From the NCBI GenBank assembly GCA_000004985.1, contig GG738873.1: DNA of 64,000 nucleotides; one strand, written 5' to 3'. Of this stretch, positions 1 through 64,000 are shown piece by piece. How positions within the stretch are numbered: the first letter of the stretch is position 1; the number at the start of each line of letters is the position of its first letter. The notes below the pieces were generated by a model. That model saw nothing but the letters and a program-made list of their open reading frames with translations, was not told the DNA's origin and ran no database searches. The DNA is from Naegleria gruberi. Lineage: Eukaryota. The position numbers and the translations under genes are program-made.

Positions 1-334
1 AACCCAAACCCAAACCCAAACCCAAACCCAAACCCAAACCCAAACCCAAACCCAAACCCAAACCCAAACCCAAACCCAAACCCAAACCCAAACCCAAACC
101 CAAACCCAAACCCAAACCCAAACCCAAACCCAAACCCAAACCCAAACCCAAACCCAAACCCAAACCCAAACCCAAACCCAAACCCAAACCCAAACCCAAA
201 CCCAAACCCAAACCCAAACCCAAACCCAACCCAAACCCAAACCCAAACCCAAACCCAAACCCAAACCCAAACCCAAACCCAAACCCAAACCCAACCCAAA
301 CCCAAACCCAAACCCAAACCCAAACCCAAACCCA
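1..334. repeat. Telomeric repeat tract (CCCAAA)n, about 55 units with two CCCAA variant units near 228 and 290; C-rich strand reads 5'->3' into the chromosome, as expected for a left chromosome end
   Basis: Perfect 6-bp periodicity 'aaccca' from position 1 to 334, then an abrupt switch to unique AT-rich sequence. Confidence 0.9.
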
Positions 335-985
335 TAAGTTAATTTCATATAATAGATTAGACAATTAGAATATCAATGAAAACATTTCAAAATCATTTCA
401 AATCAATATATCACCTTATAAATCATGTTAATAACAATATATATCAATTTCAAATACTTTGGTATCATTTCAGGATATTTACTATTCAACTTGTCAACTG
501 ACCTATTCTAACATTGAAGATAGAAATCTATACCACTTCAATTCACTTCCAATACATCTGTACATGATAATTAAATACATTAATATCATTTTGACATTCA
601 TCCATATTATACATGGTACATGGCTGATCCACTTGATACCTACAGGGATGTGACAATGACATGTACTATACAGATCATCCTGAAATTGATACAGCACCTT
701 ACCAATGATGAATTAACACCACAGTATCAGTTTCGTGACAATTTGAAATCATTCAACTAGTCAGGAGTGTAATCATGGGAATAATGAATATCAAGATAAT
801 GAAATGATATTAATTTTGAAATCTTTCAATTATAGCATCATATATAGATCAATTAATCATGGTATTTCAATAATTGGTATTGACTTTCATATCAATTCAT
901 TCAAACCTTAATGACCTATCCTTAGTTGACCAAGTCAATTTTAAACTATCATGAATCATATAACTATTGATGCCATTGTGTTCAC

Positions 986-3123
986 NNNNNNNNNNNNNNN
1001 NNNNNNNNNNNNNNNNNNNNNNNNNNNNNNNNNNNNNNNNNNNNNNNNNNNNNNNNNNNNNNNNNNNNNNNNNNNNNNNNNNNNNNNNNNNNNNNNNNNN
1101 NNNNNNNNNNNNNNNNNNNNNNNNNNNNNNNNNNNNNNNNNNNNNNNNNNNNNNNNNNNNNNNNNNNNNNNNNNNNNNNNNNNNNNNNNNNNNNNNNNNN
1201 NNNNNNNNNNNNNNNNNNNNNNNNNNNNNNNNNNNNNNNNNNNNNNNNNNNNNNNNNNNNNNNNNNNNNNNNNNNNNNNNNNNNNNNNNNNNNNNNNNNN
1301 NNNNNNNNNNNNNNNNNNNNNNNNNNNNNNNNNNNNNNNNNNNNNNNNNNNNNNNNNNNNNNNNNNNNNNNNNNNNNNNNNNNNNNNNNNNNNNNNNNNN
1401 NNNNNNNNNNNNNNNNNNNNNNNNNNNNNNNNNNNNNNNNNNNNNNNNNNNNNNNNNNNNNNNNNNNNNNNNNNNNNNNNNNNNNNNNNNNNNNNNNNNN
1501 NNNNNNNNNNNNNNNNNNNNNNNNNNNNNNNNNNNNNNNNNNNNNNNNNNNNNNNNNNNNNNNNNNNNNNNNNNNNNNNNNNNNNNNNNNNNNNNNNNNN
1601 NNNNNNNNNNNNNNNNNNNNNNNNNNNNNNNNNNNNNNNNNNNNNNNNNNNNNNNNNNNNNNNNNNNNNNNNNNNNNNNNNNNNNNNNNNNNNNNNNNNN
1701 NNNNNNNNNNNNNNNNNNNNNNNNNNNNNNNNNNNNNNNNNNNNNNNNNNNNNNNNNNNNNNNNNNNNNNNNNNNNNNNNNNNNNNNNNNNNNNNNNNNN
1801 NNNNNNNNNNNNNNNNNNNNNNNNNNNNNNNNNNNNNNNNNNNNNNNNNNNNNNNNNNNNNNNNNNNNNNNNNNNNNNNNNNNNNNNNNNNNNNNNNNNN
1901 NNNNNNNNNNNNNNNNNNNNNNNNNNNNNNNNNNNNNNNNNNNNNNNNNNNNNNNNNNNNNNNNNNNNNNNNNNNNNNNNNNNNNNNNNNNNNNNNNNNN
2001 NNNNNNNNNNNNNNNNNNNNNNNNNNNNNNNNNNNNNNNNNNNNNNNNNNNNNNNNNNNNNNNNNNNNNNNNNNNNNNNNNNNNNNNNNNNNNNNNNNNN
2101 NNNNNNNNNNNNNNNNNNNNNNNNNNNNNNNNNNNNNNNNNNNNNNNNNNNNNNNNNNNNNNNNNNNNNNNNNNNNNNNNNNNNNNNNNNNNNNNNNNNN
2201 NNNNNNNNNNNNNNNNNNNNNNNNNNNNNNNNNNNNNNNNNNNNNNNNNNNNNNNNNNNNNNNNNNNNNNNNNNNNNNNNNNNNNNNNNNNNNNNNNNNN
2301 NNNNNNNNNNNNNNNNNNNNNNNNNNNNNNNNNNNNNNNNNNNNNNNNNNNNNNNNNNNNNNNNNNNNNNNNNNNNNNNNNNNNNNNNNNNNNNNNNNNN
2401 NNNNNNNNNNNNNNNNNNNNNNNNNNNNNNNNNNNNNNNNNNNNNNNNNNNNNNNNNNNNNNNNNNNNNNNNNNNNNNNNNNNNNNNNNNNNNNNNNNNN
2501 NNNNNNNNNNNNNNNNNNNNNNNNNNNNNNNNNNNNNNNNNNNNNNNNNNNNNNNNNNNNNNNNNNNNNNNNNNNNNNNNNNNNNNNNNNNNNNNNNNNN
2601 NNNNNNNNNNNNNNNNNNNNNNNNNNNNNNNNNNNNNNNNNNNNNNNNNNNNNNNNNNNNNNNNNNNNNNNNNNNNNNNNNNNNNNNNNNNNNNNNNNNN
2701 NNNNNNNNNNNNNNNNNNNNNNNNNNNNNNNNNNNNNNNNNNNNNNNNNNNNNNNNNNNNNNNNNNNNNNNNNNNNNNNNNNNNNNNNNNNNNNNNNNNN
2801 NNNNNNNNNNNNNNNNNNNNNNNNNNNNNNNNNNNNNNNNNNNNNNNNNNNNNNNNNNNNNNNNNNNNNNNNNNNNNNNNNNNNNNNNNNNNNNNNNNNN
2901 NNNNNNNNNNNNNNNNNNNNNNNNNNNNNNNNNNNNNNNNNNNNNNNNNNNNNNNNNNNNNNNNNNNNNNNNNNNNNNNNNNNNNNNNNNNNNNNNNNNN
3001 NNNNNNNNNNNNNNNNNNNNNNNNNNNNNNNNNNNNNNNNNNNNNNNNNNNNNNNNNNNNNNNNNNNNNNNNNNNNNNNNNNNNNNNNNNNNNNNNNNNN
3101 NNNNNNNNNNNNNNNNNNNNNNN
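986..3123. other. Assembly gap (run of N); all ORFs crossing it are artefacts
   Basis: 2138 consecutive n characters. Confidence 0.99.
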
Positions 3124-3154
3124 ATTAACATATATAAGATCCAAGATTTAAATA

Positions 3155-3502
3155 TTGGCCATTAATAAAATGGTAATGGGTTTTCGCCATACCCAAACCC
3201 AAACCCAAACCCACACACAAGGGATTTGGATCGAGGATTTTCCATCCCTTCACTACATTCTATCTAAGTCATTTTACAAAAAATCATATAGAAAGCTCAG
3301 CAAGTACATTGACACCTATGGAAGAAAGAGAAGAGGATGGAAGAGATTTGGAAAGAAGAGAATTATCAGAAAGAAGATTGATGTTTATGGAAAGAAGAGA
3401 AGATTTAATAAGAGAAGAATTGACACTTACAGAAAGAAGAATAGAAAGAATAGAAGAGGTGACAAGAAGAATAAGAAAGTTGATATTTACAAGCGTAAAT
3501 AA
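3155..3502 (+). pseudogene. 5'-truncated copy of the polycationic secreted repeat-peptide gene (paralog of 29385-29810). N-terminal and signal-peptide coding is replaced by unrelated sequence and telomere-like repeats. An alternative E/R-rich frame (3309-3506) is also open because the DNA is purine-rich
   Basis: C-terminal 75 aa nearly identical to the right-arm ORF ('YGRKRRGWKRFGKKRIIRKKIDVYGKKRRFNKRRIDTYRKKNRKNRRG.KKNKKVDIYKRK'). Homology to the right copy ends near 3283, so the signal peptide present in the right copy is absent here. Confidence 0.45.
3191..3213. repeat. Interstitial telomere-like tract (about 3.5 CCCAAA units followed by cacacaa) at the outer edge of the left inverted-repeat arm
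   Basis: 'acccaaacccaaacccaaaccca' at 3191-3213, same unit as the terminal telomere; lies about 70 bp outside the point where homology to the right arm stops. Confidence 0.75.
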
Positions 3503-5060
3503 TTGAAACAGAAATCAATTTCTTTAAAAAGTCTAAATTTTTGAATCAATTTTGCTTTTAATAATTATTTAACATTAGAATAAAGTTGTGAGTCTCCATA
3601 AAATTAAGTTTGTTATTTCATTTGTAAAACAATTAAGACGGGAAGCCTGCCAGGAATATGGCGACAATCCCGCTACAGTCTTTGACTGTATGAACAGTGA
3701 AGGCAACGAATCTATTGATTGTTGGTTCAGTAAGTTTGTTGTTCAAAATAAAGTCATTGATCACCATCTATTTATCACTTTTGAATTTGATCTATTTAGA
3801 AAGAGAAACTTGTGGTTGATCAATAAACATTCGGCAATATATAAAAAAATGAAATTTCTCTGTCCAAGTTGAGTTTCACATATTGCTTAGATTAAAAAAA
3901 GACTACAGCACCACAGGTTCCCAAGTTGTCTCCAACCTCAGTACTGATGTGGCTCGACAATGCGGCCGTAGCCATGCATCTTATCAAAATGTGAAAGACA
4001 AATCAAATTCATACAACTCTTTGCTGGAAATATGATGGTAAAATTTGGTTGTTGGGAGAATTGTTGGATATCTTGGAAAACTTTTGGAGTGAAACAATGA
4101 GATGAATAGTAATGTTAGATAACATCCAAGTGATGTATTTATTATTGTCCTGATGAAGATTTATCAAGTAAATAATGAATGAATAATGTTTGGAAGCATG
4201 TGAAAATTCAACTTTATCATCTCTGGAAAATAATCGAAAAACATTGGCAAAACATTCTTTATGATGTGGTACAATAACAAATCTTGTGCCTCTTGAAATT
4301 GAACAAATTTACCAAATGGTGTTTTTCACTTTGATGAAATTAAATTTTACTTTATCTTCTCCAACTCTACATGTGCTTGATGGAAAGTTTTGAAACTTTC
4401 TGAGGTGATGTTAATGAACATTTAGAACATTCCTATCGTGTTCTTATTGTCTTGTCTGATGTTTTTCATGATGAAAATATTAAAATTAATAAATTGATGA
4501 AATTCTATTTCAAGTAAAAGAATGGCATCCATTTTCTTGTTATATTTCTGATGATTATCATCCAATAAAGTGAGTTTTACTTCTCCAATTGAACAAGACT
4601 CGCCATCAATTTAATCATTGCCTTTTAAAATTTGAAATTCATGTTGAAATTTAATAAAATTAATTTCTATACATTCCAAATGATCGTATCATGTTGTGTT
4701 GAAAATGGTTTTGGAAGTGATGAAGAATTGTTTTTGAAAATCATCCATGATGAAACACGTTGCGAATTTGATGAAATTTTTCTTGTTTAATATTTTTTTA
4801 AAATCATCAAATTTCACTCATCACTTTTCTTTCCATATCAAAAAGTCATCAAATATTTTGATGTAAAGAATTAAAGATGAAAAAATTGAGAAAGCCAAGT
4901 AATAATCTAGATGAGCATTAATTTCATTGAATGAGCTTACTTAAGAGAGCCACAATAGGATTAAAAATTGTCATCACAACATCGGTCTCATCAACAAAAT
5001 CATCAACAAAATCATCATCGAGATGAAAGTATTCACATGGAAATGGATGTTTTTCTATTT
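3283..5060. repeat. Left arm of a diverged inverted repeat (partner 27900-29577, roughly 85-90% identity with indels). It carries the basic-peptide gene copy, a 5S pseudogene and about 1 kb of AT-rich non-coding DNA
   Basis: Reverse-complement matches read directly, for example 3981-4040 against 28900-28960, 3902-3960 against 29024-29079, and 4911-5040 against the reverse complement of 27900-28040. Confidence 0.85.
3901..3973 (-). pseudogene. 5S rRNA pseudogene with an internal deletion of about 46 nt (box A region). Helix I ends and the 3' half are retained, followed by a terminator-like A-run on the plus strand at 3894-3900
   Basis: The reverse complement reads 'ggctacggccgcatt|gtcgagccacatcagtactgaggttggagacaacttgggaacctgtggtgctgtagtc'. 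Compared with the intact copy at 28962-29080 it lacks 'atatcacgatgaatgcacctcatcccgtccgatttgagaagttaagcacc'. Confidence 0.8.
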
Positions 5061-5354
5061 TCCTTCCGTATTCATTTCTACTTTAAAGAGAGCAAACATT
5101 ATGGAGTTATGGAAGATTGTGTAGACAGTGAAAGGGAGTGATAATCTTGTTTTCAACGAATTTTACTCTATTGATACTATCTATTATAATAATAACCTGA
5201 TGAAAATATTAATGATCATCCTTGTGGTATTATCAACAATAAGTTGTTGTAGAAGACTTGATAAATTTCTAAATAATTTAATAGAATCAAACATGACTGG
5301 GATGACAAATTTAACCAATTTTAATATTGGATTGATATTTACTTTGGTTTTTAA

Positions 5355-6959
5355 TTAAACATTATAGGGTTTAGGAACATTTGATGCTTCGAAAAAGTAA
5401 TTGTATGTATTTGCTGCATCAACACCCAATTGATAATTGGTGTTTTTGCCTGTAGCCCAAATAGAGGAAGTACTTGATGATGGAATGAGGAAAGTTCCAG
5501 AATCTCCACAAATAATTTCTGGAAAAGTTCGATCTCCCAATACAGCAACCTTATAGAATTGAGTAAGATCTTCACCATAGTAGGATCCAATGACATATAC
5601 ATTATCCTTAAAGTCAGTGACATAGGTTGTGGTTTTACTTGGAGAGAGGCAAACATTTCTAATCATGAATGGAGTTGGAACTTTTGCTGGCATATGGTAA
5701 GGAACTATTTTAGATTCTCTTCCCAATCTAAAATCACCAGTTCCCCATGAGTAGAGTTTTCCTTCAGTTGACAATGCCATGAAATATTGAGATCCTCCAA
5801 GAATTTTAACAAATTTAACATCTGATGAAACTTGTTTCCAAGTGAATACTGGAGATCCAGTTCCTGTTGAAGCACCTGGGATTCTTGATGTTGTTGTTAA
5901 ATCTCCTAATTGACCAAGAGAGTTATCACCTGTACAGTAAATCAAGCTATTAATATTAGAAATGAAACAAATAGATTTTGGAACTGAGGTCAATGTTGCA
6001 ATAGCTACATCCACAACACCATGGTTCAACCCATCTACAATTGTAGACAATACTCTTGGTCTAGTCCAATGCTCAACTATGGCAGTATATTCAAAAGCTC
6101 CCATAAATAATAATCTACCATCAGTTGTAATCATATAGCATCCATAGAAATTATCATTACACTTAATTTTCTTAATAACTGGAGAAGGAATAACAGCACC
6201 AAAATCTGGGTTTTTCATAATATTGATTGTACCAGCCACATTTGCTCCAAGAGTGTTATCGTAATTATATCCCCAGCCCCAAACTTGTCCATCAGAAGTT
6301 AAAATTACAAAGTTATAGGTAGCCACAGCTTGTACATCCACAACTGTCTTTCCAGCAATTGGAGACATGTCAACAAATCCCACTGTTTTAATAACTCTTG
6401 CAGTCAAGTCGGCAGAATTAAAACCAGCATTTCTGTATGTAGTTTCAAATTTTCCAATAAATAATAAAGTATTGTTGGCCAATAAAGCAACAGTTCCCAT
6501 TTCAGTGGAGGCAAATCTATTCATTCTTATTCCATTATTGTATTGTGCAATAATTTGAGTATCAAGTACCTTGATAGATTCTAGAATAATCTTCTTTTTC
6601 AATTGTAAAGTGTTGGTGTAATTTACCATTTCTTGATATTGAAGACTGAAGGATGATGCAAATTGATCCACATCCTGAGCAGTCACTCCATCAATTTTTG
6701 TGATAAAGTCCTTTCCAGCAGCATCTTGTGCAAAGGAGAGTTGAGAGGCCAAATCCCTCGATGTAATAGCTTCTGCAAGATCTGAATTAATAGTGTCCAA
6801 ATAGGTTGAGATTAAATCCCTCTTTTTGAACAATTCCTCCACTTGCAATTGTTGATTCTTTGAAAAAACCAAATTGACAGGATCGGCACCTTCAACAAAT
6901 ACCAATATTGTACATATTAAGACAGCAATCAACATGCTCACCACTTGTACTCTTTTCAT
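5355..6959 (-). CDS. Secreted protein: signal peptide, about 150 aa coiled-coil-like N-terminal region, and a C-terminal RCC1-like beta-propeller. Single exon, 534 aa
   Basis: Complete ORF from ATG (6959) to TAA (5355). N-terminus 'MKRVQVVSMLIAVLICTILVFVEGA'. Repeated RCC1-type motifs 'GQVWGWGYNYDNTLG', 'IYCTGDNSLGQLG', 'GKLYSWGTGDFRLG', 'IWATGKNTNYQLG'. Confidence 0.8.
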   Translation of the reverse strand: MKRVQVVSMLIAVLICTILVFVEGADPVNLVFSKNQQLQVEELFKKRDLISTYLDTINSDLAEAITSRDLASQLSFAQDAAGKDFITKIDGVTAQDVDQFASSFSLQYQEMVNYTNTLQLKKKIILESIKVLDTQIIAQYNNGIRMNRFASTEMGTVALLANNTLLFIGKFETTYRNAGFNSADLTARVIKTVGFVDMSPIAGKTVVDVQAVATYNFVILTSDGQVWGWGYNYDNTLGANVAGTINIMKNPDFGAVIPSPVIKKIKCNDNFYGCYMITTDGRLLFMGAFEYTAIVEHWTRPRVLSTIVDGLNHGVVDVAIATLTSVPKSICFISNINSLIYCTGDNSLGQLGDLTTTSRIPGASTGTGSPVFTWKQVSSDVKFVKILGGSQYFMALSTEGKLYSWGTGDFRLGRESKIVPYHMPAKVPTPFMIRNVCLSPSKTTTYVTDFKDNVYVIGSYYGEDLTQFYKVAVLGDRTFPEIICGDSGTFLIPSSSTSSIWATGKNTNYQLGVDAANTYNYFFEASNVPKPYNV

Positions 6960-7467
6960 TGTGATGATGATATATGGTCAGTAATTTTTTTAGGGATGAT
7001 GGAATATAAAGGATTGGGGAGGAGATGAGAGGCACAAACAAACGCTCAAGATTTGGCCTCTTCTTTTGGAAAGACGCATCATATCATAGTGGTTATTAGT
7101 GCAAGTGAAATCTTCAACAAGGGCTTCCCAGATAACACACTGAATGGCTTTGTTGTGTGCTGTGCTGTGCTGCAACTATTGCACAATCTTCCACTTCAAT
7201 AGGGCAACCGTTGTTGTTTGTACTCTCGTATACAGCTGGATCACTATTAAGGAAATATTATTTACTGGAATGATTACCTTGAGCGAAACAGCATGGCTTT
7301 TTGTGTCAACACCAAATAGCCTCATTATCCTTAATATGCACGCGCGTTGGCAATCTTTCAACATGCAACAACGCATCTTGATCTTCCTCATCAGTGGTTC
7401 TTTTTTCCTTCTCCTCTCGAATGGCTTGCTTATTCATCAGCTTTATATCATTAAAAAAAACCAAAAG
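6960..7467. promoter_or_regulatory. Shared divergent intergenic/promoter region between the two RCC1-like paralogs (5355-6959 minus strand; 7468-9225 plus strand)
   Basis: The two paralogs are head-to-head with about 500 bp between their ATGs; an A-run 'ttaaaaaaaaccaaaag' sits immediately upstream of the plus-strand ATG at 7468. Confidence 0.45.
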
Positions 7468-9225
7468 ATGTTCTCCAATAGGAATGAATCACATGTCGTC
7501 TCGTACACAATAGTGGCCATGTGGATTGCAATGGTGGTGGGATGTTGTGCCTCTCTAGTGATGGCCGCCTCACCTACTGAATTAATTGTTAGTAAGCAGG
7601 CCATTCAATCACAACTTGCAGCTTTGCAAAAACAATTAACGGATGTTAGATTGGCAAAATATACCTTGTCAGGATTGAAGGAAGCAACTGGAATTATTTC
7701 ATCAAATTCCATTTCTGTCAATGGTGTATCATCTTTGGATGTGGATTCCCTTGGAGCAGAAGTTTCTGATCAATATCAAGAATTGGAAAGACATGAAAGA
7801 TCTGTGTTATTGAAAATGGCAGTTGTTCAAAGAAGTCTTGAAGTTATTACTGTCAATATATCCATGTCTGGATATAATCCAATGCTAAAGAGAATTGCTT
7901 CAAACATATATGGAACAACATACATTGCACCAAATGGAAGTTTATTTTATTATGGCGCAATCAATTCTGCTCTTCTAAATGGAAGACCTGGATACGTTTC
8001 TGGTTCATATATTCAAACTTATCCAACTGCTGTTGACATGTCTCCTTTGGGAGGTGATGTTGTAACTCAAGTTTATGGAGGAAGATCATACTTTTATGCG
8101 GTAACCTCTAAGGGAGACGTATGGCATTGGGGAGGAAATGATGGCACCATTGGTTCAATCTGTTCTTGTGGTCCACAGGCATCAGCTGGTTCTTCATATG
8201 TATTGAGAAAACTTGATTTTGGACTTATTGGTAAGGCCGTTATGTCAAAGAAAATTGTTTGTGATCAATCAATTGATAACAACTACGGTCAGTATGGAAC
8301 CTTTGATTGTTTCATGCTTTCAATGGAAGGGGAGCTTTACTTTATGGGTGTGTGGGTTTTCGACGGTAATAGTGGTTGGTCAATTAGATCAACGTACAAT
8401 TCAAACAAGGTCAGAAAGTTAAAGATTCAAATTAATGGTGTTGAAAAATTCGCATCTGACTTGGCTGTATCTCAAACAGCTGTTCCGGCTTATTCTGCTA
8501 TTGCTGGAGGAATTCTTAGAAATGGTGCTGCTATCTGTGTTATTGACAGAGACAATGCAACCAATATTTATTGCACAGGTGATAACAACGGGTAAGTACT
8601 TCTTTTTCAGTATGATTTTAATCATTTATTTAGTGGTCAATTTGGAGATGGTTCAATTGCTCCAACAAATATTCCATTGACTTTGGATATTGCGTCTACA
8701 AGTTGGGTCGTGGCCAAGACGCAAGCATCGTCTTCAGGTGAGATTTTCTCTCAAATTTATGGAGCCTTGAAAACTCTGTATGCTGTTGGTGCTACAGGTA
8801 AGGTTCACTCATGGGGATCAACTGGTACATTGTTGGCAAGAGTTGCTACCGAATCAAATGCCAAGATTGGTAGAACAACCTTCTCCAGCTATTTTTCAGT
8901 CTCAAAGATTTGCACCTCTCCTGCAACAGACATTGTCTTTTTGGTTAGTTCTGCAAATAATGAGGTATATGTTTTGGGAGCTCTGAATGGAGACAATTTT
9001 GACTATCCTTATCAACCACAAGCATTCAAGGGAAAGCAATTTGTTGATTGTGAAGTCAATGAAAATAATGTGTTTGTCCTCTTTGCTAATGGACAAGTAT
9101 ATGCAAAGGGTAGAAATGATGCTGCACACTTAATGGTTGGTTTCACAACACCTTCAGTTACTGGTAATCTAATGGGATTAGTCTACCCATTGACTGAATC
9201 ATTCATTCCTGTATACTATCAATAA
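7468..9225 (+). CDS. Paralog of the secreted RCC1-like propeller protein. Two exons, join(7468..8591, 8634..9225), with a 42-nt intron 'gtaagtacttctttttcag...atttatttag'
   Basis: ATG at 7468 with a hydrophobic N-terminus ('VVSYTIVAMWIAMVVGCCASLVMAAS'). Motifs 'GDVWHWGGNDGTIG', 'IYCTGDNNG|GQFGDGS', 'GKVHSWGSTG', 'GQVYAKGRND'. The donor gtaagt at 8592 and acceptor tag at 8631-8633 restore the frame; exon 2 runs to TAA at 9223-9225. Same architecture as 5355-6959. Confidence 0.7.
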
Positions 9226-9491
9226 ACCAAAAAGCAACTTTGATACAAAGTCCTTTCGCTGTATTATCATACTGTAATCATGCACCAAAATAAGTCCATT
9301 CCCAAAGGATCAAAACACCCATTCTGTCCATTCATTACTGGACTGTAGTGTTCAATACGAATTTGTAGAGATGCATCCTTAACTGAACTGTTACACAACA
9401 ATATCTTTGCTTAGCAACAATGATAATATTGATCAACGCGGAGATTGTCTTCGTCCTAGCATCAAATCATAAAAAAGACTATTGTTAAACA

Positions 9492-12082
9492 ATGATTTGG
9501 ACACCACTACGCATCAATTTCACTTCATCATTATCATCATTAAGGAATATGAATACATCAAATATCGGTAATAACAATAGAGGAAAAGGAATACAACTCA
9601 CACTAGCTCTCCTCAGCCTCATTGTTCTATTAACCTTATTATTTTGTAATAACATAATTAGTTGCCAAAAACTTCCTTCCCCAACCGATTACTTTTCCAA
9701 AATTCTGCCAAATGTTCTCAAGGACAATAAGAAAACTCTCTCTGCACAAAGAGCTAAGCGTATTGATGAACTATCAAAACTAGCAACAAATTATTTGGAA
9801 ATGGAAGAAATGTTAGAAATTGAGGAAAAGATGCAAATTTCCCAATCGGCCATTCAAGCAAGAAAGACCAAAATTTTCAATATTGCCACTCTTATCAATA
9901 CATTGACCAATGAAGTTCAATTAATTGATAGTTATTGCGAAAATAGACTTGGACAAAACTGCGAAATTCCAACATGTTTTGGAAAATACAAAGATGGTGT
10001 TCAAGTGGTTTGTGGAGGAAATGGTAAATGTACTGATGTCGACACTTGTCAATGTGATAAGGGATACTCAGGAATTGAATGTACATATTATAAATGTTAT
10101 GGAATAATCTCCTCTGACTCTTCCGTTTGTTCAGGAAATGGAGTTTGTGTTTCATCTGACATTTGTAATTGTAGAAAGGGCTTCTTTGGTGGTAATTGTA
10201 GTCAAACAGAGTTCACTGGATACATTATGTATTCAAATGGTAAGAATAGACTGACTGGTACCAATAGTGTTCCAAAAACATGTAGAGAATATTATCTTAA
10301 TTATAGAGAGATGTGCGGCATGTTAATGTGGTACATCAAACATTATGAATTTCAGCTTTTTTTTTGTGTGTATTAATTCATTTCGAATATTCAGCAACAT
10401 TTCGCATATTCAACAGCATAATAAATGTGCGCACTCCATTTTAAACGAAAAACAAGACTTTAGAATGGAAGAAAAGATTCTGAAATTCAGAATGTATTTT
10501 GCATGAAACCAATGGCCTGAATAAAGATTCTGAATGATGGAACAAAGATAATAAATGAATGCTAAAAGCTTCTGAATGAACGTCTATTCAGATTTCCCCA
10601 ATAGTCAACACCTTTTTCTTTACCTACAACGATGGTAGCATGAAATAACTGGTTTATGTTATTAGGAACCTTAGAAAACATAAGTCAAAGTTTTTAATAA
10701 GTCAAAAATTGATTCAAAAATTATGTGTTTGTTGGACTCGGTCTTTAATTTTTGTTTTACGACACCTCACCACATGAGACTTTAATTAATATATGTAAAC
10801 AGTGATTTCAATATACCATGAAATAATCACAGATTCAGTCCTTTTTGTTGTGGAGATAGAAATCAGCGCTTGAATGAATTTTTTTTAATACTTATTTTTT
10901 CCAGGTAATATTTCATTCTTTTAATAGAACAGCATTATTTCATAACCAGACCATTTTCATTGTTAGAAATTCTGTAATATGGAGCAATACTAAACATTTT
11001 ATGAATTGTGTGATCTTCAAAGCTTTTAATCATTTTTTGGATGACTTTAAAAGCATGGGCTCCGAGTTTAACAAATTTGCCTAGAAAAAGAAAAAGAAAC
11101 TTGACCTAAATAATAGATAAGGTTCCGCTCTTTTTACTATAATGTTTCAATATGTGAATGTTTCATAATGTTTTTATTACATATATTTGATTATATCTGT
11201 GAAATATTAACCTATACCATGCTCTCATTACGATGATGTAAACTGAGCTTCTCGATCCCAGTTTTTTATGTTATTTTTTTGGCGGGGTTTTTTCACTCTT
11301 TAATTCATTGTCCATTAGTTATTTAAATTGAGGTTTTTATGAATCAATCAGATAGATTATGAAGCCAATTAACGCAAATATGTTGATCAGGAAAAATCAG
11401 CTCTTTATTACATTAATTGGATCTCTTTAAAGTCACAGGCTCCATTACTTAAAAAATACCGTTAAATAAGGAGTACAAAGATTTCGCATGGATACACAAA
11501 TAGTTTAGAATAAACCACCAATTTAAAAAAAAATAACATCATTCTAATCTGAACACACAGCAACATCTCGCATATTCAAAAACATTCCGAATATCCAATT
11601 ACACTTCGTATATTCAAAAACATTCCGACTACACAACAACATAAAAAAGTAGGATATCACTCTATAACACTGCATTATCTGGCAATGGATTGTATGTTGT
11701 AAAGCCAAAGGATAGAGAGATTACTGTGTATTGTAATATGAATGATGGAGGTTGGACTCTATTGAATGAAATTTTGTACTTGGAATCTCTCCTTAGCTCT
11801 ATTCCTCTCCCTAGTGCTAGTAATCTTCTCTCTGCTGATTTGACAACTTATACACAAAAACCAATAAGATTGACAAGTGTCATTTCATCCAACTTATTGA
11901 AAGATTTTAAGGGAAGTTTCAATACTGTCAAGGCTGGTTTTGGGTTGAGATGTAGTGTGGGAGCTGATGATCCAACCATGGATCCTGTTCTGAACTATTT
12001 GTGCCAAATCAATAATAGAAATGGATTGAATACTTATGTTGCTGCTACCTTTAGTTCATATGTAAAATATTGGCTTTATTAA
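9492..12082 (+). CDS. Membrane-anchored or secreted protein with a coiled-coil, two or three EGF-like modules, and a C-terminal fibrinogen-related-domain-like segment. Exon 1 is 9492 to about 10312 or 10330. A distal exon at 11653-12082 carries the 'GNGLYVVKP..VYCNMNDGGWTLL' part across an unusually long (about 1.3 kb) intron or insertion
   Basis: Exon 1: 'CEIPTCFGKYKDGVQVVCGGNGKCTDVDTCQCDKGYSGIEC...' then 'KTCREYYLNYRE'. The distal ORF is open from 11645: 'SRISLYNTALSGNGLYVVKPKDREITVYCNMNDGGWTLLNE'. The order TCREY..GNGLY..VYC.M..GGW is contiguous in the paralog at 14360-15340. Phase-compatible donors at 10313 or 10331 with an acceptor at 11651-11652. Confidence 0.4.
10378..10420. repeat. 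Two copies of an about 20-bp motif ACATTYCGMATATTCAAMARC at the 5' edge of the long intron/insertion in gene 9492-12082
   Basis: 'tttcgaatattcagcaac' followed by 'atttcgcatattcaacagc'; related copies at 11559-11640. Confidence 0.5.
11559..11640. repeat. Four tandem copies of the same about 20-bp motif at the 3' edge of the intron/insertion; direct-repeat partner of 10378-10420
   Basis: 'acatctcgcatattcaaaaac' / 'attccgaatatccaattac' / 'acttcgtatattcaaaaac' / 'attccgactacacaacaac'. Confidence 0.5.
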
Positions 12083-12166
12083 AAATCAAGATATTTGCAA
12101 TATTTAAATAACATGAAATATCTAATTGCTAAAAAGCAATAGCTGACCAATACCATATTTATTTTG

Positions 12167-13892
12167 TTACAAATAAAGGAAGGACAAGATGATCAAAACT
12201 AAAACAATTAAAACGTTTGGAAGACGAACCAATTGAGCATCATTGACATTTCTTGAAGTAATAGCATCAGGAGTAGTAGTGGAATTTGAGTTTGTGTTTG
12301 AATTGGAATGAGAAGAAACTGCTGGTTTTGGTGAAGAAGTAACTGGGCTAGGCACTTCAACCTTTAACATTTGAACTGAAACAGTTGATTCCTGATTGAC
12401 TCCACTAATTGCTGAAATACTTCCCCAACAATAAGAAGATGGCCAAGCAAATACGTAACTTTGTCCATTATTCAAATTTCCAGTATCAATATTTGAAAGA
12501 TTTCTACAAGCCAAATTCAAATACAATCTAAACTGTCCTCCTCCAGTAGTAACAGCTGTAATATTATACAATTGACCAGCAACTGTTTTGGCCCATGAAA
12601 CTGGTGTATATCCATTTCCATTTCCATTATTCTGAACTGTTCTCACAGTTCTGTTTGAAAAGACTACTGCTTGTCTCCATGTATCGAAATATCCAGCAGG
12701 TCCTCCAGAACCAACTAACCAAGGACCTCTCATGGAAAGTAAATTCTGATTTCTATTAAAATCAATCAACTTGTCCTCACCATTCAAATATCCTGAACAA
12801 GATTTGAGAGGTCTGAGAGCAGCTCTAATGAGTTGCAATTCGTATGCAGCTTGATTACTCCAACCATTTGGATGCAATGTGTAATTACTTCCAATTTCAA
12901 CGAAAATGGCATAAGGTGTGCCAGTATTACGATCAGTGACATAGGCACCGTAAGTTTTCAAAGTTTCTGCAATTTTTCTCAATTTTGGAATAGTAAGTTG
13001 GGCAGAAACGTTAAATGTGGAAGGAAGCATCAATAAACTACCTTCTGGAATAGATCCATAATTGCTTTGATAATCAATGTCAGATACAGTGGCTGGCCAA
13101 ACGTAAGGTGGATTATTGGACAAACCATTGTGAGTCATGGAAAGAGTCAATGCATGTCTATATTGAGAATCGCCATCATCCACTTCATGTTTTCTAATCA
13201 ATCCTGCAGAACTTGCAACCCCTGTGGCTCTGGCTCCTTGATAGAATTGAGCTGGATTTCCCCATCCAGAACCATCGAGAGCTGTCCATGAATAGAGAGT
13301 AGTACACCATGTTCCATTTACTTTGACTAATTGCCAGAATGAGTGAATAACGTTTGAAATTGGATCAAAAATTTCACAGTGACCTATTTCCAAAAATACC
13401 AAATTTGACACATGTCAAAAAAAACTCATTACTTTGACAAGAATGAAAATAAACTTACCATCACTTCCGCTAGCTGGTAAAGTATTGGCTGGCCATCTTG
13501 GAATTGTAATATTTGGAGCAAATCCACCAATATCTGGTACGCCAATTCCCGAACTAGATGAACCATAAACTGTAAGTGGAGAATCAGTTTTTGAGGAAAC
13601 GAAAACTCCAGTAGAAAAAATTCCTTCGGCGACTGTTGGGACAAAGTTCATTGTTGATATTGGAATAGTTTTGGTATCGTCTAAAACTGGGTTGACTGGA
13701 CGACTATTCCAAGGAGAGCTTGCAGAGAATGGTCTGTAAACGCTTCCAAAGGGATAAGCCGATTGGAGGCATGTTGCATGTTGAGAAAACATGTCTAATG
13801 AGAACAGTGTCAATTGTCAAAGCAAATGAAAACTTACAAATTACTGACAGCAACAGCAGAACAGATAATTTAACTGTGAATTGTTTATTCAT
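12167..13892 (-). CDS. Secreted, probably GPI-anchored protein of unknown domain family. Three exons: join(13838..13892, 13459..13794, 12167..13383) on the minus strand, with a signal peptide, a Ser/Thr-rich stalk and a C-terminal hydrophobic tail
   Basis: Exon 1 'MNKQFTVKLSVLLLLSVI' ends at donor gtaagt (13837-13832). Exon 2 runs from acceptor cattag (ag at 13796-13795) to donor gtaagt (13458-13453). Exon 3 starts after 'aaatag' at 13383 and reads 'GHCEIFDP...'. The C-terminus is '...SSPKPAVSSHSNSNTNSNSTTTPDAITSRNVNDAQLVRLPNVLIVLVLIILSFLYL'. Confidence 0.65.
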
Positions 13893-14359
13893 GGCTGTGT
13901 TTGTTTTTTTTGATGTTTCGTTCTAGTAGGCAAAAAATGGCAGTGGTTTACTGCTGGATAAAATGAAAGTATTTGTTATTCTAGCGACATTGTTTTCGAA
14001 TAGGTCATTTTGAAAGGTTCTGTGTAACACAGTTGATGAATTAGTAGAAGAAAATACAAGTTTAGTTTGGCTGAGGTTTGGAAAAGGAAGTGCAAGCGAA
14101 ATAGGGTCCCAACTGGAAGTTTCGAATAGAAAATTTTAGCTATGCCAATCAAAAATCAACAAAATAGTTTAATACAATGGAACAGCTGTTTCTCAACAAA
14201 CACATTCAGACTGGAAGTCTAACCGTTAAATTTTGTAATGACAATATCATCTACTAATCAATTAAGTCCAAGTGTACCTCGTTCAAGAGAAAGTTTACAA
14301 TACATTTATTTGAAAAGTAATGAAAGCTTGAATTATTTTATTAAGAATGTTCTTAAGGT

Positions 14360-15340
14360 TTATCTGATGAAATATTGGAAGAAACTGACAAATTTACCTG
14401 GAGTGGAAAATCCATCAACGGTACACAACTTTTTCATTGTCCTTTCATGATAATCATCAGGATCATATGAAATTGCACATTCATCACCAACCATTGACTT
14501 GACTTGATTAGCCAACTTGATCAATGATCTAAATTCAATTGATTCCACAAGATCTGGAGTGATAGGGGTAATTGGTTGCTTGAAAGGAGTCTCATGATTT
14601 TGAATTCCATTCAAATAAATCCATCCTCCCTTACTCATATCACAATACACTGGAAATGCTGGGAATTCAGCAGAGGGTTTTACAATATACAATCCATTTC
14701 CTGTCTTTCCAACATAAAAATTGGTCAAATACTCTCTACATGTAGTTGGGATATAGTTCGAAACAGAGGTGAGACTTTTCACAATAGATCCATCATACCA
14801 TTGAGTTTCATTGATTGAGAATAAATTTTCAGAGGCCATTTCCTCAGGTTTACACGACTTTCCAGAATTAAGATCAAAACAAATGCACTTAGTACCTGGT
14901 ACATAGTTAAATTGTGTTTGATCTGCTAATAAATCAGCACCATTTCTTCTCTGAGAAAGTACAGCAATGGAAGATCCGATAATTTGTTGTTTCATCAATA
15001 AATCTTGTTCTTGTCGGATGAGGGAAATTAAATCGCTAGTAGCCTTGTCCATGATGGATTGTAATTGAACCTTATCAATATTTAAATTATCAACATAGGG
15101 AGTAATGATATCGTTTGCATCCCTTAATGCCATCACATTTTGTTTCATAATTCTGATATTATCCAATTGATCATCCAATTTATTCTTATACAATTTCATC
15201 ATTGATAATCTATCTGGTTGATCATTATCTTGAAATATACTACCTTGTCCAAAACAACATGTAACTCCCAACAATGATATAACAATAAAAAGGTAGAGAA
15301 ATTCCACCGAGTGATGATGATGATTGAAGAGTTTGTTCAT
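14360..15340 (-). CDS. Secreted or type II protein with a hydrophobic N-terminal segment, about 120 aa coiled-coil, and a C-terminal domain carrying a fibrinogen-related-domain-like motif. Paralogous in architecture to gene 9492-12082. There may be a 33-nt 3' intron (14365-14397) that would shorten the C-terminus to '...FSTPDKP' (stop at 14353)
   Basis: 'MNKLFNHHHHSVEFLYLFIVISLLGVTCCFG', a heptad-rich segment, then 'TTCREYLTNFYVGKTGNGLYIVKPSAEFPAFPVYCDMSKGGWIYLNG', matching the FReD A-subdomain consensus C..Y..G...SG.Y.IKP....F.VYCDM...GGWTV. Confidence 0.65.
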   Translation of the reverse strand: MNKLFNHHHHSVEFLYLFIVISLLGVTCCFGQGSIFQDNDQPDRLSMMKLYKNKLDDQLDNIRIMKQNVMALRDANDIITPYVDNLNIDKVQLQSIMDKATSDLISLIRQEQDLLMKQQIIGSSIAVLSQRRNGADLLADQTQFNYVPGTKCICFDLNSGKSCKPEEMASENLFSINETQWYDGSIVKSLTSVSNYIPTTCREYLTNFYVGKTGNGLYIVKPSAEFPAFPVYCDMSKGGWIYLNGIQNHETPFKQPITPITPDLVESIEFRSLIKLANQVKSMVGDECAISYDPDDYHERTMKKLCTVDGFSTPGKFVSFFQYFIR

Positions 15341-15728
15341 TTTGTGTGAGTGATGAGAGAAGTTATAGTCGTTCCTTCTCCTTCCACTTGCTTGATTTCC
15401 AGGTGGAAGATATCAGTTGGGTTGAACCTTATTGTTGTGTTGGCTACTGAAAGAGCCATTCAATAATGGAGATAATCTACAATGCCCAAAAGGAGTAGAT
15501 TTCCATCGTAATTAAGGAATTGGATTTAAGGATACGGTTATCTAAGAACGATAATGCGCAGCCTTTCCCGAAGATATTACTTGCACATTCATTGATACAG
15601 TGCAGTATATAATGGACTTTTGAGTAAGCCAAACCACTAACAGCAAATCTGCCTTAAAAGGCGTATACAACCTGAGAGAATTTTTATACAATTTTTATAC
15701 AACCAAAGTGGTTTGAATTGTCTTTGAA

Positions 15729-16517
15729 TTAGAAGGAAAAGCTCAGGTAGCTTAGTGAGCCAAAGTCATATTGACGAAAGAGAACCTTTCCACTTGTTTC
15801 ATCTTGAGCCATTCCCATGACTATGAAGAGGGGAAGGAAATGTTCACTTCTAGGAATTGCCAATTGATGATGAGGAGCATGCTCACGGTATGAGAAGAGT
15901 TCTTTCAAATTCCATTGTGAAATCTTGTCAATTAGCCAATTGTCAAATTCTTCGGCCCATCTTTCAGTTTTTTTCTTTTTAGAATTGGTTTCCAATAGAT
16001 TGTGAACAGTGCCACCACTTGCAATTACTAATATTTCCATTTCACTCAATTCTTTCAATGCTTTACCTATTTTGAAATGAGTTTCGGCTGAACTTGTTGG
16101 GTCAATCGAGCATTGAACTATTGGAATATTAGAATCTGGAAACATTAGTCCCAAAACAACCCAACTCCCATGATCAAGTCCTCTATCATACTCCCTTCTT
16201 GTTTTTATCCCATTTTGATTCAATTTAGTTTCGACTAATTGTGCAGTTTCGGGCGAACCTTTAGCAGGATACGAAACATGACTCAATTTTGAAAATCCTT
16301 GAAAGTCATGCATTGTTTTATATTCATTTTCATGGAATGAAATGGACACACCTCTATTCTCAATGGATTCTTCCCAATGAGCTGTGAATATGACAATGGC
16401 TTTTGGATGGATTTGTGTGGACAGAGTGGAGAGAAATATGGACATGTTGTGCAGGGGTTGAGCTATGAGGTTGGGAGAACCATGACCTATGAAGAGTGGA
16501 GCAATTCTTGAAGGCAT
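15729..16517 (-). CDS. Extradiol aromatic ring-opening dioxygenase, class III (LigB/YgiD, 4,5-DOPA dioxygenase-like); single exon, 262 aa
   Basis: 'LFIGHGSPNL...IVIFTAHWEE...ILVIASGGTVHNL...' matches the HGSP and SGG(T/S)VHN motifs of the LigB-type dioxygenase family. Confidence 0.8.
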   Translation of the reverse strand: MPSRIAPLFIGHGSPNLIAQPLHNMSIFLSTLSTQIHPKAIVIFTAHWEESIENRGVSISFHENEYKTMHDFQGFSKLSHVSYPAKGSPETAQLVETKLNQNGIKTRREYDRGLDHGSWVVLGLMFPDSNIPIVQCSIDPTSSAETHFKIGKALKELSEMEILVIASGGTVHNLLETNSKKKKTERWAEEFDNWLIDKISQWNLKELFSYREHAPHHQLAIPRSEHFLPLFIVMGMAQDETSGKVLFRQYDFGSLSYLSFSF

Positions 16518-16733
16518 TATTGTTGTCAGTTGTTGAGTTTGATTTTTTTGATGTTTGGCAGGATGAATTTTTCTTTTTGAAATGTTGTAAAAAAATCAAA
16601 ATTGGTTTTTCGGATTCTATTGGATGATGAAACCATCCCGAGAGCAAGCACTAATTTTGTTAAATATATTATCAATATTTTTGTAAACGCAACATTTATT
16701 AAAAATTATTTAAAAATAAATATTAAAAAAATC

Positions 16734-17906
16734 ATGAAGAGCCAAACTTCCGAATCAACTCCAATCATCACCTTCTCATTCCTATCGACAGAATCCGATC
16801 TGGACAAGTGGCTTGATTTTGTCCACTCGATTTTCCGACCAAAAGCCACGAGAGAATATTTCCTTGCTCATCACCTCAATGATCCCAAGGCAAAAGCTTC
16901 CGATATTGTGATTGCTAAATTAGACAATGAAATTGTGGGTACAGTGAAGGTTTTTCATCGATCCATACAGGTACTTGACTCAACAAATGGAAAACAAGGT
17001 GAAAAAGTAGTAAATAATAATGAAGAAATTAATAATGATGAAGAATTAGAAAAGCCGAGCATCGGAATGTGTTCATGTAAGGGAATTGGAGAGGTTGGTA
17101 CGAGAAGTGATTTTAGAGGAAGGGGCATTGCTTCTTCCTTGTTGAATTTGCAGGTGGACAAGATGAAAAGCAATCATGATAATGATGCAATAATATTATC
17201 ATCATTACATGCCTCCACTGATGCCTCTAAACTGTATGGAAAACTAGGATGGAGTGCCATTCCTTTACATTTCTCAAAATTGAAATTTGCATTGAGTAAG
17301 CCAACATGTTCAGCACAAGTGGGAAATAAGGTGGTGAGAATTGAAGTGACCAATTTCAAGAATGAAAATCTTCATGTATTGTATGAAAATTATTGTAGAT
17401 ATTTTGGATTTTTAGGGGTGGAAATTAGATCGGAGGAGTATTGGAATCGATGGGTTGTTCACGAATCGAAAACCCATCAATGTAATTCGTATGCTCTCTA
17501 CGAAAATGATGAGTTGAAGGCTTATATCATTGTTGGGCCTGATGACAAGAATGAGTGTTTGAAAGTGAAGGAGTTTATTTGTGATTATTCTGAAAACTCT
17601 GAGAAACGTCTGGAATATTTCTTTAAACTGATAGACCATGCTCAATCTGAAACTATTGTGGAATTGTCACAAATTTCGGCTATTCTGCCTCGACCAGTTG
17701 CCAAGTTTGTTTTTAACCTTTCTGGAAAAATAGGACAATCTTTGCAAGGTCTTACTCATGCAGGAATATTGGAAGAATATCAAGAATTTTGGTGGACAGA
17801 TAATGGATACATGTACAACCTTGTGAAGAAACCACACGAAAAAAGTACCTTGACTGATTTAATTGAGGAGGAAAAGCATGTCGTGTGGAAAACTGATGGA
17901 TTTTAA
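16734..17906 (+). CDS. GNAT-family N-acetyltransferase domain protein with a C-terminal extension of about 200 aa
   Basis: ATG at 16734 preceded by 'aaaaaaatc'. The acetyl-CoA-binding motif 'VGTRSDFRGRGIASSLL' fits the GNAT motif A pattern (R/Q)xxGxG/A. Confidence 0.7.
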   Translation: MKSQTSESTPIITFSFLSTESDLDKWLDFVHSIFRPKATREYFLAHHLNDPKAKASDIVIAKLDNEIVGTVKVFHRSIQVLDSTNGKQGEKVVNNNEEINNDEELEKPSIGMCSCKGIGEVGTRSDFRGRGIASSLLNLQVDKMKSNHDNDAIILSSLHASTDASKLYGKLGWSAIPLHFSKLKFALSKPTCSAQVGNKVVRIEVTNFKNENLHVLYENYCRYFGFLGVEIRSEEYWNRWVVHESKTHQCNSYALYENDELKAYIIVGPDDKNECLKVKEFICDYSENSEKRLEYFFKLIDHAQSETIVELSQISAILPRPVAKFVFNLSGKIGQSLQGLTHAGILEEYQEFWWTDNGYMYNLVKKPHEKSTLTDLIEEEKHVVWKTDGF

Positions 17907-17927
17907 ATGAATAATATACAAATTTAT

Positions 17928-20900
17928 TTATACCCAAGTATTATAGCTTACACCTCTTGTTATAAAATCACCAATATCATCTTCTTCTGCATCCATATTA
18001 AAGTCCTCTGTGGTTGTTGTAGGTGTTGAATCAATTGAAGAGTTGGTGTTAATTTTTTCGAATAAATCTTGTAAAGTGCTATCTCTACTTGTGTTATTAT
18101 CGTAAAATACATATTTTCCAACATTATTTTTCTTTTTTCTTCTAATAAAATACCATCCAACACCAGCTACAAGAGTGGCACAAAACGCTACCACCAAGAG
18201 TAAACCAATTGAGCCACCTACAATGTAAGGTAAATAATCAATTTGAGTGAGTGAGAAGTCTGATTTTGCACAAGTGACACAAACTTCCATCATACTACTC
18301 ACAGTTAATTCAGGAATTTGAGAGATGCCAGAAAGTAATTGAGCGCATGAAAAAGCTTGTCCAATTCCAAATTGATATCCAGTTGGTTTGGCAAGAATTT
18401 TGGAATTATCAGAAACAAAATTAAGACTACAATCAATCATATCAAGATTAATATTTTTCAATTCCCATTTCGTTCCCTTCTCTGTTAATTTCATTGAAAT
18501 TCTGTAAGAAACACCTGAACTGAATAAACAAGAGGCGGATGATTTCATTCCACTTGATAATTCACCTCCTGATAAAACTTGTTTTCCATTTTCAAAAGAT
18601 AATCCACCAAAGAATGTTCCATTATTCTTTTTAGAAATCCAAAATTCAATTAAATTACCATTTTCAATATTTGAGAATGGTGATAATTTAAAATCAAGTG
18701 ATACAATATTACTGATATCATGTAAATCTGATGATGCAACAACTTGTCTAATTGGTTTGTCTGTACATTTTGATTTGTTCAATTTACCAATATTCATTTT
18801 AATGATCAAAGGTGGTTGAACTGTTTCAGTTGTTTCTTGTCTTTGAATGATTGGAGGTGTTGTATCTTGATCTGGAATATCTTCTGGAGGTGAAATACTT
18901 GTATCAAATTTATCCAAAGAAGTAACTTTTACAACTTCTGGATCAACATATCTGATAAATAATTTGGTATCATAATTACTCGAAATTGAATCTTGAATCA
19001 AAGCTGCTCTTATATTCATTATGGAATCACTTGTTCCCAATAATGGAAGTTTAGCTGAACAAAATGTTGAATTGAGAACTGTGCATGCAATTTGAGTTTC
19101 TTCAGTGGAATATTGTTGACGAATGAAAAGATTGACATTATTGGTTGGTGGGAAGAATGTTGCCATTGCAAGAATCCTATCACCAAAATAAGCTTGTTTT
19201 GGTAAAACTTTCAATAAATCAAATCTATACAATGTCAATTCGGTATCGGTTGAAATTGGTATTGGATCTGATGTTTCACTAATTAATTCAATTTGAACTG
19301 AAACTTTAAATGAATCCTTCATTACCAAATCTTGGGGAAAGTTGCTTATCAAATCCTTTGCATTAACGAATGGCTTGAATGTAGTTCTTGTTCTACTTCC
19401 TGAGGTTTGAACTGGTAAACGAGCAAGAATCAAATTAAGAGGATCATATTTGAGAATTAAATAAGGTCTTGTTCCTGGTAAAACATAATTTCCTTCCAAA
19501 TAAATTGGAATTGAACCAGTCACTGGAACATATAATGGATAAATCTTTCTAATAGATAAAACTGTTGCCTCACTTTGATCATTATTAATATAAGCAATAG
19601 GTTGGAATTTTGTTAATTGAGTACTTTGATCAAAAACTGATGAATCTGGAGTTAATTGAGAAACTGCAATAATCAAAGATACATCTGTATTCACATTGGT
19701 CACTGTAATCTTTTCAGTATCTTTCGTGAGAACAACCAAATCATTCTTATTAACAACAAAGTTTGAATCTGAGGCTAATTCATTGAATTCTGGACTTGAT
19801 GAATCAATATCTGGAACAATTGTACTGATAGTTGTTGTTTGTTGATCACTCGATAATAAATATTGATCTGGATGATCATATAAAACAAGTGTAAAATATT
19901 TCTGAGTACTTTGAGGAATGACAATTTCTTTTGGGGTTTCATTTGGTGCTTCAATATTAACTGATACCAATAAACTTGAATTTGAAGTTCCTTCTTTGAA
20001 GAAGGTGAATGTTGTTGTATTGGTTGATGGATTGAAAACTTGATTTCCTTTATCAATATCTGTGAATGAAATTGGTCCCTTATCAAAAACTGATGAAATA
20101 TTTGCTTCCTTACTTGATGTATCAATTTCCAAGATTGTAACATTCGTTGAATTATCTTTCAATGTGATACCAAGTAAATCACCATTTGGATTATCAATAA
20201 TTTTGACAAGACCATATGTTGCATTATCCATTGTATTTATAATTGGAATAATCATTTGAGTTGCATTACTGAACTTGTCAATCTTCCAAATAATTAAAGA
20301 ATTTGGAATCTTACTCTTATATAATAAGGTATCAAAAGTTAAAAATTTGTCACCACTTTCAGTATTTACATCTGTTGTAATAGTGTAATATTTCAATAAA
20401 TTACTATTAGTAACATTGGATGGAATACCTTCTAATAAAGTTGTACTTTGTAATATCAAAGATTTACCACAAACAGTATCCATCAACGATTTTTGTAAAT
20501 AAATGTTAGAATCTATCACTGTGATTTGTTCTGCTGGTACAAATGAACCTTTACACAATTCAGTTGTGGTTTGATATTGACATAATTGACCAGTAAATCC
20601 ATCATGACATTTACACAAGTTACCTTCAATACATTTACCATTTCCTCCACAAACACTTGAATTAATTCCAGGTGTACCAAAACAAACTGGAATGGAGCAA
20701 TTCAATCCAATATAATTCTCCAAACATGAACAAGTATCATTTGAAATACAAATTCCATTTCCAAAACATGTTAAATTAGATGTTTGTTCAACACCAAAAC
20801 AGTACGTTTTAGGAATTGATGGAGCTGTTGGATCATTATTTCCAGAATTAGATGTTGGTGTTGTAGTATTAAGAGTTTCGTTTGGAGTAAAATGATTAGA

Positions 20901-23900
20901 ATCAATTGTTGAATTAGATGCGTTACTTGAACTGGTTGAATTGTTAGAACTCTGAGAAGTATTAGATCCATTATTTGAACTGGTTGAATTGATAGAATTA
21001 TTAAATCCATTATTTGATTCAGTAGTATTGTTGGATGAATTTGAGCTATTGTGTGATAATGTAGAATTGTCAGACATTGAAGTAGTACCATTAACTTGAC
21101 TGGAATTATTGCCTGTTGGTGACGAATCGTCAATTGTACTGTTATTAGAATTATTAGAACTATTGGTATTACTATTTGAACTATTGGATACACTTGGATA
21201 TGAGTTATTCATTGAATTAGAGATGGTTGAATTATTAGTTTGTGAAGAAGTATTATTAGAAACTAGAATTGTACTATTTGAACCATAGTTGGTTTCATTG
21301 GTGGAATTAGAAGTATCATAATTGGAAGTTGAGTTATTCAAGACATTGGAGGAAAGATTTGATGAATTCTGAGAAGTGTTGTTACTATTAGTAAATGTTC
21401 CATTACTTGTATTGATAGTAGTAGAATTAGAAGTAATAGTAGAATAGTTTCCATTAGAATTAGTAATATTACTTGTAGAACTATTTGTAGAAATGTTACT
21501 AAAATTCAAAATATTAGATGAATTATTCGATAGCGATTCAGTTGTGGAATTGGATATCACACTTGATTGATTTGAATGACTACTTCCATTATTGATATTA
21601 CTTGTTGAATTAGTTGTGTCAATAATTGAATTATTACCACTACTTGTTGAATTATTTTGATTAATAGTACCATTTATACCATGATTATCAATAGAGGTAA
21701 TGTTTGATGAGTCAGAGTTGTTCAGCAATGAACTGTTACCATGAGAATTAGTTACATTAAATGTTCCATTACTTGAATTATTGACAGTAGAATTAGAGTT
21801 ATTTCCATTCGAATTAGAATTATTGGTAATGTTGGAAGAATAAATAATGGATCCATTTTGAACACTTGTTTGATTCTTGTTGAGAGTTTCATTAAAAACA
21901 TTGGTTGTGTTTGTAGCTCCATTACTTGTTGAATTATTTTGATTAATAGTACTATTTATACCATGATTATTTGTTGAATTGGAATTATAATTCCAGGTAG
22001 TATTATCATTACTTGAATTATTGAGAGTAGAATTAGTGAAATTAGAATAACTATTCGTTGTAGAACTATTGTAAGAAGAATTAATGGTCGAGTTAGACGT
22101 TGCATTATTGTTTGTGGAATTTTGAATCATTGTGTCATTACTCATTGATGTATAGTTATTAATAGTATTGCTACTATTTACATTAATTAGAGAGTTTGTA
22201 GAATTAATTGTTCCGTTTTGAATTGTTGTGGAGTTATGTCCTTCACTTTCTTGATTAGTATTGTTGGTATTAGTACTATTGGAAGAATAAATAATAGACC
22301 CATTTTGAACACTTGTTTGATTCTGGATGATAGTTTCATTAACAACATTGGTTGTGTTTGTAGAATTAACCGTTGCAGAATCAAGTGATGTATTGGACGA
22401 ACCACTTTGATTCTTAATAGTTTCGTTGTAATTACTCGTCTGATTAAGCGTTGAATTTGTTGAACTTTCGCTTGTGTTATTAAGACTTTCTGAACCAGTT
22501 AAATTTGATACCACCTGAGAAGTGTTTAAACCATCAGTTGATGTTTCATTAATACCAATAGTATAGTTTGAATCTTGAGTGCTATTTTTAAAATTGGTAG
22601 AAGAGGTAACATTCATAACTAGAGTTGAATTGAGTCCACTATTTGATGTATCATTTCTATTGTTTGAAATGGAAGTTTGATTACTTGAAACAGTATTATT
22701 ATTTTCAAGAGTTTGATTATTTGTCATGGCAGTGTTATTTGAAACAGTATTATTAGAACCTAATGTATCTACTATTCCTGTACTATTTGTTTCATTTTTT
22801 CCAAAGATTGTTTGGTTATTTGAAATGTTAGTTTGATTATTCAATGAGGTATTGTTTGATGAACTGATAGAGGTATTACCACCTAATTGATCTGTATTAT
22901 TTTGTAAAGTGCTAGAATTAAAGTTAATGGTGCTATTAGAAATGTTACTGCTATTTGATATAATTCCATTCGAAGAATTTGAATTCAAATATGAGGATGA
23001 ATTATTTTCAAGAGTTTGATTGTTTGTGATAGCAGTGTTATTTGAAACAGTAGTTCTGGATTCTCCTGTGCTATTTGTATCATTGTTTCCACTATCAGAG
23101 AAGGTTTCTGTGTTATTGTTTGAAGAAGTGTCATTTGTTGAATCGCTGCTTGTACAATTAGTAGAGCCAGTAGAGGTTCCTGAAAGTGAACTATTTGATG
23201 ATGTTGTGTTTTGAGAGCCCAATGTTGAATTGTTACTTGCTGTATTAGATACTGTCTGATTATTACTTCCTTCAGAATTTTTGTCCACATCATTGCTACC
23301 CTTACTAATGGAGGATTCATTAGTTTTAACTTGATATATAGCATCATCAAAATAGAGTGTTTTAGGGTTTGGCAATAAAACTGTGTTGATCTTTCTTTCA
23401 ACTGGTTCAATTAATTTATCAGAAGGTGTAAGTATACTTGAACCATCAGCTTGTGAAATAACTATAGCATTATCAGTTTGGTAAACTCTTGTAGAATTTT
23501 TTAAACTCATCTTTGTGTTATTATAATACATAGCTAGTTCAGTATCTGAGGAAGTCCCATTAACTACAACTGAATAGAAGAAAGATCCCTCTTCATTAAC
23601 CACTACAACACTTTCATCAAAACCATCAAAGATAAAGAAGTAAGGAATTGCATTTGGGTTATTTGCTATTTTAAATGATGAAACAGTGTTTGAACCTCCA
23701 GTTAATGATAATTTTTGAATGGTTTGAACTTGTGATTTACTCTCTTCGATAATTGGCATGTAAAATTCTAAAACACCATTCTTTCTAAGAAGAGGAGTAC
23801 CATATCTTATTTGCTCTGGTGTAAAGACACCTGGACAGTATGAATATCTAAATGGTACATTAAAGTCATTTGGGAGATAATAATAAACAATCAATTGATT

Positions 23901-26900
23901 TCCATCCAAAACTAACGCATAGAAGTCTTCTCCACTTGAAAGAATTCTCGATGTGGCGTTATTTGTTGGAATAGTGAGAGTCACATTTACAGGAACAGGG
24001 CTTGTGGGGTTTACAATAAATACATTAGGCACTGGTTCATCAATTAAGGAAGTATCAATAGTGATAATAGCCGTATCATTCATTTTCTGGGTTTTCACTA
24101 ACTTATCGAGAAAAGAATCTGTAGTGCCTGGCATTGGTCTAGAAATAGTCAATTCTGTAAGATTTTGTTTCTTGTAAGTGAAATAGTAGCCGCAAACACT
24201 AATTTTTCTTATAGTTAAAGTTAGTAAAAACTTGCTATTATACTTCTTTTCAAGATTGAGAACAAAATCTTCAAACTGACCATCGGGAGTACATATAACA
24301 CTTCCATTAGAACCAGTAGAGTTGGATGATCCATTTGAGTTGTAATATGTTGTTGTGTTGGAACTTTTTGAATTGTCTACGTAACTCGAATTGTTTGTTG
24401 AGTCAAGATGAATAGGTGTGTTGCCACATGTTGTACAATTAGTTATTGTTGTATTGTCATATGTACAATTAGTAGTTGTGTTGTCAAATGTTGTACAATT
24501 AGTAGTATTATCATTGGCAACAGGAGGAATCTTAATAACATATTTTTCACTATCATAAAAATAGTAGGAAGGAGGTGGCAAGTCTGGTGATTTCTTTTCG
24601 TTGGATGATAGATCACTTGGGGAAATAAATAATATTTGGCTAGTTTGAAATGCATAAACAGTAACGAACTCGTTATAGTAAATACCAATGGATATATCTG
24701 TTTGGAATGCGGTAAGTAAATATCTTTCTGTAGCAAATGAAAAATGTTCCCAAGGCCAAGGGATTGTTGCCAATTTACGTACTTCGAAAATCTGAGATAG
24801 AGAGTAGACATTAATGCCCTTTTCACTGTATGTAATTATTCTTTCCTCTGTACCATTAAAAATTGAGAAATATGGTATTATCTGTGGATCATTGGATATT
24901 GTAAAAAAATCCAATTTTTCATCATATTGATTCAAGGATAGAATAAGAATAGTTTGATTTGATCCTTCCTCGATAATTGGCATGTATACATTGATTGTGC
25001 CGTCACTTCGTACTATAGGTTGTCCGTATCTTATTAGGTCTGGAGTGAACAGTGTATTACTAATTGAGGAAGATTTGTATTTCTGCTTATCTGAGTTAAA
25101 TCTTTCTATTAATAGATTGTTGTCATTCAAATTCAATACAAAATACTGAAGACCGTTGCTTAGTAACCTTAATGATCTTGGAGAGTTTGTTGGACCTCCA
25201 GTGGTTAAATAGTTTTGAAGATGTAATTCTTGTAGAGACCAGATTCCTATTGGAGAAATAGATGAAATGTAAAAGACAGGTTGTGTAGATAGGTCATAAC
25301 TTGCCCATGACTGATCAACGGTAACCAATAGTGAGCCTTTGAATACCTGGTATGTAATGAGCTTATCCTTAAATGACTCATAAGAAACAGGATTGTTTTT
25401 AAATTTGGAAAGTCTTTTTTGCTCTGAGCTACTGGTTTTTTTTGAAGAACTGGTAGTAAAATTAATAACAATAGGTTCCATTGTGTAACTAAGGTCAGCC
25501 TCAAAATTTGTTTTAAGCCCAATATAACCACCCAAAAGGACTACTGTTGTATCTATTATCTGACATGAAACACCATAATATGGTGTCTTACATTTACATT
25601 TTTCCGTAATCTCATCACAATAACCATTTCCACTACAAACCAGAGAACTGTTTCCACTAATTCCCCTGCATGTTACCTCGTAGTCACACTTATCGCCTTT
25701 AAAAAACTTATAACAATTGCAGGTATCGTTTTTCGTGCACGAACCATGGCCACTACAAACTGTTGGATCAGCTGATTCTTTCCCAAAACACATTACAATG
25801 GGTTTGTTGAATATTTCTGACGGGGTGGAATATTTTGGAGAGTATTTCAAACCACCTAATGATCCAATAAATTGCCACAAAAACCCATCCTTGAAATTTC
25901 TTCCAATAGAAGCACTTTGAACTACTTTGTCAACAGTTGCGTTGGCTGAAAGAGTTATATTAGTGGATAAATAGCCTTGGTAGCTATAAACACGAGTCTC
26001 GAAAGTGTCAGTACCGTCCATATTTTGGTTTCTAGTAATCGTTACTTGATATGTACTGTTGACTTTAAGGTTTGGATCCAAAACCATACTTTTTCCTTCT
26101 GCAATAGGTGACAAATCCACAACCAAAAACTTTTCTGAGCTAATGAAAACTTTGAATCGGTTTACATAATCAAAAAGGGTCATAGCAGATTCAAGTGACA
26201 ACGGAGAAAAGTAGAAATTGAATGTAAACTCACCACTAAGTAGCAAGTAAATATTTGGATCCGTAATTGAGCAATACGAGTCTTCAGAAAGGGAAACAGA
26301 GAAGTCATTATCAAGGCCAGGAGTGAGCTTTACATTTTCACAAGGAAAAGAAGCACCAGTAAGTTTGTCAACCAGATACAACTTAACTGGCTCTCCCTTA
26401 TAAGAATCGCTTGCTGAAGAAGGTACGCTAAAATATGAGCTGTGAGCTGGAACTCCGTAATAAATGGCTTGCCCTATTCGAAATGATTCAGATTGGCAGC
26501 TTACATCGTTGAAAAAATCAATAATATTAGAACAAAAAGGACCATCATGCAAGTAACTGTACATAAGTAGAGTCTCCTTAGTATAATCTAATTTGTTGTC
26601 TAACATATCGTAACAATAACCGTCCTGTTTCATATTACAAAAATTACCCACTCTAGATCTTGTCGAGGTTGGTTTACATTCACTATCTGGTGAATCGCCA
26701 GTGTTTTCACATTGGCAAACATCTTGATCAGTACAAGTTCCTTTTCCGCTACACACTCCAGGCTCATCAGCAAAAATACCAAAACATGATTTTTGAGAGC
26801 TAGTCTGTAAAATAAGTGACAACTTTTCAATTTGAACATGTGGCTCTATGACAAACATGCTTGAGTTACTAATGAAATTTACAAACGAATCCAAAGAGGA

Positions 26901-27473
26901 GAATGAATTAATACGAGAATTAATGTATCCATTAAGATTCAAATACACGCTGTTCTGATAAATAGTTACTTCCAAATAATTATTAAAACTACCAGAGACG
27001 GACTCGATGGATATCCACTCATTACCATTAAATAAACTCAGGACAATTTTGAAATTGGCCATATCAATTTTTAAAACTGGATTTGATAAAACTGAACAAT
27101 CTCCATCTGAGGTTGTAAAGTTCAATGCAAAAGTCTCTGCCTTAATAATGTTCAACATGTCAATATTTGATGATATTACAATTCCTCCATTACTCGCAGT
27201 ATCATTTCTTAGATATTTACTTTCAACATTTCCATTATTATAGTTCAATCTGTTCCATATCCAAGACTGAACATCCAAATCAAATTTGTAATATATGTTT
27301 CCAGTAGAAGCGCCTTCAACAACACTCAAATTTCCCAATAACATTAAGGCTTGTAAACAGCACAATGTCATAATGATCAGCAGCAAACCACCATTCCTAT
27401 TCGCATGCCAACGCGATGAAGAGTTAATTTCATCTCCTCGCATTGTTGAAACATGCAACTGTTGGCTTTTCAT
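17928..27473 (-). CDS. Giant type I membrane glycoprotein, about 3180 aa and apparently intronless. It has a signal peptide, scattered EGF-like Cys modules, an internally duplicated domain of about 110 aa, an Asn/Ser/Thr sequon-saturated region of about 900 aa, and one TM helix. Its short cytoplasmic tail is conserved with the giant gene at 48788-64000
   Basis: First ATG at 27473 ('MKSQQLHVSTMRGDEINSSSRWHANRNGGLLLIIMTLCCLQALMLLGNLSVVEGA'). EGF-like 'CFGVEQTSNLTCFGNGICISNDTCSCLENYIGLNCSIPVCFG...'. TM 'IVGGSIGLLLVVAFCATLVAGVGWYFI'. Tail 'RRKKKNNVGKYVFYDNN...LQDLFEKINT...TTTT..DAEEDDIGDFITRGVSYNTWV'. Confidence 0.8.
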   Translation of the reverse strand: MKSQQLHVSTMRGDEINSSSRWHANRNGGLLLIIMTLCCLQALMLLGNLSVVEGASTGNIYYKFDLDVQSWIWNRLNYNNGNVESKYLRNDTASNGGIVISSNIDMLNIIKAETFALNFTTSDGDCSVLSNPVLKIDMANFKIVLSLFNGNEWISIESVSGSFNNYLEVTIYQNSVYLNLNGYINSRINSFSSLDSFVNFISNSSMFVIEPHVQIEKLSLILQTSSQKSCFGIFADEPGVCSGKGTCTDQDVCQCENTGDSPDSECKPTSTRSRVGNFCNMKQDGYCYDMLDNKLDYTKETLLMYSYLHDGPFCSNIIDFFNDVSCQSESFRIGQAIYYGVPAHSSYFSVPSSASDSYKGEPVKLYLVDKLTGASFPCENVKLTPGLDNDFSVSLSEDSYCSITDPNIYLLLSGEFTFNFYFSPLSLESAMTLFDYVNRFKVFISSEKFLVVDLSPIAEGKSMVLDPNLKVNSTYQVTITRNQNMDGTDTFETRVYSYQGYLSTNITLSANATVDKVVQSASIGRNFKDGFLWQFIGSLGGLKYSPKYSTPSEIFNKPIVMCFGKESADPTVCSGHGSCTKNDTCNCYKFFKGDKCDYEVTCRGISGNSSLVCSGNGYCDEITEKCKCKTPYYGVSCQIIDTTVVLLGGYIGLKTNFEADLSYTMEPIVINFTTSSSKKTSSSEQKRLSKFKNNPVSYESFKDKLITYQVFKGSLLVTVDQSWASYDLSTQPVFYISSISPIGIWSLQELHLQNYLTTGGPTNSPRSLRLLSNGLQYFVLNLNDNNLLIERFNSDKQKYKSSSISNTLFTPDLIRYGQPIVRSDGTINVYMPIIEEGSNQTILILSLNQYDEKLDFFTISNDPQIIPYFSIFNGTEERIITYSEKGINVYSLSQIFEVRKLATIPWPWEHFSFATERYLLTAFQTDISIGIYYNEFVTVYAFQTSQILFISPSDLSSNEKKSPDLPPPSYYFYDSEKYVIKIPPVANDNTTNCTTFDNTTTNCTYDNTTITNCTTCGNTPIHLDSTNNSSYVDNSKSSNTTTYYNSNGSSNSTGSNGSVICTPDGQFEDFVLNLEKKYNSKFLLTLTIRKISVCGYYFTYKKQNLTELTISRPMPGTTDSFLDKLVKTQKMNDTAIITIDTSLIDEPVPNVFIVNPTSPVPVNVTLTIPTNNATSRILSSGEDFYALVLDGNQLIVYYYLPNDFNVPFRYSYCPGVFTPEQIRYGTPLLRKNGVLEFYMPIIEESKSQVQTIQKLSLTGGSNTVSSFKIANNPNAIPYFFIFDGFDESVVVVNEEGSFFYSVVVNGTSSDTELAMYYNNTKMSLKNSTRVYQTDNAIVISQADGSSILTPSDKLIEPVERKINTVLLPNPKTLYFDDAIYQVKTNESSISKGSNDVDKNSEGSNNQTVSNTASNNSTLGSQNTTSSNSSLSGTSTGSTNCTSSDSTNDTSSNNNTETFSDSGNNDTNSTGESRTTVSNNTAITNNQTLENNSSSYLNSNSSNGIISNSSNISNSTINFNSSTLQNNTDQLGGNTSISSSNNTSLNNQTNISNNQTIFGKNETNSTGIVDTLGSNNTVSNNTAMTNNQTLENNNTVSSNQTSISNNRNDTSNSGLNSTLVMNVTSSTNFKNSTQDSNYTIGINETSTDGLNTSQVVSNLTGSESLNNTSESSTNSTLNQTSNYNETIKNQSGSSNTSLDSATVNSTNTTNVVNETIIQNQTSVQNGSIIYSSNSTNTNNTNQESEGHNSTTIQNGTINSTNSLINVNSSNTINNYTSMSNDTMIQNSTNNNATSNSTINSSYNSSTTNSYSNFTNSTLNNSSNDNTTWNYNSNSTNNHGINSTINQNNSTSNGATNTTNVFNETLNKNQTSVQNGSIIYSSNITNNSNSNGNNSNSTVNNSSNGTFNVTNSHGNSSLLNNSDSSNITSIDNHGINGTINQNNSTSSGNNSIIDTTNSTSNINNGSSHSNQSSVISNSTTESLSNNSSNILNFSNISTNSSTSNITNSNGNYSTITSNSTTINTSNGTFTNSNNTSQNSSNLSSNVLNNSTSNYDTSNSTNETNYGSNSTILVSNNTSSQTNNSTISNSMNNSYPSVSNSSNSNTNSSNNSNNSTIDDSSPTGNNSSQVNGTTSMSDNSTLSHNSSNSSNNTTESNNGFNNSINSTSSNNGSNTSQSSNNSTSSSNASNSTIDSNHFTPNETLNTTTPTSNSGNNDPTAPSIPKTYCFGVEQTSNLTCFGNGICISNDTCSCLENYIGLNCSIPVCFGTPGINSSVCGGNGKCIEGNLCKCHDGFTGQLCQYQTTTELCKGSFVPAEQITVIDSNIYLQKSLMDTVCGKSLILQSTTLLEGIPSNVTNSNLLKYYTITTDVNTESGDKFLTFDTLLYKSKIPNSLIIWKIDKFSNATQMIIPIINTMDNATYGLVKIIDNPNGDLLGITLKDNSTNVTILEIDTSSKEANISSVFDKGPISFTDIDKGNQVFNPSTNTTTFTFFKEGTSNSSLLVSVNIEAPNETPKEIVIPQSTQKYFTLVLYDHPDQYLLSSDQQTTTISTIVPDIDSSSPEFNELASDSNFVVNKNDLVVLTKDTEKITVTNVNTDVSLIIAVSQLTPDSSVFDQSTQLTKFQPIAYINNDQSEATVLSIRKIYPLYVPVTGSIPIYLEGNYVLPGTRPYLILKYDPLNLILARLPVQTSGSRTRTTFKPFVNAKDLISNFPQDLVMKDSFKVSVQIELISETSDPIPISTDTELTLYRFDLLKVLPKQAYFGDRILAMATFFPPTNNVNLFIRQQYSTEETQIACTVLNSTFCSAKLPLLGTSDSIMNIRAALIQDSISSNYDTKLFIRYVDPEVVKVTSLDKFDTSISPPEDIPDQDTTPPIIQRQETTETVQPPLIIKMNIGKLNKSKCTDKPIRQVVASSDLHDISNIVSLDFKLSPFSNIENGNLIEFWISKKNNGTFFGGLSFENGKQVLSGGELSSGMKSSASCLFSSGVSYRISMKLTEKGTKWELKNINLDMIDCSLNFVSDNSKILAKPTGYQFGIGQAFSCAQLLSGISQIPELTVSSMMEVCVTCAKSDFSLTQIDYLPYIVGGSIGLLLVVAFCATLVAGVGWYFIRRKKKNNVGKYVFYDNNTSRDSTLQDLFEKINTNSSIDSTPTTTTEDFNMDAEEDDIGDFITRGVSYNTWV
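20800..23300. repeat. Low-complexity coding DNA inside gene 17928-27473, encoding about 850 aa of near-continuous N-x-S/T sequons (Asn about 30%, Ser about 30%, Thr about 15%) with internal imperfect tandem repeats
   Basis: The translated segment 'NSTNNNATSNSTINSSYNSSTTNSYSNFTNSTLNNSSNDNTTWNYNSNSTNN...' shows recurring units such as 'NQTSVQNGSIIYSSN(I/S)TN'. Confidence 0.8.
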
Positions 27474-28961
27474 CTTGTGGCGCGACAACGGTTTATCTAC
27501 AGTTGAAGTGTTGGTTGTTCTTTTCTGTATAGTTTGTTATGAGAATTTTTTAAAAGGTGATATTGATTTTTTGGGTTGATATTTGGGTCTCTGTTCAGAC
27601 ATGTTTGAGCGCACTAAGGTGATGGATCACCGAGATCTGGAAAGATACTAAGCGCGAGCCTTATCATGCGTGGATTTTGGTGTGAGGCTCAACAAACTCT
27701 TTCAATTGCTGCATTGTTGTGAATGGTCTAGAATGATAACGTCCACTTCAAAAAAGGTCTATTCATTACAGTGATTACCGTAAATTGAGACACAAATCCT
27801 CACGCAACAACTGTTGCACATCAGCTAATAGCAGCAATACATTTTGATTCAATGGAGAATATTTAAAATTATGATGAATTTGATTTGATCCGAGGGATCA
27901 CGTTGCAGTTTCTCAATTTTTTCATCTAATAATATTTCCATGTGAATACTTTCAATGATGATTTTGTTGATGATCTTTAATCCTATTGTTGCTCTCTTAA
28001 GTCAGCTCATTCAATGAAATTAATGCTCATCTAGATAGATTATTACAATTTTTTCATCTTTAATTCTTTACATCAAAATATTTGACGATTTTTTGATATG
28101 GAAAGAAAAGTGATGAGTGAAATTTGATGATTTTAAAAAAATATTTTAACAAGAAAAATTTCATCAAATTCGCAACATGTTTCATCATGGATGATTTTCA
28201 AAGGCAATTCTTCATCACTTCCAAAACCATTTTCAACACAACATGATACGATCATTTGGAATGTATAGAAATTAATTTTATTAAATTTCAACATGAATTT
28301 CAAATTTTAAAAGGCAATGATTAAATTGATGGCGAGTCTTGTTCAATTGGAGAGGTAAAATTCACTTTATTGAATGATAATCATCAGAAATATAACAAGT
28401 AAATGGATGCCATTCTTTTACTTGAAATAGAATTTCATCAATTTATTAATTTTAATATTTTCATCATGAAAAACATCAGACAAGACAATAAGAAGACGAT
28501 GGGCATGTTCTAAATGTTCATTAACATCACCTCAGAAAGTTTCAAAACTTTCCATCAAGCACATGTAGAGTTGGAGAAGATAAAGTAAAATTTAATTTCA
28601 TCAAAGTGAAAAACACTTTTTGGTAAACCTGTTCAATTTCAAGAGGAGGCACAAGATTTGTTATTGTACCACATCATAAAGAATGTTTTGCCAATGTTTT
28701 TCGATTATTTTCCAGAGATGATAAAGTTGAATTTTCACATGCTTCCAAACATTATTCATTCATTATTTACTTGATAAATCTTCATCAGGACAATAATAAA
28801 TACATCACTTGGATGTTATCTAACATTACTATTCATCTCATTGTTTCACTCCAAAAGTTTTCCAAGATATCCAACAATCCTCCCAACAAGAATATTTTAC
28901 CATCATATTTCCAGCAAAGAGTTGTATGAATTTGATTTGTCTTTCACATTTTGATAAGAAT

Positions 28962-29080
28962 GGCTACGGCCATATCACGATGAATGCACCTCATCCCGTC
29001 CGATTTGAGAAGTTAAGCACCGTCGAGCCACATCAGTACTGAGGTTGGAGACAACTTGGGAACCTGTGGTGCTGTAGTCT
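28962..29080 (+). rRNA. 5S ribosomal RNA gene (about 119 nt), apparently intact
   Basis: 'GGCTACGGCCATATCACGATGAATGCACCTCATCCCGTCCGATTTGAGAAGTTAAGCACCGTCGAGCCACATCAGTACTGAGGTTGGAGACAACTTGGGAACCTGTGGTGCTGTAGTC'. Helix I pairs 5' GGCUACGGC with 3' GCUGUAGUC. The conserved 3' half 'GGTTGGAGACAAC..GGGAAC...GGTGCTGTA' closely resembles Dictyostelium 5S. Confidence 0.9.
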
Positions 29081-29085
29081 TTTTT
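29080..29085 (+). terminator. Pol III terminator T-run immediately 3' of the 5S gene
   Basis: 'tttttt' directly after '...gctgtagtc'. Confidence 0.7.
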
Positions 29086-29384
29086 GAAATCTTTCTCTTC
29101 TAAATAGATCAAATTCAAAGGAGATAAACAGATGGTCAGGTTGCAATCTTTTCTAAACAATAACTTACTGAACCAACAATCAATAGATTAGTTGCCTTCA
29201 CTGTTCATACAGTCGCCATATTCCTGGCAGGCTTCCCGTCCAATTAAAAGCTTAGTTTAAGCAGAAATAGAGAGAAACTCTCTAACCCTTAAAACCACAA
29301 AAAAGCAACTAAATAATGTTAAATTTAAAAGCAAAATTGATTTAAAAATTTATTCTTTTTAAGGAAATTTGATTTGTTTTTCAA

Positions 29385-29810
29385 TTATTTACGCTTGTAG
29401 ATATCAACTTTCTTATTCTTTCCACCTCGTCTATTCTTTCTATTTTTCTTTCTATAAGTATCAATTCTTCTCTTATTAAATCTTCTCTTCTTTCCATAAA
29501 CATCAATCTTCTTTCTAATAATTCTCTTCTTTCCAAATCTCTTCCATCCTCTTCTCTTTCTTCCATAGGTGTACTTGTTGAGCTTTCTATTGTTCTTTCT
29601 CTTCTTTAATCTGTATTTCTTGAGATTTCTCTTCTTGTTATTATTCTTTCTAATGTACAAGGAAAGTGTTGAGGCAGCAGTTGTTGCTTCTTCTGCAGAA
29701 ACTCCTGAAGTGAAGGAAAGTGCAAGAATGGCCAAAGTCAAGGCAATCAACAAGATTGAAATGAATCTTTTCATTGTTTTTTTGAGTGTTTTGTTCAAGA
29801 AGTGAAACAT
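29385..29810 (-). CDS. Secreted, extremely basic (Lys/Arg-rich) tandem-repeat peptide of about 130-141 aa. It has a signal peptide followed by four or more repeats of about 11 residues of the form x-D-x-Y-(G/R)-(R/K)-K-(R/N)-R. The real start is probably the second ATG at 29774
   Basis: 'MKRFISILLIALTLAILALSFTSGVSAEEATTAAS...YRLKKRKNNRKLNKYTYGRKRRGWKRFGKKRIIRKKIDVYGKKRRFNKRRIDTYRKKNRKNRRGGKNKKVDIYKRK'. The reading frame and most of the sequence are conserved in the diverged left-arm copy. An overlapping E/R-rich frame (29381-29566) lacks a signal peptide. Confidence 0.5.
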   Translation of the reverse strand: MFHFLNKTLKKTMKRFISILLIALTLAILALSFTSGVSAEEATTAASTLSLYIRKNNNKKRNLKKYRLKKRKNNRKLNKYTYGRKRRGWKRFGKKRIIRKKIDVYGKKRRFNKRRIDTYRKKNRKNRRGGKNKKVDIYKRK

Positions 29811-30464
29811 GTTTCAGTATTTAAAGATTTGAAAAGATATTAAATAGTTTGGGTATTATTTGAAAAGAATGGTAATATTAGTATTACCATTTTTTTGGTA
29901 TGATTGAAGATGAATGATTTTCCAAAAAGAGAGTAGCCACAGATTTTGGACATTGTACATTTGGTCTTTGTTAATCAGTGCGGATAATTGAACAAGAACA
30001 GAATGAAAGAACTTCAATGGTTGGATTGTGCACAAAGATGTGGAATATCTTGAAATGAAAAATTCCAATGTTTAAAGAATTAGAAATACGGCTGGTTACA
30101 AAAAAACTCTATTGTTTATAAATCTCTATTCAACGATTGTTTTGTATTGAGAAGAATGTCTGGCTAAGAAGTCTGAAATAATCTGAATCAGGTGTTGAAT
30201 TCACACTTTTCTTGAGTGCCTCCAAAATATATTCCCACAGTAAGAATAACGTAGTCTTTTTAAAGGACCCACCATCAATCTGTTTTCCTTCTAAAATATT
30301 CCAAATATTCAAAAAATTGGAGAAAACTAATCCGAGGCTATTTTCTCAGTGAATACACACTATCACCCTACCATTCGATAATAAATGATGATAGACTTCA
30401 ATTACTATCATAAAATATATAAATATATAAAAGTGGACAAGTGGTAAAAATAATAATTAAAAGC

Positions 30465-30545
30465 TGCAGAAGGTGGGATTTGAACCCACGAAGCTTGCGC
30501 AGTAGAACTTGAGTCTACCCCCTTTGACCACTCGGGAACCCCTGC
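30465..30545 (-). tRNA. tRNA-Leu (anticodon CAA) with a long variable arm
   Basis: Minus-strand sequence 'GCAGGGGTTCCCGAGTGGTCAAAGGGGGTAGACTCAAGTTCTACTGCGCAAGCTTCGTGGGTTCAAATCCCACCTTCTGCA'. Acceptor stem GCAGGGG/CTTCTGC, anticodon stem GTAGA/TCTAC with loop CT-CAA-GT, T-arm GTGGG-TTCAAAT-CCCAC, and a variable arm of about 12 nt. Confidence 0.85.
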
Positions 30546-30926
30546 TTCATATACTTGAAATAAAAACATGTTATGTTTTGTATCAATGCTTAGCCTTAAT
30601 ATTTTGTTCCTTAAAAGAAACAGTTTTCTTATTACTTTCGAATATTTCGCCAAGTCTTAAATATATGGCAAAACAGTTCTCTGTCACCTTTTCATTTCGA
30701 TTCTATCCAATAAACAGTGTTGATATTCCTCCAATGCATCTAGAGCCATATAATTGTCTATTGTTAGTACCAGAATGGTGACAAATATTTAAGAACAACC
30801 AACTCAAATCTTGTGACCATATATTTGTAGTAACTTTACACTCTAATATGGAAAAATTTATTTGAATATTCAAACTATAATTCAGAATTTGAGTTATTAA
30901 AAATCCAATCCATTGTAAATAAAATT

Positions 30927-31997
30927 CTATTCAATTAATCTAGTAATCTTTTCAGATAAGTTTTTGATGCTTGAGGTTACTTCCTCAACACTGGATCCAT
31001 AAATTTCCTCAGAAATTTTAGTGGTAGCCGAAGGTGATGAACAAACAATTGTTGTGTTCAATGTAGTATCCAAATATTCAATATAGGAAAGGCAATCATT
31101 CATGAAGAAATAATCAACATGGTCAATGAGAGATCTGACAACATTTTGACCTGCCCTATAGGTCTGTAATAATCTGTTATTCAATATTTCCACACAAAAA
31201 AATAAAAATTTTCATGAATCTCATTTGAAATGTGTGATATATATGATAAACCTACTGTTGATGATTAAGAGGAGATTGATACTCTAAAAAAGGATGAGAC
31301 ATGACCAGAGGATCATTTTTTCCAGTATCAGGAGCTCTTAAAATATTTGGTGAGAAAACTATTGATAAATTCTCTGAATTCATCCTATTGGTTGAACTGT
31401 GTGTTGACAATTCATGTAAAAATAAACATAATTGTTGTAAAACTCTATTTCATTAATAAATCTCAAACAATAAACATGAACCTCTACTTACAATCTATTC
31501 GAAGGTGGAATATAGGCCAATAACTTTTTTATACAATCCAATCTTGAATATTCATCTGGTATCGAATCTGCAATTACAAACATGTCATAACATTCAAATG
31601 TCATCAATGGATTTGGTAATTCTCTAAAATACATCTTTACCAATCCAGCAATATTATGCACATTTTCAATACTTTTCAATTCAATTGCTTGTCCATCATT
31701 TAATTGTTTTTTCAATTTTGAAATATCGGCTGCATTTCCTGAAATTCTAAATAATCCCTCAACATTGTAGCAATGTTTTAGGAGAAATTTCATGGATTTG
31801 ATGATAAATTCGGGAATTTCCGACTCGGAAAGTGCTTGACCGAAATGGACTTTGACTAGATAGAGTGATTTTCTATTCGAATGTTTGTCTTTTTCTTTCG
31901 AATGTTCTTGTTGTTGGTTATTTAAATAAGTGGTGGTTGAAGATGATGATGAAGTGCTTGGTTGGATGGTTAGAGTCGATGGAATGAATTGTGACAT
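30927..31997 (-). CDS. RhoGAP-domain protein of about 313 aa. Three exons: join(31492..31997, 31256..31444, 30927..31173) on the minus strand
   Basis: Exon 1 'GLFRISGNAADISKLKKQLNDGQ...HNIAGLVKMYFRELPNPLMTF'. Donor gtaagtagagg at 31491, acceptor aaatag at 31446-31445. Exon 2 '...NLSIVFSPNILRAP...'. Donor gtaggt at 31255, acceptor aataacag at 31175-31174. Exon 3 runs to TAG at 30927. These are the canonical RhoGAP motifs. Confidence 0.75.
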
Positions 31998-32285
31998 TTT
32001 TTTTCAAACAAATGACAGGTGATTGTTTTTAAACAGAAATGTTTACTCTTCGTCTTTCTTGAATATTTAATTGTTAAATATTTAAATAGTATTTAACTGT
32101 AATAATACTGTAAAGAAGGCTTTCAAAAAAATGAGAAAAATTTAGAAAAAAAGAAGGGAAACGTTTTCTCTCCAACACTCTTGCTCAAGTATTAAGGTGT
32201 AACGGAATTTATTTTCTCTGTAGTAGTAATAATTAATACTAGTAATTGTATATTAAAAAAGTTGATGATTAAGGAGGAATAGAAA

Positions 32286-32903
32286 ATGGTTGAAGCTACA
32301 TGTTTTGGATTATTGGCCAGCAATCCGAGGGTTTGTTCAGGTAATGGAAATTGTACATATTTAAACTTTTGTGATTGTCAAGACGGTTGGGATGGTAATC
32401 AGTGTCAAGCCTTAACAGCAATTGATATTAGAGAAGTAATGTTTGGATTTTCAATTACTGGTCCAATATTAGCTGTTATTATTTCAATCTTACTGTGCAT
32501 TCCCTTCATTATTTATATTAGGAGAAGGAAGAAGCAAGAGGAAGCAAGGAAATCAGCATCAGCTGCTGCTGGTAGTAATGTAGATACAAATTCCTCTTCC
32601 GATAGAGTGATAAGGTTTAGTGGACGAGGAAAGAGTAATAGTAATGCAGGTGATGATATTCAACGATCGCCCACCCATGCCTATCTTAAACCTCATCCTT
32701 TCACATTGGGTCGATCACACAGTGAGAGAACTGACCGATCTGATGATATACTTATTGGCAAATCAAAAAGTCCTCCTCCTTCAAGCATATCATCATTGGG
32801 AAAGACAAGGAGAGAATTGAGTGGAAGCTTTTCTGAGCCTAAAACACCAAAGAGTCCAAAAGATACTTCCAACATACTGAACGATGAAATGAATCAAGTT
32901 TAA
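32286..32903 (+). CDS. Small single-pass membrane protein: a single EGF-like module, a TM helix and a basic, Ser-rich cytoplasmic tail. It has no signal peptide, so it is possibly a fragment derived from the EGF/TM giant-gene family, or an upstream exon is missing
   Basis: 'MVEATCFGLLASNPRVCSGNGNCTYLNFCDCQDGWDGNQCQ' then TM 'VMFGFSITGPILAVIISILLCIPFIIYI' then 'RRRKKQEEARK...'. The 3' end overlaps the convergent gene 32900-35800 by 4 bp. Confidence 0.4.
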   Translation: MVEATCFGLLASNPRVCSGNGNCTYLNFCDCQDGWDGNQCQALTAIDIREVMFGFSITGPILAVIISILLCIPFIIYIRRRKKQEEARKSASAAAGSNVDTNSSSDRVIRFSGRGKSNSNAGDDIQRSPTHAYLKPHPFTLGRSHSERTDRSDDILIGKSKSPPPSSISSLGKTRRELSGSFSEPKTPKSPKDTSNILNDEMNQV

Positions 32904-35800
32904 TAAAGAGAGCTATCCTTCTTCTTTCTGTAGTGAGCATCATAGGCACAAACATAAAAGTTATCAAAGACAGGGAAAAGAGATCCCAATAATTGACGAT
33001 GAGGTTGTTCAGTGATCCATTCAATGGTTGGTGAAATGGTATGATTAGAAGTTAGAATATCTTTCGAGTCAATTATGCTTTCCACATCGTTAAGTGCACA
33101 TACAAAGTGGCACTTGTGTTTTTGAATAAAGTTTTTGTAGGAGATCATCATGTATGGGAACGGGTATGACATGATTTTGTGACAGAAAAAGTCTCCATAA
33201 TCTGAATGCTTTCCTTCTTGTTCTTCTTCAGAATCAGTGGATTCGCTTGAGATGGAAATATTGTCGTTTCGTTTTGCTGTAAATGGATTAATAACAGAAG
33301 TATCTGCCTGGTAGTAGAGTAATAAGGCTAATCCATTCAAGTCACTTTGTTTCCAATAGTAAGAGTGACTTAACAAGCCAGGTTTCTTTACAAGTTCTGG
33401 TTTATATCCTGGAACCATAACTCTAAATCCTCTATAAGCATATTTTCGCAGTCTTAATTCATAAGTAAGTGATTGTCTTTCAATATCTACAAGATTGTAA
33501 CGACGAGTAAATGCTCTTCTAAATCTTGGTAAACACCACACTTTGTTTCCATCATATCCAACGCACTGTTATTTCAAAAATTCCACAATACAGTCCAAAG
33601 TAGAATTAGTCTCGTTGTGATTGAACTCATATATTACTTACACAAGAATCAATATCAAAACCAATCAAGACCTCTGCACAACTCTTATATAATCTGGTAA
33701 CAACTTGAATAGCAGGTATGCCAGGGGCACAGAATGTTACGGTATATTTTGTTCTGACAACAATAAAATTATCCTTTTTCACCTTCTTGACCAACGAATA
33801 AATATGTCTAATCTTATCTTCTGCTTCAGATTTAGTAAGGCCGTACAAAAAAATGTCAATATCCTGAGACGACTGAAGCATAGTTGCTGCTATCTTCTTA
33901 TTGTACATACTCGCATGGGCTTTACAACAAGTTTGAATGGCTCCTCCTAATATTTAAATGAGCAAATTAATAATACAATTAGTCACTTACCTGCAATGAA
34001 AACTCCATTCCAATCCAACTCTTCGAAAATGTTTGCAGTGAAAGACTTGAAGTTGAAATCAAATTCTTCCTTTCCTGTGGCAATGATTGGTATTTCCTTG
34101 CCATGTAGTTCAGAATTATTTTCAAAATCGAACAACATGTTTGTTAGTGTTGGTTGTTCCACAGGATAAAAATCTGTGACATTATCGAACACCGAGATTA
34201 AGTTCACGAAAGGGTCATCAATCAAAGGATTTTGTCTGTCATAACTGAACAATTTTCTAAGAATTGATTCAGTTTCTCTAATTTCTCTATCTTCCTCGCT
34301 TAAATCTTCAACAGGATATCTGAAAATATCTATCTTTACAGTGAGAGCATCAATACCAAAAAATTTAGACTCCTCAATGAGTTTAATTTGTTTTTGGTTA
34401 GCCAAACCAGTTGGAATAGTTTCATTCTTGATAAACTTGTAAATATAAGAAAACATAGAAGGATCCCTATCCAAAAAGATAGACTTCTTATCCTGACTCT
34501 TATTCATTAACTTGTAAAGTAAGCTAGATTCGTACTTGAGCAATTCAGTTGATTTGAAAGCAAAATCTTCACCACCAATATTAAAAACAATATCAAATTC
34601 TTCAACTGAGGTGGATTTCGCATCCTCATTCTTGAATGATGCTTTCATTTCTACCAATTTCGAAATTAAATCCTGTTCTTTCTTCAATCTTAACTTTTCA
34701 ACTAGCAATTTAGACTTTTTTTCTTCCATTGACCTCAATTGTTTAATGAGTTCTCTAATTTTTTCATCAGCTTGAGAAATGGCTTTTTCATTGGCCTTGA
34801 CTTTTTTATAATATTCTTCTTTTTCTTGTTCAATGTGTCTGTACTTTTCAGAGAGAACCTCTAATCCTAATGGATTTTCGAAATTTTCAACCTTCTTCTC
34901 AATCAAGGTCAACAAATCTTTCACACAAAAGTAATTACAAATTTCATGAAATTCCAAATAGTTTGCCAAATTGAATCCTTCTGTAATAAACTTGAACTTT
35001 TTCCTCATGGTGCTAGTAATTTCGTCTGAAAGTTCTTTATCACTTGGTGTAATCTCCTCGTCATCACCTCTGAAAAATATGAGAATGTGTTTAAAGTAGT
35101 CTGAGTGAGGAACTGAACGGAAAACAACTCTTCCTGCAGAATCTGTTTCAATATCAAATCCTCCACTTTCCTTGTTTTCAATCATTACCTTGATCAATGA
35201 ATCATACTTCATCATTGTCTTTCTAGTGGTTTTATAAATCTTGCCGTCAATGTTCAATTCAAGAAATGTTGTATTATCAGTTTCTTCGAGATTAAACTTG
35301 ATAATTTCTTCTACCAATTCATCGGATTGTTTTTCCTTCCTCTCATACTTTAACAATTCAATTTTAGCCTTTTCTAATAATTCCCTGTCAACTTGATGAA
35401 CATTATTGACAATAGATGAAGATGCTTCTGTTTCCTCCTTGTTATTACTTTCTTCACGTTGTTTGGCCCAGTAGGCTTGCATTGATCGCTTCACATAATT
35501 TCTAACAAGTGCAGATCCTTGTGTTGGCCGTTTAGCATCCTCCAATATAGTGAAAATAGGATGTTGAAAGAGTAAATCATCCTTAGAGAAGGCTGAAGCA
35601 CCAGCCCAACCAAAAGGCTTTGTATTTAAAGTGGTACTATTATTATGAGGATGATAGGTTCCACAACTTGAACAATAATAATAATCACTATTGTTACGAC
35701 GATAATCATCATCGTAATCATCGGAATCATCGTCTTCTTCAGAGGGATGGAAGGATCTATCACTTTCCCATTCATCAGAATCTTCGCCGGATGAGTACAT
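32900..35800 (-). CDS. Protein of about 925 aa with an acidic N-terminus, two KCTD/T1-type BTB domains, and a C-terminal domain with nucleotidyltransferase-like motifs (GG..DIDIF..GFDIDSC). Three exons: join(33991..35800, 33642..33946, 32900..33565) on the minus strand
   Basis: BTB/T1-like 'LELNIDGKIYKTTRKTMMKYDSLIKVMI' and 'FDIVFNIGGEDFAFKSTELLKYESSLLYKLM'. Donor gtaagtgac (33990-33985), acceptor atattag (33948-33947), donor gtaagtaat (33641-33636), acceptor aataacag (33567-33566). The spliced junctions read '...NGVFIAG|GAIQTCC...' and '...GFDIDSC|CVGYDGNKVW...'. Confidence 0.6.
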
Positions 35801-35871
35801 TTTTACTGCAGAACGTTGTTGGTATTTTTTTTACTTCTTTCAGAATGAAGAACAAATGGTGTGTTTAATTT

Positions 35872-36383
35872 CTAGGCTAAAATTAATGTCGATAAGAATA
35901 AGATTTTTAGAGTTTTAAATTCACATATTTTAGATTGTCCAGAATTCTGGCTTGATTGTGTGTTAACAGAGTAAACTTCATAATCATCCACAGTAAAAGT
36001 TATAGAGCCAGCTAAATACAATGCACACGACTCACCAAGGACACATTCATAATCTGATCCAAAAACTGTAACACTATCTTTTTCAGTTTGGCCACGAATC
36101 ATCAAATCGGGAATTTTACCAAATTGTGGACCATTATTCTTATAATTTTCAATGGCAGACTTTGGGTTCAAAACTCTATGCAGTGACCACTTTCTTCTCC
36201 ACTTGCAGATTTAATACTGAATAACATTGCCTTTTCGTCGAAAACACGAACTCTGGTAACAGTGCTCTTCCAAGATACCTCCGAATAGCCACCAAAGATA
36301 TCTTTTCCAGACTTGGTAATCCTCAATGTTAGCCCTTTATTATCACATGCTCTGTGAAATTGTTCTAAATTGGAGCCATTCAA
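35872..36383 (-). pseudogene. TLDc-domain gene of about 170 aa, interrupted by a 1-nt frameshift in a TTTT homopolymer near 36168-36172. It also lacks an ATG in the first ORF, so it is either a pseudogene or a sequencing error
   Basis: Frame A gives 'GKDIFGGYSEVSWKST...DEKAMLFSIKSASGEESGHCIEF*'. The next frame continues naturally with 'NPKSAIENYKNNGPQFGKIPDLMIRGQTEKDSVTVFGSDYE', matching TLDc consensus blocks (FGGY..W, FLFSL, G..G..L.I). No GT..AG intron is possible in the 15-nt overlap. Confidence 0.5.
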
Positions 36384-36483
36384 TGAGGCTAACTATGGTA
36401 ATTTTTGCTCAATCATATAATCTCTTCCCAATGTTCAAAATCAAATCATCACTGAATTCAATAATTTATTTTCCCGGGGATAT

Positions 36484-38256
36484 TTACAAAACAAATGTTG
36501 GTTCAAGTTTTAGATCAATGTGGTAATCTTCCAGGCAGAAAGATTTCATACGTTCTCTCAATTCCTCATCTCTTAGATTCAATAAGGTTGACAAATGGTT
36601 GTGTAATAATTTTGAAACAAGATCTTTGCTATCCTTTTCCACATAATCACCAATAATATTCAATGATTTTCTCAACATTTCTCTATTAATTGAACTAGAC
36701 AAGAGCATCTCAAATGCTTCTTCGAAATTAACATACTTCTGTGAGTCTTCCTTTTGTTGCAATTCATAGAGCCATTCATCGTCATTAACTTTGTCCTCTC
36801 CTATAAGTTCAATGATTTTCTGGGTGGTCTTTCCATCCAAATCAAAAGCAATATCTTCTCCCAAAACTGAATTCCTCTTTGAAAAGTGAACAGGTCTTGA
36901 AATAAAATCAGAAAGGAGAGCATTTGTCATGGATTCATCAGTTAGAATTTTTGTTCTAAGAGTCGCATTCAAAGAAGCCAGTTTCAATGCATTGCTAGAG
37001 CATTCACCAATCAAGGAAAAATACTTGACCTGACTAGTTCCAATATTTCCTACAAGACATTCAGAACGAGATACTCCAATTCCATAATCTAGTTCTGGTA
37101 ACTTGACTTGATCTTTAAGTTGTGAATTGACTGCTTCCATTTGTTTCTTCAGATGAACAGCACACATCAATGCTCCCTTCTCAAAACTTCTTCCATTCTC
37201 AAAACTGACCATAATTATCTTTGGAGTCACTATGGTAGCTCTTCCCCTAAATTGTTTGCTAACACTCTGAACTTTCTGATATAGCATTGTGAAAACACCC
37301 AACAAATCAGTTGAAATTGGATAGCTTCTTCCATCGAAATTTCTAAATTGAATTACCAACACTGTTGCCACATATGATGAAAGCCCCAATTCCAAGCTAA
37401 CTTTCTGTTGATGATTGCTTGTCATTGATGTGGTAGCCTGTGAAACCTTGCTCTTATGAGAATGGCCCCCAACAGAACTCATTTCAACAAAACTTGATAC
37501 TAAACTCGTTTTGGAAACTTGTTTTCTTTGAGTAACGAGTTTTCTCATCTCTATGAGTTGTTTCTCACGATGTTCCTCGGCCAGTCTATCTTGTTCTTTT
37601 TCCAAATCGTCGTCTTCCATTGAAAAGAGGCTTTCTGGAATAAAGGGTCTTATTTCCTTCATGACTTTGTTAAATTCCCAAAAGAGGCTAAAGAAGGGAA
37701 TGAATTCGGCTATCAAAGTTGGCATTTTCTCAATATCTTCAAATTTCATCTTCTTCATTTTGAAGAGTTGCAAAGTAATTCTTTGAAGTGGTCGTTTCAA
37801 AGTAAAATAATGTATAATTGGAATGGTAAGTAATGTCAAGATACTCATCACTACAAAGGTCAACCATGAAATGATGGAAATTATAGAAATATCAATTGAA
37901 ACTCCTTGATTAATAACTACAACCGAAGAGATCCATATTATCAAGCAAGTAATAAATAAGAGAGATAACGAGAGAGCAATCACAAGCATCCTAATTGACA
38001 TGAAACAGTCCACCACAGTTGACCTTCCGGTACTCAACGGATTATCAAACACATCACCTCGTTTTTCATCTACTTGAATGGAATCATTTGTGCTGGCACT
38101 GGGCACTATCATAATCTTGCTATTGTTTGTTTTTACATTGATTTTATCACTTCTCATTGATGCTTGCCTTGTCGAATTCAAAACAGCAATTTCTTGAGCA
38201 GAAGTTGACCCAACACTTTCAATTTCCAATCTTGATGGGAAAATACGGGTTGGCAT
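36484..38256 (-). CDS. Two-TM membrane protein with a degenerate class III adenylyl/guanylyl cyclase homology domain; probably a pseudo-cyclase. 590 aa, single exon
   Basis: TM helices at 'IRMLVIALSLSLLFITCLIIWI' and 'IISWLTFVVMSILTLLTIPII'. The CHD-like region 'ATVLVIQFRNFDG...IVTPKIIMVSFENG...LDYGIGVSRSECLVGNIGTSQVKYFSLIGECSSNALKLASLNA' aligns to F.DI.GFT...KTIGD.YM...IGIH.G.V.AGVIG...YD.WGD.VN.ASRMES, but the metal-binding Asp positions are replaced (FRNFDG, FENG). Confidence 0.6.
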   Translation of the reverse strand: MPTRIFPSRLEIESVGSTSAQEIAVLNSTRQASMRSDKINVKTNNSKIMIVPSASTNDSIQVDEKRGDVFDNPLSTGRSTVVDCFMSIRMLVIALSLSLLFITCLIIWISSVVVINQGVSIDISIISIISWLTFVVMSILTLLTIPIIHYFTLKRPLQRITLQLFKMKKMKFEDIEKMPTLIAEFIPFFSLFWEFNKVMKEIRPFIPESLFSMEDDDLEKEQDRLAEEHREKQLIEMRKLVTQRKQVSKTSLVSSFVEMSSVGGHSHKSKVSQATTSMTSNHQQKVSLELGLSSYVATVLVIQFRNFDGRSYPISTDLLGVFTMLYQKVQSVSKQFRGRATIVTPKIIMVSFENGRSFEKGALMCAVHLKKQMEAVNSQLKDQVKLPELDYGIGVSRSECLVGNIGTSQVKYFSLIGECSSNALKLASLNATLRTKILTDESMTNALLSDFISRPVHFSKRNSVLGEDIAFDLDGKTTQKIIELIGEDKVNDDEWLYELQQKEDSQKYVNFEEAFEMLLSSSINREMLRKSLNIIGDYVEKDSKDLVSKLLHNHLSTLLNLRDEELRERMKSFCLEDYHIDLKLEPTFVL

Positions 38257-38775
38257 CGTTCAATTTATTGAATATCCTCAATGGCTGATGGGATGTTGTT
38301 TGGGTTTTTTTATGAAAAAGCTTTGTTAGTGGGTGGGTTACTTTGTTTCTTCACTTCAATAGACATCAGATTGAGGCGCCACTCATAACAAACTAATATA
38401 GATATGTTAGTGCTAAATACATTTTGAGATTTTGTTTCGTATTAAATATTGCCCCTCACCTCAGAACATTTCATGCATTTGTCGGTGACAGACACATTTC
38501 GGATTTATCGCTGGACGCTTAAATGCAATTCTGAATTCAACCAGGTTTTAGTTACTAGTAAACGTATTTTTCTAAACCTATTTTAGAACAACCAGGTTCA
38601 AGCTTATTTGAACAAAAAACTTATTTAATAATACTCCAATCATTTCATTAATAATATTATTCCAGGCTAAAAAGGGTTCATGGCGCTCCTTTTTGCTTAG
38701 TAAAAAGGTCGCTCCTTTTGAATTGGTGAAGAAATAATATGTGGCAACCTACTCAATGAAACACATTAAGAAAAA

Positions 38776-40404
38776 ATGAATTTGTCATCAAACACCTTAA
38801 TATTATCAATCCAACTATGCTTTTTATTATGTTTCATTGGTGTTGTGATGGTGAACGGTTTAGAGTGGAATGGTCAAATTAAAATTGAAAATAGTGTTAC
38901 CATTCCGGTTGGTGAAAATTTGGTGATTAAGGAAGGTGCTGTGGTGAGCTTTGCTCCAACTACCTCAGCAAGTGGACAAATTTTGATAAGAGTGGAAGGT
39001 AGATTGAATATTGAATCGGGAGTTGAACTAAAAAGTGATGATATTTTGAATAATCAGAATGGTACAAATGACCAGTGGGGTTTCTTATTCCCTATTGGAA
39101 CCCAACAAGGTTCTTTAACATTAACAAATTCAAAGATTAGGAAGAGCTCTCCACTCTCCTCTGGAGTGGCAACTTTTTCATTTGAAGGAGGAGATAATTC
39201 AACAGGAATTGTTTTGGATAATTGTGAAGTGGATGGTGGTTTTATTGGCATTCATGTTTCGAGTAATATTGTCATTTCAATCAAATCAAGCTCTTTCTCT
39301 AACATGATATCAGCAGTTCAAACTGACAAGACATCCTTCCCTAAAATGACATTTTTTGATTCCAAATTCACTGGAATGGGTATTGCCATTGATGATAGAG
39401 GTATTTCATCAAACGGTGATTTGGTTTATAGAACCATCTCACTGACAGATTGTAAATTTAAGAGTGTCAGTCGTGCCATTAGTGCAAGCTGTAAGGTGGT
39501 TGTGTCTAGCAATGTATTTCAAGCATTTAGAGGAGCTATCACTGCACCATTTGTTCATTGTACCAATTCCATATTTGATAATAGACAATATATAGTATCT
39601 GCACTCGGTCTATATATTTCAAATATTCCTCAAGGTTATAAGGGAGAAGTTTTCATTAAGGATTCAACATTCTCTGAAATTACAGGCTCAGTCTTTGGAT
39701 CTCAAGGAGATGTTGTCGATTTCACATTTGTGAATAACATTGTGAGAAATTGTGCCACCTCTGCTGGTTTGAAAACTCGTCACTCCTTAATTGAAATGGC
39801 TGCAATTACTGGATCTGTCTCTATTACCAAGAATGACTTTGTTGGAAATCAAATTGTTGCTGGTTCAAGTGCCATACTCTCTCTGCATCAACTCCAATCA
39901 TTGGCTTATATTACCCACAATAATTTCCATGATAATAATATTAATACTTGTACTGTCAAAATGTCAAATGTACCAGATGCTTTGGGAGTATTGACCTTCT
40001 CACAAAATACATTTACCAATTACTTTGGAAGCAAATCTGAGATTGCAACAGAGTTTTGCTATGAAGGACCTTTAGGCAAAAAGATAAATATTGCCTACAA
40101 TTATTGGGGAACTGACCCAACCAGTATGGATGCAACTCAAATGTACGATATGATCATTTCAAAGTTGAAGCCACTCGATGCTCTTGAATTCACTCCATAT
40201 TATTTGACTTCCAATGTGGATGACCAAAGTTCAACCAATCTTGGTGGTCTCCACAAGCCAATCAAACCAAACTCTAGTATTATTGCAACAGTTATTGGAG
40301 GATTATTCGGAGGAATTACACTAGTTCTTTTCATCTCTATGATTATTGCTGTCACTGTAATTCTCATCCGAAGAAGAAGGAAAGGATATGAAAGTTTGAT
40401 ATAA
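38776..40404 (+). CDS. Type I membrane protein: signal peptide, right-handed parallel beta-helix (pectate-lyase-like) ectodomain, a TM helix, and a short basic tail ending RRRRKGYESLI (YxxPhi-type motif). 542 aa
   Basis: 'MNLSSNTLILSIQLCFLLCFIGVVMVNG'. Periodic beta-helix-type repeats rich in G/N/S/T/V/I ('IVLDNCEVDGGFIGIHVSSNIVISIKSSSFSNMISA', 'FVNNIVRNCATSAG', 'ITKNDFVGNQIVAGSSAI'). C-terminal TM 'IIATVIGGLFGGITLVLFISMIIAVTVILI'. Confidence 0.65.
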   Translation: MNLSSNTLILSIQLCFLLCFIGVVMVNGLEWNGQIKIENSVTIPVGENLVIKEGAVVSFAPTTSASGQILIRVEGRLNIESGVELKSDDILNNQNGTNDQWGFLFPIGTQQGSLTLTNSKIRKSSPLSSGVATFSFEGGDNSTGIVLDNCEVDGGFIGIHVSSNIVISIKSSSFSNMISAVQTDKTSFPKMTFFDSKFTGMGIAIDDRGISSNGDLVYRTISLTDCKFKSVSRAISASCKVVVSSNVFQAFRGAITAPFVHCTNSIFDNRQYIVSALGLYISNIPQGYKGEVFIKDSTFSEITGSVFGSQGDVVDFTFVNNIVRNCATSAGLKTRHSLIEMAAITGSVSITKNDFVGNQIVAGSSAILSLHQLQSLAYITHNNFHDNNINTCTVKMSNVPDALGVLTFSQNTFTNYFGSKSEIATEFCYEGPLGKKINIAYNYWGTDPTSMDATQMYDMIISKLKPLDALEFTPYYLTSNVDDQSSTNLGGLHKPIKPNSSIIATVIGGLFGGITLVLFISMIIAVTVILIRRRRKGYESLI

Positions 40405-40577
40405 TTGTTTGGAATTAAATTATTATTGTTACATTGCAATGTAACTTCTTTTAATTGTGCCTCAAGGGCAACAAGTTTATCCAACACTTGGAGTTATTCT
40501 TGCAACATAAAATTCATCCAACTCTTGTCCTCCTTTTAAATCCAATCTAAATTTCATCTTATATTCCTAGTAGACAT

Positions 40578-40823
40578 CTATCCATTGTGATGATCCTGAT
40601 ATTTTGGAGGGTTTAACAAGAATAATGTTGATTGTTTTCTCAATTCGGAACAATTCTTCAAACACTCTGCATATTCTCTACTCAAGTCTTTTGGCAACAT
40701 TGTTGCTCCTCCAACATCAATAGATCCACCACTCGAAAAACACTGACGAAAACAATACGACAAATCAGAGAGTAGAATTAAATGTTCTCCTTGTTGATTA
40801 TTACTATCACCACTCTTGCTCAT
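40578..40823 (-). CDS. Small 81-aa protein with a twin CX3C motif; possibly a mitochondrial intermembrane-space protein of the small-Tim type (tentative)
   Basis: '...CFRQC...(25 aa)...CLKNC...'. The spacing is longer than in canonical Tim9/Tim10, hence the low confidence. Confidence 0.3.
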   Translation of the reverse strand: MSKSGDSNNQQGEHLILLSDLSYCFRQCFSSGGSIDVGGATMLPKDLSREYAECLKNCSELRKQSTLFLLNPPKYQDHHNG

Positions 40824-41294
40824 CTTATTGAATGATGGGAAAAATATTTTTTACGGTTTGAATCTAAAAATCAATGATTACGTTATTCTTCGGCAACTAA
40901 CTCTTTAATAAGGTTAACATTTTCCAAATGTTTATTACTAGGGTGAGGCTTGATGGCTAAAGGACATTTAAAAGTGTTGGATTCATGTCAAGTAAATTGC
41001 CAGGCAAAGAACGAGTTGAAAAAAGAATCAAACTCTCCTCTTGGTGCTTGTTGTTTAATTATTAGCTTCCTATTGTTTTTCTATTATTTCCTTTTGTTGA
41101 ATTTAATTTTCATTTCTTGTGTAGTAATAGAATTTTAGTATTATTTAATTCATCATTGAGTCAGTTTGATATTCTTTTAAAGTGCTATTTCTCCACTCTA
41201 AATTAACTTGATACATTCATAATTACATACAACACCACCCGGGTCTGCACATTCATAATTGTAAATAATAATAACAACAACAGAATAACAACAG

Positions 41295-42833
41295 ATGAAG
41301 CCTCTCTCGGATCAAGACTTGCTTCTCTACTTTACTAAATTCAAAAAAGAAATTAAACCAAGGGATCATACCTATCTATTCACAAGTTATGCTAATTGCT
41401 TCTCAGGGAAGGAGGCTGTTAAAACATTGACTTCTCTCTTTAATAATCTTTCAATGGAGGATGCTATTCAATTAGGAAATCAAATGATTGAGAGGAAATT
41501 GTTTATTCACGTAACACACGAATCTTCACAATTACTCAACAAACGATACGAGTTTTACAGATTTACCAACTTTAGGAGATGTTCAAAGAGATTGAGTATT
41601 ATGAACGTTACACAATTCACATCGAGTCTTGATGCTTCCTATCAGAAAGTTATTCAAGATGAATATAATAACAAGGGACGAGTTGGAGACATTAGAATAT
41701 TATTGGATGATGTTTACTTGTCGAGTCAAAACAATAATCAAACTGCCACCGGTGGTGCCATCAGTACTGCGAATGCAGTCACTTCGAATAGTGCAGTCCT
41801 ATCTCGTTCAAGCTCATTCTTTTCCTCAGCTTGCGTTCAATCCTTTTTAAATGATGATATTGCATTGGTCAACAACCAAACCAATGAGACGGATACTTCA
41901 TCACCAGACCAACAGCAAAATGCCAGTTCAATATCCTTATTTGGAAAGAAAATATCTGTACCTCTAAAGATTAGAAAGAATTCACAACCTTCCCACCAAA
42001 ATTCTCCACCAATGAGTGGTTCCTTTGATAATCCAAACCTTTTGAAAAAATCTCCAAGAGGAAACAATAGCCCATTCACTGGATTCAGTTCTGAGCTGTC
42101 TCCACACCACAAATCATCTAGTGCTGAGGATTTATACGGAAGAAAAGTGAGACTAAATGAGTATGTTGATGTTAACTCCCTTGGAGTTGGGTCACCACTC
42201 AAATCTATAGCAACATCTTCTGCTGATGATTCGAGTCCTCTTCAAGACACTCCCTCTCCTCAAAATGAGAGTAGCGTTGTTTCCTCCTCTCCTAGACGTC
42301 ATGGTATGATAGCCCGAACAACTTCACAAGATTTTGAATTGAAACGTAACTTGGAAGATATGGATTTGGATTTTGACAAGTTTGCAAATATTGATGAGGT
42401 TTTAAAGCATCCAAAAGCTTGTGCCATTCTCACCAAATTTGCATTTGATGAATATGCAGAGGAATCAATTTACTTTTGGAAAGATTTGAAAGCCTACAAG
42501 AAGGAATCGAGAATTGATTGTAAATTAGATATGGCTATCAAAATTTTCGATACCTATGTGAATCCAGATGGTAGCTTGGCTCTTAATATTACAAAAAAAC
42601 AAATAGTTGAGTGTAGGAGAAAGTATCTCAATGCTGATGATGATTGTTTCGATGATATTCAAAAGGAAGTCAAGATTATTTTGAATGATCTCCTTGACCG
42701 TCTTCGTTTGGGTATTCAACAACAAAAAACCAATCAAATTAACATGCTAAACAGCAAGAGCTCTCTTATTCCCTCATCAACTTCCAATTTGAAAATGTCT
42801 AGATCTGATGAAAGTATAGCCTTTGTCCAATAA
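41295..42833 (+). CDS. DEP-domain plus RGS-domain protein (regulator of G-protein signalling), 512 aa, single exon
   Basis: N-terminal DEP-like 'FSGKEAVKTLTSLF...EDAIQLGNQMIERKLFIHVTHESSQLLNKRYEFYRF'. C-terminal RGS 'FANIDEVLKHPKACAILTKFAFDEYAEESIYFWKDLKAYKK...DMAIKIFDTYVNPDGSLALNI'. Confidence 0.75.
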   Translation: MKPLSDQDLLLYFTKFKKEIKPRDHTYLFTSYANCFSGKEAVKTLTSLFNNLSMEDAIQLGNQMIERKLFIHVTHESSQLLNKRYEFYRFTNFRRCSKRLSIMNVTQFTSSLDASYQKVIQDEYNNKGRVGDIRILLDDVYLSSQNNNQTATGGAISTANAVTSNSAVLSRSSSFFSSACVQSFLNDDIALVNNQTNETDTSSPDQQQNASSISLFGKKISVPLKIRKNSQPSHQNSPPMSGSFDNPNLLKKSPRGNNSPFTGFSSELSPHHKSSSAEDLYGRKVRLNEYVDVNSLGVGSPLKSIATSSADDSSPLQDTPSPQNESSVVSSSPRRHGMIARTTSQDFELKRNLEDMDLDFDKFANIDEVLKHPKACAILTKFAFDEYAEESIYFWKDLKAYKKESRIDCKLDMAIKIFDTYVNPDGSLALNITKKQIVECRRKYLNADDDCFDDIQKEVKIILNDLLDRLRLGIQQQKTNQINMLNSKSSLIPSSTSNLKMSRSDESIAFVQ

Positions 42834-43261
42834 CATATGTTCTAAAATCCTTCCACTATTTTGCTATTCCCTATCTAATGAGCCATTCCACCACAAGTTT
42901 TTTTAATTTGTAATCTTGTACAACACAACTGAAAGAGAGAAATTAATTTTTGATATTACGGCCAATATAATTTGTTACAATTTTGAGTAAATAATAATAA
43001 CCAATTTTCATAATCGTTGAATCTAATCTCCTTCGTGCATGAGACTGGTATCATAGTCCAATAGATTTCCTTCAGTTGATGAAATTCAACAAGTCAACAA
43101 TACAAAATTGTCTCCCATCACATAACTCTTGACAGTTAATCACAATCAAAAAAAATTCAGAAACAAAAAGTTCCGTTCACACAAAAACCATCAGGGTCAA
43201 CAGCTTTAAACAAACTTTCACCCGTTCATATACGAAACTCTCTCAACTATCACACAACTAA

Positions 43262-45053
43262 ATGTTCAACTCTGTCGATAAAAGACAAGGCAATCATCTA
43301 TCCGAATTTGATTATGGATACGAAGCCTCCAGTCCAACAAGTCAAACCAATGAACAATCCTACTATACTAATACCAATACTACCACCAATAACAATAACA
43401 ACAACAATAATGGATCGGACGACGAAGGTGGTGATGATACAGTCGACATGACCTTCTCTCAACTCTACGAAATGATGAAGCAACAACCTGTTGAAAACAT
43501 TCCCGCCAATATTTTACAAACCCTCTCAAAAAAAGATTTGGTCTTGTGTGAGTTGAGGCGAGAGGGCATGAATCCACAATTTAAAAGGGATGCTGAATAT
43601 TGGTACAATACATTGAGTGTATTTACTCATCAATCGAATCAAGATGTTATTATGAGTGATTTTTCATTGGCTAGTAATATTACTGAAAAATTTGAATTAA
43701 TTGCTTTGGAAAAGAAGAGAATTGATATTTTGAGAAGAATGTTTATAGTGTTACGTTATGGAGATTTATTATATAGAAAATCAAAGAAAACTAATGATTG
43801 GATGCCTTGGAGTGAATTGAAGGGTTTACCAATTGCTACTGCCATGTCACATGGTTCTAGAATTATTATTCAATTACCTAAATCTGCAATGGCAGCTGAA
43901 AAGAAGGGAATCTTTTCAAAATTAAAGAATACACTTCGACCAAAGGATGAAAGCTCTCACGATCATGGTTTTTGGACTTGGTTATTGTGTGGTGATGAGA
44001 ATGGTAGTTTGGAAATGGTAGTCACTCCAGAAACAACAAATGGAAGTGTAAGTTTTAATATTTCTATCAATAATTTAATAATTATTATGTAAACTACTAC
44101 TATCAATGAAATTTAAATGTCATTTTGATGATATTAATTCACACAATATCACACACTCACTAAATACATATTAATCATTGTGCTAAATACATATTAATCA
44201 TCATATGATGAACATTAATTTTATAATACAATATAATTAGGAAGCTGCAAAGAAAGGATATTTATTATTTAAAAGAACAGCAGCAACTCACAGTTTAGGA
44301 TATTATACAGACGAAATTAAAGATGAAGAATCACCATCTTCACCTGCAGGTGGTAAAAAGAAGAAGGTCAAACAATTGAGAAGAATCACTGCTAACTATA
44401 CCGATCAAAACAATCAAAGGGGAACAATGAAAAAACTCAAGGATATTATTGAAATTAAGGAAAAACTAGGATTGAATACCAGAAATTCCAAACTCCTCGG
44501 AAGCAAGGAAGAAGTTATGCTCAAACACAGACATTGGGGACTCAACGTTTCAATGAGTGGATTTGGTAAAAAACTTCCAGTATTTTTACCTTATAAGGAA
44601 GCTAAAAAAGCAAGAAAAAAAGGACCAAAGAAGGGATCAAAAGTTTCATACACAACAGTTGAACCAACTGGTGAACATTCACATATTTATCTTTACTACA
44701 TGTCACCAGGACCAAAGAGGTATGGTGGCATTATGATTGGTGTTGAAGGTTCTGAACCAGGTAAGAAAGACCAATCTGGAGAACACCACGGCATAACCGC
44801 TGGTTCACCTTTTATTGGTGTGACAGATGGCATGAAGTGGAATAAGATTAAGGATATGGGTATGGAAGAATATCCTGACAAGTATGACTCACTCTTTATT
44901 GACTTGTCATCTGGATGGGAATTTTTGAAAGATAAAGTAAATGAGTGGCGAGATGAAATGGTTTTTGAAACTATTTACATTAAACCAGCTCAAGAAGCCG
45001 AAGAAGAAGCTCAATTCAAGGAACAACAATATATTGAAGATGAGGATGAATAA
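43262..45053 (+). CDS. Hypothetical protein of about 534 aa with an Asn/Thr-rich N-terminus. Two exons: join(43262..44047, 44241..45053), with a 193-nt AT-rich intron
   Basis: Donor 'agt|gtaagttttaat' at 44048, acceptor 'caatataattag|gaagct' at 44239-44240. Exon 2 is in frame ('EAAKKGYLLFKRTAATHSLGYYTDEIKDEE...') and continues into ORF 44376-45053 ending 'FKEQQYIEDEDE'. Confidence 0.6.
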
Positions 45054-45305
45054 ACTATGTAAAATATTTCTGTATTTGTATGATATCTTTATGGTAATTT
45101 AACAACGTTTTCAATTTGGTAAGTTTGAGCGAAATTGCGAAATGCAACATAGGACAAAATTTCGAATAGGATTGCCTTCATGATGGCTTTAACATGTGTT
45201 TATAGGATGTGAAAGGAAACATCGAAATGACCTTATCTGATTCTCTCGCCATAATTCAGTTTCAACCCACACAACAATCTGGCTTCAAAAAAAATATACG
45301 AAACT

Positions 45306-46094
45306 ATGCCTCCCACCAATTCTCAAACAAAACCAAATCAAACTTCAAATACGTCTACGAAAGCAATAAAGAAAACAAAGAAGAAGAAACATGAGTTTGT
45401 AAATATCATGTTCTTTGATAACCAGATTACATCAGAATGCTTTGAGAATCATAAGGCGGGAAACTTGTTTCATTGGAAAGTGCAACAACCTACACATGCA
45501 TCATCTTCAACACAGCATGGAGTTTCTTCTACAATTGGTGCTTCAACTCCAACTTCGGTTGTTTCTTCATCATTATCATCAAACTCAGCTACCAGTAGCA
45601 GATTTTTGCCAACACATGTACTTTCGAATAGTAGTGGAAGTTCATCTTCTTCGGCAAGTGAATCAGACAATACAATATTACATGATGCATTACCAACAAG
45701 TCATAGCACTCTGCATGCTAGTAATAGTAGTATTAGTAGTGTAAATAGTTCGAATAGTTCTCAAAGCCACAGATTATTAGAAACCAACCAAAAAATTCAA
45801 GATTACACTCCCATATTTATTAAACCTCCAAATATGTTGGATTCGTTAGCCACATCCACAACAGAAACGCACCCCTCGCTGTATCAAATAATGGAAAAAC
45901 AACATGTTGAAAGAGAGAAATCCGAAACGAGACAAGATTATTCTTCCAATTTAGTAATCAGAAACGAAACCTCAATAACATTAATGGGTTCAATTCCTCC
46001 TTCTCCTCAACAACAGCATACCGGCCATGCTGTTGGTGTTGAGAAAAGGAAGGTGAGAAGTAGCATATCTATCAGAGAATTGCTTAATGATTAG
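45306..46094 (+). CDS. Hypothetical Ser-rich low-complexity protein, 262 aa
   Basis: ORF with ATG at 45306. The composition is biased, with no recognisable domain. Confidence 0.35.
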   Translation: MPPTNSQTKPNQTSNTSTKAIKKTKKKKHEFVNIMFFDNQITSECFENHKAGNLFHWKVQQPTHASSSTQHGVSSTIGASTPTSVVSSSLSSNSATSSRFLPTHVLSNSSGSSSSSASESDNTILHDALPTSHSTLHASNSSISSVNSSNSSQSHRLLETNQKIQDYTPIFIKPPNMLDSLATSTTETHPSLYQIMEKQHVEREKSETRQDYSSNLVIRNETSITLMGSIPPSPQQQHTGHAVGVEKRKVRSSISIRELLND

Positions 46095-47002
46095 GATAAC
46101 AAAAAGAAGGAGCGGATTATCAGTTCAAATGAGTTGGAGCACATTTTGTTTGCTTTTTGTGGTTCAAATTGGAAGATTACAGTAGCATGCATGCAACTTC
46201 TTCTTCAATGTAAAATTTCAAATAACAAATAAGGAAGTACATGCATTTATACAAAAATTTTTTTTTTCAAAGGAAACGAAAATTTTACAAACCATCAACT
46301 TGATTGAATAGCTATACATCATTAAGATTATCAAATATCAATCAAATTACCAACAAAATTCATTCAAAAATTCACCAATCACACACAAACTTTACTAATA
46401 GAAAATTACATTACAAAAAATATGAGAAACACATTCACTTTTTTATCCGTTCTAAAGATGGAACATTAGAGTATTTAATAAACTCCTGAAATTAAACTCC
46501 CATCTCACAAATTAACATCTGAGAGTTTTATTTGAAATTAAGGTAATTGAGCGAGTTGGAATTTTGTGAAGGAAGGTGTACTGAATTTTAGAAGAGTAGT
46601 AATGGTCCAATTTTCCCACTCAAGGTTTAAAAACTATTGTTTTCAATACATTTTTTAATTCTTTTATCAATTTTTTACAATTTCCAATTAGAAAACATGT
46701 TTTCTTCCAATTGAGTTCCAAGTAGAAACCATTTGGAAATCTAATAGCGCTTAAAAAATTCGCAATTTAAAAAAAAATTGAATGAAGCAACGGCCATCTT
46801 TTTAAATTTTTATCATCACGTAGAATTTATTTGATTTTTTAAAACATAACCTTCTTTGAATGCTGCTGTTTTCCTCTTCTTGTAGAGAACAAATAATTTA
46901 ATAGTAGTAGTATCTTCCGCCACTTTTGTAGTGGAGATTGAATCATCCGAATCTTCATCATCACACAATATATATAATTTCATCTTGTTAATAATAACAA
47001 TA

Positions 47003-48013
47003 ATGGAGGTGGTTAATAATTCAATACCTTTGAATATTGATCAGTATTCACCTCCGCCACCAAATATCATTGTGAATAATCATCTAAATCATCATCATTC
47101 ACAACAACAACATTCTAATAATAATGGTCAACAAGAAATGATGGAAGTTGATAGAGTTTTCATGATGATGAATAATAATAATAACAATAATTTTGTACAA
47201 AATCCATCCACCTCTCCTCCACAACAAACTCCTCCCAATCATCCTGGAATTAATAATTATTATTATTATATGCCTAATCCCTATAATCATTCCGAGTCAG
47301 CTACCAATAATGGTGTTTTTGCTTATCAACCTGTTTTTGTAACCATTCCAAGTCATCATTTGATACCTTCTCCTTCCAATACTAATATTCCACAACCACA
47401 ACCACAACAGAATGTAGGATCAATACCCAATAACTTATCCAAATCAATATCATTTGATAGTGATCCATTGTCAGCGAGTAACCACATGAATCATTTCAAA
47501 CAGAAATTCTCAAATGAAGTTTACATTGATGAATACTCTCTACCTCATTATGCACAACAAAATCCCAGTGATCAATATTATTCCTATTCACAATTTTCAG
47601 ATCCAAGATTATGGATAAAACCATCCAACTCATTCTTTACATATCCACTAGTAATGAGCTTTTTCAATTTAATATTATTAGGTCTTGGACATACCTTAAT
47701 TGGACAAGATAGAAAAGGAGTTAGTTACATGTTAGTGACAATGATAATCTTTTTTTTATGTATTGTGTTCTTTGGAATTCTGGCTCTTCCATTTTATTGG
47801 CTGTGGGCATTAATGGTAATTATGGACGGATATAAACTGTCTAAACGTTTAAGGGAAGGGATTCCAATCCACCAGTCAGAATGTACTAACAAGTGGGCAA
47901 CTAGAGGTATTAGTCAATTTGTAGGTGCTGATTTAACACTATTCAATAATAATAATCCTCGAGAGTGTTCACAGGAATGGTTAGATATGATCAATCATTT
48001 AACAACGATATAA
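47003..48013 (+). CDS. Membrane protein with a Pro/Asn/Gln-rich N-terminus and a C-terminal TM2-domain-like pair of helices
   Basis: The first in-frame ATG is at 47003 (the ORF-track start at 46931 is GTG). The region 'LILLGLGHTLIGQDRKGVSYMLVTMIIFFLCIVFFGILALPFYWLWALMVIMDGYKL' resembles the TM2 domain pattern G..G.H.FYLG...G...L...W..D. Confidence 0.5.
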   Translation: MEVVNNSIPLNIDQYSPPPPNIIVNNHLNHHHSQQQHSNNNGQQEMMEVDRVFMMMNNNNNNNFVQNPSTSPPQQTPPNHPGINNYYYYMPNPYNHSESATNNGVFAYQPVFVTIPSHHLIPSPSNTNIPQPQPQQNVGSIPNNLSKSISFDSDPLSASNHMNHFKQKFSNEVYIDEYSLPHYAQQNPSDQYYSYSQFSDPRLWIKPSNSFFTYPLVMSFFNLILLGLGHTLIGQDRKGVSYMLVTMIIFFLCIVFFGILALPFYWLWALMVIMDGYKLSKRLREGIPIHQSECTNKWATRGISQFVGADLTLFNNNNPRECSQEWLDMINHLTTI

Positions 48014-48113
48014 AAGCAAAATTGTTTTATCAAAATTCTCCACTCTCTAATTGTTCAACAGGAAAGATAATTCTCTCTAAATAATAATACAAGTAATAAT
48101 GTGACAAAATAAG

Positions 48114-48740
48114 TTAGTCCATTATTTGATCTCCATCATAAAGTGGACGATACTTGTGCACTTGGCTATTCTTTCTTGTCACTACAATCCTCAAAATTCC
48201 ACACACAAATAAAGGTACACAACAACAAATTAACAAGGTACAAGCAACACCAACAAAACTCGAATAGTATAGCACTGAAAATTTGTACGTTTTCAATGCT
48301 GCTTGATCATCCTTTGGTTGTGTCGTGTTTAGCACACTGTCTAATTTACTGCCATATCCTCCTATTAAACAAGTCATGGCCATCAATGAGAGTAGTATTG
48401 AAAATGTCCACACATAGGCACAAATAGAAAAGTAACGTGTAGAATTTAATGAAGCTGTACAATCCACTACTGATACCATTCCAACAATACTCATCATTAG
48501 AAAGAATGACACGGCAACAAACTCAAAAACTAGCAACATGGTACCATACTGTTTGTCATTCAATTCTAATAATGTCTTTCCTTCCACAATTAAAACTATC
48601 AACGAAATCAAATATCCTAGAGAAGATAAAAACACAATCAAACAACCAACAAGCGTGCATAGTATGGATAGTGTTGTTGCTTTGTGTTTTGTGTTAATGC
48701 TACTTGTCGGAACGTTGAGCATTTTTTTAATGGTTATCAT
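48114..48740 (-). CDS. Small four-TM membrane protein of 208 aa with tetraspanin- or claudin-like topology; family uncertain
   Basis: Four hydrophobic segments: 'LSILCTLVGCLIVFLSSLGYLISLIVLIV', 'MLLVFEFVAVSFFLMMSIVGMVSVV', 'FSICAYVWTFSILLSLMAMTCLIGG', 'FSVLYYSSFVGVACTLLICCCVPLFVCGIL'. Confidence 0.5.
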   Translation of the reverse strand: MITIKKMLNVPTSSINTKHKATTLSILCTLVGCLIVFLSSLGYLISLIVLIVEGKTLLELNDKQYGTMLLVFEFVAVSFFLMMSIVGMVSVVDCTASLNSTRYFSICAYVWTFSILLSLMAMTCLIGGYGSKLDSVLNTTQPKDDQAALKTYKFSVLYYSSFVGVACTLLICCCVPLFVCGILRIVVTRKNSQVHKYRPLYDGDQIMD

Positions 48741-48787
48741 TTAACATTTGACATTGATTGAAATAAATGATATTTATTTAATAAAAA

Positions 48788-51700
48788 TTAATTCCATACA
48801 GCATAACTATTAACCATAACATTAGGATCTGCATCATCATCATCAAATTCTGGCATAACATTTGTTGTTGTTGCTGTAGATGAGGACATTTGATCATCAG
48901 AAGAATTCATCTTATCAAACAAGTCATTCATTGCATCTTGTAAATCATCTCTGTTGTGGGCATAATCATAAACAGAATACTTGCTACTTCTCATCTTCTT
49001 TCTTCTGTAATACCAAATACCAGCAACAACGAATACCAATACTGTAACTATTAAAATAATTGCAACTGCACCAGAAATTGCTCCAGCAAGAATGGTTGTA
49101 ATATTGGAGGATTCCATGTTAGGTAATAAAGTGGCATGGGCAACACACTTTTGAACTTTACAAGCAGCCACAATATTGTACAAATCTGTTTCAATGTTAA
49201 TGGTTGGCTTATTTAGAATTTGAGTACAAGTTACACTACTTTCCAACCTTAATGTGTAATTATGAGAGAACTTTTCAATAAATTGAGGGTAAGTGATTGG
49301 GAGAATAAAAGAGTTAGAATTACAAATGGCATCTCCATTGCTGTCCTTGATTGTGTAAGAGAGAGTGGCTTTCCAATCCTTATAATCTTGAGAGGACCAT
49401 TCAGAATAATCTAATTGAGAGAAACTGTGTGTAACCTTCATATCTAACTTCATATTTTCACCTTCTTTAAAGTCACAACGAGTAGATATATTTTTGGTTT
49501 CAAATGAATGTACCCAAGTTACTTCAGAATAAAGANNNNNNNNNNNNNNNNNNNNNNNNNNNNNNNNNNNNNNNNNNNNNNNNNNNNNNNNNNNNNNNNN
49601 NNNNNNNNNNNNNNNNNNNNNNNNNNNNNNNNNNNNNNNNNNNNNNNNNNNNNNNNNNNNNNNNNNNNNNNNNNNNNNNNNNNNNNNNNNNNNNNNNNNN
49701 NNNNNNNNNNNNNNNNNNNNNNNNNNNNNNNNNNNNNNNNNNNNNNNNNNNNNNNNNNNNNNNNNNNNNNNNNNNNNNNNNNNNNNNNNNNNNNNNNNNN
49801 NNNNNNNNNNNNNNNNNNNNNNNNNNNNNNNNNNNNNNNNNNNNNNNNNNNNNNNNNNNNNNNNNNNNNNNNNNNNNNNNNNNNNNNNNNNNNNNNNNNN
49901 NNNNNNNNNNNNNNNNNNNNNNNNNNNNNNNNNNNNNNNNNNNNNNNNNNNNNNNNNNNNNNNNNNNNNNNNNNNNNNNNNNNNNNNNNNNNNNNNNNNN
50001 NNNNNNNNNNNNNNNNNNNNNNNNNNNNNNNNNNNNNNNNNNNNNNNNNNNNNNNNNNNNNNNNNNNNNNNNNNNNNNNNNNNNNNNNNNNNNNNNNNNN
50101 NNNNNNNNNNNNNNNNNNNNNNNNNNNNNNNNNNNNNNNNNNNNNNNNNNNNNNNNNNNNNNNNNNNNNNNNNNNNNNNNNNNNNNNNNNNNNNNNNNNN
50201 NNNNNNNNNNNNNNNNNNNNNNNNNNNNNNNNNNNNNNNNNNNNNNNNNNNNNNNNNNNNNNNNNNNNNNNNNNNNNNNNNNNNNNNNNNNNNNNNNNNN
50301 NNNNNNNNNNNNNNNNNNNNNNNNNNNNNNNNNNNNNNNNNNNNNNNNNNNNNNNNNNNNNNNNNNNNNNNNNNNNNNNNNNNNNNNNNNNNNNNNNNNN
50401 NNNNNNNNNNNNNNNNNNNNNNNNNNNNNNNNNNNNNNNNNNNNNNNNNNNNNNNNNNNNNNNNNNNNNNNNNNNNNNNNNNNNNNNNNNNNNNNNNNNN
50501 NNNNNNNNNNNNNNNNNNNNNNNNNNNNNNNNNNNNNNNNNNNNNNNNNNNNNNNNNNNNNNNNNNNNNNNNNNNNNNNNNNNNNNNNNNNNNNNNNNNN
50601 NNNNNNNNNNNNNNNNNNNNNNNNNNNNNNNNNNNNNNNNNNNNNNNNNNNNNNNNNNNNNNNNNNNNNNNNNNNNNNNNNNNNNNNNNNNNNNNNNNNN
50701 NNNNNNNNNNNNNNNNNNNNNNNNNNNNNNNNNNNNNNNNNNNNNNNNNNNNNNNNNNNNNNNNNNNNNNNNNNNNNNNNNNNNNNNNNNNNNNNNNNNN
50801 NNNNNNNNNNNNNNNNNNNNNNNNNNNNNNNNNNNNNNNNNNNNNNNNNNNNNNNNNNNNNNNNNNNNNNNNNNNNNNNNNNNNNNNNNNNNNNNNNNNN
50901 NNNNNNNNNNNNNNNNNNNNNNNNNNNNNNNNNNNNNNNNNNNNNNNNNNNNNNNNNNNNNNNNNNNNNNNNNNNNNNNNNNNNNNNNNNNNNNNNNNNN
51001 NNNNNNNNNNNNNNNNNNNNNNNNNNNNNNNNNNNNNNNNNNNNNNNNNNNNNNNNNNNNNNNNNNNNNNNNNNNNNNNNNNNNNNNNNNNNNNNNNNNN
51101 NNNNNNNNNNNNNNNNNNNNNNNNNNNNNNNNNNNNNNNNNNNNNNNNNNNNNNNNNTTTCTTTTGGTAAATCCAATGTTTGATGCAGTCTTCTTGATTA
51201 CATTCAACTTGATGAATGTATTCTTAACTGTATTCACAAGGTAAATAATATCGTCAACTTTAACAATACTGATCTTGTCAGAGTATTCGGAAAATTGAGA
51301 AATACTTGATGGGTAATTAGCAATTTGTTCAAACTTCATAGAATCTGTCCATAGATTGGTTTTGGAATCTTGTTGAGTAACATTTGCAATAAAGATCTTT
51401 GTTCCTTGATCAGTAATGGTGGCAATCAATATCTTGATACCTGAGGCTTCAGTAGCAGAGATTAGCGCTCTAGCGTTAGAAACTGCGTCCTTGTTTGGGA
51501 ATTCAACAGTTGATATGATTCTAACTCTAGCATCGAAGAAAATAAGGGTTGGTGTTAAGGTATATCTATTACTAGCTGTAAAGACAATTGAAGTAGTATT
51601 ATCAACAACAATATTCAAATCCTTAACTGTTTCTCTGTTGAATGTATGATTGTACAATCGTTTGTTGTCGTATAGGGTTGTCTTGATAATACTGTTTCCT

Positions 51701-54700
51701 GAGATATCTCTAGCAGATAAGGATTCATAGAATTCAATAGTAGTAACTGTAAAATTATTTGTGTTAATGGTAATACCATACAAAACAGAGTCCATAATAA
51801 AGATCTTATCAATTTGGTCTGCTTCAGTAAGGCTTGAAAGGTATTTCCAGTTTGAAATTGAGTCAACAATATCCATTTGTGTATAAATTAAAACTGAGAA
51901 ATCATCATAATTAATTACTGTAAAGTAATAAGTCCCATCAAATATTGTTGGAGTAGTAGATTTGATAGGAGATGAAGGTAAACCCAACTCGGAAAGTTTT
52001 TGGGAAGATATGACCACCAAATTACTGCATGCTACATCCATTACAATAATGTCAACCGATTTGGAAGTAACTGAAACAGAATTGACTGTAATATTGGAGC
52101 AAGACTTACTGCTGTCAAAATATTCACAATTCTTGCCGGTAAATTCTTGCTCACAAGAGCAAACATTAGGGAAAACACATACACCATGAGTGCTACAAGC
52201 ATCAGCCAAAGTCTTGTTAAAGCAAACAGGAATGGAACAATTTTCTCCTCTATAATCAGGCCTGCAAACACAAACATCTTGTGAGATACAAGTACCGTGA
52301 GCCGAGCAATTATTTCTATTGGCACAATCAAAGTATGAAGTAATGTTACATTCAATACCCTCGAATCCATAGTCACAAGTGCAATTGTTTGGAGCAGCAC
52401 AATATCCTCTATTACAAGCGTCCTTACCATACTTTTCGTAACAAATAACATACTGACATTCTTCTCCAGTATAACCTTCAGAGCATTTGCAATTATTGTT
52501 AGAAATACAAGCACCCCTGCCACTGCAAACTTGGCTATTATTGACAGATAAACCATAACAAGTATACCAATTACATGTATCAAAATCGTTACAAGTACCC
52601 TTCTTGGCACATACGTTTGGATCAGTGGCTGGTAGTCCATAACAAACCGGTGTAGAACAATTGGTTCCGATATAACCATTGCATTTACAATTGTCTGGAT
52701 AGGTACAATTTCCGTGTCCATTACAAACATTGGTTTCATTAGCTGGAATGTTATAACAAATAGTAAATTCACATTTTGGACCTGTAAAACCTTCACTGCA
52801 TTGACAGGTATCTGGCAAAGAACAAATACCACGACCAGTACAAACATTTTGAGAGTCTGAAGCATTAAAACCATAACAAATTGGAATGGAACAATCTTTT
52901 CCAACATAAGTTGAAATGCATAAGCATAAATCTGTATCGTTACAAATACCATGCCCATAACAAACAGTTGAATCATTTGAAAGAATGTCGAAACAATTTG
53001 AAACTTCACAAGCTGAACCAATGTATCCATTTGAACAAGTGCAATGGTTTGCATAATCACAGGAACCGCGATTGGAACAATCAGTAATATTGTTGACAAT
53101 ACAAGTCCAGTTTTGACAATTATTTCCAAAGTAGTTTGTTTCACATTCACAAGTATTATTGCCAATACATTTTCCTCTGGAGCTACAAACATCTGTTTCA
53201 TTACTTTCCACACCAAAGCAATGGTAGTATTCACAAACATCTGGTGCAATACATTTTCCAATTCTTCCACAAACAGTACTTGTATTAGATACCACACCAT
53301 AACAATTGGTAAGGGAACAGTCTGGAGCAAAGTACCCAACCTCGCATGTACAATTATTAGGTGAACCACAAATACCTCTTCCACTGCAAACTTCTGTTTG
53401 GGTGGAATCAAAGCCAAAGCAAATAGGAAGGGAGCAGCTTTCTCCATCATAAATAGGATCGCAAACACAAGTATCCTTATCCACACATAAACCATGTCCA
53501 GAACAAACATTTGAATCATTTGAAAGAATGTTGAAACAAATGGAAACTTCACAAGCATTACCGACATGTCCTTCTTCACAAACACAGTGATTTGCATAAT
53601 CACAGGAACCGCGATTGGAACAATCAGTAATATTGTTGACAATACAAGTCCAGTTTTGACAATTATTTCCAAAGTAGTTTGTTTCACATTCACAAGTATT
53701 ATTGCCAATACATTTTCCTCTGGAGCTACAAACATCTGTTTCATTACTTTCCACACCAAAGCAATGGTAGTATTCACAAACATCTGGTGCAATACATTCA
53801 CCAATTCTTCCACAAACATCTGGGTGAGTCAAACGTAATCCACCACAAGTTATAATTGAACAATCGACACCATCGGTATTGTTGTTACAAATGCAGGTAT
53901 CAGGAGCAACACAAACACCCTTAGAGCTGCAAACTCGTATGTCTGAAGAATTGAGACCAAAACACATAGGAATAGAACACACACTTCCAGTGAATGTGGA
54001 ATTGCAGCTACAGGTGTCATGAGAAATACATTCACCATTGTTGCTACAAACACCAGATTGGTTGGATAACAAACCATAACAAATTGGAACTTCGCAGTTA
54101 GAACCATAATAACCGTCATTGCAAACACAAACATCTGGTTCAGAACACAATCCGCTTGAAGAACAAACTGTTTGCTTGTCTGATGGAATTCCGTGGCAGA
54201 CAGGATATTGACATTCAGGACCACTGTATTGTGAAGTGCAATTACAAACGTTAACAGCAACACAATGACCATGACTATGGCAAGTACTGGAACTGTTGGA
54301 TGAAATATTAAAGCACTTATGGAACTCACAGTCAGAACCATCGTGTTCATTATCGCAAGAACAAGTGCTTTCAAATTCACAAACTCCAAAGCCACTACAG
54401 ACCGTTGTGTCATTACCTCTTTTACCATTACAAAGAACAAGGAAAATATCAGGCAATGCTTCACCCAATGAGAATTCTAAACTATACAAGGAGCCATCCA
54501 ATTTGGCATCAGAAACACCTGGTTCCGAACCAATTGTGTTTTGTTTTCCCTTGTTGAACACAGTATTTCTTATCCTCCAATCATCTAGCAAAGTTGAGTT
54601 TACTAGTTTTCTAGTACCATCAACAAACAGGCTAGTACCATGGTTTGTGCTCTTAGAGACAGCAACGGTGTGAATATTATTTTCAAAGGTATGTGGTATG

Positions 54701-57700
54701 TTGATATGGGATTCTAGACCATCTGACAAATTGAAACTTAATATCAAAGTGTTATTTTTGTAAACTAATTTCCAATCGGCACCACAAGCAAAATTGAATA
54801 GTGTATGAGTTTTTGAAGGAGAACCATTCATTTTGAATGTAAGAGAAACGGTAAAATTGTTAGAAAACCATCTATCGAATGGTTGATAAACTCCAAGCTT
54901 ACCAAGCACATCAGCCTGTCTTATTGAAAGGGAGATATTTGAGGAGGTAGTCACTTCAGTGCCGTACCCATCAGTAGTGTTGTCGTAAGCCACTGCAACG
55001 ATATCATTGTCAGAACCATTTCCAAACACATATTTTCCTTCGACATATATTGACGAGTTGAAAATTATTGTCTTGTACATAGGTTCCTTTGCTGATAATT
55101 TACAGTCATCACCAAAATAAGGACTGGTACAAACACATGTGTCAACATCAATGCAAGCACCATGATTGGAACAAACTTTTGCTGTGTCGTTAGCATACGC
55201 ACCAAAGCATCTTGGAATTTCGCACCAAGTACCAATCCAATCTTTCTTAAGGTTAGGGTCTGTAGCGTTTGTAGGGTTACAAATGCAATTATCAAGGGAG
55301 TCACATTTTCCATGGGCACTGCAAACTTTTATCAGATCGGTATTTAGAATGTTATTACAAAAATGATATTCACATTTTTCACCAGTGTATCCAGTCTTGC
55401 AAAGACAAGTGTGATTATTAGTGCACTCACCATGTTTACTACAAGCAACGTCGTAGGTTTCATTATGGCATTTAGGCTTAGAACAGTAAAGATCTGTCCA
55501 CAAGTCTTCGCAAGTGCAGTTATTCTTATTATGACAAGTACCGTGACCATTACAAACGAATGTACTGTTGGTGTTCATTATATTATTACAAGTAAAGTCT
55601 TGGCAATACTCTCCATAATAATCGCTAAAGCAGTCACATTTGTTGTACTCAATGCATTTACCTCCTTCATCTTTCTTTTTAAACGAACATTGCACGTTAT
55701 TATCGGAAGAAAATGGAATTCCAAAACAAACAGGACCTTCTTGGTCATAACGGCTTTGTAAACTTTGAGGACTATTCTCAATAGAGATGGTGCTATTGAT
55801 AGTCAAAGAGCTAAGTACAGCAGCATCAAACCTCAGGTTGGATATGCTTCCCATAAAGTATGATTCCCTTGTACTTGGATTATAGCCAATCGCTGACATT
55901 ATATGAATATCAATAGTACGTCTCCAAGAGTAGGTTGTATCAGTGTCCACAAAGCAAGTAGAGAACTCATTGTTAAAACAAACTGAAAGTCCGTTACTGG
56001 TAGAATCTTTAGTGACAGAAACAAAGTAGTATCTATTATATTTCAATAAGTTGCTAACCGATCTAGTTGTGTATTGATCAGTTAGAGACAGTGTAAATCC
56101 ATCAATGGATTCAGTTGCAACTAGCTGCCAGTAGCTTGGAGATCCCATGTAAATAACTGTTTGGGAAGAATTTCCATCCTTCTTTTCTTTCTTCAGCCAC
56201 AAAGTAACGGTGAAATCGTTGTGGAAGAAAACCATGTTTGAATCATGGGCAATGTCAATCTTTGATGATGATCCATCAAAGTAAATACCACTTCTATTTG
56301 AGTTTAACCCATTTGTAGTAATACAATTTTCGCACTCCAATTCTTCGTTGCAATACTTGGATTTTAGACTGTCTGTTTCTTGAACGAGATGTCCTCTTAT
56401 GAATGTCGAATAACCTTGTGTAGTCAAGTTATTGAAATCATACACTTGACTTGTGGCAACCAAGCTGCAATCATCAGCAACATATCCCTTCTTACATTCA
56501 CAATTGTCTGTATATACACAAACACCATGTCCAGAACAAACGTCGGAAGACAATGTAGAAATACCGTAACAGGTAGTGTAGTCAGCAAAATCTTGAATGG
56601 CCTGTTTATCTGAAAAGCCTCCTGCAACAAGAGCAATGAACTTGAAGAAACCATTCAAGGAAGTAGAATTAACATTGTTAAAACCGAAATAAGTTTCTGT
56701 TACCGCTACTAGACTTGTAGTTGATGACAATCTTACAGATGGTAAACCATTGATATAAATGGTAACACCTCTCTGCTTTGACTTTACAAGCGTTACAACC
56801 ACAACAGAGTTGTCAGAAGGTACAACATTATTGTCTGTTTCCACTGTTTCAATTTCAGATTTGTTACTGTTCAAATAGCCAATATATCTAATCGAATTGA
56901 GTGGAGTCTTTTCCAAGAAGAAATTTGATGAGACTATTGGCTGGGCTTGGGTAGATGTATTATCAAATGAAAGTACTATTGTAAATGAAAATTCAGTTTT
57001 GATATTGAAAGGAGAGTTTAAATAAGGTGTAAAGTAGCTATTTTCTCCGTTAAATATAGCACCCTTGTTGTTTGTTATGGTTGCATTGTTGATTATCATT
57101 TGGAAGAGACTGTCTCGGTCAATTACTACTTTGTCCTCAAGGATTGCTTTTGGGTACCCTATTGGTTGGTCAGCAAGAGCAAAAACAATTCTGTCTCCAT
57201 CTCTTAGCGAAACAGAGGAAATAGACAATTTTGGTAATGTTGAAAGTAAATTACAGAATGGTGCACAGGACAGGGTTGGTGTTGAATTTGTGCTTGAAAA
57301 GAAATCTGATGCATTATCAGTTGTACAGACACCATCAGTAGTATTGCATGTGGTCTTACTTGAATCTACTTGACAATTGGATCCAACGTAAGGAGTTTTG
57401 CATTCACATTTATCTGGAGCAGAACAATATCCTTTACCTGAGCAAACTGTTTTTTCATCTTCAGCTGAAACACCAAAACACAACGGAGTTTGGCACTCTT
57501 CACCAGTGTAATTACCATTACAGACACATACATTTCCACCAAAGCAAACTCCATTATGGCTGCACACAGAACTTTCAAGTTGGGAAATTCCAAAACATGT
57601 AAACAAACTAGTATCCACCCCAGAATAGTTGATTGGATCTATTCTGATAAGGATGAGAGATTCTAAAGTTCCGTTCAAATAAATAGGCAAGTCATTCACC

Positions 57701-60700
57701 AAGTCATAACCCACAAAGCTTTCACTTGTCAAAGAAGGATTTAAGGCTAGGAATTCTGGAACACCTCCAAAGAGTCCAAGAGGATTACCGTTTACCAGAA
57801 CAGTTGTCACGTAACTTTTAACAACATTTACATGGTACAGTAAACCAGTGTATGGAATGGCATCCTCTACGGTTAAGGTAATTGGCGATAGAGATGTTTC
57901 ACTAATTCCTTGGATAACAAGAGAAGACCCATCCAAAAAGACTTTCCAGTAGCCTCCATCTTTGAGACTTATGATTGGTTGGATTCCTCCCAAAGATTGA
58001 AGTCTAATATCAAAAGACAAACTAAAGTCATCAGAAAACAAGGTCAAAGGAGACGGATCTTCCAAAATATCGAAGATGACAGATGATTTACCAAATTGTA
58101 AATAACCATTGTTATCAAAAGAAGGATTCTCCACCATTAGGTTAACATGATAAGCTAAATCAAGCAATATTCCGTACATAGGGGCATTAATATCGAAAGA
58201 GTGTGTCAAATTCGAATTTACCACCAATGAGGTATTGTAAGAGATGAACTTGGAGTGTGGTGTATAAACCAAACGATAGTATGGATTTTCTTCCAATGTG
58301 GTTGTTTGGGTAGTCTTAATTTTTTCAATGTAAGAGTTGTCAACTTGACAGTTATTGCCGGAATACCCTACTTTACATTTACAAAAGTCTGGTTTAGTAC
58401 AAGTTCCCTTTCCAGAGCAAACATTCTTATCTTGTGATTGAACTTTGAAACATATTGGGTACTTGCAGTTAGTTCCATAATAACCAACTTTACAAGTGTT
58501 AACAGTGGTATTGACCACACTTGGCTTTGCAGTTGGGTTTGTCGATAATCCACAAAACATGGCTTCAGCGGTAGTTTTTGTATTGTTACAATCAATACCA
58601 ACCTCTATCGTTCCATTGTTAGTCTTATTCAAGTAGTTACTTGGATCATCTAGAGTACAATTAGGATTTCCTTTACATAGAGTGTTTGTAACATCAATAG
58701 AACAGTTTGCTCCAATAAATCCAGGATTACAGGCACATGTATCAGGTGCCTCACAAAGTCCTTTACCAGAACAAACTCTCTTATCATCCGAAGCAATACC
58801 AAAACAAACTGGAGTAGAGCATTTAGAGCCAGTATAATTAGAATTACAGGAACAAACATCCAAACCATAACATTTACCATGGCCATTACAAACTGATGGT
58901 TCAAGTAAAAATGTACCATCACAAGTAAATGCTCTATCAAGTATGTCAGTTGGTGATTGTGGTGTTGAAGCAACAACTATCTTACGTATTTGACCCATAA
59001 AATGTGATTCCTTTCCATCCACAAAGTTATAGCCTATTCTTGCACCCATATCTTTACCTGCCATTGTATTCTTATAGTCTCTACTGAATACAGAGGTGAA
59101 AACTTCCTTATTATTTACAACAACAGATGTACCACTTATGGACGATTTGGTGATTAATATAGAGTAGGGCACATGTTCTACCTCTATTACATATGGAATT
59201 GATATTACTTCAGGTTTTATCAACTCTTTGGTATTACCTTCAATAAACAACACACGGTCAAGCAAGTAAATGTTAAAAGCTGCAACATCAGAAACGAAAA
59301 GTATAGGACTAATTGCTTCGAAACTGTCAATTGTCAGATCTATGTAAATAACGAAATCGTTGATGAATGGGACAAACAGTTTTGAGGTTGGGATGTCCAT
59401 TTTTGCAAGTTTGGGAACAATATAGCTGGCACTATCCACGGACAAGCCTGAAATTTGAACAGTTGTTGAATTTCTAAGTTCAACTAAATTACCAGTTTCG
59501 TCTAAATAAGCTTTGTGAAGCATAAACCTGATGTACGGAATTGTATTATTGCTACTGTCAGGAAGATTAGTTTTTGTAAGGTTATTTGCGGTTAAGTTGT
59601 TGTTTGTAAAGTTACTACTTGTAACATTGTCAAATGTGAAATTGCCCCTACTATTTGTATAGTTATTATATGTGAAATTACCAATTGTAATATTATTGCT
59701 TGTAAAGTTACTAATTGTAAAGTTACTAATTGTAATGTTATCACTCGTAAGGTTACGGATTGTTAAATTAGTATATGTGAAATTACCAATTGTAATGTTA
59801 TCACTTGTAAAGTTACTATTTGTAAAGTTACCAATTGTAATATTATCACTCGTAAGGTTAGTGTTTGTAAAGTTACTGCTTGTTGAATTAGTATATGTGT
59901 AATTACCAATTGTAATATTATCACTTGTAAAGTTACTATTTGTAAAGTTACTGATCGTTAAATTAGTATATGTGTAATTACCACTTGTGGTATTCTCATA
60001 TGTAAAATTATAATAGGTAAAATTGTTGAGTGTCAAATTCGGTATTTCCGTAATTCTCATCACCTCGTTTTCTGGATAATTTGCATCATTTTGGCAATTT
60101 TGTCCCGTAATAGAATTTCTAAAACATTTACAAAAATCAGGCTTGGTACAATTACCATTTCCACTGCAAACAAGTGGATCTTCTGATTTAACACCAAAAC
60201 AAATTGGTAAAGAACAATTTGATCCATAATATCCTTCTCTGCAAGTGGTTACATTTAAGAGACCTGTTGCATTCTTCTTGGAGCAAAGATACAAATTATC
60301 ACCTGTTGGGTTTGTACAATCAATTTCAAGATCAAGAGTTCCATTAATCTTTGTATTATTACATTTACCTTCAGGATTGGTACATGTCGCCATACTAACA
60401 TTTGTTTGACACTGTGTGCCAATAAAACCAACTTTGCAAGAACATTGATTTGGTTTCTCACAATAACCATTTCCTGAACAAACCTTAGAAAAAGTGGCAG
60501 GAATATTAAAACAAACTGGAATATTGCAGATTGAACCAATGTAAGTGACATTACAGATACAATTATCATAACCAACACATTTACCATTACCACTACAAAC
60601 TTTTGGTGAGGTCATAGATATATTTGCACAGGTGAAAGATTTGTCATTCTTTGGAGGATATTGCGGATCTTCAATAGGTGGAAGATTATCATTGAGTGCA

Positions 60701-63700
60701 ATTTCAATCAAATCTAAAGTTCCTGAAAATCCAATAGTGGATCCATCATCCAAAATATCAAAACCAATGTAGCTGTCTCTATTTTGATTCAATGTATCAA
60801 TATAATCATAACTGAAAACACTATTATAACAACGTTTGTTGTTGATGTATACTTGTGTCCCCATTGATTTTGATTTCATTATGAATACATCATAAACCTG
60901 ACCTATTAACTCAATTTCATTTGGTACAGAGATTATATAAGGAAGAGGAGAATCTAAAATACTGGCCTTAATAACCAATGTCGTTCCTGTCAAATAAATA
61001 TTGAAAGAGGCACCACTTTGTATGTTCATGATAGGATTGTATGATTTAAACTCTGTTGGTGAAATTGAGAATGAAACGTAAAAGTTGTTGGTAAATAAGT
61101 AAAGAATTGAAATGACATTGTTGGTATTCAATATTATTTGAGTTCCATCTTTGAATGAAATTATGTTATCTTGATCAATTACCAAATTCTTTACAAGTAC
61201 CTTCATTTCACTTCCAAGCTCTTCAATATACATATTACCATCAATGTCTGGTTCACTTATATAAAGAGGATCAATAACAAGTCTAAAACTAGTAAGGTTT
61301 TGTTTCAATTCATTTTGTAAATTAGTAATATTTTGTAGTAATTCAATATTTACACCACAATCTAATCTTGTAAATGTTGAATTAAAACATTTACAAAAAT
61401 CAGGCTTGATACAATTACCATTTCCACTGCAAACAAGTGGATCTTCTGATTTAACACCAAAACAAATTGGTAAAGAACAATTTGATCCATAATATCCTTC
61501 TCTGCAAGTGGTTACATTTAAGAGACCTGTTGCATTCTTCTTGGAGCAAAGATACAAATTATCACCTGTTGGGTTTGTACAATCAATTTCAAGATCAAGA
61601 GGTGTATTAATAGTTGTACAGTTACCTTCAGGATCCATACATGTTGTCATAGAAAGGTCTGTTTGACATTGTGTACCAATAAAACCAACTTTGCAAGAAC
61701 ATTGATTTGGTTTCTCACAATAACCATTTCCTGAACAAACGTTAGGTAAAGTTGCCGGGACAGTAAAACAAACTGGTATGTCGCAATATTTACCAATATA
61801 AATCCCATTACATTCACACAAATCATTACCATAACATTTTCCATTGCTATTACATGCTTTTGGTGATGTCAAGTAAATACCATTACAAGAGTAAGCAAGT
61901 TGGTCGTTCACAATTGCTAATATTTGTGAGTAATTATTACTACCTATTTTGGACATTTGGATATCATCAATAGTGCCAGAAAATGTGATTTTGTTACCAT
62001 CTTTAAAATCAATACCAACATAACTATTGGCAGTTTTGTTAGAAAGTGAGGTCAAAAAGCTGTAACTGAAAACACTATTGTACTCCTCATGTCCATTAAT
62101 ATAAACTTGAGTTCCGTCTTCAAATGATTTCATAATCAAAACAGAATATTCAATGTTAGTGAATTCAATACCATTAGGAACTAGCTGTACTATTGGATAG
62201 GGGAATTCTACAGTCAAGCCTTCAATGGCTAAAGTTGTGCCCATCAAGTAAATACTGAAGCAGGCCCCACTAGTAATATTCATTATTGGATTGTAGTCTT
62301 TGAATTCAGTAACCACAATCTTGAAGGAAATGTAAAAATCATTGGTGTACGTGTATAAGGGAGAAATAGTATTGTATGTACTGATGATTAAACCACTTCC
62401 GTTTTCGAAAGAAATTGTACCATTAGAGACAACAATGTCAACAACGGTAATCTTTAAAGATCCACCCAATTCCTCTAGCACAGCAGTGTCTGTATCAACA
62501 GCGAGCAATTTTCTTCGAGTACTAAACTTTTGACTGCCAGAGCTTGGATAAGTGGTATTTTTTACAAATGTTGGGCTAACTTTTAATCTAAAACTATAGT
62601 CAGGATATTCTGTTCTCATGTTGTACTGGATTTTAATCAACTCTTTAATGTATTCGTTATCAACACCACAATCTCTTCTAGAGAACGTTGAGTTATAACA
62701 ACGACAATAATCAGGTTTTGTACAATTACCATTTCCATTGCAAACAAGTGGATCTTCTGATTTAACACCAAAACAAATTGGTAAAGAACAATTTGATCCA
62801 TAATATCCTCGTGGGCAAGGGTTACCGGGCAATAAAGGTAACGCAACAGATTTACCACCACAAAGATAAATTTCTGTATCAGTTTGTGGATTGGAACAAT
62901 CGTATTCGTTAATATATTTTCGAGTTCTAAAATACTTTGTTGGGTCATTTGCAAAACAATCACCATTTACGTCTGTGCAAGTTGTTGCACTTAGATCTGT
63001 TTGGCATTGTTCACCAGCATATCCAACCTTGCAAGCACAAAAACCTGGTTTCTCACAGTGTCCATTTCCAGAGCAAACCTGAGAACAGTCAGCGGAAATA
63101 CCAAAGCAGACTGGAATATCACAATTTGATCCTGTGAAGTTTCTGTTGCATTCACAAACGTTATTACCATAGCATTTACCATTAGAATTACAAACTTGAG
63201 GGGATGTCAAGTAAATTCCTGCACAGAAGTGTCCCTTATTCTCTCTGAGTAAATTAGCTACTTCAACCGAGGATAATCCGAGGTTGCTGCCGATTTGAAT
63301 ATCATCAATATAGCCATTTAAACTTATTTTATGGCCTTCCTTAATGTCAAATCCAATAAAACTATCAGCATTTTGTTGGGGTAAAGTAACAACAAAGTCA
63401 TAGCTAAATGGAGTAGAATACCTCAATACCCCATTAACAAATACTTGAGTACCTGTGCTAGTTGATTTGGTTATTAATATTGAATATATCTGATTTTCAA
63501 CTTCAACTTCTCCATGAACAGAAATAATGAACGGGGAAAGTTCAATTGTATGGCCTTCAAAAACCAATGTGGTTCCAATTAGATATATGCTAAATGAAGC
63601 CCCACTAGTAATGTTCATGATAGGATTGTAATCAGTAAATTCTTCAATTATCAATTTGAAAGATATATAGTAGTCATTAGTAAATAGATATAAAGGGGTA

Positions 63701-64000
63701 ATGTTTGTCTTTGTGTGCATTATGACCTCAGTACCATTACGGAAAGAAATTGAATTATTATTCAAAACAAGGTTATTGATTTGGATAGTCATATTACCGC
63801 CCAGTTCTTGCAAATATTTCTTGTCAGCAGTAGTGAACATAAAGTCCGAACTAAGTTTAAGTCTGAAAGAATAGTTGGTATCGTTGGCCTTCAAAAGTTG
63901 TTGAATAGTGTATAATTCTTGTAAAAAGGTAGCATTATTACCACAGTTTTGTCCGCTTATGGAGGATTCAAAACATTTGCAAAAATCAGGCTTAGTACAA
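48788..64000 (-). CDS. Giant type I membrane glycoprotein of more than 5000 aa. Its 5' end lies beyond the window edge and an assembly gap falls inside it. It consists of alternating blocks of Dictyostelium-type EGF-like modules and ConA/LamG-like beta-sandwich modules of about 270 aa, a roughly 1200-aa run of almost pure EGF-like modules, an N-x-T sequon array, a TM helix, and a cytoplasmic tail conserved with gene 17928-27473
   Basis: The ORF 49519-63894 is open to the window edge (upstream reads 'CTKPDFCKCFESSISGQNCGNNATFLQELYTIQQLLKANDTNYSF...'). The ORF 48788-49453 is open upstream into the gap ('...LYSEVTWVHSFETKNISTRCDFKEGENMKLDMKV...'). TM 'ILAGAISGAVAIILIVTVLVFVVAGIWYY' and tail 'RRKKMRSSKYSVYDYAHNRDDLQDAMNDLFDKMNSSDD...TTTN..EFDDDDADPNVMVNSYAVWN'. 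EGF modules such as 'CSGNGKCYGNDLCECNGIYIGKYCDIPVCF'; beta-sandwich repeats such as 'YNPIMNI(T/Q)SGA.FSIYL.GTTL..EG...'. Confidence 0.75.
49536..51157. other. Assembly gap (run of N) inside the giant gene
   Basis: 1622 consecutive n characters. Confidence 0.99.
52900..53980. repeat. Intragenic tandem duplication with a period of 540 bp (two copies; about 180 aa of EGF-like modules each), including a core of about 240 bp that is essentially identical
   Basis: 53048-53264 is identical to 53588-53804 ('tttgcataatcacaggaaccgcgattggaacaatcagtaatattgttgacaatacaagtccag...'). The protein block 'CGRIGKCIAPDVCEYYHCFGVESNETDVCSSRGKCIGNNTCECETNYFGNNCQNWTCIVNNITDCSNRGSCDYANHC' occurs twice. Confidence 0.85.
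59550..60060. repeat. Coding microsatellite-like array (9-15 bp units, 'aattgtaaagttact' type) encoding about 45 consecutive N-x-T/S sequons (about 150 aa of almost pure NFT/NYT/NLT/NIT triplets)
   Basis: Translation 'NYTYTNLTISNFTNSNFTSDNITIGNYTYTNSTSSNFTNTNLTSDNITIGNFTNSNFTSDNITIGNFTYTNLTIRNLTSDNITISNFTISNFTSNNITIGNFTYNNYTNSRGNFTFDNVTSSNFTNNNLTANNLTKTNL'. Confidence 0.85.
60060..64000. repeat. Intragenic tandem array of units of about 1.26-1.3 kb (at least three copies plus the start of a fourth at the window edge), each encoding one EGF cluster plus one ConA-like beta-sandwich module. Blocks of about 200 bp are near-identical between copies
   Basis: 'acatttacaaaaatcaggcttggtacaattaccatttccactgcaaacaagtggatcttctgatttaacaccaaaacaaattggtaaagaacaatttgatccataatatcc' recurs at about 60125, 61385 and 62700 (variant). 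'gcaaaaatcaggcttagtacaa' at 63979 begins another copy. Confidence 0.8.

Follow-up and report, generated by a model that had tools for sequence, protein, structure and literature searches.

Telomeres of ciliates are built from short repeats such as TTGGGG in Tetrahymena and TTTTGGGG in Oxytricha and Euplotes. The TTTGGG repeat found at one chromosome end of the amoeboflagellate Naegleria gruberi resembles these repeats in its A-free G-strand of the form TnGm and in forming arrays some hundreds of bp long, and it is only one base per unit apart from the Tetrahymena repeat. Unlike the ciliate repeats, the N. gruberi array is located on a large scaffold and not on a nanochromosome, and its carrier uses the standard genetic code and belongs to the Discoba, not to the Alveolata.

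The closest described case is the N. gruberi repeat itself. A survey of TG/CA-rich terminal minisatellites in 143 genome assemblies, judged by position and orientation, put forward TTTGGG as a candidate for the N. gruberi telomere on the basis of the same public assembly (Fulneckova et al., 2013, Genome Biol Evol 5:468; PMC3622300). The survey describes the assembly-wide terminal TTTGGG pattern, an in silico result, as convincing in this organism, and its authors regard experiments as still necessary (PMC3622300). Organism, assembly, motif and criterion are the same as in the present analysis and nothing of substance differs; TTTGGG was proposed for N. gruberi as early as 2013 and the feature is an ordinary one. 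The present work adds the anatomy of a single end, namely its variant units, its link to the genes across an N gap, an interstitial repeat and a duplication that contains a 5S pseudogene. In the literature searched, no report of BAL31 sensitivity, terminal restriction fragments or TRAP for Naegleria was found, and the N. fowleri Nanopore genome paper makes no mention of telomeres.

Dictyostelids provide a further point of comparison. Dictyostelium fasciculatum carries TTAGGG and Polysphondylium pallidum TAAGGG at the chromosome ends, whereas those of D. discoideum derive from rDNA and carry A(G)n (PMC6759168). In the light of the first two species, a simple repeat is unsurprising even within Dictyostelia. 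Like the dictyostelids, Naegleria is an amoeboid protist with an AT-rich genome, and it shares with D. discoideum an extrachromosomal rDNA, which in Naegleria is a plasmid (PMC6831594). In contrast to the dictyostelids, it belongs to a different supergroup and has a different repeat.

The terminal array and its scaffold

The window, i.e. the whole 64-kb stretch of DNA that was analysed, opens directly with the repeat. Positions 1-334 open with AA, continue with 53 perfect CCCAAA units and close with CCCA; two CCCAA variants are interspersed at 225 and 290. Tandem Repeats Finder reported the same interval as a single array with a period of 6, 56.0 copies, 98% matches and the consensus AACCCA. 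Both results bear out a preliminary description of this DNA, which had counted about 55 copies of a 6-bp unit with the G-strand TTTGGG. The array length of 334 bp is a lower bound that is set by read assembly. When at most one mismatch was allowed, a three-unit 18-mer matched 52 times in the window and not once in 100 dinucleotide shuffles. The array starts with the first base of the window. Its C-rich strand lies 5' at this left end, as is correct for a telomere, and the G-strand TTTGGG therefore runs 5' to 3' toward the terminus on the minus strand. A short T/G-rich tandem unit, a terminal position and a G-strand directed toward the end are among the characteristics of the TnAmGo class of telomere repeats, and this array shows them at the end of the window. 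No variant unit interrupts its distal 224 bp; the two that occur (TTGGG on the G-strand) reside in the proximal third.

AT-rich unique sequence begins directly after the array (Table 1). This stretch of 651 bp is the only unique sequence that is physically contiguous with the repeat. Its GC content of 27.6% resembles that of Naegleria intergenic DNA (29-31%), its longest open frame spans 72 codons, and no similarity to it was found elsewhere in the window or in 124 retrieved loci. It is followed by 2,138 N, so that only scaffolding joins the telomere contig to the gene-bearing second contig, which starts at 3124. The N. gruberi draft assembly (ACER00000000) is gapped and comprises 784 scaffolds (PMC6831594 Table 1). 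Another N gap (49536-51157) is situated farther inside the window, and a reading frame of 4,791 codons (49519-63894, minus strand) stays open across it. Nested tandem repeats with a period of 15 and super-periods of 60/75/105/120 nt, accompanied by direct repeats of ~1.26-1.7 kb, occupy positions 59649-60039 and 58653-63209, and all of these repeats fall within the coordinates of the same frame.

Table 1. Features at the analysed chromosome end (positions refer to the window) and capped contig ends of the metagenome set JAESGV01
Feature	Position	Strand	Basis
Telomere array, C-rich strand	1..334	+	Repeat parse, Tandem Repeats Finder, shuffle test
Distal subtelomeric unique sequence	335..985	.	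Composition; similarity searches
Scaffold gap, 2,138 N	986..3123	.	N run in window
Interstitial telomere-like repeat, CCCAAACCCAAACCCAAACCCA then CACACACAA	3192..3222	+	Motif scan
Inverted duplicate of 27934-29598, 1.77 kb, 86-97% identity	3278..5044	-	Self-comparison of window
5S rRNA pseudogene, inside duplicate	3900..3973	-	Rfam, 42 bits; alignment to full gene
Internal source copy of duplicated block	27934..29598	+	Self-comparison of window
5S rRNA gene, intact, full length	28962..29080	+	Rfam RF00001, 101.9 bits
JAESGV01 capped ends: L007, L016, L017, L023, L042, L043, L045, L046, L054, L061			
JAESGV01 capped ends, further: L063, L068, L073, L084, L089, L091, L092, L097, L112			

Host genome and 5S rRNA genes

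The host was identified by an exact-sequence look-up, in which the translations of 7 of the 10 window ORFs proved identical to annotated proteins of N. gruberi NEG-M, all of them encoded on one 461,873-bp scaffold. Among these exact matches are XP_002676237, XP_002676239, XP_002676240 (DODA), XP_002676245 (adenylate/guanylate cyclase), XP_002676165 and XP_002676166 (DEP-RGS). The lineage of N. gruberi is Discoba; Heterolobosea, so that it belongs to neither Amoebozoa nor Alveolata, and the seven exact matches therefore identify the host as a heterolobosean, neither a dictyostelid nor a ciliate. Of the 19 ORFs that reach 200 aa or more, 17 terminate on TAA and one each on TAG and TGA, in keeping with the standard code. 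The preliminary description had argued for this code and against a ciliate, and on both points it was right: a ciliate origin is ruled out by stop-codon usage and protein identity.

An Rfam analysis of the whole 64-kb window returned two 5S matches and one tRNA. SSU and LSU rRNA genes were not detected by Rfam in this window, so that the end does not have the rDNA cap typical of D. discoideum. One of the 5S matches is an intact gene, and the other is a pseudogene that has lost 45 nt from its interior (about positions 12-56) and is identical to the full gene over the 3' ~60 nt. It is evidently this subtelomeric pseudogene that was previously noticed as a Dictyostelium-like 5S 3' half. The presence of 5S sequence was thus correctly recognized, whereas its likeness to Dictyostelium does not serve as a lineage clue. 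In a comparison that serves as a lead only, the Naegleria 5S shares 74% identity with the 5S of D. discoideum, 71% with that of human and 68% with that of yeast. The likeness is not diagnostic; it carries no taxonomic weight and is overridden by the exact protein matches. A tRNA-Leu(CAA) gene (30465-30545, minus strand) lies within 1.5 kb of the intact 5S gene and forms a small RNA polymerase III cluster with it.

The proposal of a dictyostelid-like amoebozoan host, in which a simple TTTGGG telomere would contrast with the rDNA-derived ends of D. discoideum, has several features of this DNA in its favour. The genome is AT-rich, its proteins are rich in Asn and Ser, introns are few, and the 3' half of the 5S shares motifs with D. 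discoideum 5S rRNA. The proposal is refuted by the window proteins that are identical to those of N. gruberi NEG-M; in addition, DODA has a higher identity with Naegleria lovaniensis (53%) than with Polysphondylium violaceum (43%), and the human 5S figure is close to that of Dictyostelium. A dictyostelid host can be regarded as virtually impossible. Since the host is N. gruberi, the contrast with the rDNA-capped ends of D. discoideum is moot. The putative surface protein encoded by the ORF at 17928-27488 (minus strand; 3,186 codons) combines EGF-like cysteine motifs with a C-terminal transmembrane segment and an Asn/Ser/Thr-rich low-complexity region of ~1,000 residues, and the Dictyostelium-like composition of this protein may have misled the preliminary description.

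Two proteins were considered as taxonomic markers and rejected: DODA looks bacterial-like, the homologues of a BTB protein are exclusively metagenomic, and neither names the host. Besides the two amoebae mentioned above, the named matches of DODA include Bacillota at about 48-51% identity, and the BTB protein has only two homologues, one in metagenome ERR1078381 (98%) and one in a JGI metagenome (36%). The DODA-type extradiol dioxygenase XP_002676240 is encoded at 15729-16517 on the minus strand. Its closest relatives include proteins of Bacillota (Ammoniphilus, Bacillus, Paenibacillus; 44-51% identity) alongside that of N. lovaniensis, a distribution of sequences that points to an ancient transfer of the gene from bacteria to Naegleria. 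Environmental data also contain relatives of the window as DNA. Three contigs (L001-L003; ENA ERZ929261 / Logan ERR1078381, PRJEB11402) are 97-98.7% identical to the window at 14.8-16.5 and 32.0-39.8 kb, and the PRJEB11402 sample, which is labelled as a metagenome, therefore contains an N. gruberi strain or a close relative. A fourth contig (L004; JGI 3300002220, MLSBCLC_10107924), from an environmental sample, is syntenic with the window at 32.9-35.3 kb, where the BTB protein and its neighbour are matched at 36-57% amino-acid identity; its source is a more distant Naegleria-like organism.

Interstitial repeat and inverted duplication

Interstitial telomeric repeats can mark the boundaries of subtelomeric blocks, for example at the yeast X/Y' junctions and in human subtelomeres. 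In the window, the only run of two or more CCCAAA units besides the terminal array is found at 3192-3222. Its (CCCAAA)3.7 portion (3192-3215) is placed 68 bp into the second contig and runs in the same direction as the terminal array. As in yeast and human, a short same-orientation repeat is located between a distal block and a duplicated proximal one; the Naegleria repeat differs in comprising only ~3.7 units. The terminal array and the interstitial repeat share the phase of their proximal junction, both closing with ...AAACCCA. On the G-strand, a TG-rich (GTGTG) stretch precedes the interstitial repeat, with ...CCTTGTGTG on one side of the junction and TGGGTTTGGG on the other.

The inverted duplicate begins 56 bp from the interstitial repeat. 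It starts inside a truncated, start-less copy (3278-3500) of the basic secreted-protein gene at 29385-29810, of which the C-terminal ~65 codons alone are left. The favoured reading is that the chromosome would formerly have ended at about 3222, where a break would have been healed by telomerase on the TG-rich seed; alternatively, this end could have originated from a telomere-adjacent (fold-back) duplication. In either case, the end would have been buried later through the capture of the distal subtelomeric block (1-3191). The interstitial repeat may thus be the relic of an earlier chromosome end, as judged from the arrangement of the sequence. The more specific proposal that it records a break healed by de novo telomere addition is offered as a tentative one, with the odds rather against it.

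TTTGGG as a telomere repeat in Naegleria and beyond

A scan of metagenome contigs for (CCCAAA)8 yielded at least 120 loci. Among the matches listed, 76 arrays are internal and 44 terminal, and on account of the 76 internal ones the motif alone is not diagnostic of a telomere. Among the terminal arrays listed, 36 have the telomere-correct and 8 the wrong orientation (binomial p = 2.5e-5). This orientation bias among the matches listed is a further, independent argument for a telomeric behaviour of TTTGGG arrays in nature.

The array at 1-334 is very probably a genuine N. gruberi telomere produced by a telomerase with a TTTGGG-specifying template. Situated at one end of the 461,873-bp N. gruberi NEG-M scaffold, it would represent the telomere C-strand. 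Telomerase would copy an RNA template that specifies TTTGGG, for which 3'-AAACCCAAAC-5' is a hypothetical example, and the homogeneous distal 224 bp and the proximal variants would fit the usual pattern of distal turnover by telomerase and proximal decay. Neither TERT nor a telomerase RNA is encoded in the 64-kb window.

Two other explanations of the array have to be weighed. Scaffolding might have joined a real Naegleria telomere contig of 985 bp to the gene contig of another chromosome. Such an error is easily imagined where only 651 bp of unique sequence stand beside the array before the N run, and where an interstitial repeat, reached after 68 bp of the proximal contig, and a duplicated block make for a repeat-rich and therefore error-prone setting for a scaffolder. 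However, the interstitial repeat is oriented as the terminal array is, and over its first ~5 kb the proximal contig is subtelomere-like in being gene-poor, duplicated and pseudogene-bearing. A misjoin is accordingly considered unlikely, and we infer that the join across 986-3123 is correct; a wrong join would in any case leave the identity of the repeat as a Naegleria telomere unchanged. The array might also be a plain internal microsatellite, or a contaminant or vector sequence (e.g. from a ciliate), that came to stand at the scaffold end by chance. Internal (CCCAAA)n arrays do occur in at least 76 unrelated metagenome contigs, some of them GC-rich and probably bacterial or algal. Yet the present array stands at the very end and is oriented as a telomere should be, and the adjoining 651 bp are Naegleria-like in composition. 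The motif recurs at 3192-3215 within bona fide Naegleria sequence, which counts against a vector or contaminant. Every matched ORF (7 of 10 tested) is that of N. gruberi, with TAA/TAG/TGA stops and nothing ciliate, and the assembly-wide survey reports a convincing terminal pattern for this organism (PMC3622300). An origin from a microsatellite or a contaminant is thus highly improbable, far more so than a misjoin.

Beyond the N. gruberi telomere, the metagenome set JAESGV01 contains at least 19 contig ends with telomere-correct (TTTGGG)n, whose flanks have 22-39% GC (Table 1). At least one other AT-rich eukaryote therefore uses TTTGGG caps. This AT-rich eukaryote encodes PPR-E-DYW proteins. 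A Ty3-like retroelement is found directly beside one of its telomeres (L046:229-3765), and the contigs L017 and L089 have duplicated subtelomeric gene sets in common. The best named matches of its AFG1 ATPase are from Glomeromycota (37%) and from the heterolobosean Acrasis kona, the most identical of them with 43% over 71% of the query. It is possible that the JAESGV01 organism is a heterolobosean. That TTTGGG serves as the telomere repeat in a broader group of AT-rich protists, most of it unsampled and possibly heterolobosean, is a speculative extension that we consider less probable than its opposite.

For the organism itself, the apparent combination of a ciliate-like telomere, a Dictyostelium-like 5S and the standard code is simply N. 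gruberi, and the host assignment is corrected accordingly. The finding has little significance beyond this bookkeeping. It does provide a defined chromosome end with a junction at 334/335, which is usable for the design of terminal-fragment or telomere-PCR assays.

Follow-up and report, generated by a model that had tools for sequence, protein, structure and literature searches.

Layout of the chromosome end

The window analysed here spans 64,000 nucleotides at the left end of a chromosome-end scaffold of Naegleria gruberi, with the C-rich strand read inward. This assignment follows from the CCCAAA array with which the window begins, together with a published survey of genome assemblies (PMC3622300) in which TTTGGG is given as the candidate repeat for N. 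gruberi telomeres. The ORF at 41295-42833 encodes a product 100% identical to an NCBI predicted protein of N. gruberi. The genes of the window use the standard genetic code, at a GC content of approximately 30-37%. An artefact of alternative macronuclear fragmentation, of the kind produced in ciliates, was considered and rejected, since the window is Naegleria DNA with the standard code. The coordinates of the features discussed below are collected in Table 1.

Table 1. Features of the chromosome end and of the inverted repeat. Positions are those of the window; a slash marks a junction.
Feature	Position	Strand	Description
Terminal telomere array	1..334	+	~55 CCCAAA units, C-rich strand inward
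Subterminal unique sequence	335..985		27.6% GC; ORFs all <=64 aa
Scaffold gap	986..3123		2138 N; covers most of what separates the internal tract from the terminal array
Distal flank of tract	3124..3190	+	67 nt from contig edge; holds ATG 3170 of P0009
Chimeric ORF P0009	3170..3502	+	110 aa; NCBI-annotated predicted protein; without signal peptide
Interstitial telomeric tract	3191..3213	+	A(CCCAAA)3CCCA, 23 nt, 3.8 perfect units
CACACA just inside tract	3214..3219	+	G strand: ...TTGTGTGTGGG/TTTGGG; read directly from sequence
Spacer between tract and start of arm homology	3214..3287	+	74 nt, unrelated to right arm
Left arm of inverted repeat (outer, decayed)	3288..5044	+	Arm comparison
5S rRNA copy, left arm (presumed pseudogene)	3900..3973	-	45-nt internal deletion (~46 model positions); 42 bits
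Right arm of inverted repeat (inner, intact)	27934..29590	-	Arm comparison
Full-length 5S rRNA gene, right arm	28962..29080	+	101.9 bits
Intact basic-peptide gene, right copy	29385..29774	-	129 aa; signal peptide, then K/R-rich [IV]D[TVI]Y repeats

The terminal array is perfect except for two 5-nt CCCAA variant units (approximately 225-229 and 290-294), which may be either true variants or Sanger compression errors. It sits on a contig of just 985 bp, and when a second copy of the subterminal sequence at 335-985 was sought across the rest of the window, none was significant. The following contig begins at 3124, where the 2138-N gap ends; further inward, at 49536-51157, the scaffold is interrupted again, by 1622 N. 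The link between this contig and the telomere-bearing one rests on scaffolding, and all distances between the two are therefore given as scaffolded.

Sixty-seven nucleotides into the second contig lies a short interstitial telomeric tract, which is followed directly by CACACAAGGG. The tract has the same polarity as the terminal array: in both, CCCAAA is found on the plus strand and the G strand runs 5' to 3' towards the chromosome end. As scaffolded, it is located approximately 2.86 kb inside the terminal array, 2138 of those bases being N. When the 64-kb window was searched for the 18-mer (CCCAAA)3 with at most one mismatch, the only matches were the terminal array and positions 3192-3215, where shuffled sequences are expected to give 0.00. 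A search with a 12-mer, likewise allowing at most one mismatch and covering both strands of the 64 kb, returned the tract as the sole non-terminal match.

Other perfect hexamer microsatellites of three units number only two in approximately 60 kb, TCCATT at 12611 and CCACAA at 47390. As neither has the telomere unit, a chance origin of the tract is very unlikely. Furthermore, the coincidence of the telomere unit, the telomere polarity and a position approximately 3 kb from the end makes an origin by slippage very improbable. To judge from its sequence, the tract as present in the assembly is almost certainly telomere-derived. It is probably a true interstitial telomeric sequence of the short subtelomeric type, marking the site of a former end or of a block junction, its reality being subject to confirmation at the level of the reads.

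The first recognisable protein-coding genes inward of the left arm of the inverted repeat are a divergent pair with RCC1-like repeats (5355-6959, minus strand, and 7144-8595, plus strand). Much of the spacer between the two arms is filled by a single open frame of 3186 aa (17928-27488, minus strand), which contains many internal degenerate repeats with periods of 15-42 nt, as well as direct repeats at 21.8-23.1 kb. A tRNA-Leu(CAA) gene of 81 nt (30465-30545, minus strand) lies approximately 0.9 kb beyond the right arm. Positions 52000-64000 are occupied, on the minus strand, by a tandem array of related cysteine-rich genes with a spacing of approximately 1.26-1.7 kb. This array, in which a repeat with a period of 15 nt (5 residues) occupies 59597-60069, looks like a subtelomere-proximal family of surface-protein-like genes.

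The inverted repeat and the truncated basic-peptide gene

Inward of the tract, the contig carries the outer arm of an inverted repeat. The two arms lie approximately 22.9 kb apart, and the outer edge of their homology is sharp, at 3288 in the left arm and 29590 in the right. The original prediction had placed the end of arm homology near 3283 and, about 70 bp outside it, a tract at 3191-3213 with the CCCAAA unit of the array at 1-334. All of this was borne out: the edge is indeed sharp and lies within a few nucleotides of the position proposed, the tract consists of the same unit in the same polarity, and its inner end, at 3213, is separated from the edge by 74 nt of unrelated sequence (3214-3287).

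Each arm carries both a 5S rRNA gene and a copy of a basic-peptide gene, and the two genes are thus physically linked in a unit of 1.7 kb. Of the two arms, it is the left one, on the side of the telomere, that has decayed: its 5S gene has lost 45 nt internally and its basic-peptide gene lacks the signal-peptide half. The left-arm 5S copy is presumably a pseudogene; its counterpart in the right arm is full-length.

Sequence conservation is unevenly distributed along the arms. The core (3979-4887) is 97-99% identical between them, and the region at 3503-3978 is indel-rich. In the shared coding part of the basic-peptide gene, the synonymous difference is 0.177 and the nonsynonymous difference 0.015 (pN/pS 0.09; Fisher p = 5e-4), and the synonymous sites of the gene have diverged significantly more than the non-coding core (p = 4e-4). 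The core was probably homogenised recently. The arms are mosaic, which suggests recent gene conversion of the core and not a single recent duplication. With parts of such different age in the arms, the tract may be far younger than the block edge at 3288.

Two further features of the arms were observed. A block of approximately 80 nt (3637-3735 in the left arm and 29164-29240 in the right) is near-identical between the arms apart from a 21-nt indel, and its surroundings are diverged. In the left arm this block ends in TTCA/GTAAGT, which resembles a 5' splice site. Rfam gives no match to the block, which may represent a small exon or else an RNA that has not been recognised. In addition, a tandem repeat, (TCATCAACAAAA)2.5, is present at 4988-5017 in the left arm only, near the inner edge of the inverted repeat.

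The product of the basic-peptide gene belongs to a small family of secreted proteins that are extremely basic and apparently confined to Naegleria; they combine a signal peptide with K/R-rich spacers and repeats of the motif [IV]D[TVI]Y. Among 5.8 billion proteins only five relatives were found, P0006-P0010, and the family contains no Pfam domain. Three of the five (P0006-P0008) are full-length paralogues encoded on other N. gruberi scaffolds. When the family alignment was scanned against metagenomes, no relative was confirmed. The intact right copy is absent from the database matches, and may therefore be unannotated. As a guess, the products of the family may be processed cationic peptides.

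The left copy of the gene retains only the C-terminal 70 or so codons, its 5' end having been cut on the side that faces the telomere. It is not merely headless, since the NCBI-annotated frame P0009 supplies a different N-terminus. This frame is open from 3152, starts with the ATG at 3170, crosses the tract as TQTQTQTH, and continues in-frame into the gene remnant. The result is an orphan N-terminus, MVMGFRHTQTQTQTHTQGIWIEDF (MVMGFRH-TQTQTQTH-…), which is partly encoded by the tract and is in-frame with the C-terminal half of the basic peptide.

The origin of this N-terminus was examined by several searches. An exhaustive HMMER search among 1.84 billion representatives returned only P0009 itself and six multi-stretch matches; these, of which the one inspected is a TPR-repeat protein, were taken as chance, as the N-terminus contains no Pfam TPR. 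Comparison with Pfam likewise gave no other domain. A word-index search for relatives of the N-terminus yielded no match, although this result is weak, since the search also missed P0009. Finally, when the non-tract part of the 46-codon extension was shuffled, the extension was stop-free in 6.4% of cases. The lack of relatives, the lack of a Pfam domain and this frequency of stop-free shuffles together make the extension look like fortuitously open non-coding DNA, though they do not prove it.

In order to assign the coding changes to one copy or the other, they were polarised by means of the paralogues P0006-P0008. The left copy has acquired two nonsynonymous changes, and the right copy two in-frame deletions. 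Had the left copy been neutral or dead since the divergence, 7-15 nonsynonymous changes would be expected (Poisson P(<=2) of 6e-5 to 0.024). The low level of change can be read in either of two ways: the left copy remained intact and constrained for most of the time since the divergence and was then recently truncated, or selection acts on the chimeric ORF. Constraint on the left copy for most of its history would fit a relatively recent truncation and a tract that has not decayed.

The low pN/pS could also reflect a function of the chimeric ORF. In that case P0009 would be a chimeric gene that is alive, in which the telomere-derived tract has been co-opted as coding sequence and the N-terminus has been drawn from subtelomeric junk and telomere repeats. 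We consider this to be decidedly improbable. If it were true, a basic peptide that used to be secreted would, as P0009, end up in the cytosol or the nucleus, and the pN/pS of 0.09 measured for the shared half would partly reflect selection on the truncated copy.

The inner junction and the origin of the tract

Read on the G strand towards the chromosome end, the inner junction of the tract and its surroundings have the form …CCCTTGTGTGTGGG/TTTGGGTTTGGGTTTGGGT/ATGGCGAAAACCC…, such that the repeats start after a TG-rich stretch ending in GGG. The repeats, TTTGGGTTTGGGTTTGGGT, lie directly on a non-telomeric, G/T-rich 3' end, CCCTTGTGTGTGGG, an arrangement that is consistent with the healing of a broken end but is not proof of it. 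In the chromosome healing of other organisms, TG-rich 3' ends of this type are sites at which telomerase seeds new repeats, and telomerase may have been primed at the TTGTGTGTGGG/TTTGGG junction. The CACACA at 3214-3219 could be either the TG-rich seed for telomerase or, equally, a degenerate proximal repeat (CCCACA).

The original prediction interpreted this locus as de novo telomere addition at a break, and held that the left gene had lost its signal-peptide half exactly at the tract. Parts of both claims stand. The tract is almost certainly telomere-derived, its polarity is that of the present telomere, its junction is TG-rich, and the gene has indeed been reduced to its C-terminal 70 or so codons. 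What does not stand is addition at the gene breakpoint, nor does the word "exactly": homology to the gene is lost at 3288, the repeats end at 3213, and between them lie 74 nt of unrelated sequence. With the tract and the gene breakpoint thus apart, the observed arrangement is not that of simple healing at the break, and because the 74-nt segment separates the telomere repeats from the breakpoint, at least two junctions are needed. The truncation of the gene on its telomere side and the position of the tract near the block edge nevertheless favour the reading of the tract as a former end, which is thereby partly supported.

Neither flank of the tract could be traced to another sequence. Copies of 3124-3190 and 3214-3287 were sought elsewhere in the window, and none was significant. 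Local alignments of 3124-3190, of 3214-3290 and of the whole of 3124-3290 with the 526 nt upstream of the right copy scored no higher than the mean of 1000 shuffles, and a boundary-anchored, ungapped alignment of the 74 nt beyond the arm edge gave 29.7% identity, compared with a background of 27.4%. Apparent leftover homology outside 3288, noted by eye and with MAFFT (AAAATGGTAAT and TTCACT), was accordingly attributed to chance, the alignments being no better than shuffles or background. A DNA pattern of the form flank-N{0,30}-flank found no match in metagenome contigs.

We favour a history in which an earlier chromosome end or block junction came to lie internally and survives as the tract, through the healing of an end and the later joining of distal DNA, and we put the chance that this is correct at about even. 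What the sequence shows is the tract with its polarity, the boundaries, and a left arm that has decayed; a plausible order of events leading to them, the involvement of telomerase included, would be as follows. A copy of the 1.7-kb unit with its basic-peptide and 5S genes, in which the 5' end of the basic-peptide gene pointed towards the telomere, would have lost its distal part, cutting the gene at 3288. The end would have been rebuilt via a 74-nt filler or foreign segment, whereupon telomerase would have seeded TTTGGG repeats onto its TG-rich 3' end (…TTGTGTGTGGG). Approximately 2.9 kb of distal DNA with the present telomere would have been joined later, by end joining, telomere capture or subtelomeric exchange, and would have internalised the tract. 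As a by-product, an open frame would have been created that runs from a new ATG across the tract and into the gene remnant. Three other histories would leave the same picture: the capture of a distal block that already carried the tract, the insertion of telomerase filler at an internal break, or a telomere-targeted element.

The tract might also be an artefact of assembly or cloning, and the original prediction itself offered a mis-join across the N gap as its alternative. The first 90 or so nucleotides of the contig starting at 3124 could be a chimeric or poor read, or the 985-bp telomere contig could have been mis-scaffolded. The true end of the chromosome, or of one of its haplotypes, might then be a telomere at approximately 3214. 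The tract does lie a mere 67 nt from a contig edge beside the 2138-N gap, and the telomere-bearing terminal contig is very small. Yet both flanks of the tract are ordinary AT-rich, non-telomeric, non-vector sequence within one contig. A true long telomere at 3214 should, moreover, give a long CCCAAA consensus, whereas 23 nt are seen and are followed by unique sequence, and a random chimeric junction is not expected to hold exactly 3.8 units unless a telomere was truly there. We consider an artefact unlikely. Contamination of the contig edge by vector was rejected on the basis of a comparison of 3124-3300 with 72,556 plasmid records, which gave only two weak matches, both on the telomere repeat.

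If the tract is genuine, telomerase may have added it as filler during the repair of a double-strand break inside a chromosome that was never truncated, in which case 3124-3190 and 3214-3287 would once have been contiguous. Its short and exact 3.8 units are like the short interstitial telomeric sequences of mammals, for which this mechanism is cited in a review (PMC6410037, citing Nergadze et al. 2007). Both flanks are also equally unrelated to the right arm, as if they were parts of one older sequence. However, a tract in the last 3 kb or so of the chromosome, with telomere-ward polarity and near a block edge, fits the subtelomeric class better; we regard an origin as filler as rather unlikely.

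A different route to a short internal tract is offered by telomere-targeted mobile elements, among which are MoTeR of Magnaporthe and the terminal Penelope-like elements. In a Magnaporthe study, transposon insertions into telomeres reportedly create short internal telomere tracts. An element spanning 335-3190 (approximately 2.86 kb) that left a short tract on its inner side would give rise to the layout seen here, namely telomere, approximately 2.9 kb of DNA, a short tract of the same polarity, and chromosome. But the visible 651 and 67 nt show no coding potential, no reverse-transcriptase-like ORF (all ORFs are at most 64 aa), no poly(A) and no terminal repeat, the other 2138 nt of the segment being hidden in the gap, and an autonomous element would not fit into so short a segment. 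We judge the presence of such an element to be highly improbable.

It is barely credible, finally, that the tract has nothing to do with telomeres, and is instead an A/C-rich hexanucleotide microsatellite that arose by chance through slippage within coding or non-coding DNA of low complexity (TQTQTQ) or a "telobox"-like regulatory motif. The window does contain two other perfect hexamer repeats of three units, of which CCACAA at 47390 is A/C-rich, and the tract falls inside an annotated ORF. Yet a hexamer microsatellite would have the telomere unit at a rate of only approximately 12/4096 per locus, and the tract also has the polarity of the telomere and lies approximately 3 kb from the end. 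As to a regulatory role, one ACCCAAAC is found approximately 75 nt upstream of the ATG of the right copy. This 8-mer occurs at 5 non-telomeric sites in the window, however, where approximately 2 are expected, which is not a meaningful enrichment, and neither local nor boundary-anchored alignment detected homology between the surroundings of the tract and the promoter of the right copy. The regulatory reading was therefore rejected.

Relation to internal telomeric tracts of other organisms

Internal telomeric tracts have been reviewed together for yeast and humans (PMC6410037). At the boundaries of human subtelomeric duplicons, internal (TTAGGG)n-like tracts are oriented towards the telomere (Ambrosini et al. 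2007, PMC2323237). These duplicon-boundary tracts and the TG1-3 tracts found between X and Y' in yeast form the class to which the Naegleria tract would also belong, and they are read as relics of translocated or rebuilt chromosome tips. As in the human case, a telomere repeat is found in Naegleria a few kilobases inside the terminal array as scaffolded, oriented telomere-ward and near the edge of a duplicated block. There are, however, several differences. The human tracts are degenerate islands located on the block edge, while the Naegleria tract is single, very short (23 nt) and perfect, and lies 74 nt off the edge. In addition, the duplicated block in Naegleria is an intrachromosomal inverted copy situated 23 kb away, unlike in humans, and the host is a heterolobosean amoeba, neither human nor yeast.

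The tract also shares features with two other classes of telomere repeat. As in de novo telomere addition, the repeats begin abruptly after TG-rich, non-telomeric DNA (…TTGTGTGTGGG/TTTGGG…), and a nearby gene is cut on its telomere side. In contrast to de novo addition, the repeats in Naegleria are internal, are limited to 3.8 units and do not start at the gene breakpoint. The loss of ancestral distal DNA and the activity of telomerase belong to de novo addition, while the Naegleria case is known from sequence alone. Few exact units and unique flanks are likewise characteristic of the short interstitial telomeric sequences left at mammalian double-strand breaks, as cited in the above review (Nergadze et al. 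2007, in PMC6410037). Those sequences are found at any chromosomal location, and at orthologous sites that are empty their two flanks adjoin each other, whereas the Naegleria tract is subtelomeric and lies by the edge of a rearrangement.

In the literature searched, neither the subtelomeres of Naegleria nor any internal tract of telomere repeats in the genus were described, and telomeres are unmentioned in the Naegleria pangenome paper. The telomere repeat of N. gruberi itself has so far only been inferred from assemblies (PMC3622300). The tract described here is an expected type of subtelomeric scar, known from yeast and humans, and does not represent a new mechanism; it is new for this organism. 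If confirmed at the level of the reads, it would provide a first sequence-level glimpse of chromosome-end rebuilding in Naegleria, and CCCAAA tracts at block edges would then offer a marker for a genome-wide census, given an assembly free of gaps. Such confirmation would also suggest that the breakage, the seeding of telomere repeats and the capture of distal DNA known from yeast and humans are at work in a heterolobosean too.

Follow-up and report, generated by a model that had tools for sequence, protein, structure and literature searches.

RCC1-like β-propellers have mainly been studied as intracellular regulators. Members of the RLD superfamily (RCC1, UVR8, the RLDs of HERC1/2, RPGR and WBSCR16) are cytosolic or nuclear, and have neither a signal peptide nor an N-terminal helical stalk. 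Extracellular RCC1-like propellers are also known, namely Streptomyces BLIP-II, the ectodomain of plant CRINKLY4/ACR4, and the bacterial lectins PLL and CV39L. None of these has a two-helix stalk; the blades of BLIP-II are shortened, and ACR4 belongs to the receptor kinases. In the secreted bacterial proteins of the 'alpha-tubulin suppressor-like RCC1 family', RCC1 propellers are combined with Big, dockerin, PASTA and Reg_prop domains. A signal or anchor sequence followed by an α-helical region and a C-terminal globular head is the arrangement found in angiopoietins/ANGPTLs, FIBCD1, tenascins, FGL1 and fibrinogen.

Here we describe two neighbouring genes, A and B, within a window of 64,000 nucleotides from Naegleria gruberi (contig GG738873.1, assembly GCA_000004985.1). 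Their products share the arrangement of the angiopoietin, FIBCD1 and tenascin type but differ in that the C-terminal head is an RCC1 propeller, with no fibrinogen-related domain; like the genes for the fibrinogen chains, they are paralogs clustered in the genome, and by analogy the Naegleria proteins may oligomerise. They differ from the RLD superfamily in having conserved cysteine pairs and in being only 14–20% identical to its members. Identity to BLIP-II, ACR4, PLL and CV39L is 6–20%, with scores below those for canonical RLDs, while the bacterial 'alpha-tubulin suppressor-like' proteins are 22–31% identical over the propeller only, and lack the stalk. Both N. gruberi genes are annotated as "predicted proteins" and are unstudied: the literature search found no mention of their locus tags, and nothing relevant on fibrinogen-like proteins of Naegleria. 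We consider it probable that A and B are paralogs of ancient origin, confined to Naegleria, that enter the secretory pathway and carry propeller heads mounted on stalks.

Gene pair and its conservation

The product of gene A is 100% identical to XP_002676237.1, and that of spliced gene B (571 aa) is identical to XP_002676162.1. The intron of B has a length that is a multiple of three and contains an in-frame stop. Sequons in the A protein include N113 and N162. BLASTP aligns A with B over their full length at 27% identity (E 2e-43). The gene models and the paralogy of A and B are thus established, and no further copies are present elsewhere in the window. The locus had originally been predicted to hold a head-to-head pair of paralogs about 500 bp apart, only one of them with a 42-nt intron, in a subtelomeric cluster of surface-protein genes. 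All of this is borne out: the genes are oppositely oriented with 508 bp between them, only B has the intron, the pair lies about 5 kb from the (CCCAAA)n end, and the neighbouring genes encode EGF domains, fibrinogen-like domains and signal peptides. The subtelomeric location is found in N. gruberi only; in N. lovaniensis the pair adjoins PSME4, some 280 kb away from the end of its contig.

Table 1 Features of the A/B locus and its neighbours (positions in the window; a slash marks the putative cleavage site)
Feature	Position	Strand	Description
(CCCAAA)n telomere-type array	1..335	.	Read from sequence; marks chromosome/scaffold end
Gene A (NAEGRDRAFT_68480)	5355..6959	-	Single exon, 534 aa + stop; ORF call
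Gene A propeller	5358..6518	-	Seven-bladed, RCC1-like; aa 148-534
Gene A stalk	6519..6887	-	aa 25-147; two long helices (27-87, 94-142) predicted by AlphaFold2
Gene A signal-peptide-like segment	6888..6959	-	aa 1-24, MKRVQVVSMLIAVLICTILVFVEG/ADP
Divergent A/B spacer	6960..7467	.	508 bp between ATGs at 6959 and 7468
Gene B exon 1 (NAEGRDRAFT_80027)	7468..8591	+	Signal/anchor, stalk, propeller blades 1-4
Gene B putative signal/anchor segment	7468-7566 (preceding 7567)	+	aa 1-33
Gene B stalk	7567-7890	+	aa 34-141, within exon 1
Gene B intron	8592..8633	+	42 nt, GTAAGT...TTAG
Gene B exon 2	8634..9225	+	Rest of propeller blades + stop codon
Gene C	starts 9492	+	Signal/anchor, stalk, two EGF domains (Pfam), fibrinogen-domain-like head
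Gene C stalk module	9714..9977	+	Merged stalk HMM E 6.9e-21; C itself in HMM seed
Gene D (NAEGRDRAFT_68485)	14360-15340	-	Stalk + fibrinogen-domain-like head
Gene D stalk module	14837..15244	-	HMM of A + B stalks alone: E 0.0027

Orthologs were found by exhaustive HMMER search and exact look-ups. N. lovaniensis and N. fowleri have the same head-to-head pair in a syntenic setting of flanking genes; in both, it is followed by fibrinogen-like genes, and in N. lovaniensis by a giant EGF gene as well. Because N. lovaniensis and N. fowleri are closely related, this conservation represents effectively two independent lineages. The split between A-type and B-type proteins was recovered in 257 of 300 neighbour-joining bootstraps, and on sequence evidence the A/B duplication is older than the split of the Naegleria species. 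Comparing N. lovaniensis with N. fowleri gives dN/dS values of 0.15 (A) and 0.21 (B), with the propeller under stronger constraint than the stalk; both genes are under purifying selection.

No more family members were found among 1.8 billion representative proteins, and metagenomes scanned with stalk and full-length profiles yielded no others, just generic RCC1 loci. The family, specific to Naegleria in these searches, has two genes per genome. In word-indexed searches the nearest matches outside Naegleria were generic bacterial RCC1 proteins, those of the 'alpha-tubulin suppressor-like RCC1 family'; the same searches missed gene B and the Naegleria orthologs. A bacterial origin of the propeller by horizontal transfer is unsupported, since these matches are weak, are to generic repeats and carry no phylogenetic sign of gene transfer.

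The spacer between A and B is presumed to hold a shared promoter and the 5' UTRs. It is non-coding: in a second N. gruberi strain it contains frame-breaking indels and a stop, and diverges about four times as much as the exons. An open reading frame at 7144-7467 (39% GC), in frame with the ATG of B, was considered as an N-terminal extension of B or a small gene, and was rejected because the second strain has indels of 5, 7 and 1 nt and a stop codon within it.

It is possible, if somewhat doubtful, that A and B act independently as monomers or homo-oligomers, and that the head-to-head layout is a relic of an inverted tandem duplication that implies no coupling. Identity between A and B is low enough for this, and the N. 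gruberi spacer is long compared with the orthologous spacers of N. lovaniensis (132 bp) and N. fowleri (122 bp), with no 9-mer common to all three species; on the other hand, the layout has outlasted a divergence that has left orthologs only 27–29% identical, and the spacer of N. lovaniensis and N. fowleri, very short in both and well conserved between them, fits a single bidirectional control region.

N-terminal segments

The N-termini of all six proteins (A and B of N. gruberi, N. lovaniensis and N. fowleri) resemble signal peptides, as judged by heuristics that consider the h-region and the residues at −3 and −1. The public annotations of N. lovaniensis C9374_003928 and N. fowleri CAG4710854.1 lack part of the N-terminus and are corrected here. 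By the same heuristics, the six proteins do not share the cytosolic or nuclear character, without secretory signal, of the RLD superfamily. In A of N. gruberi there is an apolar run of 17 residues, which is the hydropathy maximum of the protein, followed by small residues (V and G) at −3 and −1 (VEG/A). The run in B is of 28 residues, and its putative cleavage site, VMA/A, also has small residues at these positions. None of the six proteins has a second hydrophobic span. Basic residues precede the apolar run in both N. gruberi proteins, and the n-region of B also contains E7, making it approximately net neutral.

These segments could alternatively be uncleaved signal anchors. A and B would then be type II proteins of the Golgi, endolysosome, phagosome or cell surface whose stalk serves as a stem, and would function as resident lumenal factors in place of released binding proteins. 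We think this unlikely. The runs of 28 and 17 residues in N. gruberi would suit an anchor, and the basic residues ahead of them are compatible with an N-in, C-out orientation, but the A proteins of N. lovaniensis and N. fowleri have an h-region of just 12–13 residues, which is shorter than a membrane span, followed by a polar, proline-containing c-region of the classic cleaved-signal kind with C-x-A before the predicted cleavage site. Similarly, although FIBCD1 and Golgi stem-region proteins have a comparable architecture, and residues 2-22 of A are modelled by AlphaFold2 as a hydrophobic helix that runs almost straight into the stalk helix, the −3/−1 rule is obeyed at one aligned position by all six proteins. 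The secretion signals originally proposed for the pair are recognisable throughout the family; they may be cleaved or, particularly in B, kept as type II anchors.

Helical stalk and neighbouring genes

The stalk of A is modelled by AlphaFold2 with a pLDDT of 85–93. It had been expected to be about 150 aa long and rich in heptads in both proteins, and each of these expectations needs some revision. Beyond the signal peptide the stalk is approximately 115–120 aa, and is predicted to consist of two helices. A periodicity of 3.5 residues is significant in three of the four stalks tested, which are those of B and the N. lovaniensis orthologs, so that the heptad character holds for these and not for A. 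The A stalk has no match in Pfam even at E≤10, and a stalk profile gave no significant match to PDB sequences.

The stalk does however occur in adjacent genes. Comparison of the stalks of the RCC1-headed and the fibrinogen-headed proteins using hhalign gave a probability of 93.9% and an E of 1.6e-7. In a rerun the real alignment scored 43.0; 100 column shuffles gave 9.7 ± 1.7, with 15.8 as the highest value, and the reversed alignment gave 11.7. A merged stalk HMM matches A, B, C and D, as well as four genes at the N. lovaniensis locus and three at that of N. fowleri; it was built from those very sequences, and the independent support comes from the HMM of the A and B stalks alone and from hhalign. 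The stalk modules of this Naegleria family have the motif (E)xxLxLKxxVLQxSLxLL, following the signal sequence. Judging from these profile comparisons, the stalk of A and B is homologous to that of C and D.

In a comparison with the PDB, the heads of the neighbours align with the beginning of fibrinogen-related domains, with E down to 7.7e-6. The matches of C, D and N. lovaniensis F1/F2 are partial; in Pfam the score is 18.3 bits, below the cut-off of 22. These Naegleria heads are short, at about 130 aa, and only some 50 residues at the beginning of the domain are matched. Within gene C, a stretch in the interval 10300-11700 may be an intron of 1.35 kb or an insertion that disrupts the gene.

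Propeller head

Gene A scores 51.6 bits with PF00415 (cut-off 21.7) and 47.6 bits with PF13540 (cut-off 22). Gene B is barely over the cut-off for PF13540, at 23.2 bits, and falls under that for PF00415, at 13.9 bits. The PF00415 search suggested with the original prediction is thus passed by A and failed by B, which is nevertheless recognised by PF13540. The whole-domain profile PF25390 (cut-off 150) is reached by neither, with 97.6 bits for A and 54.3 bits for B. AlphaFold2 predicts a closed seven-bladed β-propeller, from an alignment that includes canonical RCC1 proteins and therefore biases the model towards the RCC1 fold; run on A by itself, it gave a pLDDT of 36.5, which is unusable. The heads of A and B have the RCC1 fold, and the multi-blade RCC1-like propeller that had been foreseen is confirmed by both the RCC1 profiles and the seven-bladed fold. 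The residues used by RCC1 for Ran exchange and by UVR8 for UV-B sensing are not evident in A or B, with the proviso that residue alignment is unreliable at 17–20% identity, and the likeness to UVR8 is at the level of fold.

The cysteine pairs 331/342 and 437/484 (A numbering) are present in all six Naegleria proteins. A third pair, 267/274, is found in four, and both of its cysteines have gone from the other two. Such paired keeping and loss fits disulfide bonds. The number of cysteines in the mature protein is odd in A of N. lovaniensis and of N. fowleri, which counts against the arrangement proposed below. Because of the signal-like N-termini, the cysteine pairs and the stalk held in common with neighbours of secreted type, the predicted extracytoplasmic location of A and B is supported.

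It is very improbable that A and B are intracellular RCC1-like regulators (GEFs or scaffolds) with an N-terminal tether and a propeller facing the cytosol: intracellular RCC1-like domains (UVR8, HERC2, RPGR and RCC1) account for all of their top structural matches, but the basic residues before the apolar segment and the cleavage-type c-region after it favour translocation of the C-terminal part, the cysteines are kept or lost jointly, the stalk is common to EGF- and fibrinogen-like neighbours of secreted type, identity to RCC1 is 17–20%, and neither the GWRHT motif of UVR8 nor the shorter string GWRH is found in A or B.

Discussion

We propose that A and B are stalked propellers of the secretory pathway, working as follows. 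The N-terminal signal sequence would place the remaining chain outside the cytoplasm, where it would be secreted or, if the signal is uncleaved, stay anchored in the membrane with type II topology. The next 115 or so residues would form two long amphipathic, heptad-bearing helices, serving as an oligomerising spacer stalk. Alternatively, the two helices may fold back as an intramolecular hairpin without oligomerisation. In the arrangement that we propose, the stalk would display a disulfide-stabilised seven-bladed propeller of RCC1 type, which would be the binding head. Divergent transcription of A and B from a short common spacer would make co-expression likely and a mixed A/B oligomer possible. 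The use of the same stalk by the adjacent genes with fibrinogen-like heads, with or without EGF domains, suggests a single stalk with interchangeable extracellular heads. The likeliest role for such proteins would be multivalent recognition or adhesion, directed at prey, substrate or host surfaces. Signal cleavage, disulfide bonding, oligomerisation, co-expression and ligand binding are the steps that we infer.

A bolder proposal, which we regard as speculative and rather unlikely to hold in full, is that Naegleria has independently evolved a recognition system of the fibrinogen/angiopoietin kind, in which multivalent extracellular proteins combine a lineage-specific two-helix coiled-coil stalk with swappable heads, these being RCC1 propellers or fibrinogen-domain-like folds, the latter optionally accompanied by EGF domains. 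A and B would then be an obligate hetero-oligomer joined through their stalks, and the system, including that of N. fowleri, would recognise prey bacteria or host surfaces.

N. fowleri is the agent of primary amoebic meningoencephalitis, and to our knowledge hardly any adhesins or secreted factors for recognition have been described from it. If the assignment of A and B as secreted, stalked RCC1 propellers is true, they would be a further eukaryotic case, conserved in a lineage that includes free-living and pathogenic amoebae, in which this fold serves as an extracellular binding head. The common stalk points to a previously undescribed modular family of surface proteins, with orthologs in N. 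fowleri. Being small, constrained and specific to Naegleria, the A/B family should be tractable by tagging, knock-down and secretome proteomics, and may provide a lineage-specific antigen.

The gene pair and its position

Genes A and B, a head-to-head pair encoding a signal-like N-terminus, a helical stalk and an RCC1-type propeller, lie at exactly the coordinates originally predicted, in divergent orientation with 508 bp between their start codons, and the single 42-nt intron noted for the pair is in gene B. The product of gene A is 100% identical to the NCBI "predicted protein [Naegleria gruberi]" (XP_002676237.1, NAEGRDRAFT_68480, D2VHX7), and the spliced 571-aa product of gene B is identical to XP_002676162.1 (NAEGRDRAFT_80027, D2VHX8). 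Both are listed in public databases as uncharacterised proteins, and no publication in the literature library searched mentions either. They are paralogues, as had been proposed, aligning over their whole length at 27% identity (E 2e-43); tblastn found no third copy in the 64 kb. The GC content of coding regions in the window is approximately 35–38%.

The window is the end of an N. gruberi chromosome or scaffold, and the (CCCAAA)n array with which it opens bears out the subtelomeric position claimed for the pair. A short interstitial (CCCAAA)n copy is also present at 3191-3213, just past the assembly gap (986-3123). The N. lovaniensis locus is located about 280 kb from its contig end, beside PSME4, so that a location near the telomere is not conserved.

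Table. Coordinates of features in the window and at the N. lovaniensis (L001) and N. fowleri (L002) loci.
Feature	Sequence	Position	Strand	Remarks
(CCCAAA)n array	window	1-335		opens window, then assembly gap; some CCCAA units interspersed
5S-like weaker match	window	3900-3973	-	74 nt; 42 bits vs 38-bit gathering score; 4 kb from telomere repeats
Gene A	window	5355-6959	-	single ORF, 534 aa
Gene B exon 1	window	7468 (ATG)-8591	+	
Gene B intron	window	8592-8633	+	42 nt, GTAAGT...TTAG; multiple of three, in-frame stop inside
Gene B exon 2	window	8634-9225 (stop)	+	
Gene C	window	9492-12082	+	signal or anchor, stalk, two EGF domains, fibrinogen-like head
Putative secreted-type gene	window	12167-13892	-	no Pfam match; signal-like N-terminus MNKQFTVKLSVLLLLSVICKFSFA; Ser/Thr/Asn-rich tract
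Gene D	window	14360-15340	-	fibrinogen-like head
LigB-type extradiol dioxygenase gene	window	15729-16517	-	between gene D and giant EGF gene
GNAT acetyltransferase gene	window	16602-17906	+	between gene D and giant EGF gene
5S rRNA gene	window	28962-29080	+	complete
tRNA-Leu(CAA)	window	30465-30545	-	
A-B spacer, N. lovaniensis	L001	9704-9835		132 bp between ATGs
B orthologue, N. lovaniensis	L001	9785-10894	+	annotated start too late
Fibrinogen-like head gene, N. lovaniensis	L001	11713-12756	-	
Fibrinogen-like head gene, N. lovaniensis	L001	12840-13991	+	
Fibrinogen-like head gene, N. fowleri	L002	300-1427	+	
B orthologue, N. fowleri	L002	2232-3293	-	annotated start too late
A-B spacer, N. fowleri	L002	3294-3415		122 bp between ATGs

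Orthologues and age of the pair

A profile of A and exon 1 of B, run exhaustively with HMMER against 1.84 billion representative proteins, returned 6172 RCC1-type matches. Only four representatives gave a single full-length match that included the stalk: A, B of another strain, P0130 on a contig of N. fowleri, and P0024 of N. lovaniensis, in a cluster that also contains an N. fowleri protein. Two scans of metagenomes found no further members. In the data reachable, the family thus appears to consist of two genes per genome, in Naegleria only.

The head-to-head order is kept in N. lovaniensis (contig PYSW02000001.1) and in N. fowleri, and in both loci fibrinogen-like genes come after the pair. 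Next in N. lovaniensis is the gene for a giant EGF protein, whose C-terminal 938 residues align with the window gene at 17928-27488 (27.6% identity, E 9e-78); the LigB-type dioxygenase and GNAT genes are absent from the syntenic N. lovaniensis interval. The spliced gene model for N. lovaniensis A equals the annotated C9374_003927. The annotated B orthologues (C9374_003928 in N. lovaniensis, CAG4710854.1 in N. fowleri) start too late, at an internal methionine (MAEVQS or MDEVQS), and their ORFs extend approximately 55 codons upstream to ATGs encoding signal peptides (MKLWSCWCGGFLWALVCLFVCLNAYNSSCFA/ESTAE).

Orthologues of N. gruberi and N. lovaniensis are only 27–29% identical. Gene order and the neighbour-joining split between A-type and B-type sequences (bootstrap 257/300) both place the duplication before the divergence of the species. 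In the comparison of N. lovaniensis with N. fowleri, A has a dN/dS of 0.15 and B one of 0.21, and constraint is stronger on the propeller (0.13–0.15) than on the signal and stalk (0.20–0.46). Both genes are functional and evolve under purifying selection.

The 508-bp N. gruberi spacer has 39% GC, which is unusually GC-rich for non-coding DNA, and contains a 108-codon open frame (7144-7467, plus strand) in phase with the gene B ATG. This frame was considered as coding and rejected. A contig from a second N. gruberi strain, 98.4% identical to the window over 7073-10160, has 5-, 7- and 1-nt indels and a stop codon in this stretch, and diverges here about four times faster than in the gene B exons. 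The stretch is therefore non-coding, its frame being open by chance, and the annotated start of gene B stands. The spacers of N. lovaniensis and N. fowleri are largely conserved between these two species and contain an 8-nt inverted repeat, CATTACGG...CCGTAATG, which may be a bidirectional control element; no counterpart was found in the 508-bp spacer.

Propeller and stalk

The RCC1 assignment holds: A scores 51.6 bits against PF00415 (cut-off 21.7) and 47.6 against PF13540 (cut-off 22), while B reaches 23.2 against PF13540, barely above the cut-off. The whole-domain RLD model in Pfam matches both proteins below its threshold. The AlphaFold model of A, generated from a 31-sequence alignment (pLDDT 82.4, pTM 0.77), has approximately 28 strands between residues 149 and 525. 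Foldseek matched it to UVR8, RCC1, the HERC1/2 RLDs and RPGR in the PDB (E down to 2.6e-19), with target-normalised TM-scores of 0.7–0.79 over about 400 columns. Because these matches cover complete seven-bladed domains, they show that A has seven blades, although canonical RCC1 proteins were among the sequences aligned for the modelling.

The stalk follows the signal sequence and measures approximately 115–120 residues, not the 150 first estimated. It matches no Pfam family, even at E<=10, and no PDB sequence. In the model of A it forms two long helices (27-87 and 94-142, pLDDT 85–93) with a six-residue loop between them. Hydrophobic periodicity at 3.5 residues is significant for B (3.2% of shuffles reach the real value) and for the N. 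lovaniensis stalks of A (0/500) and B (0.8%), but not for gene A's own stalk (86%). The orthologous stalks keep a constant a/d register through four to five heptads at either end. A heptad-rich coiled coil, as originally described, is thus a reasonable reading of these patterns; the modelled helices could equally be an antiparallel helical hairpin.

Topology

The N-termini of A and B from N. gruberi, N. lovaniensis and N. fowleri (orthologues as reconstructed) were compared. In all six, one or two basic residues at the start lead into an apolar run, followed by a c-region whose -3 and -1 residues are small; the sites fall at an equivalent place in the alignment, with predicted cleavage at VEG/A, VMA/A, CLA/T, CMA/T, CFA/E and CFA/E. 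The claim of secretion signals is supported to this extent, but the 28-residue apolar run of N. gruberi B also suits an uncleaved type II anchor, which is the main alternative on topology. Against an anchor, the run in A of N. lovaniensis and N. fowleri is only 12–13 residues, which is not long enough to span a membrane, and a polar, proline-containing stretch follows it, as is typical of signal peptides that are cleaved. None of the six proteins has a second hydrophobic segment. By the usual rules of thumb, both the stalk and the propeller would lie on the lumenal side or outside the cell, whether the signal is cleaved or anchored.

Cysteine pairs 331/342 and 437/484 (gene A numbering) are present in all six proteins; 267/274 occurs in four, and the remaining two lack both of its cysteines. 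In the model of A, each of the two pairs with close spacing lies on neighbouring predicted strands. Cysteines that are kept together and lost together are the pattern left by disulfide bonds, and they fit an extracytoplasmic protein. It is unlikely that A and B are classical cytosolic RCC1-like proteins.

A stalk shared with fibrinogen-like neighbours

Two neighbouring genes carry the same stalk module. In gene C, a helical region sits between a signal or anchor segment and two EGF domains, after which comes the start of a fibrinogen-like domain; in gene D, a helical region joins a signal peptide to a fibrinogen-like head. An HMM made solely from the A and B stalks matches the stalk of D (E 0.0027, among 533 six-frame ORFs). 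Profile-profile alignment of six RCC1-head with five fibrinogen-head stalks gave an hhalign probability of 93.9% (E 1.6e-7, 88 collinear columns). On rerunning, the real score was 43.0, against 9.7 +/- 1.7 (maximum 15.8) in 100 column shuffles and 11.7 for the reversed alignment; because these controls score so far below, the similarity is not a generic coiled-coil bias. A merged stalk HMM picks out A, B, C and D and nothing else in the window, as well as four genes in L001 and three in L002; it was built from the same sequences, and is informative in that it adds no gene to this set.

In the PDB, the heads of D and its orthologues find no matches other than fibrinogen-related domains (fibrinogen gamma and beta, FGL1, angiopoietins, FIBCD1, tenascins and ficolin; E down to 7.7e-6). 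The alignment is limited to roughly the first 50 residues of the domain, and the Pfam fibrinogen score is below threshold. The heads carry the motifs C..Y...G..NGLY.V.P and VYCDM..GGW, and are a non-animal instance of a fibrinogen-like fold, reduced in length to about 130 aa.

Gene C stops after PKTCREYYLNY near 10308 and picks up at about 11681 with GNGLYVVKPKD...CNMNDGGW. The 1.35 kb between is non-coding, with tandem repeats of 19-nt period at both edges (10366-10419 and 11551-11642); this stretch (10300-11690) is an intron of unusual length or else an insertion that disrupts the gene. The putative secreted-type gene at 12167-13892 ends in a hydrophobic tail, LPNVLIVLVLIILSFLYL, which may be a GPI signal or membrane anchor.

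Possible function

The best-supported interpretation is a small Naegleria-specific family of secretory-pathway proteins, with a common two-helix stalk and interchangeable globular heads. On this reading, A and B are its members with an RCC1 propeller, and their divergent arrangement has persisted from before the Naegleria radiation. Their layout of stalk and head is that of coiled-coil proteins with fibrinogen domains, such as angiopoietins, FIBCD1 and tenascins, in which the chains oligomerise through the helical part and the ligand is bound with avidity by the heads. A and B would, by analogy, be oligomeric extracellular binding proteins. For the extracellular binding or recognition role originally suggested, the signal-like N-termini and cysteine pairs support the extracytoplasmic part, while binding is argued from the analogy. 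A and B are probably co-expressed, and may form mixed oligomers, as clustered fibrinogen chains do; the main alternative is that the head-to-head pairing has no functional meaning.

Extracellular RCC1-like propellers are already known, as are recognition proteins of stalk-plus-head design. What appears to be new in this Naegleria family is the combination of an RCC1 propeller with that design, a stalk module common to propeller and fibrinogen-like genes in a non-metazoan, and a conserved divergent pair that includes N. fowleri orthologues.

What the first reader, a model, noticed from the sequence alone, without database searches (positions are those of the whole stretch)
9492..15340. Fibrinogen-related-domain-like motif in two amoebozoan coiled-coil secreted proteins (angiopoietin/ficolin-like layout)
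Genes 14360-15340 and 9492-12082 both have a signal or anchor, about 100 aa of coiled-coil, and then 'TCREY...G.GLY(I/V)VKP......VYC(D/N)M..GGW(I/T)(Y/L)LN'. This matches the A-subdomain signature of fibrinogen-related domains (C..Y..G...SG.Y.I.P....F.VYCDM...GGWTV.Q). The canonical downstream 'R.DGS.DF...W..Y..GFG' part is absent, so the domain is either truncated or highly divergent. As far as I know, FReDs are considered largely metazoan, so a clear homolog outside animals would be notable. It could also reflect convergent evolution or horizontal acquisition.
Basis: inference. Interest (0 to 1): 0.6.

Follow-up and report, generated by a model that had tools for sequence, protein, structure and literature searches.

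The report
Fibrinogen-like module in Naegleria proteins
Two neighbouring Naegleria gruberi genes encode secreted or anchored coiled-coil proteins whose C-terminal heads begin with a true homolog of the first ~50 residues of animal fibrinogen-related domains; the rest of that domain is missing, and the short module is already catalogued outside animals, so the finding is real but only mildly surprising.

Summary
The motif is present in both genes as described. The organism is Naegleria gruberi (Heterolobosea), not an amoebozoan.

**The module.**
- A profile of six Naegleria homologs hits only FReD and intelectin structures in the PDB (best E 1e-6). hhalign to a canonical FReD protein gives 97% probability.
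- Every alignment stops after GGW..LN, about 50 residues in.
- NCBIfam's 46-residue model NF040941, 'fibrinogen-like YCDxxxxGGGW domain', is covered end to end. The two window proteins score below its cut-off; two orthologs score above it.

**Not a full FReD.**
- Only 126 residues run from the first Cys to the stop, against a 221-position FReD.
- The last ~85 residues, with two invariant Cys, are found only in Naegleria.
- AlphaFold models were of low confidence (pLDDT 47-51).

**Already catalogued.** The same module occurs, often many times per protein, in a green alga, an amoebozoan, archaea and metagenomes. UniRef already names the N. lovaniensis ortholog 'Fibrinogen C-terminal domain-containing protein'.

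**Side finding.** Gene B is interrupted by a 1.36-kb insertion with inverted-repeat ends, not by an ordinary intron.

**Best reading.** This is a small, clustered, Naegleria-specific family of oligomeric extracellular proteins with a truncated FReD-like head. Their function is inferred, not shown.

The parts
14360..15340 (-). Gene A: single-exon CDS of 326 aa plus stop. Layout: signal peptide or anchor, helical rod, CxCx8C relic, C-terminal head.
   Evidence: The ORF is. It is 100% identical to an NCBI N. gruberi predicted protein.
15251..15307 (-). Gene A N-terminal hydrophobic segment (aa 12-30), a signal peptide or type II anchor.
   Evidence: Kyte-Doolittle maximum 2.29 at aa 12-30. AlphaFold helix 6-28.
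14909..15211 (-). Gene A helical rod and coiled-coil candidate (aa 44-144).
   Evidence: AlphaFold helices 44-82 and 90-144, with 10-residue block pLDDT about 57-77 over aa 41-120 and lower beyond. Constant heptad register with a/d hydrophobic enrichment over windows 50-133, almost free of Pro and Gly.
14855..14890 (-). Gene A 'KCICFDLNSGKSC' (aa 151-162), a CxCx8C relic that aligns with the C-terminal half of an EGF repeat of the B-type paralogs.
   Evidence: MAFFT alignment A5. The motif is conserved in P0007 and P0010.
14609..14740 (-). Gene A fibrinogen-like YCDxxxxGGGW module (aa 201-244: CREY...GNGLYIVKP...VYCDMSKGGWIYLN), equivalent to the FReD A subdomain plus the first B strand.
   Evidence: Pfam PF00147 positions 9-58 of 221, 18.3 bits. 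NCBIfam NF040941 positions 2-44 of 46, 23.2 bits, E 5e-5. PDB hits. hhalign.
14363..14608 (-). Gene A Naegleria-specific C-terminal part of the head (aa 245-326), with two invariant Cys (C288, C306 by the numbering) and a conserved C-terminal (K/Q)Y(W/F)(I/L/M/F)(K/Y/R) tail.
   Evidence: Invariant columns. Only Naegleria proteins cover it. Predicted helical at low confidence.
9492..10304 (+). Gene B, first segment (aa 1-271): hydrophobic segment aa 34-52, heptad helix about aa 78-154, two tenascin/teneurin-type EGF repeats (about aa 153-241), and the start of the module (TCREYYLNY, 10278-10304).
   Evidence: ORF. Pfam EGF_Teneurin 37.4 bits and EGF_2 27.5 bits. Heptad and hydropathy analysis.
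10305..11665 (.). A 1361-nt interruption of gene B. It consists of a 1357-nt AT-rich insert (10306-11662) plus one copy of a TATA duplication (10302-10305 and 11663-11666). Imperfect terminal inverted repeats: TATAGAGAGATGTGC (10302-10316) and the reverse complement of 11652-11666, TATAGAGTGATATCC. Arrays of a 19-nt repeat lie near both ends (10366-10419 and 11551-11642). No long ORF.
   Evidence: Removing 1361 nt restores a 409-aa ORF with exactly the module spacing of the orthologs. The N. lovaniensis ortholog is a single uninterrupted exon. NCBI annotates only the last 114 aa of B (P0002).
11666..11767 (+). Gene B, rest of the module (NTALSGNGLYVVKPKDREITVYCNMNDGGWTLLN).
   Evidence: NCBIfam NF040941 positions 10-46 of 46, 23.6 bits, E 3.8e-5. 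Pfam PF00147 12.8 bits. Motif scan.
11768..12082 (+). Gene B Naegleria-specific C-terminal part of the head, plus stop. It has two conserved Cys and ends in KYWLY.
   Evidence: Alignments. tblastn A against B gives E 2.5e-8 and extends to the C-termini.

Best explanation
Genes A and B are paralogs of a small, clustered, Naegleria-specific family of extracellular proteins.

**Architecture.** Each protein has four parts:
- An N-terminal signal peptide or signal anchor.
- A heptad-patterned alpha-helical rod.
- EGF-type spacers: two tenascin/teneurin-type EGF repeats in B, and a relic half-EGF CxCx8C in A.
- A C-terminal head of about 126-137 aa stabilised by two probable disulfides.

**The head.**
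- Its first ~45-50 residues are a true homolog of the 'fibrinogen-like YCDxxxxGGGW' module. This corresponds to the A subdomain plus the first B strand of animal fibrinogen-related domains. The same module opens fibrillar-collagen C-propeptides and GON domains, and it is widespread in prokaryotes and protists.
- The remaining ~85 residues are a lineage-specific, probably helical extension. They replace the B and P subdomains, so the carbohydrate/Ca2+ pocket of FReD lectins is absent.

**Likely mechanism (inferred).**
- The rod oligomerises the protein.
- Unpaired Cys in the linker may cross-link chains.
- The module acts as a disulfide-locked cap joining the stalk to the head, as it does in fibrinogen, angiopoietins and procollagen.
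- The clustered heads are displayed on the amoeba surface or in its secretions, for multivalent adhesion or recognition of an unknown ligand.

**Gene B in this genome.** It carries a 1.36-kb transposon-like insertion inside the module. It is therefore either inactivated or expressed through cryptic splicing that leaves 7 extra residues.

**Shown versus inferred.**
- Shown: paralogy, module homology, truncation, restriction of the C-terminal part to Naegleria, and the insertion.
- Inferred: secretion, oligomerisation, disulfide pattern and function.
For: **Identity and paralogy**
- Gene A equals an NCBI N. gruberi protein.
- A and B are homologous over the whole head: E 2.5e-8, with 18 invariant columns including four Cys.
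- A's CxCx8C aligns with the end of B's EGF repeat.

**Family and clustering**
- A-type orthologs are found in N. lovaniensis and N. fowleri (P0007, P0010/P0119). B-type orthologs are P0014, P0120 and P0004.
- In N. lovaniensis, the A ortholog, a second A-like gene (6610-7653 of L001, E 2.9e-24) and the B ortholog lie within about 20 kb.

**Module homology**
- Pfam Fibrinogen_C positions 9-58 of 221, E 0.002.
- NF040941 is covered at 2-44 of 46. Orthologs score 30.4 and 34.2 bits, at or above the cut-off of 30.
- The family profile against the PDB gives only FReD or intelectin proteins in the first 58 hits, best E 1e-6.
- hhalign gives 97% probability and E 5e-11 to a protein that has Pfam FReD coverage 4-195 of 221.

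**Truncation and lineage specificity**
- All alignments end at about profile position 60.
- Only Naegleria proteins cover the C-terminal part.

**Rod and hydrophobic N-terminus:**. The B ortholog P0014 has a classical N-terminal signal-like segment.

**Module spread outside animals:**

**Insertion in gene B:**
Against: - The two window proteins themselves score below both curated cut-offs: Pfam 18.3 and 12.8 against 22, and NCBIfam 23.2 and 23.6 against 30.
- AlphaFold models are of low confidence (pLDDT 51 and 47). Foldseek gave no significant match (best E 0.6). The fold of the head, and especially of its C-terminal 85 aa, is therefore unknown.
- No signal-peptide or coiled-coil predictor was available; both rest on hydropathy, a simple heptad count and a monomer model.
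- No expression, localisation or binding data exist here, so the adhesion/recognition role is a guess by analogy.
- Whether B is functional is unresolved.
Confidence: 0.7

Rival explanations
1. The head is a complete but extremely divergent and compacted FReD. On this reading it is a 'mini-FReD' that keeps a B/P-like ligand-binding function, so the proteins are ficolin- or angiopoietin-type lectins.
For: - The module is homologous to the FReD A subdomain.
- A second conserved Cys pair lies near the C-terminus, as in the FReD P subdomain.
- The layout resembles angiopoietin or tenascin.
- Intelectin shows that FReD-like folds can diverge beyond sequence recognition (its hits are).
Against: - Only 82 residues follow GGW..LN, against about 165 in the Pfam model.
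- No alignment extends past profile position 60 in Pfam, PDB-profile or hhalign comparisons.
- None of the FReD hallmarks (DGS.DF...W..Y..GFG, GGWW, NLNG.Y, the Ca2+ site) can be read in the sequence. In A there is no Trp after the GGW of the module.
- The region is predicted helical rather than beta-rich, at low confidence.
Confidence: 0.1
2. The similarity is a short chance or convergent match, with no common ancestry with FReDs.
For: - Single-sequence scores are marginal: Pfam E 0.002, below the gathering score, and PDB phmmer E 0.02.
- The region is only about 45 aa, and all FReD hits are mutually related, so they count as one observation.
- Foldseek was not significant.
Against: - Significance rises sharply once orthologs are added: profile E 1e-6 and hhalign 97%, E 5e-11, 42% identity over 53 columns.
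- Coverage of an independent curated 46-aa model is end to end, with orthologs above its cut-off.
- The Cys pair is spaced 30-32 residues, against 29 in FGL1 as aligned and 29 in the fibrinogen gamma chain. The gamma-chain figure (Cys153-Cys182) is from general knowledge and was not checked here.
- The predicted helix plus three strands is in the right order.
Confidence: 0.05
3. The module reached the Naegleria lineage by horizontal transfer, from bacteria or archaea or from an animal, and was fused to a resident coiled-coil/EGF protein. It was not inherited vertically from an early eukaryote. This concerns origin and is compatible with the best explanation.
For: - The distribution is patchy.
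- The module is abundant in prokaryotes and metagenomes, and NCBIfam treats it as a bacterial domain.
- Outside Naegleria, no protein shares more than the module.
Against: - The module is also present in other eukaryotic supergroups: Chlorophyta, Amoebozoa and Metazoa.
- No close donor was seen. The best non-Naegleria matches are only about 35-50% identical over 24-37% of the 139-aa query, roughly 35-50 aa.
- About 45 aa are too few for a reliable tree, and none was attempted.
Confidence: 0.15

Closest known systems
NCBIfam NF040941 'GGGWT_bact': fibrinogen-like YCDxxxxGGGW domain (46 aa)
   Same: - The whole 46-position model is covered by the Naegleria sequences: C..Y...G.Y.I.P....VYCDM..GGW.
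- Two orthologs score above the curated cut-off.
- As in these proteins, only this short module resembles fibrinogen, and what follows it differs.
   Different: - The model was built for bacteria and archaea. There the module precedes domains such as LamG-like ones (P0124) or is repeated many times (P0013).
- Here there is one copy per protein, at the end of a coiled-coil/EGF stalk, followed by a Naegleria-only 85-aa extension.
- The window proteins score 23.2 and 23.6 bits, below the cut-off of 30.
Animal fibrinogen-related domains (Pfam PF00147): fibrinogen beta/gamma, FGL1, angiopoietins, ficolins, tenascins
   Same: - The A-subdomain sequence signature and the Cys pair.
- The position of the module at the C-terminal end of an oligomerising stalk.
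- For gene B, the order heptad region, tenascin-type EGF repeats, fibrinogen-like head recalls tenascin.
   Different: - The B and P subdomains (about 165 of 221 positions), the Ca2+ site and the ligand pocket are missing.
- Scores are below the Pfam gathering threshold.
- There are no FN3 repeats and no collagen stalk.
Fibrillar collagen C-propeptide (Pfam PF01410 COLFI) and GON domain (PF08685)
   Same: Both start with the same module. Non-Naegleria hits to my profile match COLFI positions 31-70 and GON positions 2-38. Foldseek's second-best, non-significant matches were procollagen C-propeptides over 42 residues.
   Different: No COLFI or GON hit for A or B at E up to 10, and no similarity beyond the module.
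UniRef 'Fibrinogen C-terminal domain-containing protein' A0AA88H8Q0 (N. lovaniensis C9374_003930)
   Same: It is the direct ortholog of gene A: P0007, 295 aa, with the same architecture.
   Different: That name is an automatic label. The N. gruberi protein itself is only 'predicted protein', and no study of the family was found.

Membership tests
Fibrinogen-related domain (Pfam PF00147 Fibrinogen_C) | Score at or above the Pfam gathering threshold (22 bits). | tested here: not met
   A scores 18.3 bits (E 0.002) and B exon 2 scores 12.8 bits. Orthologs score 17.6-21.8 bits.
Fibrinogen-related domain (Pfam PF00147 Fibrinogen_C) | A domain of about 220 aa with A, B and P subdomains. | tested here: not met
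   Only 126 aa run from the first Cys to the stop in A. Pfam covers positions 9-58 of 221. PDB-profile and hhalign alignments end at about GGW..LN.
Fibrinogen-related domain (Pfam PF00147 Fibrinogen_C) | A-subdomain signature (C..Y..G.Y.I.P...VYCDM..GGW) with its Cys pair. | tested here: met
   The sequence was read directly. Profile against PDB gives E 1e-6. hhalign gives 97% with the Cys aligned. The disulfide itself is inferred.
Fibrinogen-related domain (Pfam PF00147 Fibrinogen_C) | P-subdomain ligand/Ca2+ site motifs (GGWW, NLNG.Y, DGS.DF...GFG). | tested here: not met
   None can be read in A aa 245-326 or in B after GGWTLLN (sequences).
Fibrinogen-related domain (Pfam PF00147 Fibrinogen_C) | FReD three-dimensional fold. 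| tested here: inconclusive
   AlphaFold pLDDT is 51 and 47. Foldseek against the PDB gives best E 0.6, with FGL1 and procollagen on top over about 42-54 columns only.
NCBIfam NF040941 fibrinogen-like YCDxxxxGGGW domain | End-to-end match to the 46-position model. | tested here: met
   A covers 2-44 of 46 and B exon 2 covers 10-46 of 46 (the rest lies in exon 1). Orthologs cover 1-46 of 46.
NCBIfam NF040941 fibrinogen-like YCDxxxxGGGW domain | Score at or above the curated cut-off (30 bits). | tested here: inconclusive
   A scores 23.2 and B 23.6, both below. Orthologs P0007 at 30.4 and P0010 at 34.2 are at or above, while P0004 at 25.5 and P0014 at 25.0 are below.
Tenascin | Heptad region, tenascin-type EGF repeats, FN3 repeats and a complete C-terminal FReD. 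| tested here: not met
   B has a heptad helix, EGF_Teneurin/EGF_TEN hits and the module, but no FN3 and no complete FReD. The resemblance is in layout only.
Fibrillar collagen C-propeptide (PF01410) / GON (PF08685) | A Pfam match. | tested here: not met
   No hit for A or B at E up to 10.

The most novel reading that the evidence does not exclude
The Naegleria head could be a minimal 'proto-FReD': a stalk-capping A module plus a small independent ligand-binding unit, mounted on a coiled-coil/EGF stalk. That would reflect an ancient pre-metazoan architecture from which the angiopoietin, tenascin, fibrinogen and procollagen C-terminal heads were later elaborated. On this reading it would be neither a recent truncation nor a domain shuffle. 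Studying it would show what the A module does on its own.
Probability: 0.1. Interest if true: 0.6.

Novelty: new variant of a known kind. Interest (0 to 1): 0.3.

Why it matters
**For annotation.** 'FReD outside animals' needs qualifying.
- What is widespread outside animals is a ~46-aa disulfide-locked module, not the lectin domain.
- Annotating such proteins as 'fibrinogen C-terminal domain-containing' overstates what can be inferred about ligand binding.

**For Naegleria biology.** The family is a candidate set of oligomeric surface or secreted proteins. It has orthologs in the pathogen N. fowleri.

**For genome biology.** The insertion in gene B is a clean example of a mobile element landing inside a coding module. 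It may have become an intron.

None of this opens a long-standing question.

Tried and rejected
- **First homolog search.** The word-indexed search with gene A found only the protein itself. With the six-sequence alignment it returned only P0002 and prokaryotic or metagenomic module proteins, not the Naegleria orthologs. The exhaustive HMMER search was needed to find those.
- **Gene B models.**
  - Four candidate models (the ORF alone and three GT..AG splice variants) are not in the protein collection.
- **Structure.**
  - AlphaFold on the head (8-row alignment) and on full-length A both gave low confidence.
- **C-terminal 85 aa.** I looked for similarity to the regions downstream of the module in other hits. 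Only low-quality extensions appeared, with no conserved Cys.
- **More copies.** No further copies of the motif or of the 1.36-kb insert exist elsewhere in the window.
- **Intervening gene (12167-13892).** It has no Pfam or PDB match and no homolog in the two N. lovaniensis loci.
- **Literature.** Searches for FReDs in Naegleria or in non-metazoans found nothing relevant. Doolittle et al. 2012 is not held.
- **Ordinary-intron reading of the gap in gene B.** I rejected it because of the inverted-repeat ends, the TATA duplication, the exact restoration of ortholog spacing on removal, and the intronless ortholog.

Full report
**What is there**

The window is from Naegleria gruberi. The 326-aa ORF at 14360-15340 (-) is 100% identical to an NCBI 'predicted protein [Naegleria gruberi]'. 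The 'amoebozoan' label is therefore wrong: Naegleria is a heterolobosean (Discoba).

The window begins with 56 copies of AACCCA, followed by about 4 kb at 14-17% GC. The two genes thus lie about 9-15 kb from what looks like a chromosome end.

Gene A reads ...TCREYLTNFYVGKTGNGLYIVKPSAEFPAFPVYCDMSKGGWIYLNG.... Gene B (9492-12082, +) reads ...TCREYYLNY and, 1.36 kb further on...SGNGLYVVKPKDREITVYCNMNDGGWTLLNE.

**The similarity between A and B is not limited to the motif**
- tblastn of A against the window aligns aa 199-325 with the end of B at E 2.5e-8.
- With four orthologs added, 18 columns are invariant. They include four Cys and a conserved C-terminal (K/Q)Y(W/F)(I/L/M/F)(K/Y/R) tail.
- A's 'KCICFDLNSGKSC' aligns with the C-terminal half of an EGF repeat of the B type. 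A and B are therefore paralogs along their whole length, and A has lost most of its EGF region.

**Architecture**
- Each protein has a single N-terminal hydrophobic segment: A aa 12-30, B aa 34-52. The N. lovaniensis B ortholog has a classical signal-like N-terminus.
- In A, AlphaFold places long helices at 44-82 and 90-144. Their N-terminal two-thirds are the only part of the model with moderate confidence. A simple heptad count shows one register held over about aa 50-133.
- In B the heptad signal is strongest at aa 106-154.
- B then has two EGF repeats of the tenascin/teneurin type: EGF_Teneurin 37.4 bits and EGF_2 27.5 bits.
- 'Signal or anchor plus about 100 aa of coiled coil' is a fair description. 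No dedicated predictor was available.

**Is the motif fibrinogen-like by homology?**

Single-sequence evidence is marginal.
- Pfam Fibrinogen_C is the only hit to this region, at 18.3 bits (E 0.002, cut-off 22), covering positions 9-58 of 221.
- PDB phmmer lists almost only FReDs, at E 0.02-0.7.

Evidence becomes solid once the family is used.
- The exhaustive profile search found Naegleria orthologs of both types: P0007 and P0010/P0119 for A, and P0004, P0014 and P0120 for B. They come from N. lovaniensis, N. fowleri and one ENA contig.
- A six-sequence profile hits FGL1 and fibrinogen beta at E 1e-6. The first 58 PDB hits are all FReD proteins or intelectin.
- hhalign of that profile against P0100 gives 97% probability, E 5e-11, and 53 columns at 42% identity, with 'PTTCREY' aligned on 'PTSCRAL'. 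P0100 has Pfam FReD coverage of 4-195 of 221 at E 1.5e-12.
- NCBIfam holds a 46-position model, NF040941 'fibrinogen-like YCDxxxxGGGW domain'. The Naegleria proteins cover it end to end: A 23.2 bits, B 23.6, P0007 30.4 and P0010 34.2, against a cut-off of 30.

I conclude that the first ~45-50 residues of the head are homologous to the FReD A subdomain plus the first B strand.

**Is it a FReD?**

No.
- Every alignment stops just after GGW..LN.
- Only 126 residues run from the first Cys to the stop codon of A.
- No FReD hallmark of the B or P subdomains can be read in the sequence.
- The remaining ~85 residues are conserved among Naegleria species, with invariant G, C, L, C and Y positions. They are found in nothing else among 1.84 billion representative proteins.
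- AlphaFold predicts a helix plus three strands for the module and helices for the rest, but at pLDDT 51 for the head and 47 for the full length.
- Foldseek found nothing significant. FGL1 and procollagen C-propeptides came on top over about 42-54 columns.

The fold of the C-terminal part remains unknown.

**Is a FReD-like sequence outside animals notable?**

Not for this module.
- The same search returned 118 representative proteins at E 1e-3 or better. Most match only profile positions of about 18-60, often in 3-17 copies spaced about 200-260 aa apart.
- Pfam sees these as Fibrinogen_C positions 2-47, COLFI 31-70 or GON 2-38.
- Named sources include the green alga Pyramimonas parkeae, the amoebozoan Phalansterium solitarium and a Nanoarchaeia MAG. 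NCBI already labels that MAG protein 'fibrinogen-like YCDxxxxGGGW domain-containing protein'.
- UniRef already calls the N. lovaniensis ortholog of gene A 'Fibrinogen C-terminal domain-containing protein'.
- I found no paper on the subject.

**Genomic context**
- In N. lovaniensis the A ortholog, a second A-like gene (E 2.9e-24) and the B ortholog lie within about 20 kb, next to RCC1-like genes as in this window.
- The family is therefore small, clustered and, as far as can be seen, restricted to the genus.

**Gene B is interrupted**
- The 1.36 kb between the two halves of its module has imperfect inverted ends, TATAGAGAGATGTGC and TATAGAGTGATATCC (12 of 15 matching).
- It is flanked by a TATA duplication, carries arrays of a 19-nt repeat near both ends, and has no long ORF.
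- Deleting 1361 nt restores a 409-aa ORF in which the Cys-to-GNGLY spacing equals that of the orthologs.
- The N. lovaniensis ortholog is a single exon.
- NCBI annotates only the last 114 aa of B (P0002).
- The insert therefore looks like a non-autonomous DNA transposon rather than an old intron.
- A GT at 10313 and an AG at 11651-11652 would allow splicing that leaves seven extra in-frame residues (REMISLY). Whether B is dead or 'intronised' cannot be decided here.

**How it most likely works**

Shown:
- A paralogous, clustered family.
- A hydrophobic N-terminus, a helical heptad rod and EGF spacers.
- A two-Cys-pair head whose first third is the fibrinogen-like module.

Inferred:
- The proteins enter the secretory pathway.
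- The rod oligomerises them.
- The module serves as the disulfide-locked junction between stalk and head, as in fibrinogen, angiopoietins, ficolins and procollagen.
- The Naegleria-specific part of the head provides whatever binding specificity exists, giving a multivalent surface or secreted adhesion/recognition protein.

The FReD lectin pocket is absent, so no ligand can be transferred by homology.

**Verdict**

This is a truncated, lineage-specific variant built on a known and widely distributed module. It is not a FReD and not a first non-animal occurrence. Interest is modest.

Noticed in passing
window 1-334, and 335 to about 4000: There are 56 tandem copies of AACCCA at the very start of the window (98% matches). 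About 4 kb of 14-17% GC sequence follows. This looks like a telomere plus subtelomere, so the gene pair would be subtelomeric.
   Followed up: partly
window 10305-11665: A 1.36-kb insert sits inside the coding sequence of gene B. It has imperfect terminal inverted repeats, a flanking TATA duplication, arrays of a 19-nt repeat near both ends (10366-10419, 11551-11642) and no long ORF. It is probably a non-autonomous DNA transposon, and cryptic GT..AG sites would leave an in-frame 7-aa remnant. There is no second copy in the window. The rest of the genome could not be searched.
   Followed up: partly
window 12167-13892 (-): The gene between A and B has at least three exons. It has a signal-like start (MNKQFTVKLSVLLLLSV), a Ser/Thr/Asn-rich stretch and a C-terminal hydrophobic tail, which looks like a GPI or TM anchor. 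It has no Pfam or PDB match and no homolog in the syntenic N. lovaniensis loci.
   Followed up: partly
window 20500-26800, 32300-32400 and 52100-63500: There are dozens of tenascin/teneurin-type EGF repeat matches to the EGF region of gene B, mostly on the minus strand. They indicate several very large EGF-repeat genes. N. lovaniensis has a 3506-aa EGF protein between its A and B orthologs.
   Followed up: no
window 50001-52000: An AT-rich island of 13.6% GC, with 25% GC in the preceding 2 kb and no tandem repeats detected, lies just upstream of the large EGF-repeat region.
   Followed up: no
L001 6610-7653 (-) (N. lovaniensis PYSW02000001.1): A 347-aa gene next to the A ortholog is a second A-like paralog: tblastn with A aa 112-326 gives E 2.9e-24. 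The family therefore has at least three clustered members in that species.
   Followed up: partly
window 8677-9225 (+) and L001 2883-6492: An RCC1-repeat-like ORF lies just upstream of gene B. RCC1/WD40_RLD genes also flank the family cluster in N. lovaniensis, which suggests partly conserved synteny despite rearrangement. The window ORF was judged by eye only.
   Followed up: no
proteins P0003, P0005, P0006, P0011, P0013 (not in the window): Giant metagenomic and protist proteins carry 3-17 copies of the fibrinogen-like module. In some the copies are spaced about 200-260 aa apart, followed by unassigned sequence. In P0013 they form back-to-back 40-aa units. Pfam sees only Fibrinogen_C positions 2-47 in these proteins, so there may be undescribed domain families sharing this cap.
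   Followed up: partly

Follow-up and report, generated by a model that had tools for sequence, protein, structure and literature searches.

A giant intron-less gene of Naegleria gruberi encoding a type I membrane protein with a sequon-saturated, putatively N-glycosylated tract

The locus and its gene

The window analysed is a 64,000-nucleotide stretch of Naegleria gruberi contig GG738873.1 (assembly GCA_000004985.1). Its minus strand carries one open frame (17928..27473) that runs from the first ATG to a terminal stop, contains no N and encodes a protein of 3,181 residues and 348 kDa (Table 1); the frame reaches 17928..27488 if an upstream TTG is taken as the start. The probability of such a stop-free frame arising by chance is about 1e-108, and the remaining five frames over the same region hold between 150 and 434 stops each. 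The sequence-only reading of this DNA had proposed an uninterrupted 9.5 kb frame of 3180 residues, and this is borne out: the only stop codon is terminal, no assembly gap falls within the frame, and its low-complexity tract, for which mis-assembly had been a concern, uses diverse codons and is not a simple DNA repeat.

The same frame is already annotated in N. gruberi as a "predicted protein" (EFC43497.1 / XP_002676241.1 / NAEGRDRAFT_68488). The annotated model begins at Met11 (27443), 10 codons downstream of the first ATG, giving 3,171 residues; the public single-exon model therefore agrees with the open frame. The gene is real and lacks introns; it encodes a type I membrane protein that databases list as uncharacterised. 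Literature searches with its identifiers returned no paper naming the gene, and those on Naegleria N-glycans or mucin-like glycoproteins gave nothing specific. Neither form of the protein (starting at ATG1 or at Met11), nor a LigB neighbour, had a recorded entry in an exact-sequence look-up. Synteny around DEP-RGS homologs was uninformative: Willaertia magna shows no synteny at its locus, and the 7-kb contig that JGI has for a related Naegleria stops short of the gene. Genes for tRNA-Leu, RCC1 and BTB proteins are also present in the window, and the genome is compact. These features had suggested a giant-virus origin, which was dropped, as was a dictyostelid one, because a neighbouring protein is 100% identical to its N. 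gruberi counterpart.

Table 1. Positions of the gene, the regions of its product and the neighbouring paralog in the window
Feature	Residues	Window position	Strand	Evidence or remark
Complete CDS and stop codon		17928..27473	-	3,181 aa from first ATG; NAEGRDRAFT_68488 / XP_002676241.1
N-terminal hydrophobic segment, likely signal peptide	29-52	27318..27389	-	Hydropathy scan
Domain A, beta-rich, N-terminal	57-228	26790..27305	-	AF2 pLDDT 30-42
EGF module 1, six Cys	230-266	26676..26786	-	Pfam and Cys pattern
Cys-rich linker and domain B, LamG-like	279-556 (core ~378-545)	25806..26639	-	Similarity to paralog modules; AF2 pLDDT 54-70
EGF modules 2 and 3	562-637	25563..25790	-	Pfam, tblastn, Cys pattern; AF2 pLDDT 65-80
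DomX copy 1, orphan beta-rich domain	685-981	24531..25421	-	BLASTP, MAFFT, AF2
NST-1, short sequon tract	985-1065	24279..24521	-	12 sequons; 10-aa 'DNTTTNCT(Y/F)' repeat
DomX copy 2	1105-1383	23325..24161	-	28-34% identical to copy 1
NST-2, long sequon-saturated Asn/Ser/Thr tract, proposed N-glycan brush stalk	1401-2210	20844..23273	-	Sequon scan
EGF modules 4 and 5	2225-2298	20580..20801	-	Pfam, tblastn, Cys pattern
Post-EGF region	2309-2650	19524..20549	-	First part similar to paralog post-EGF region
Remaining membrane-proximal ectodomain	2651-3083	18225..19523	-	Last ~50 residues align with paralog juxtamembrane segment
Transmembrane helix	3084-3110	18144..18224	-	Hydropathy scan
Cytoplasmic tail	3111-3181	17931..18143	-	Motifs common to target and paralog
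Neighbouring giant paralog		48788..63894	-	Interrupted by assembly gap 49536-51157; tblastn, Pfam, tail alignment

Topology, domains and the neighbouring paralog

A hydropathy scan located only two hydrophobic segments, one N-terminal and signal-like and one near the C-terminus, the latter followed by a tail of 71 residues. These sequence signals support the type I topology proposed earlier. The -3/-1 rule would place signal cleavage after VEG54. The hydrophobic stretch is long and begins after an n-region of 28 residues, so that it may instead be an anchor that stays uncleaved. The membrane helix and tail align with those of the paralog (26% identity over 164 residues, E=1e-12), and the two tails have in common an RRKK stop-transfer sequence, KYxxYD, DLFxKxN, an acidic cluster and, one residue short of the C-terminus, an SYxxW motif.

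Five EGF modules with six cysteines each were located (residues 230-266, 562-596, 602-637, 2225-2259 and 2264-2298), as the sequence-only reading had anticipated. The best EGF model is Pfam EGF_Teneurin (PF23106; 45.9 bits against a cut-off of 24.3), and EGF_2 also scores above its cut-off (44.2 against 22.1 bits). Domain A, which precedes the first module, has no match in Pfam and no sequence match in the PDB.

The AF2 model is weak overall (mean pLDDT 47.9), and that of the C-terminal ectodomain was discarded (mean pLDDT 31.6). A fold search with the model, which is of moderate confidence, returned ConA-like/LamG matches, the output giving no region for these jelly rolls; we infer that they belong to domain B. 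Residues 457-638, a span that includes EGF modules, match the paralog at 63564-63001 (tblastn, E=3.5e-12), and a profile of the paralog modules of about 220 residues matches residues 410-543 (iE=0.022). Pfam Laminin_G (Laminin_G_1/2/3) was matched neither by the target at E<=1 nor by the paralog at E<=0.01, and a PDB profile search with the paralog-module alignment gave nothing relevant. PDB sequence searches with the DomX profile, the N-terminal 502 residues and the C-terminal 787 residues likewise gave nothing meaningful. Beyond the second EGF pair, residues 2236-2422 match the paralog at 52308-51772 (tblastn, E=3.8e-14; the span includes EGF modules 4 and 5); past residue 2422, MAFFT pair alignments of the post-EGF region with the paralog show 27-30% identity, a value that carries no significance test.

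A unit of about 290 residues, named DomX here, occurs twice, its copies being 28% identical by BLASTP (pairwise E=6e-27) and 34% identical by MAFFT. An internal duplication had been noticed earlier at about 110 residues; the duplication stands, and the unit is considerably larger. The core of the first copy (residues 767-891) is predicted by AF2 to contain 11 strands at pLDDT 84-89. Exhaustive HMMER searching of 1.84 billion representative proteins with the two-copy profile retrieved only the protein itself, relatives of more than 50% identity being hidden in its own cluster; the duplicated domain thus offers no functional clue. Groups of four strands raised the idea of a beta-propeller. Profile–profile comparison found no similarity between DomX and the LamG-like modules and DomX has no internal repeat, so the propeller is unsupported.

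The neighbouring paralog is likewise a giant type I protein with teneurin-type EGF modules and an NxT-saturated tract of its own. Its LamG-like modules are homologous to domain B, and the resemblance extends to the start of the post-EGF region, the juxtamembrane segment and the tail motifs. It differs in lacking DomX and in the number of its modules, of which eight are LamG-like and several dozen, not counted one by one, are of EGF type; it matches the multi-EGF model PF25024 at 349 bits.

When residues 1-1400 and 2310-3181 were used as queries in word-seeded searches, no homolog was retrieved; these are weak negatives, since the protein itself was also missed. Two metagenome scans and one viral-contig scan yielded no relatives. 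The gene and its paralog suggest that giant EGF/jelly-roll surface proteins form a family specific to this lineage. A relation to DGF-1 of Trypanosoma cruzi was considered and dropped on the literature. The DGF-1 proteins of trypanosomatids, which are also Discoba, consist of right-handed beta-helix 'rib' modules with hat and multi-TM domains, and the study devoted to them is reported to have obtained no significant N. gruberi match (bioRxiv 10.64898/2026.07.27.741050). These giant surface proteins cross the membrane several times, whereas the target has a single TM helix.

The sequon tracts

The ectodomain, from the signal segment to the TM helix, has 192 sequons. NST-2 holds 145 in 810 residues (85 NxT and 60 NxS), which is 17.9 per 100 residues or one per 5.6. 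An Asn/Ser/Thr tract of about 900 residues at 20800-23300 had been described earlier, with a sequon starting at almost every third residue; the tract is found at 20844-23273, its length is somewhat less and the density was overstated about two-fold. Spacings have a median of 6 residues and range from 1 to 12, the largest sequon-free gap being 12. Sequon triplets take up 49.5% of the residues, and of the Asn residues 67% belong to a sequon. We note that 17 adjacent pairs overlap, so those sites cannot all be used; 128 sequons are at least 3 residues apart.

The sequon density scan proposed in the sequence-only reading gives a clear result. Composition-preserving shuffles of NST-2 contain 89.6±6.1 sequons (z=9.0), and the highest count in 2,000 shuffles was 109. 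The tract contains 101 copies of the reverse motif [ST]xN and 145 sequons. At position +2 of Asn, Thr is enriched 2.38-fold and Ser 1.11-fold, with all other offsets at or below 1.3-fold. Proven glycoproteins from seven eukaryotes have observed/expected ratios of 1.6-2.0 for NXT and 0.7-1.3 for NXS (PMC3613688), and the Thr and Ser enrichments in NST-2 match these ratios. The pooled non-secreted ORFs of the window, used as a negative control, have no sequon excess (z=0.4). In a published presence table for the N-glycosylation pathway, N. gruberi is marked '+' under most columns (PMC4973528). The shorter tract, NST-1, holds 12 sequons against 6.1±1.7 expected.

The sequon excess of the paralog is z=8.5 overall. 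Within its tract, which covers residues ~1275-1450 of that protein (window ~59545-60072), the excess is z=6.3 and Thr is enriched 3.3-fold at +2. This tract differs from NST-2 in being about 175 residues long, quasi-periodic and free of NxS, with a mostly hydrophobic middle residue in its sequons (NFT/NIT/NLT/NYT).

In composition NST-2 is 76% N/S/T/G/Q and 16% hydrophobic. Asn is the commonest residue (26.8%), followed by Ser (25%) and Thr (16.5%), and Pro contributes 0.5%. Every Ser and Thr codon is used. Internal duplications are short (96 nt at 91%, 52 nt at 96% and 69 nt at 84%), and the arrays detected by TRF have no more than 3.1 copies and no regular period; Ile and Leu are each enriched about 1.9-fold at +3 of Asn. 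The tract was earlier likened to a mucin stalk built from N-glycans rather than O-glycans. The saturation with sequons holds; mucins in the strict sense are Pro/Thr/Ser-rich and have tandem repeats (VNTR), and NST-2, with its 0.5% Pro and a few dispersed segmental duplications, shows neither. With 42% Ser+Thr (41.6%) the tract may carry O-glycans as well, and these could even dominate, so the N-glycan part of that comparison is tentative.

A putative receptor on a glycan stalk

We consider it reasonably probable that the protein is a lineage-specific surface receptor or adhesin carried on an N-glycan brush stalk, a reading in which site occupancy, surface location, extended conformation and binding are what we infer. 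The N-terminal signal would send the chain into the ER, where oligosaccharyltransferase would modify a large share of the ectodomain sequons. With glycans attached, the polar, non-hydrophobic chain of NST-2 would become an extended, hydrated and protease-resistant 'bottle-brush', so that the tract probably forms a sugar-coated stalk. This stalk would hold off the membrane a head of about 1,350 residues, comprising at least one putative ConA-like/LamG-type jelly roll, three EGF modules and the two DomX copies. Below it, two EGF modules, some 780 beta-rich residues, the TM helix and the 71-residue tail would make up an anchor block, and the tail motifs conserved in the paralog presumably couple to sorting or cytoskeletal machinery. 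The domain types (EGF and ConA-like/LamG-type fold) and the head–stalk–anchor layout suggest a role in adhesion or recognition; contact with substrate, prey or other cells, glycocalyx building, or both, would be the likely function.

Several known systems share parts of this design. Neurexins, laminin alpha LG, agrin, Crumbs and Gas6 also alternate ConA-like/LamG jelly rolls with EGF modules in extracellular adhesion or recognition, a likeness that for the target depends on the predicted fold; unlike them, the target has no Pfam Laminin_G match at E<=1 and no PDB sequence match. Teneurins are type II proteins with NHL, YD-shell and Tox-GHH regions. The target EGF modules match the teneurin model best, but the signals are those of a type I protein and Pfam finds EGF families only, with no NHL, YD-shell or Tox-GHH. 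Membrane-tethered mucins and stalked adhesins (MUC1, CD43, yeast Msb2/Hkr1 and Flo/Als) resemble the target in having a binding head, a long low-complexity stalk (glycosylated, by prediction, in the target) and a membrane anchor, and the stalks are alike in extreme composition and internal duplication. Theirs are Pro/Thr/Ser tandem repeats with O-glycans; that of the target differs in its dominant Asn, scarce Pro, absence of tandem repeats and a selection signal on N-x-T. LAMP-1/2 and HIV-1 Env carry roughly 5 sites per 100 residues on folded domains. The many N-glycans per chain that act as a physical shield in these proteins are predicted for the target as well, yet it has 17.9 sequons per 100 residues across 810 apparently non-globular residues. 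For HIV gp120, strong selection for sequons is described (PMC2920574).

Other readings of the protein and of NST-2 deserve consideration, of which a mainly O-glycosylated mucin-type or mixed N-/O-glycan domain, with N-glycans minor in the stalk, is the most credible, though we think it unlikely. The abundance of Ser and Thr suits it, and stalks rich in these residues are O-glycosylated in membrane mucins and in fungal adhesins; to our knowledge Naegleria O-glycosylation is essentially uncharacterised. The near absence of Pro and of PTS-type tandem repeats argues against it, as do the predominance of Asn, two-thirds of it in sequons, and a selection signal specific to NxT. Somewhat less credible is a LAMP-like resident of the phagosome or lysosome, whose N-glycan coat would shield the digestive-compartment membrane of a bacterivorous amoeba, with the C-terminal tyrosine motif as sorting signal. 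LAMP-1/2 are indeed type I, densely N-glycosylated and end in a GYxxΦ lysosomal signal, and both paralogs have S-Y-x-x-W one residue from the C-terminus together with an acidic cluster. This motif is however not the canonical YxxΦ-COOH, and the ectodomain, which exceeds 3,000 residues and has EGF modules, a putative jelly-roll fold and duplicated domains, resembles adhesion receptors more than it does LAMPs.

The sequons could also be a by-product of composition, in a neutral low-complexity tract produced by AT-biased mutation and replication slippage. The genome is AT-rich, NST-2 has 29% GC against 33% in the remainder of the gene, AT-rich codons encode Asn, Ser, Thr and Ile, and a few recent internal duplications are present. 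This origin is nevertheless disfavoured and, in our view, very improbable: the observed count is never attained in shuffles, the excess is limited to Thr at +2 and is absent from the pooled non-secreted ORFs, the reversed motif is rarer, and the paralog has an independent tract with the same signature. We give slightly less credence still to a rigid beta-solenoid or Asn-ladder rod in which N-x-T would be a structural repeat and not a glycosylation site. It draws on the quasi-periodic paralog tract with its hydrophobic middle residues and on the Ile and Leu enrichment at +3, but NST-2 has no regular period, its sequon spacings are spread over 1-12 residues and few of its residues are hydrophobic.

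The receptor or adhesin on an N-glycan stalk is thus the reading we prefer. A more general idea, which we hold only tentatively, is that Heterolobosea have an N-glycan counterpart of the mucin domain: long, non-repetitive tracts saturated with Asn-x-Thr, kept by selection for OST acceptor sites and arisen independently in paralogous giant surface proteins. Such tracts might serve as bottle-brush stalks or as dense high-mannose arrays that are ligands or bait in their own right, with mannose-binding bacterial fimbriae as one conceivable partner.

If NST-2 is glycosylated as its NxT signature suggests, N-glycans can build the stalk or glycocalyx function usual for O-glycan mucin domains, and the tract would offer an extreme natural case in which to study the processivity of OST where sequons are closely spaced. 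Should most of the roughly 130-145 sites be occupied, few known natural polypeptides would carry N-glycans as densely. DomX adds a duplicated domain with no detectable relative among the representative proteins searched. The giant EGF/jelly-roll proteins are candidates for substrate adhesion, prey recognition or formation of the glycocalyx in Naegleria, to which the pathogen N. fowleri also belongs.

Open frame and genomic setting

The gene of the giant predicted glycoprotein lies on the minus strand (17928..27473, counted from the first ATG) and its 3,181-aa frame contains neither an internal stop nor an N. Given the base composition, stops should fall every ~13 codons, thus a run of 3,187 open codons would arise in this frame by chance at ~1e-108; the remaining five frames at the locus have 150-434 stops. 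The sole match of an exhaustive profile search, the annotated 3,171-aa N. gruberi protein (P0004), is identical to the ORF starting from Met11, thus the public gene model is one uninterrupted exon too. The uninterrupted 9.5-kb ORF of the sequence-only reading is therefore intact in genomic DNA and in annotation. Databases already list its product as an uncharacterised protein (EFC43497.1 / XP_002676241.1 / D2VHY4 / NAEGRDRAFT_68488, labelled just 'predicted' or 'uncharacterized' protein); a search of the accessible literature found no paper naming the gene.

The window is compact, AT-rich and eukaryotic (coding regions about 30-37% GC; N runs 986-3123 and 49536-51157), with RCC1, BTB, DEP+RGS, GNAT, LigB and Ntox11 domains in neighbouring ORFs. 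A GNAT-family gene (16602..17906, plus strand) is convergent with the glycoprotein gene; since their stop codons are 21 bp apart (17906-17928), the 3′ UTRs overlap or are extremely short. A 5-kb ORF-poor stretch upstream of the glycoprotein gene contains a tRNA-Leu(CAA) gene (30465-30545, minus strand). One copy of an inverted duplicate (3288-4983 and 27957-29590; about 1-1.7 kb, 1,025 bp at 95.5%, 275 bp at 91%) sits 0.5-2 kb upstream of the gene start; it may represent a segmental duplication or a repeated element. Both copies hold a small ORF (3155..3502, plus strand; 29385..29810, minus strand) with a KR-rich, very basic C-terminus ('...KKIDVYGKKRRFNKRRIDTYRKKNRKNRRG...') and, in one copy, a signal-like N-terminus.

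The DEP-RGS ORF (41295..42833) is 100% identical to 'predicted protein [Naegleria gruberi]' and 54% to a Willaertia magna protein, which places the window in N. gruberi nuclear DNA. The DEP-RGS/Ntox11 neighbourhood is also found on a 7.3-kb JGI metagenome contig (DEP-RGS 75% identical), whose source is probably a different Naegleria species. The Ntox11 (PF15521) homolog occupies two plus-strand ORFs, 43262-44092 and 44376-45053 (Pfam E=7.5e-78, second part), presumably split by an intron at ~44093-44375. ORFs 14360-15340 (minus strand) and 11690-12082 (plus strand) both open with a signal-like segment, continue with a coiled-coil-like stretch and contain a 'VYCDMSKGGW' / 'VYCNMNDGGWT' motif. 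Pfam matched neither; their sub-threshold PDB matches (E~0.1) were all but one to fibrinogen-related domains (FGL1, fibrinogen beta, ANGPTL4, tenascin-R, FIBCD1), and the ORFs may encode fibrinogen-like domains in a heterolobosean. Three loci (5355-6959, minus strand; 7144-8595 and 8677-9225, plus strand) combine a hydrophobic N-terminus and coiled-coil-like region with an RCC1-like beta-propeller (Pfam RCC1/WD40_RLD); if secreted, this would be an unusual setting for RCC1 repeats.

Modular layout and fold of the head

A hydropathy scan located two hydrophobic segments only, residues 29-52 and 3084-3110, after the second of which come RRKKK and a tail of 71 aa, a predicted type I layout in agreement with the original proposal. 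The EGF-like modules were likewise recovered: Pfam recognised EGF families only, and the cysteine map contains five six-Cys modules (EGF1-EGF5). Teneurin-type EGF modules as in the glycoprotein also occur in small plus-strand ORFs at 9492-10376 and 32286-32903, and in the second of these a TM helix and a Ser-rich, basic tail are present as well. Both ORFs may belong to larger genes as exons, or represent additional small members of the family.

Layout of the giant glycoprotein, numbered from ATG1 (first base of residue r in the window = 27473-3(r-1))
Feature	Residues
Domain A	57-228
EGF1	230-266
Cys-rich linker + domain B	279-556
EGF2-3	562-637
DomX-1	685-981
Short sequon tract	985-1065
DomX-2	1105-1383
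Long sequon tract	1401-2210
EGF4-5	2225-2298
~780-aa beta-rich region	2309-3083
TM helix	3084-3110
Cytoplasmic tail	3111-3181

The two copies of DomX are 28% identical by BLASTP (pairwise E=6e-27) and 34% by MAFFT, and a tract rich in sequons (N-x-S/T) follows each. The internal duplication noticed earlier is thus real, with a length of about 290 aa in place of ~110 aa.

The AF2 model of residues 57-985, from an alignment of paralog modules and DomX-2, has a mean pLDDT of 47.9 and three usable parts: the DomX-1 core (767-891; pLDDT 84-89; eleven strands, one short helix), EGF2-3 (65-80) and domain B (54-70; thirteen strands). The jelly-roll fold match may stem from domain B or from the DomX core, and we propose only that the modelled head probably includes a jelly roll of the ConA-like superfamily, or more than one. 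DomX has no profile similarity to the paralog's LamG-like modules and no internal repeat, and LG-family membership at the sequence level fails for the glycoprotein and the paralog modules (Pfam, PDB profile search). The model of the C-terminal ectodomain was unusable.

Sequon tracts of the glycoprotein and its paralog

The long tract (window 20844-23273) contains 217 Asn, 203 Ser and 134 Thr among 810 residues, and 145 sequons against 89.6±6.1 (maximum 109) in shuffles (z=9). Saturation with sequons, as first read, is thus confirmed, with the correction that 'every third residue' overstated a density of one per 5.6 residues. Sequons include 67% of all tract Asn, their triplets cover half of the tract, they are spaced at a median of 6 and at most 12 residues, and 128 lie at least 3 residues apart. 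At +2 of Asn, Thr is enriched 2.38-fold (85 observed) and Ser just 1.11-fold; no residue is comparably enriched at other offsets, and the reverse motif shows no enrichment. This selected NxT excess is the same pattern as in experimentally defined glycoproteins, with observed/expected ratios of 1.6-2.0 for NXT and 0.7-1.3 for NXS in seven model eukaryotes (PMC3613688, which refers to Cui et al. 2009 on sequons being positively selected). The N-glycosylation-pathway presence table of PMC4973528 has N. gruberi positive in most columns.

The DNA that encodes the tract is not of the simple-sequence type. Ser uses all six of its codons there and Thr all four, tandem arrays (TRF) have ≤3.1 copies, and internal duplicates are at most 96 nt long (91%), followed by 69 nt (84%) and 52 nt (96%); mis-assembly, a concern at the outset, is therefore unlikely. 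Some recent growth by unequal exchange is visible.

A giant paralog next door (minus strand, 48788..63894) is broken by the N gap 49536-51157; its gene start may be beyond the listed ORF. It has eight mutually homologous ~220-aa LamG-like modules (iE 1e-47 to 1e-85), each followed by EGF modules, and a long EGF array, with several dozen EGF-type modules overall. Domain B matches these modules over a span with EGFs (tblastn E=3.5e-12); with just the module profile, residues 410-543 match at iE=0.022. Past the last EGFs, similarity is significant up to residue 2422 (tblastn E=3.8e-14, span including EGF4-5); farther along, the post-EGF regions of the two proteins may still correspond, at 27-30% identity in MAFFT pair alignments. 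An alignment with E=1e-12 covers the juxtamembrane segments, TM helices and tails of both proteins, and the tails have in common KYxxYD, DLFxKxN, a cluster of acidic residues and, one residue short of the C-terminus, SYxxW. The paralog's own tract (window ~59545-60072) consists of quasi-periodic N-[FILY]-T units ('NFTNSNFTSDNITIGNYTYTN...'), with 31 sequons in 176 aa (~175) against 14.2±2.7 expected, all NxT and none NxS (Thr+2 3.3x enriched); its whole ectodomain is sequon-enriched (z=8.5). Saturation is thus a recurring, independently composed trait of the family, and this recurrence argues for a function.

Among 1.84 billion 50%-identity representatives, in which orthologs of >50% identity would sit hidden in its cluster, the DomX profile found the glycoprotein alone. 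Word-seeded searches found no relatives, a weak negative since they missed P0004 though it was in the collection; such negatives should be considered weak for very long or low-complexity-rich proteins. Two metagenome scans and one viral scan found no relatives, and four PDB sequence searches with glycoprotein and paralog queries were negative. DGF-1, a giant T. cruzi surface family (also Discoba), is reported absent from N. gruberi (bioRxiv 10.64898/2026.07.27.741050).

Readings of the protein

We consider it probable that this is a lineage-specific type I giant glycoprotein whose proposed binding head (probable jelly roll, EGF and two DomX) would be set off by an N-glycan brush from a membrane-proximal block with a conserved tail. 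Neutral low complexity of the tract is very improbable and is disfavoured by the shuffles and by a mutational-bias control: ten pooled non-secreted window ORFs have 46 sequons against 43.6±5.9 (z=0.4; Thr+2 1.22x). A folded Asn/Thr solenoid is, if anything, less probable still; the composition (76% N/S/T/G/Q, 16% hydrophobic, 5% charged, 0.5% Pro) appears typical of a non-globular region. A mainly O-glycosylated domain is unlikely, though the best placed of these alternatives, and slightly behind it comes the reading as a LAMP-like protein that protects phagolysosomes, to which the Tyr motif near the C-terminus points.

For the brush-bearing glycoprotein we infer glycan occupancy, an extended conformation, a surface location and a role in adhesion or recognition. 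Hypothetical full occupancy of the 192 ectodomain sequons with Man5-9GlcNAc2 would add 237-362 kDa of glycan, at assumed glycan masses, to a 348-kDa polypeptide. Mucins extend by 2.5 Å per residue, and by analogy the stalk could reach ~200 nm. We found no description in the literature of the sequon-saturated tract with its selection signature, its recurrence in the paralog or the orphan DomX. The protein would be a surface glycoprotein with a stalk based on N-x-T, where the known kind has Pro/Thr/Ser repeats; the feature, entirely predicted, is striking for glycobiology.
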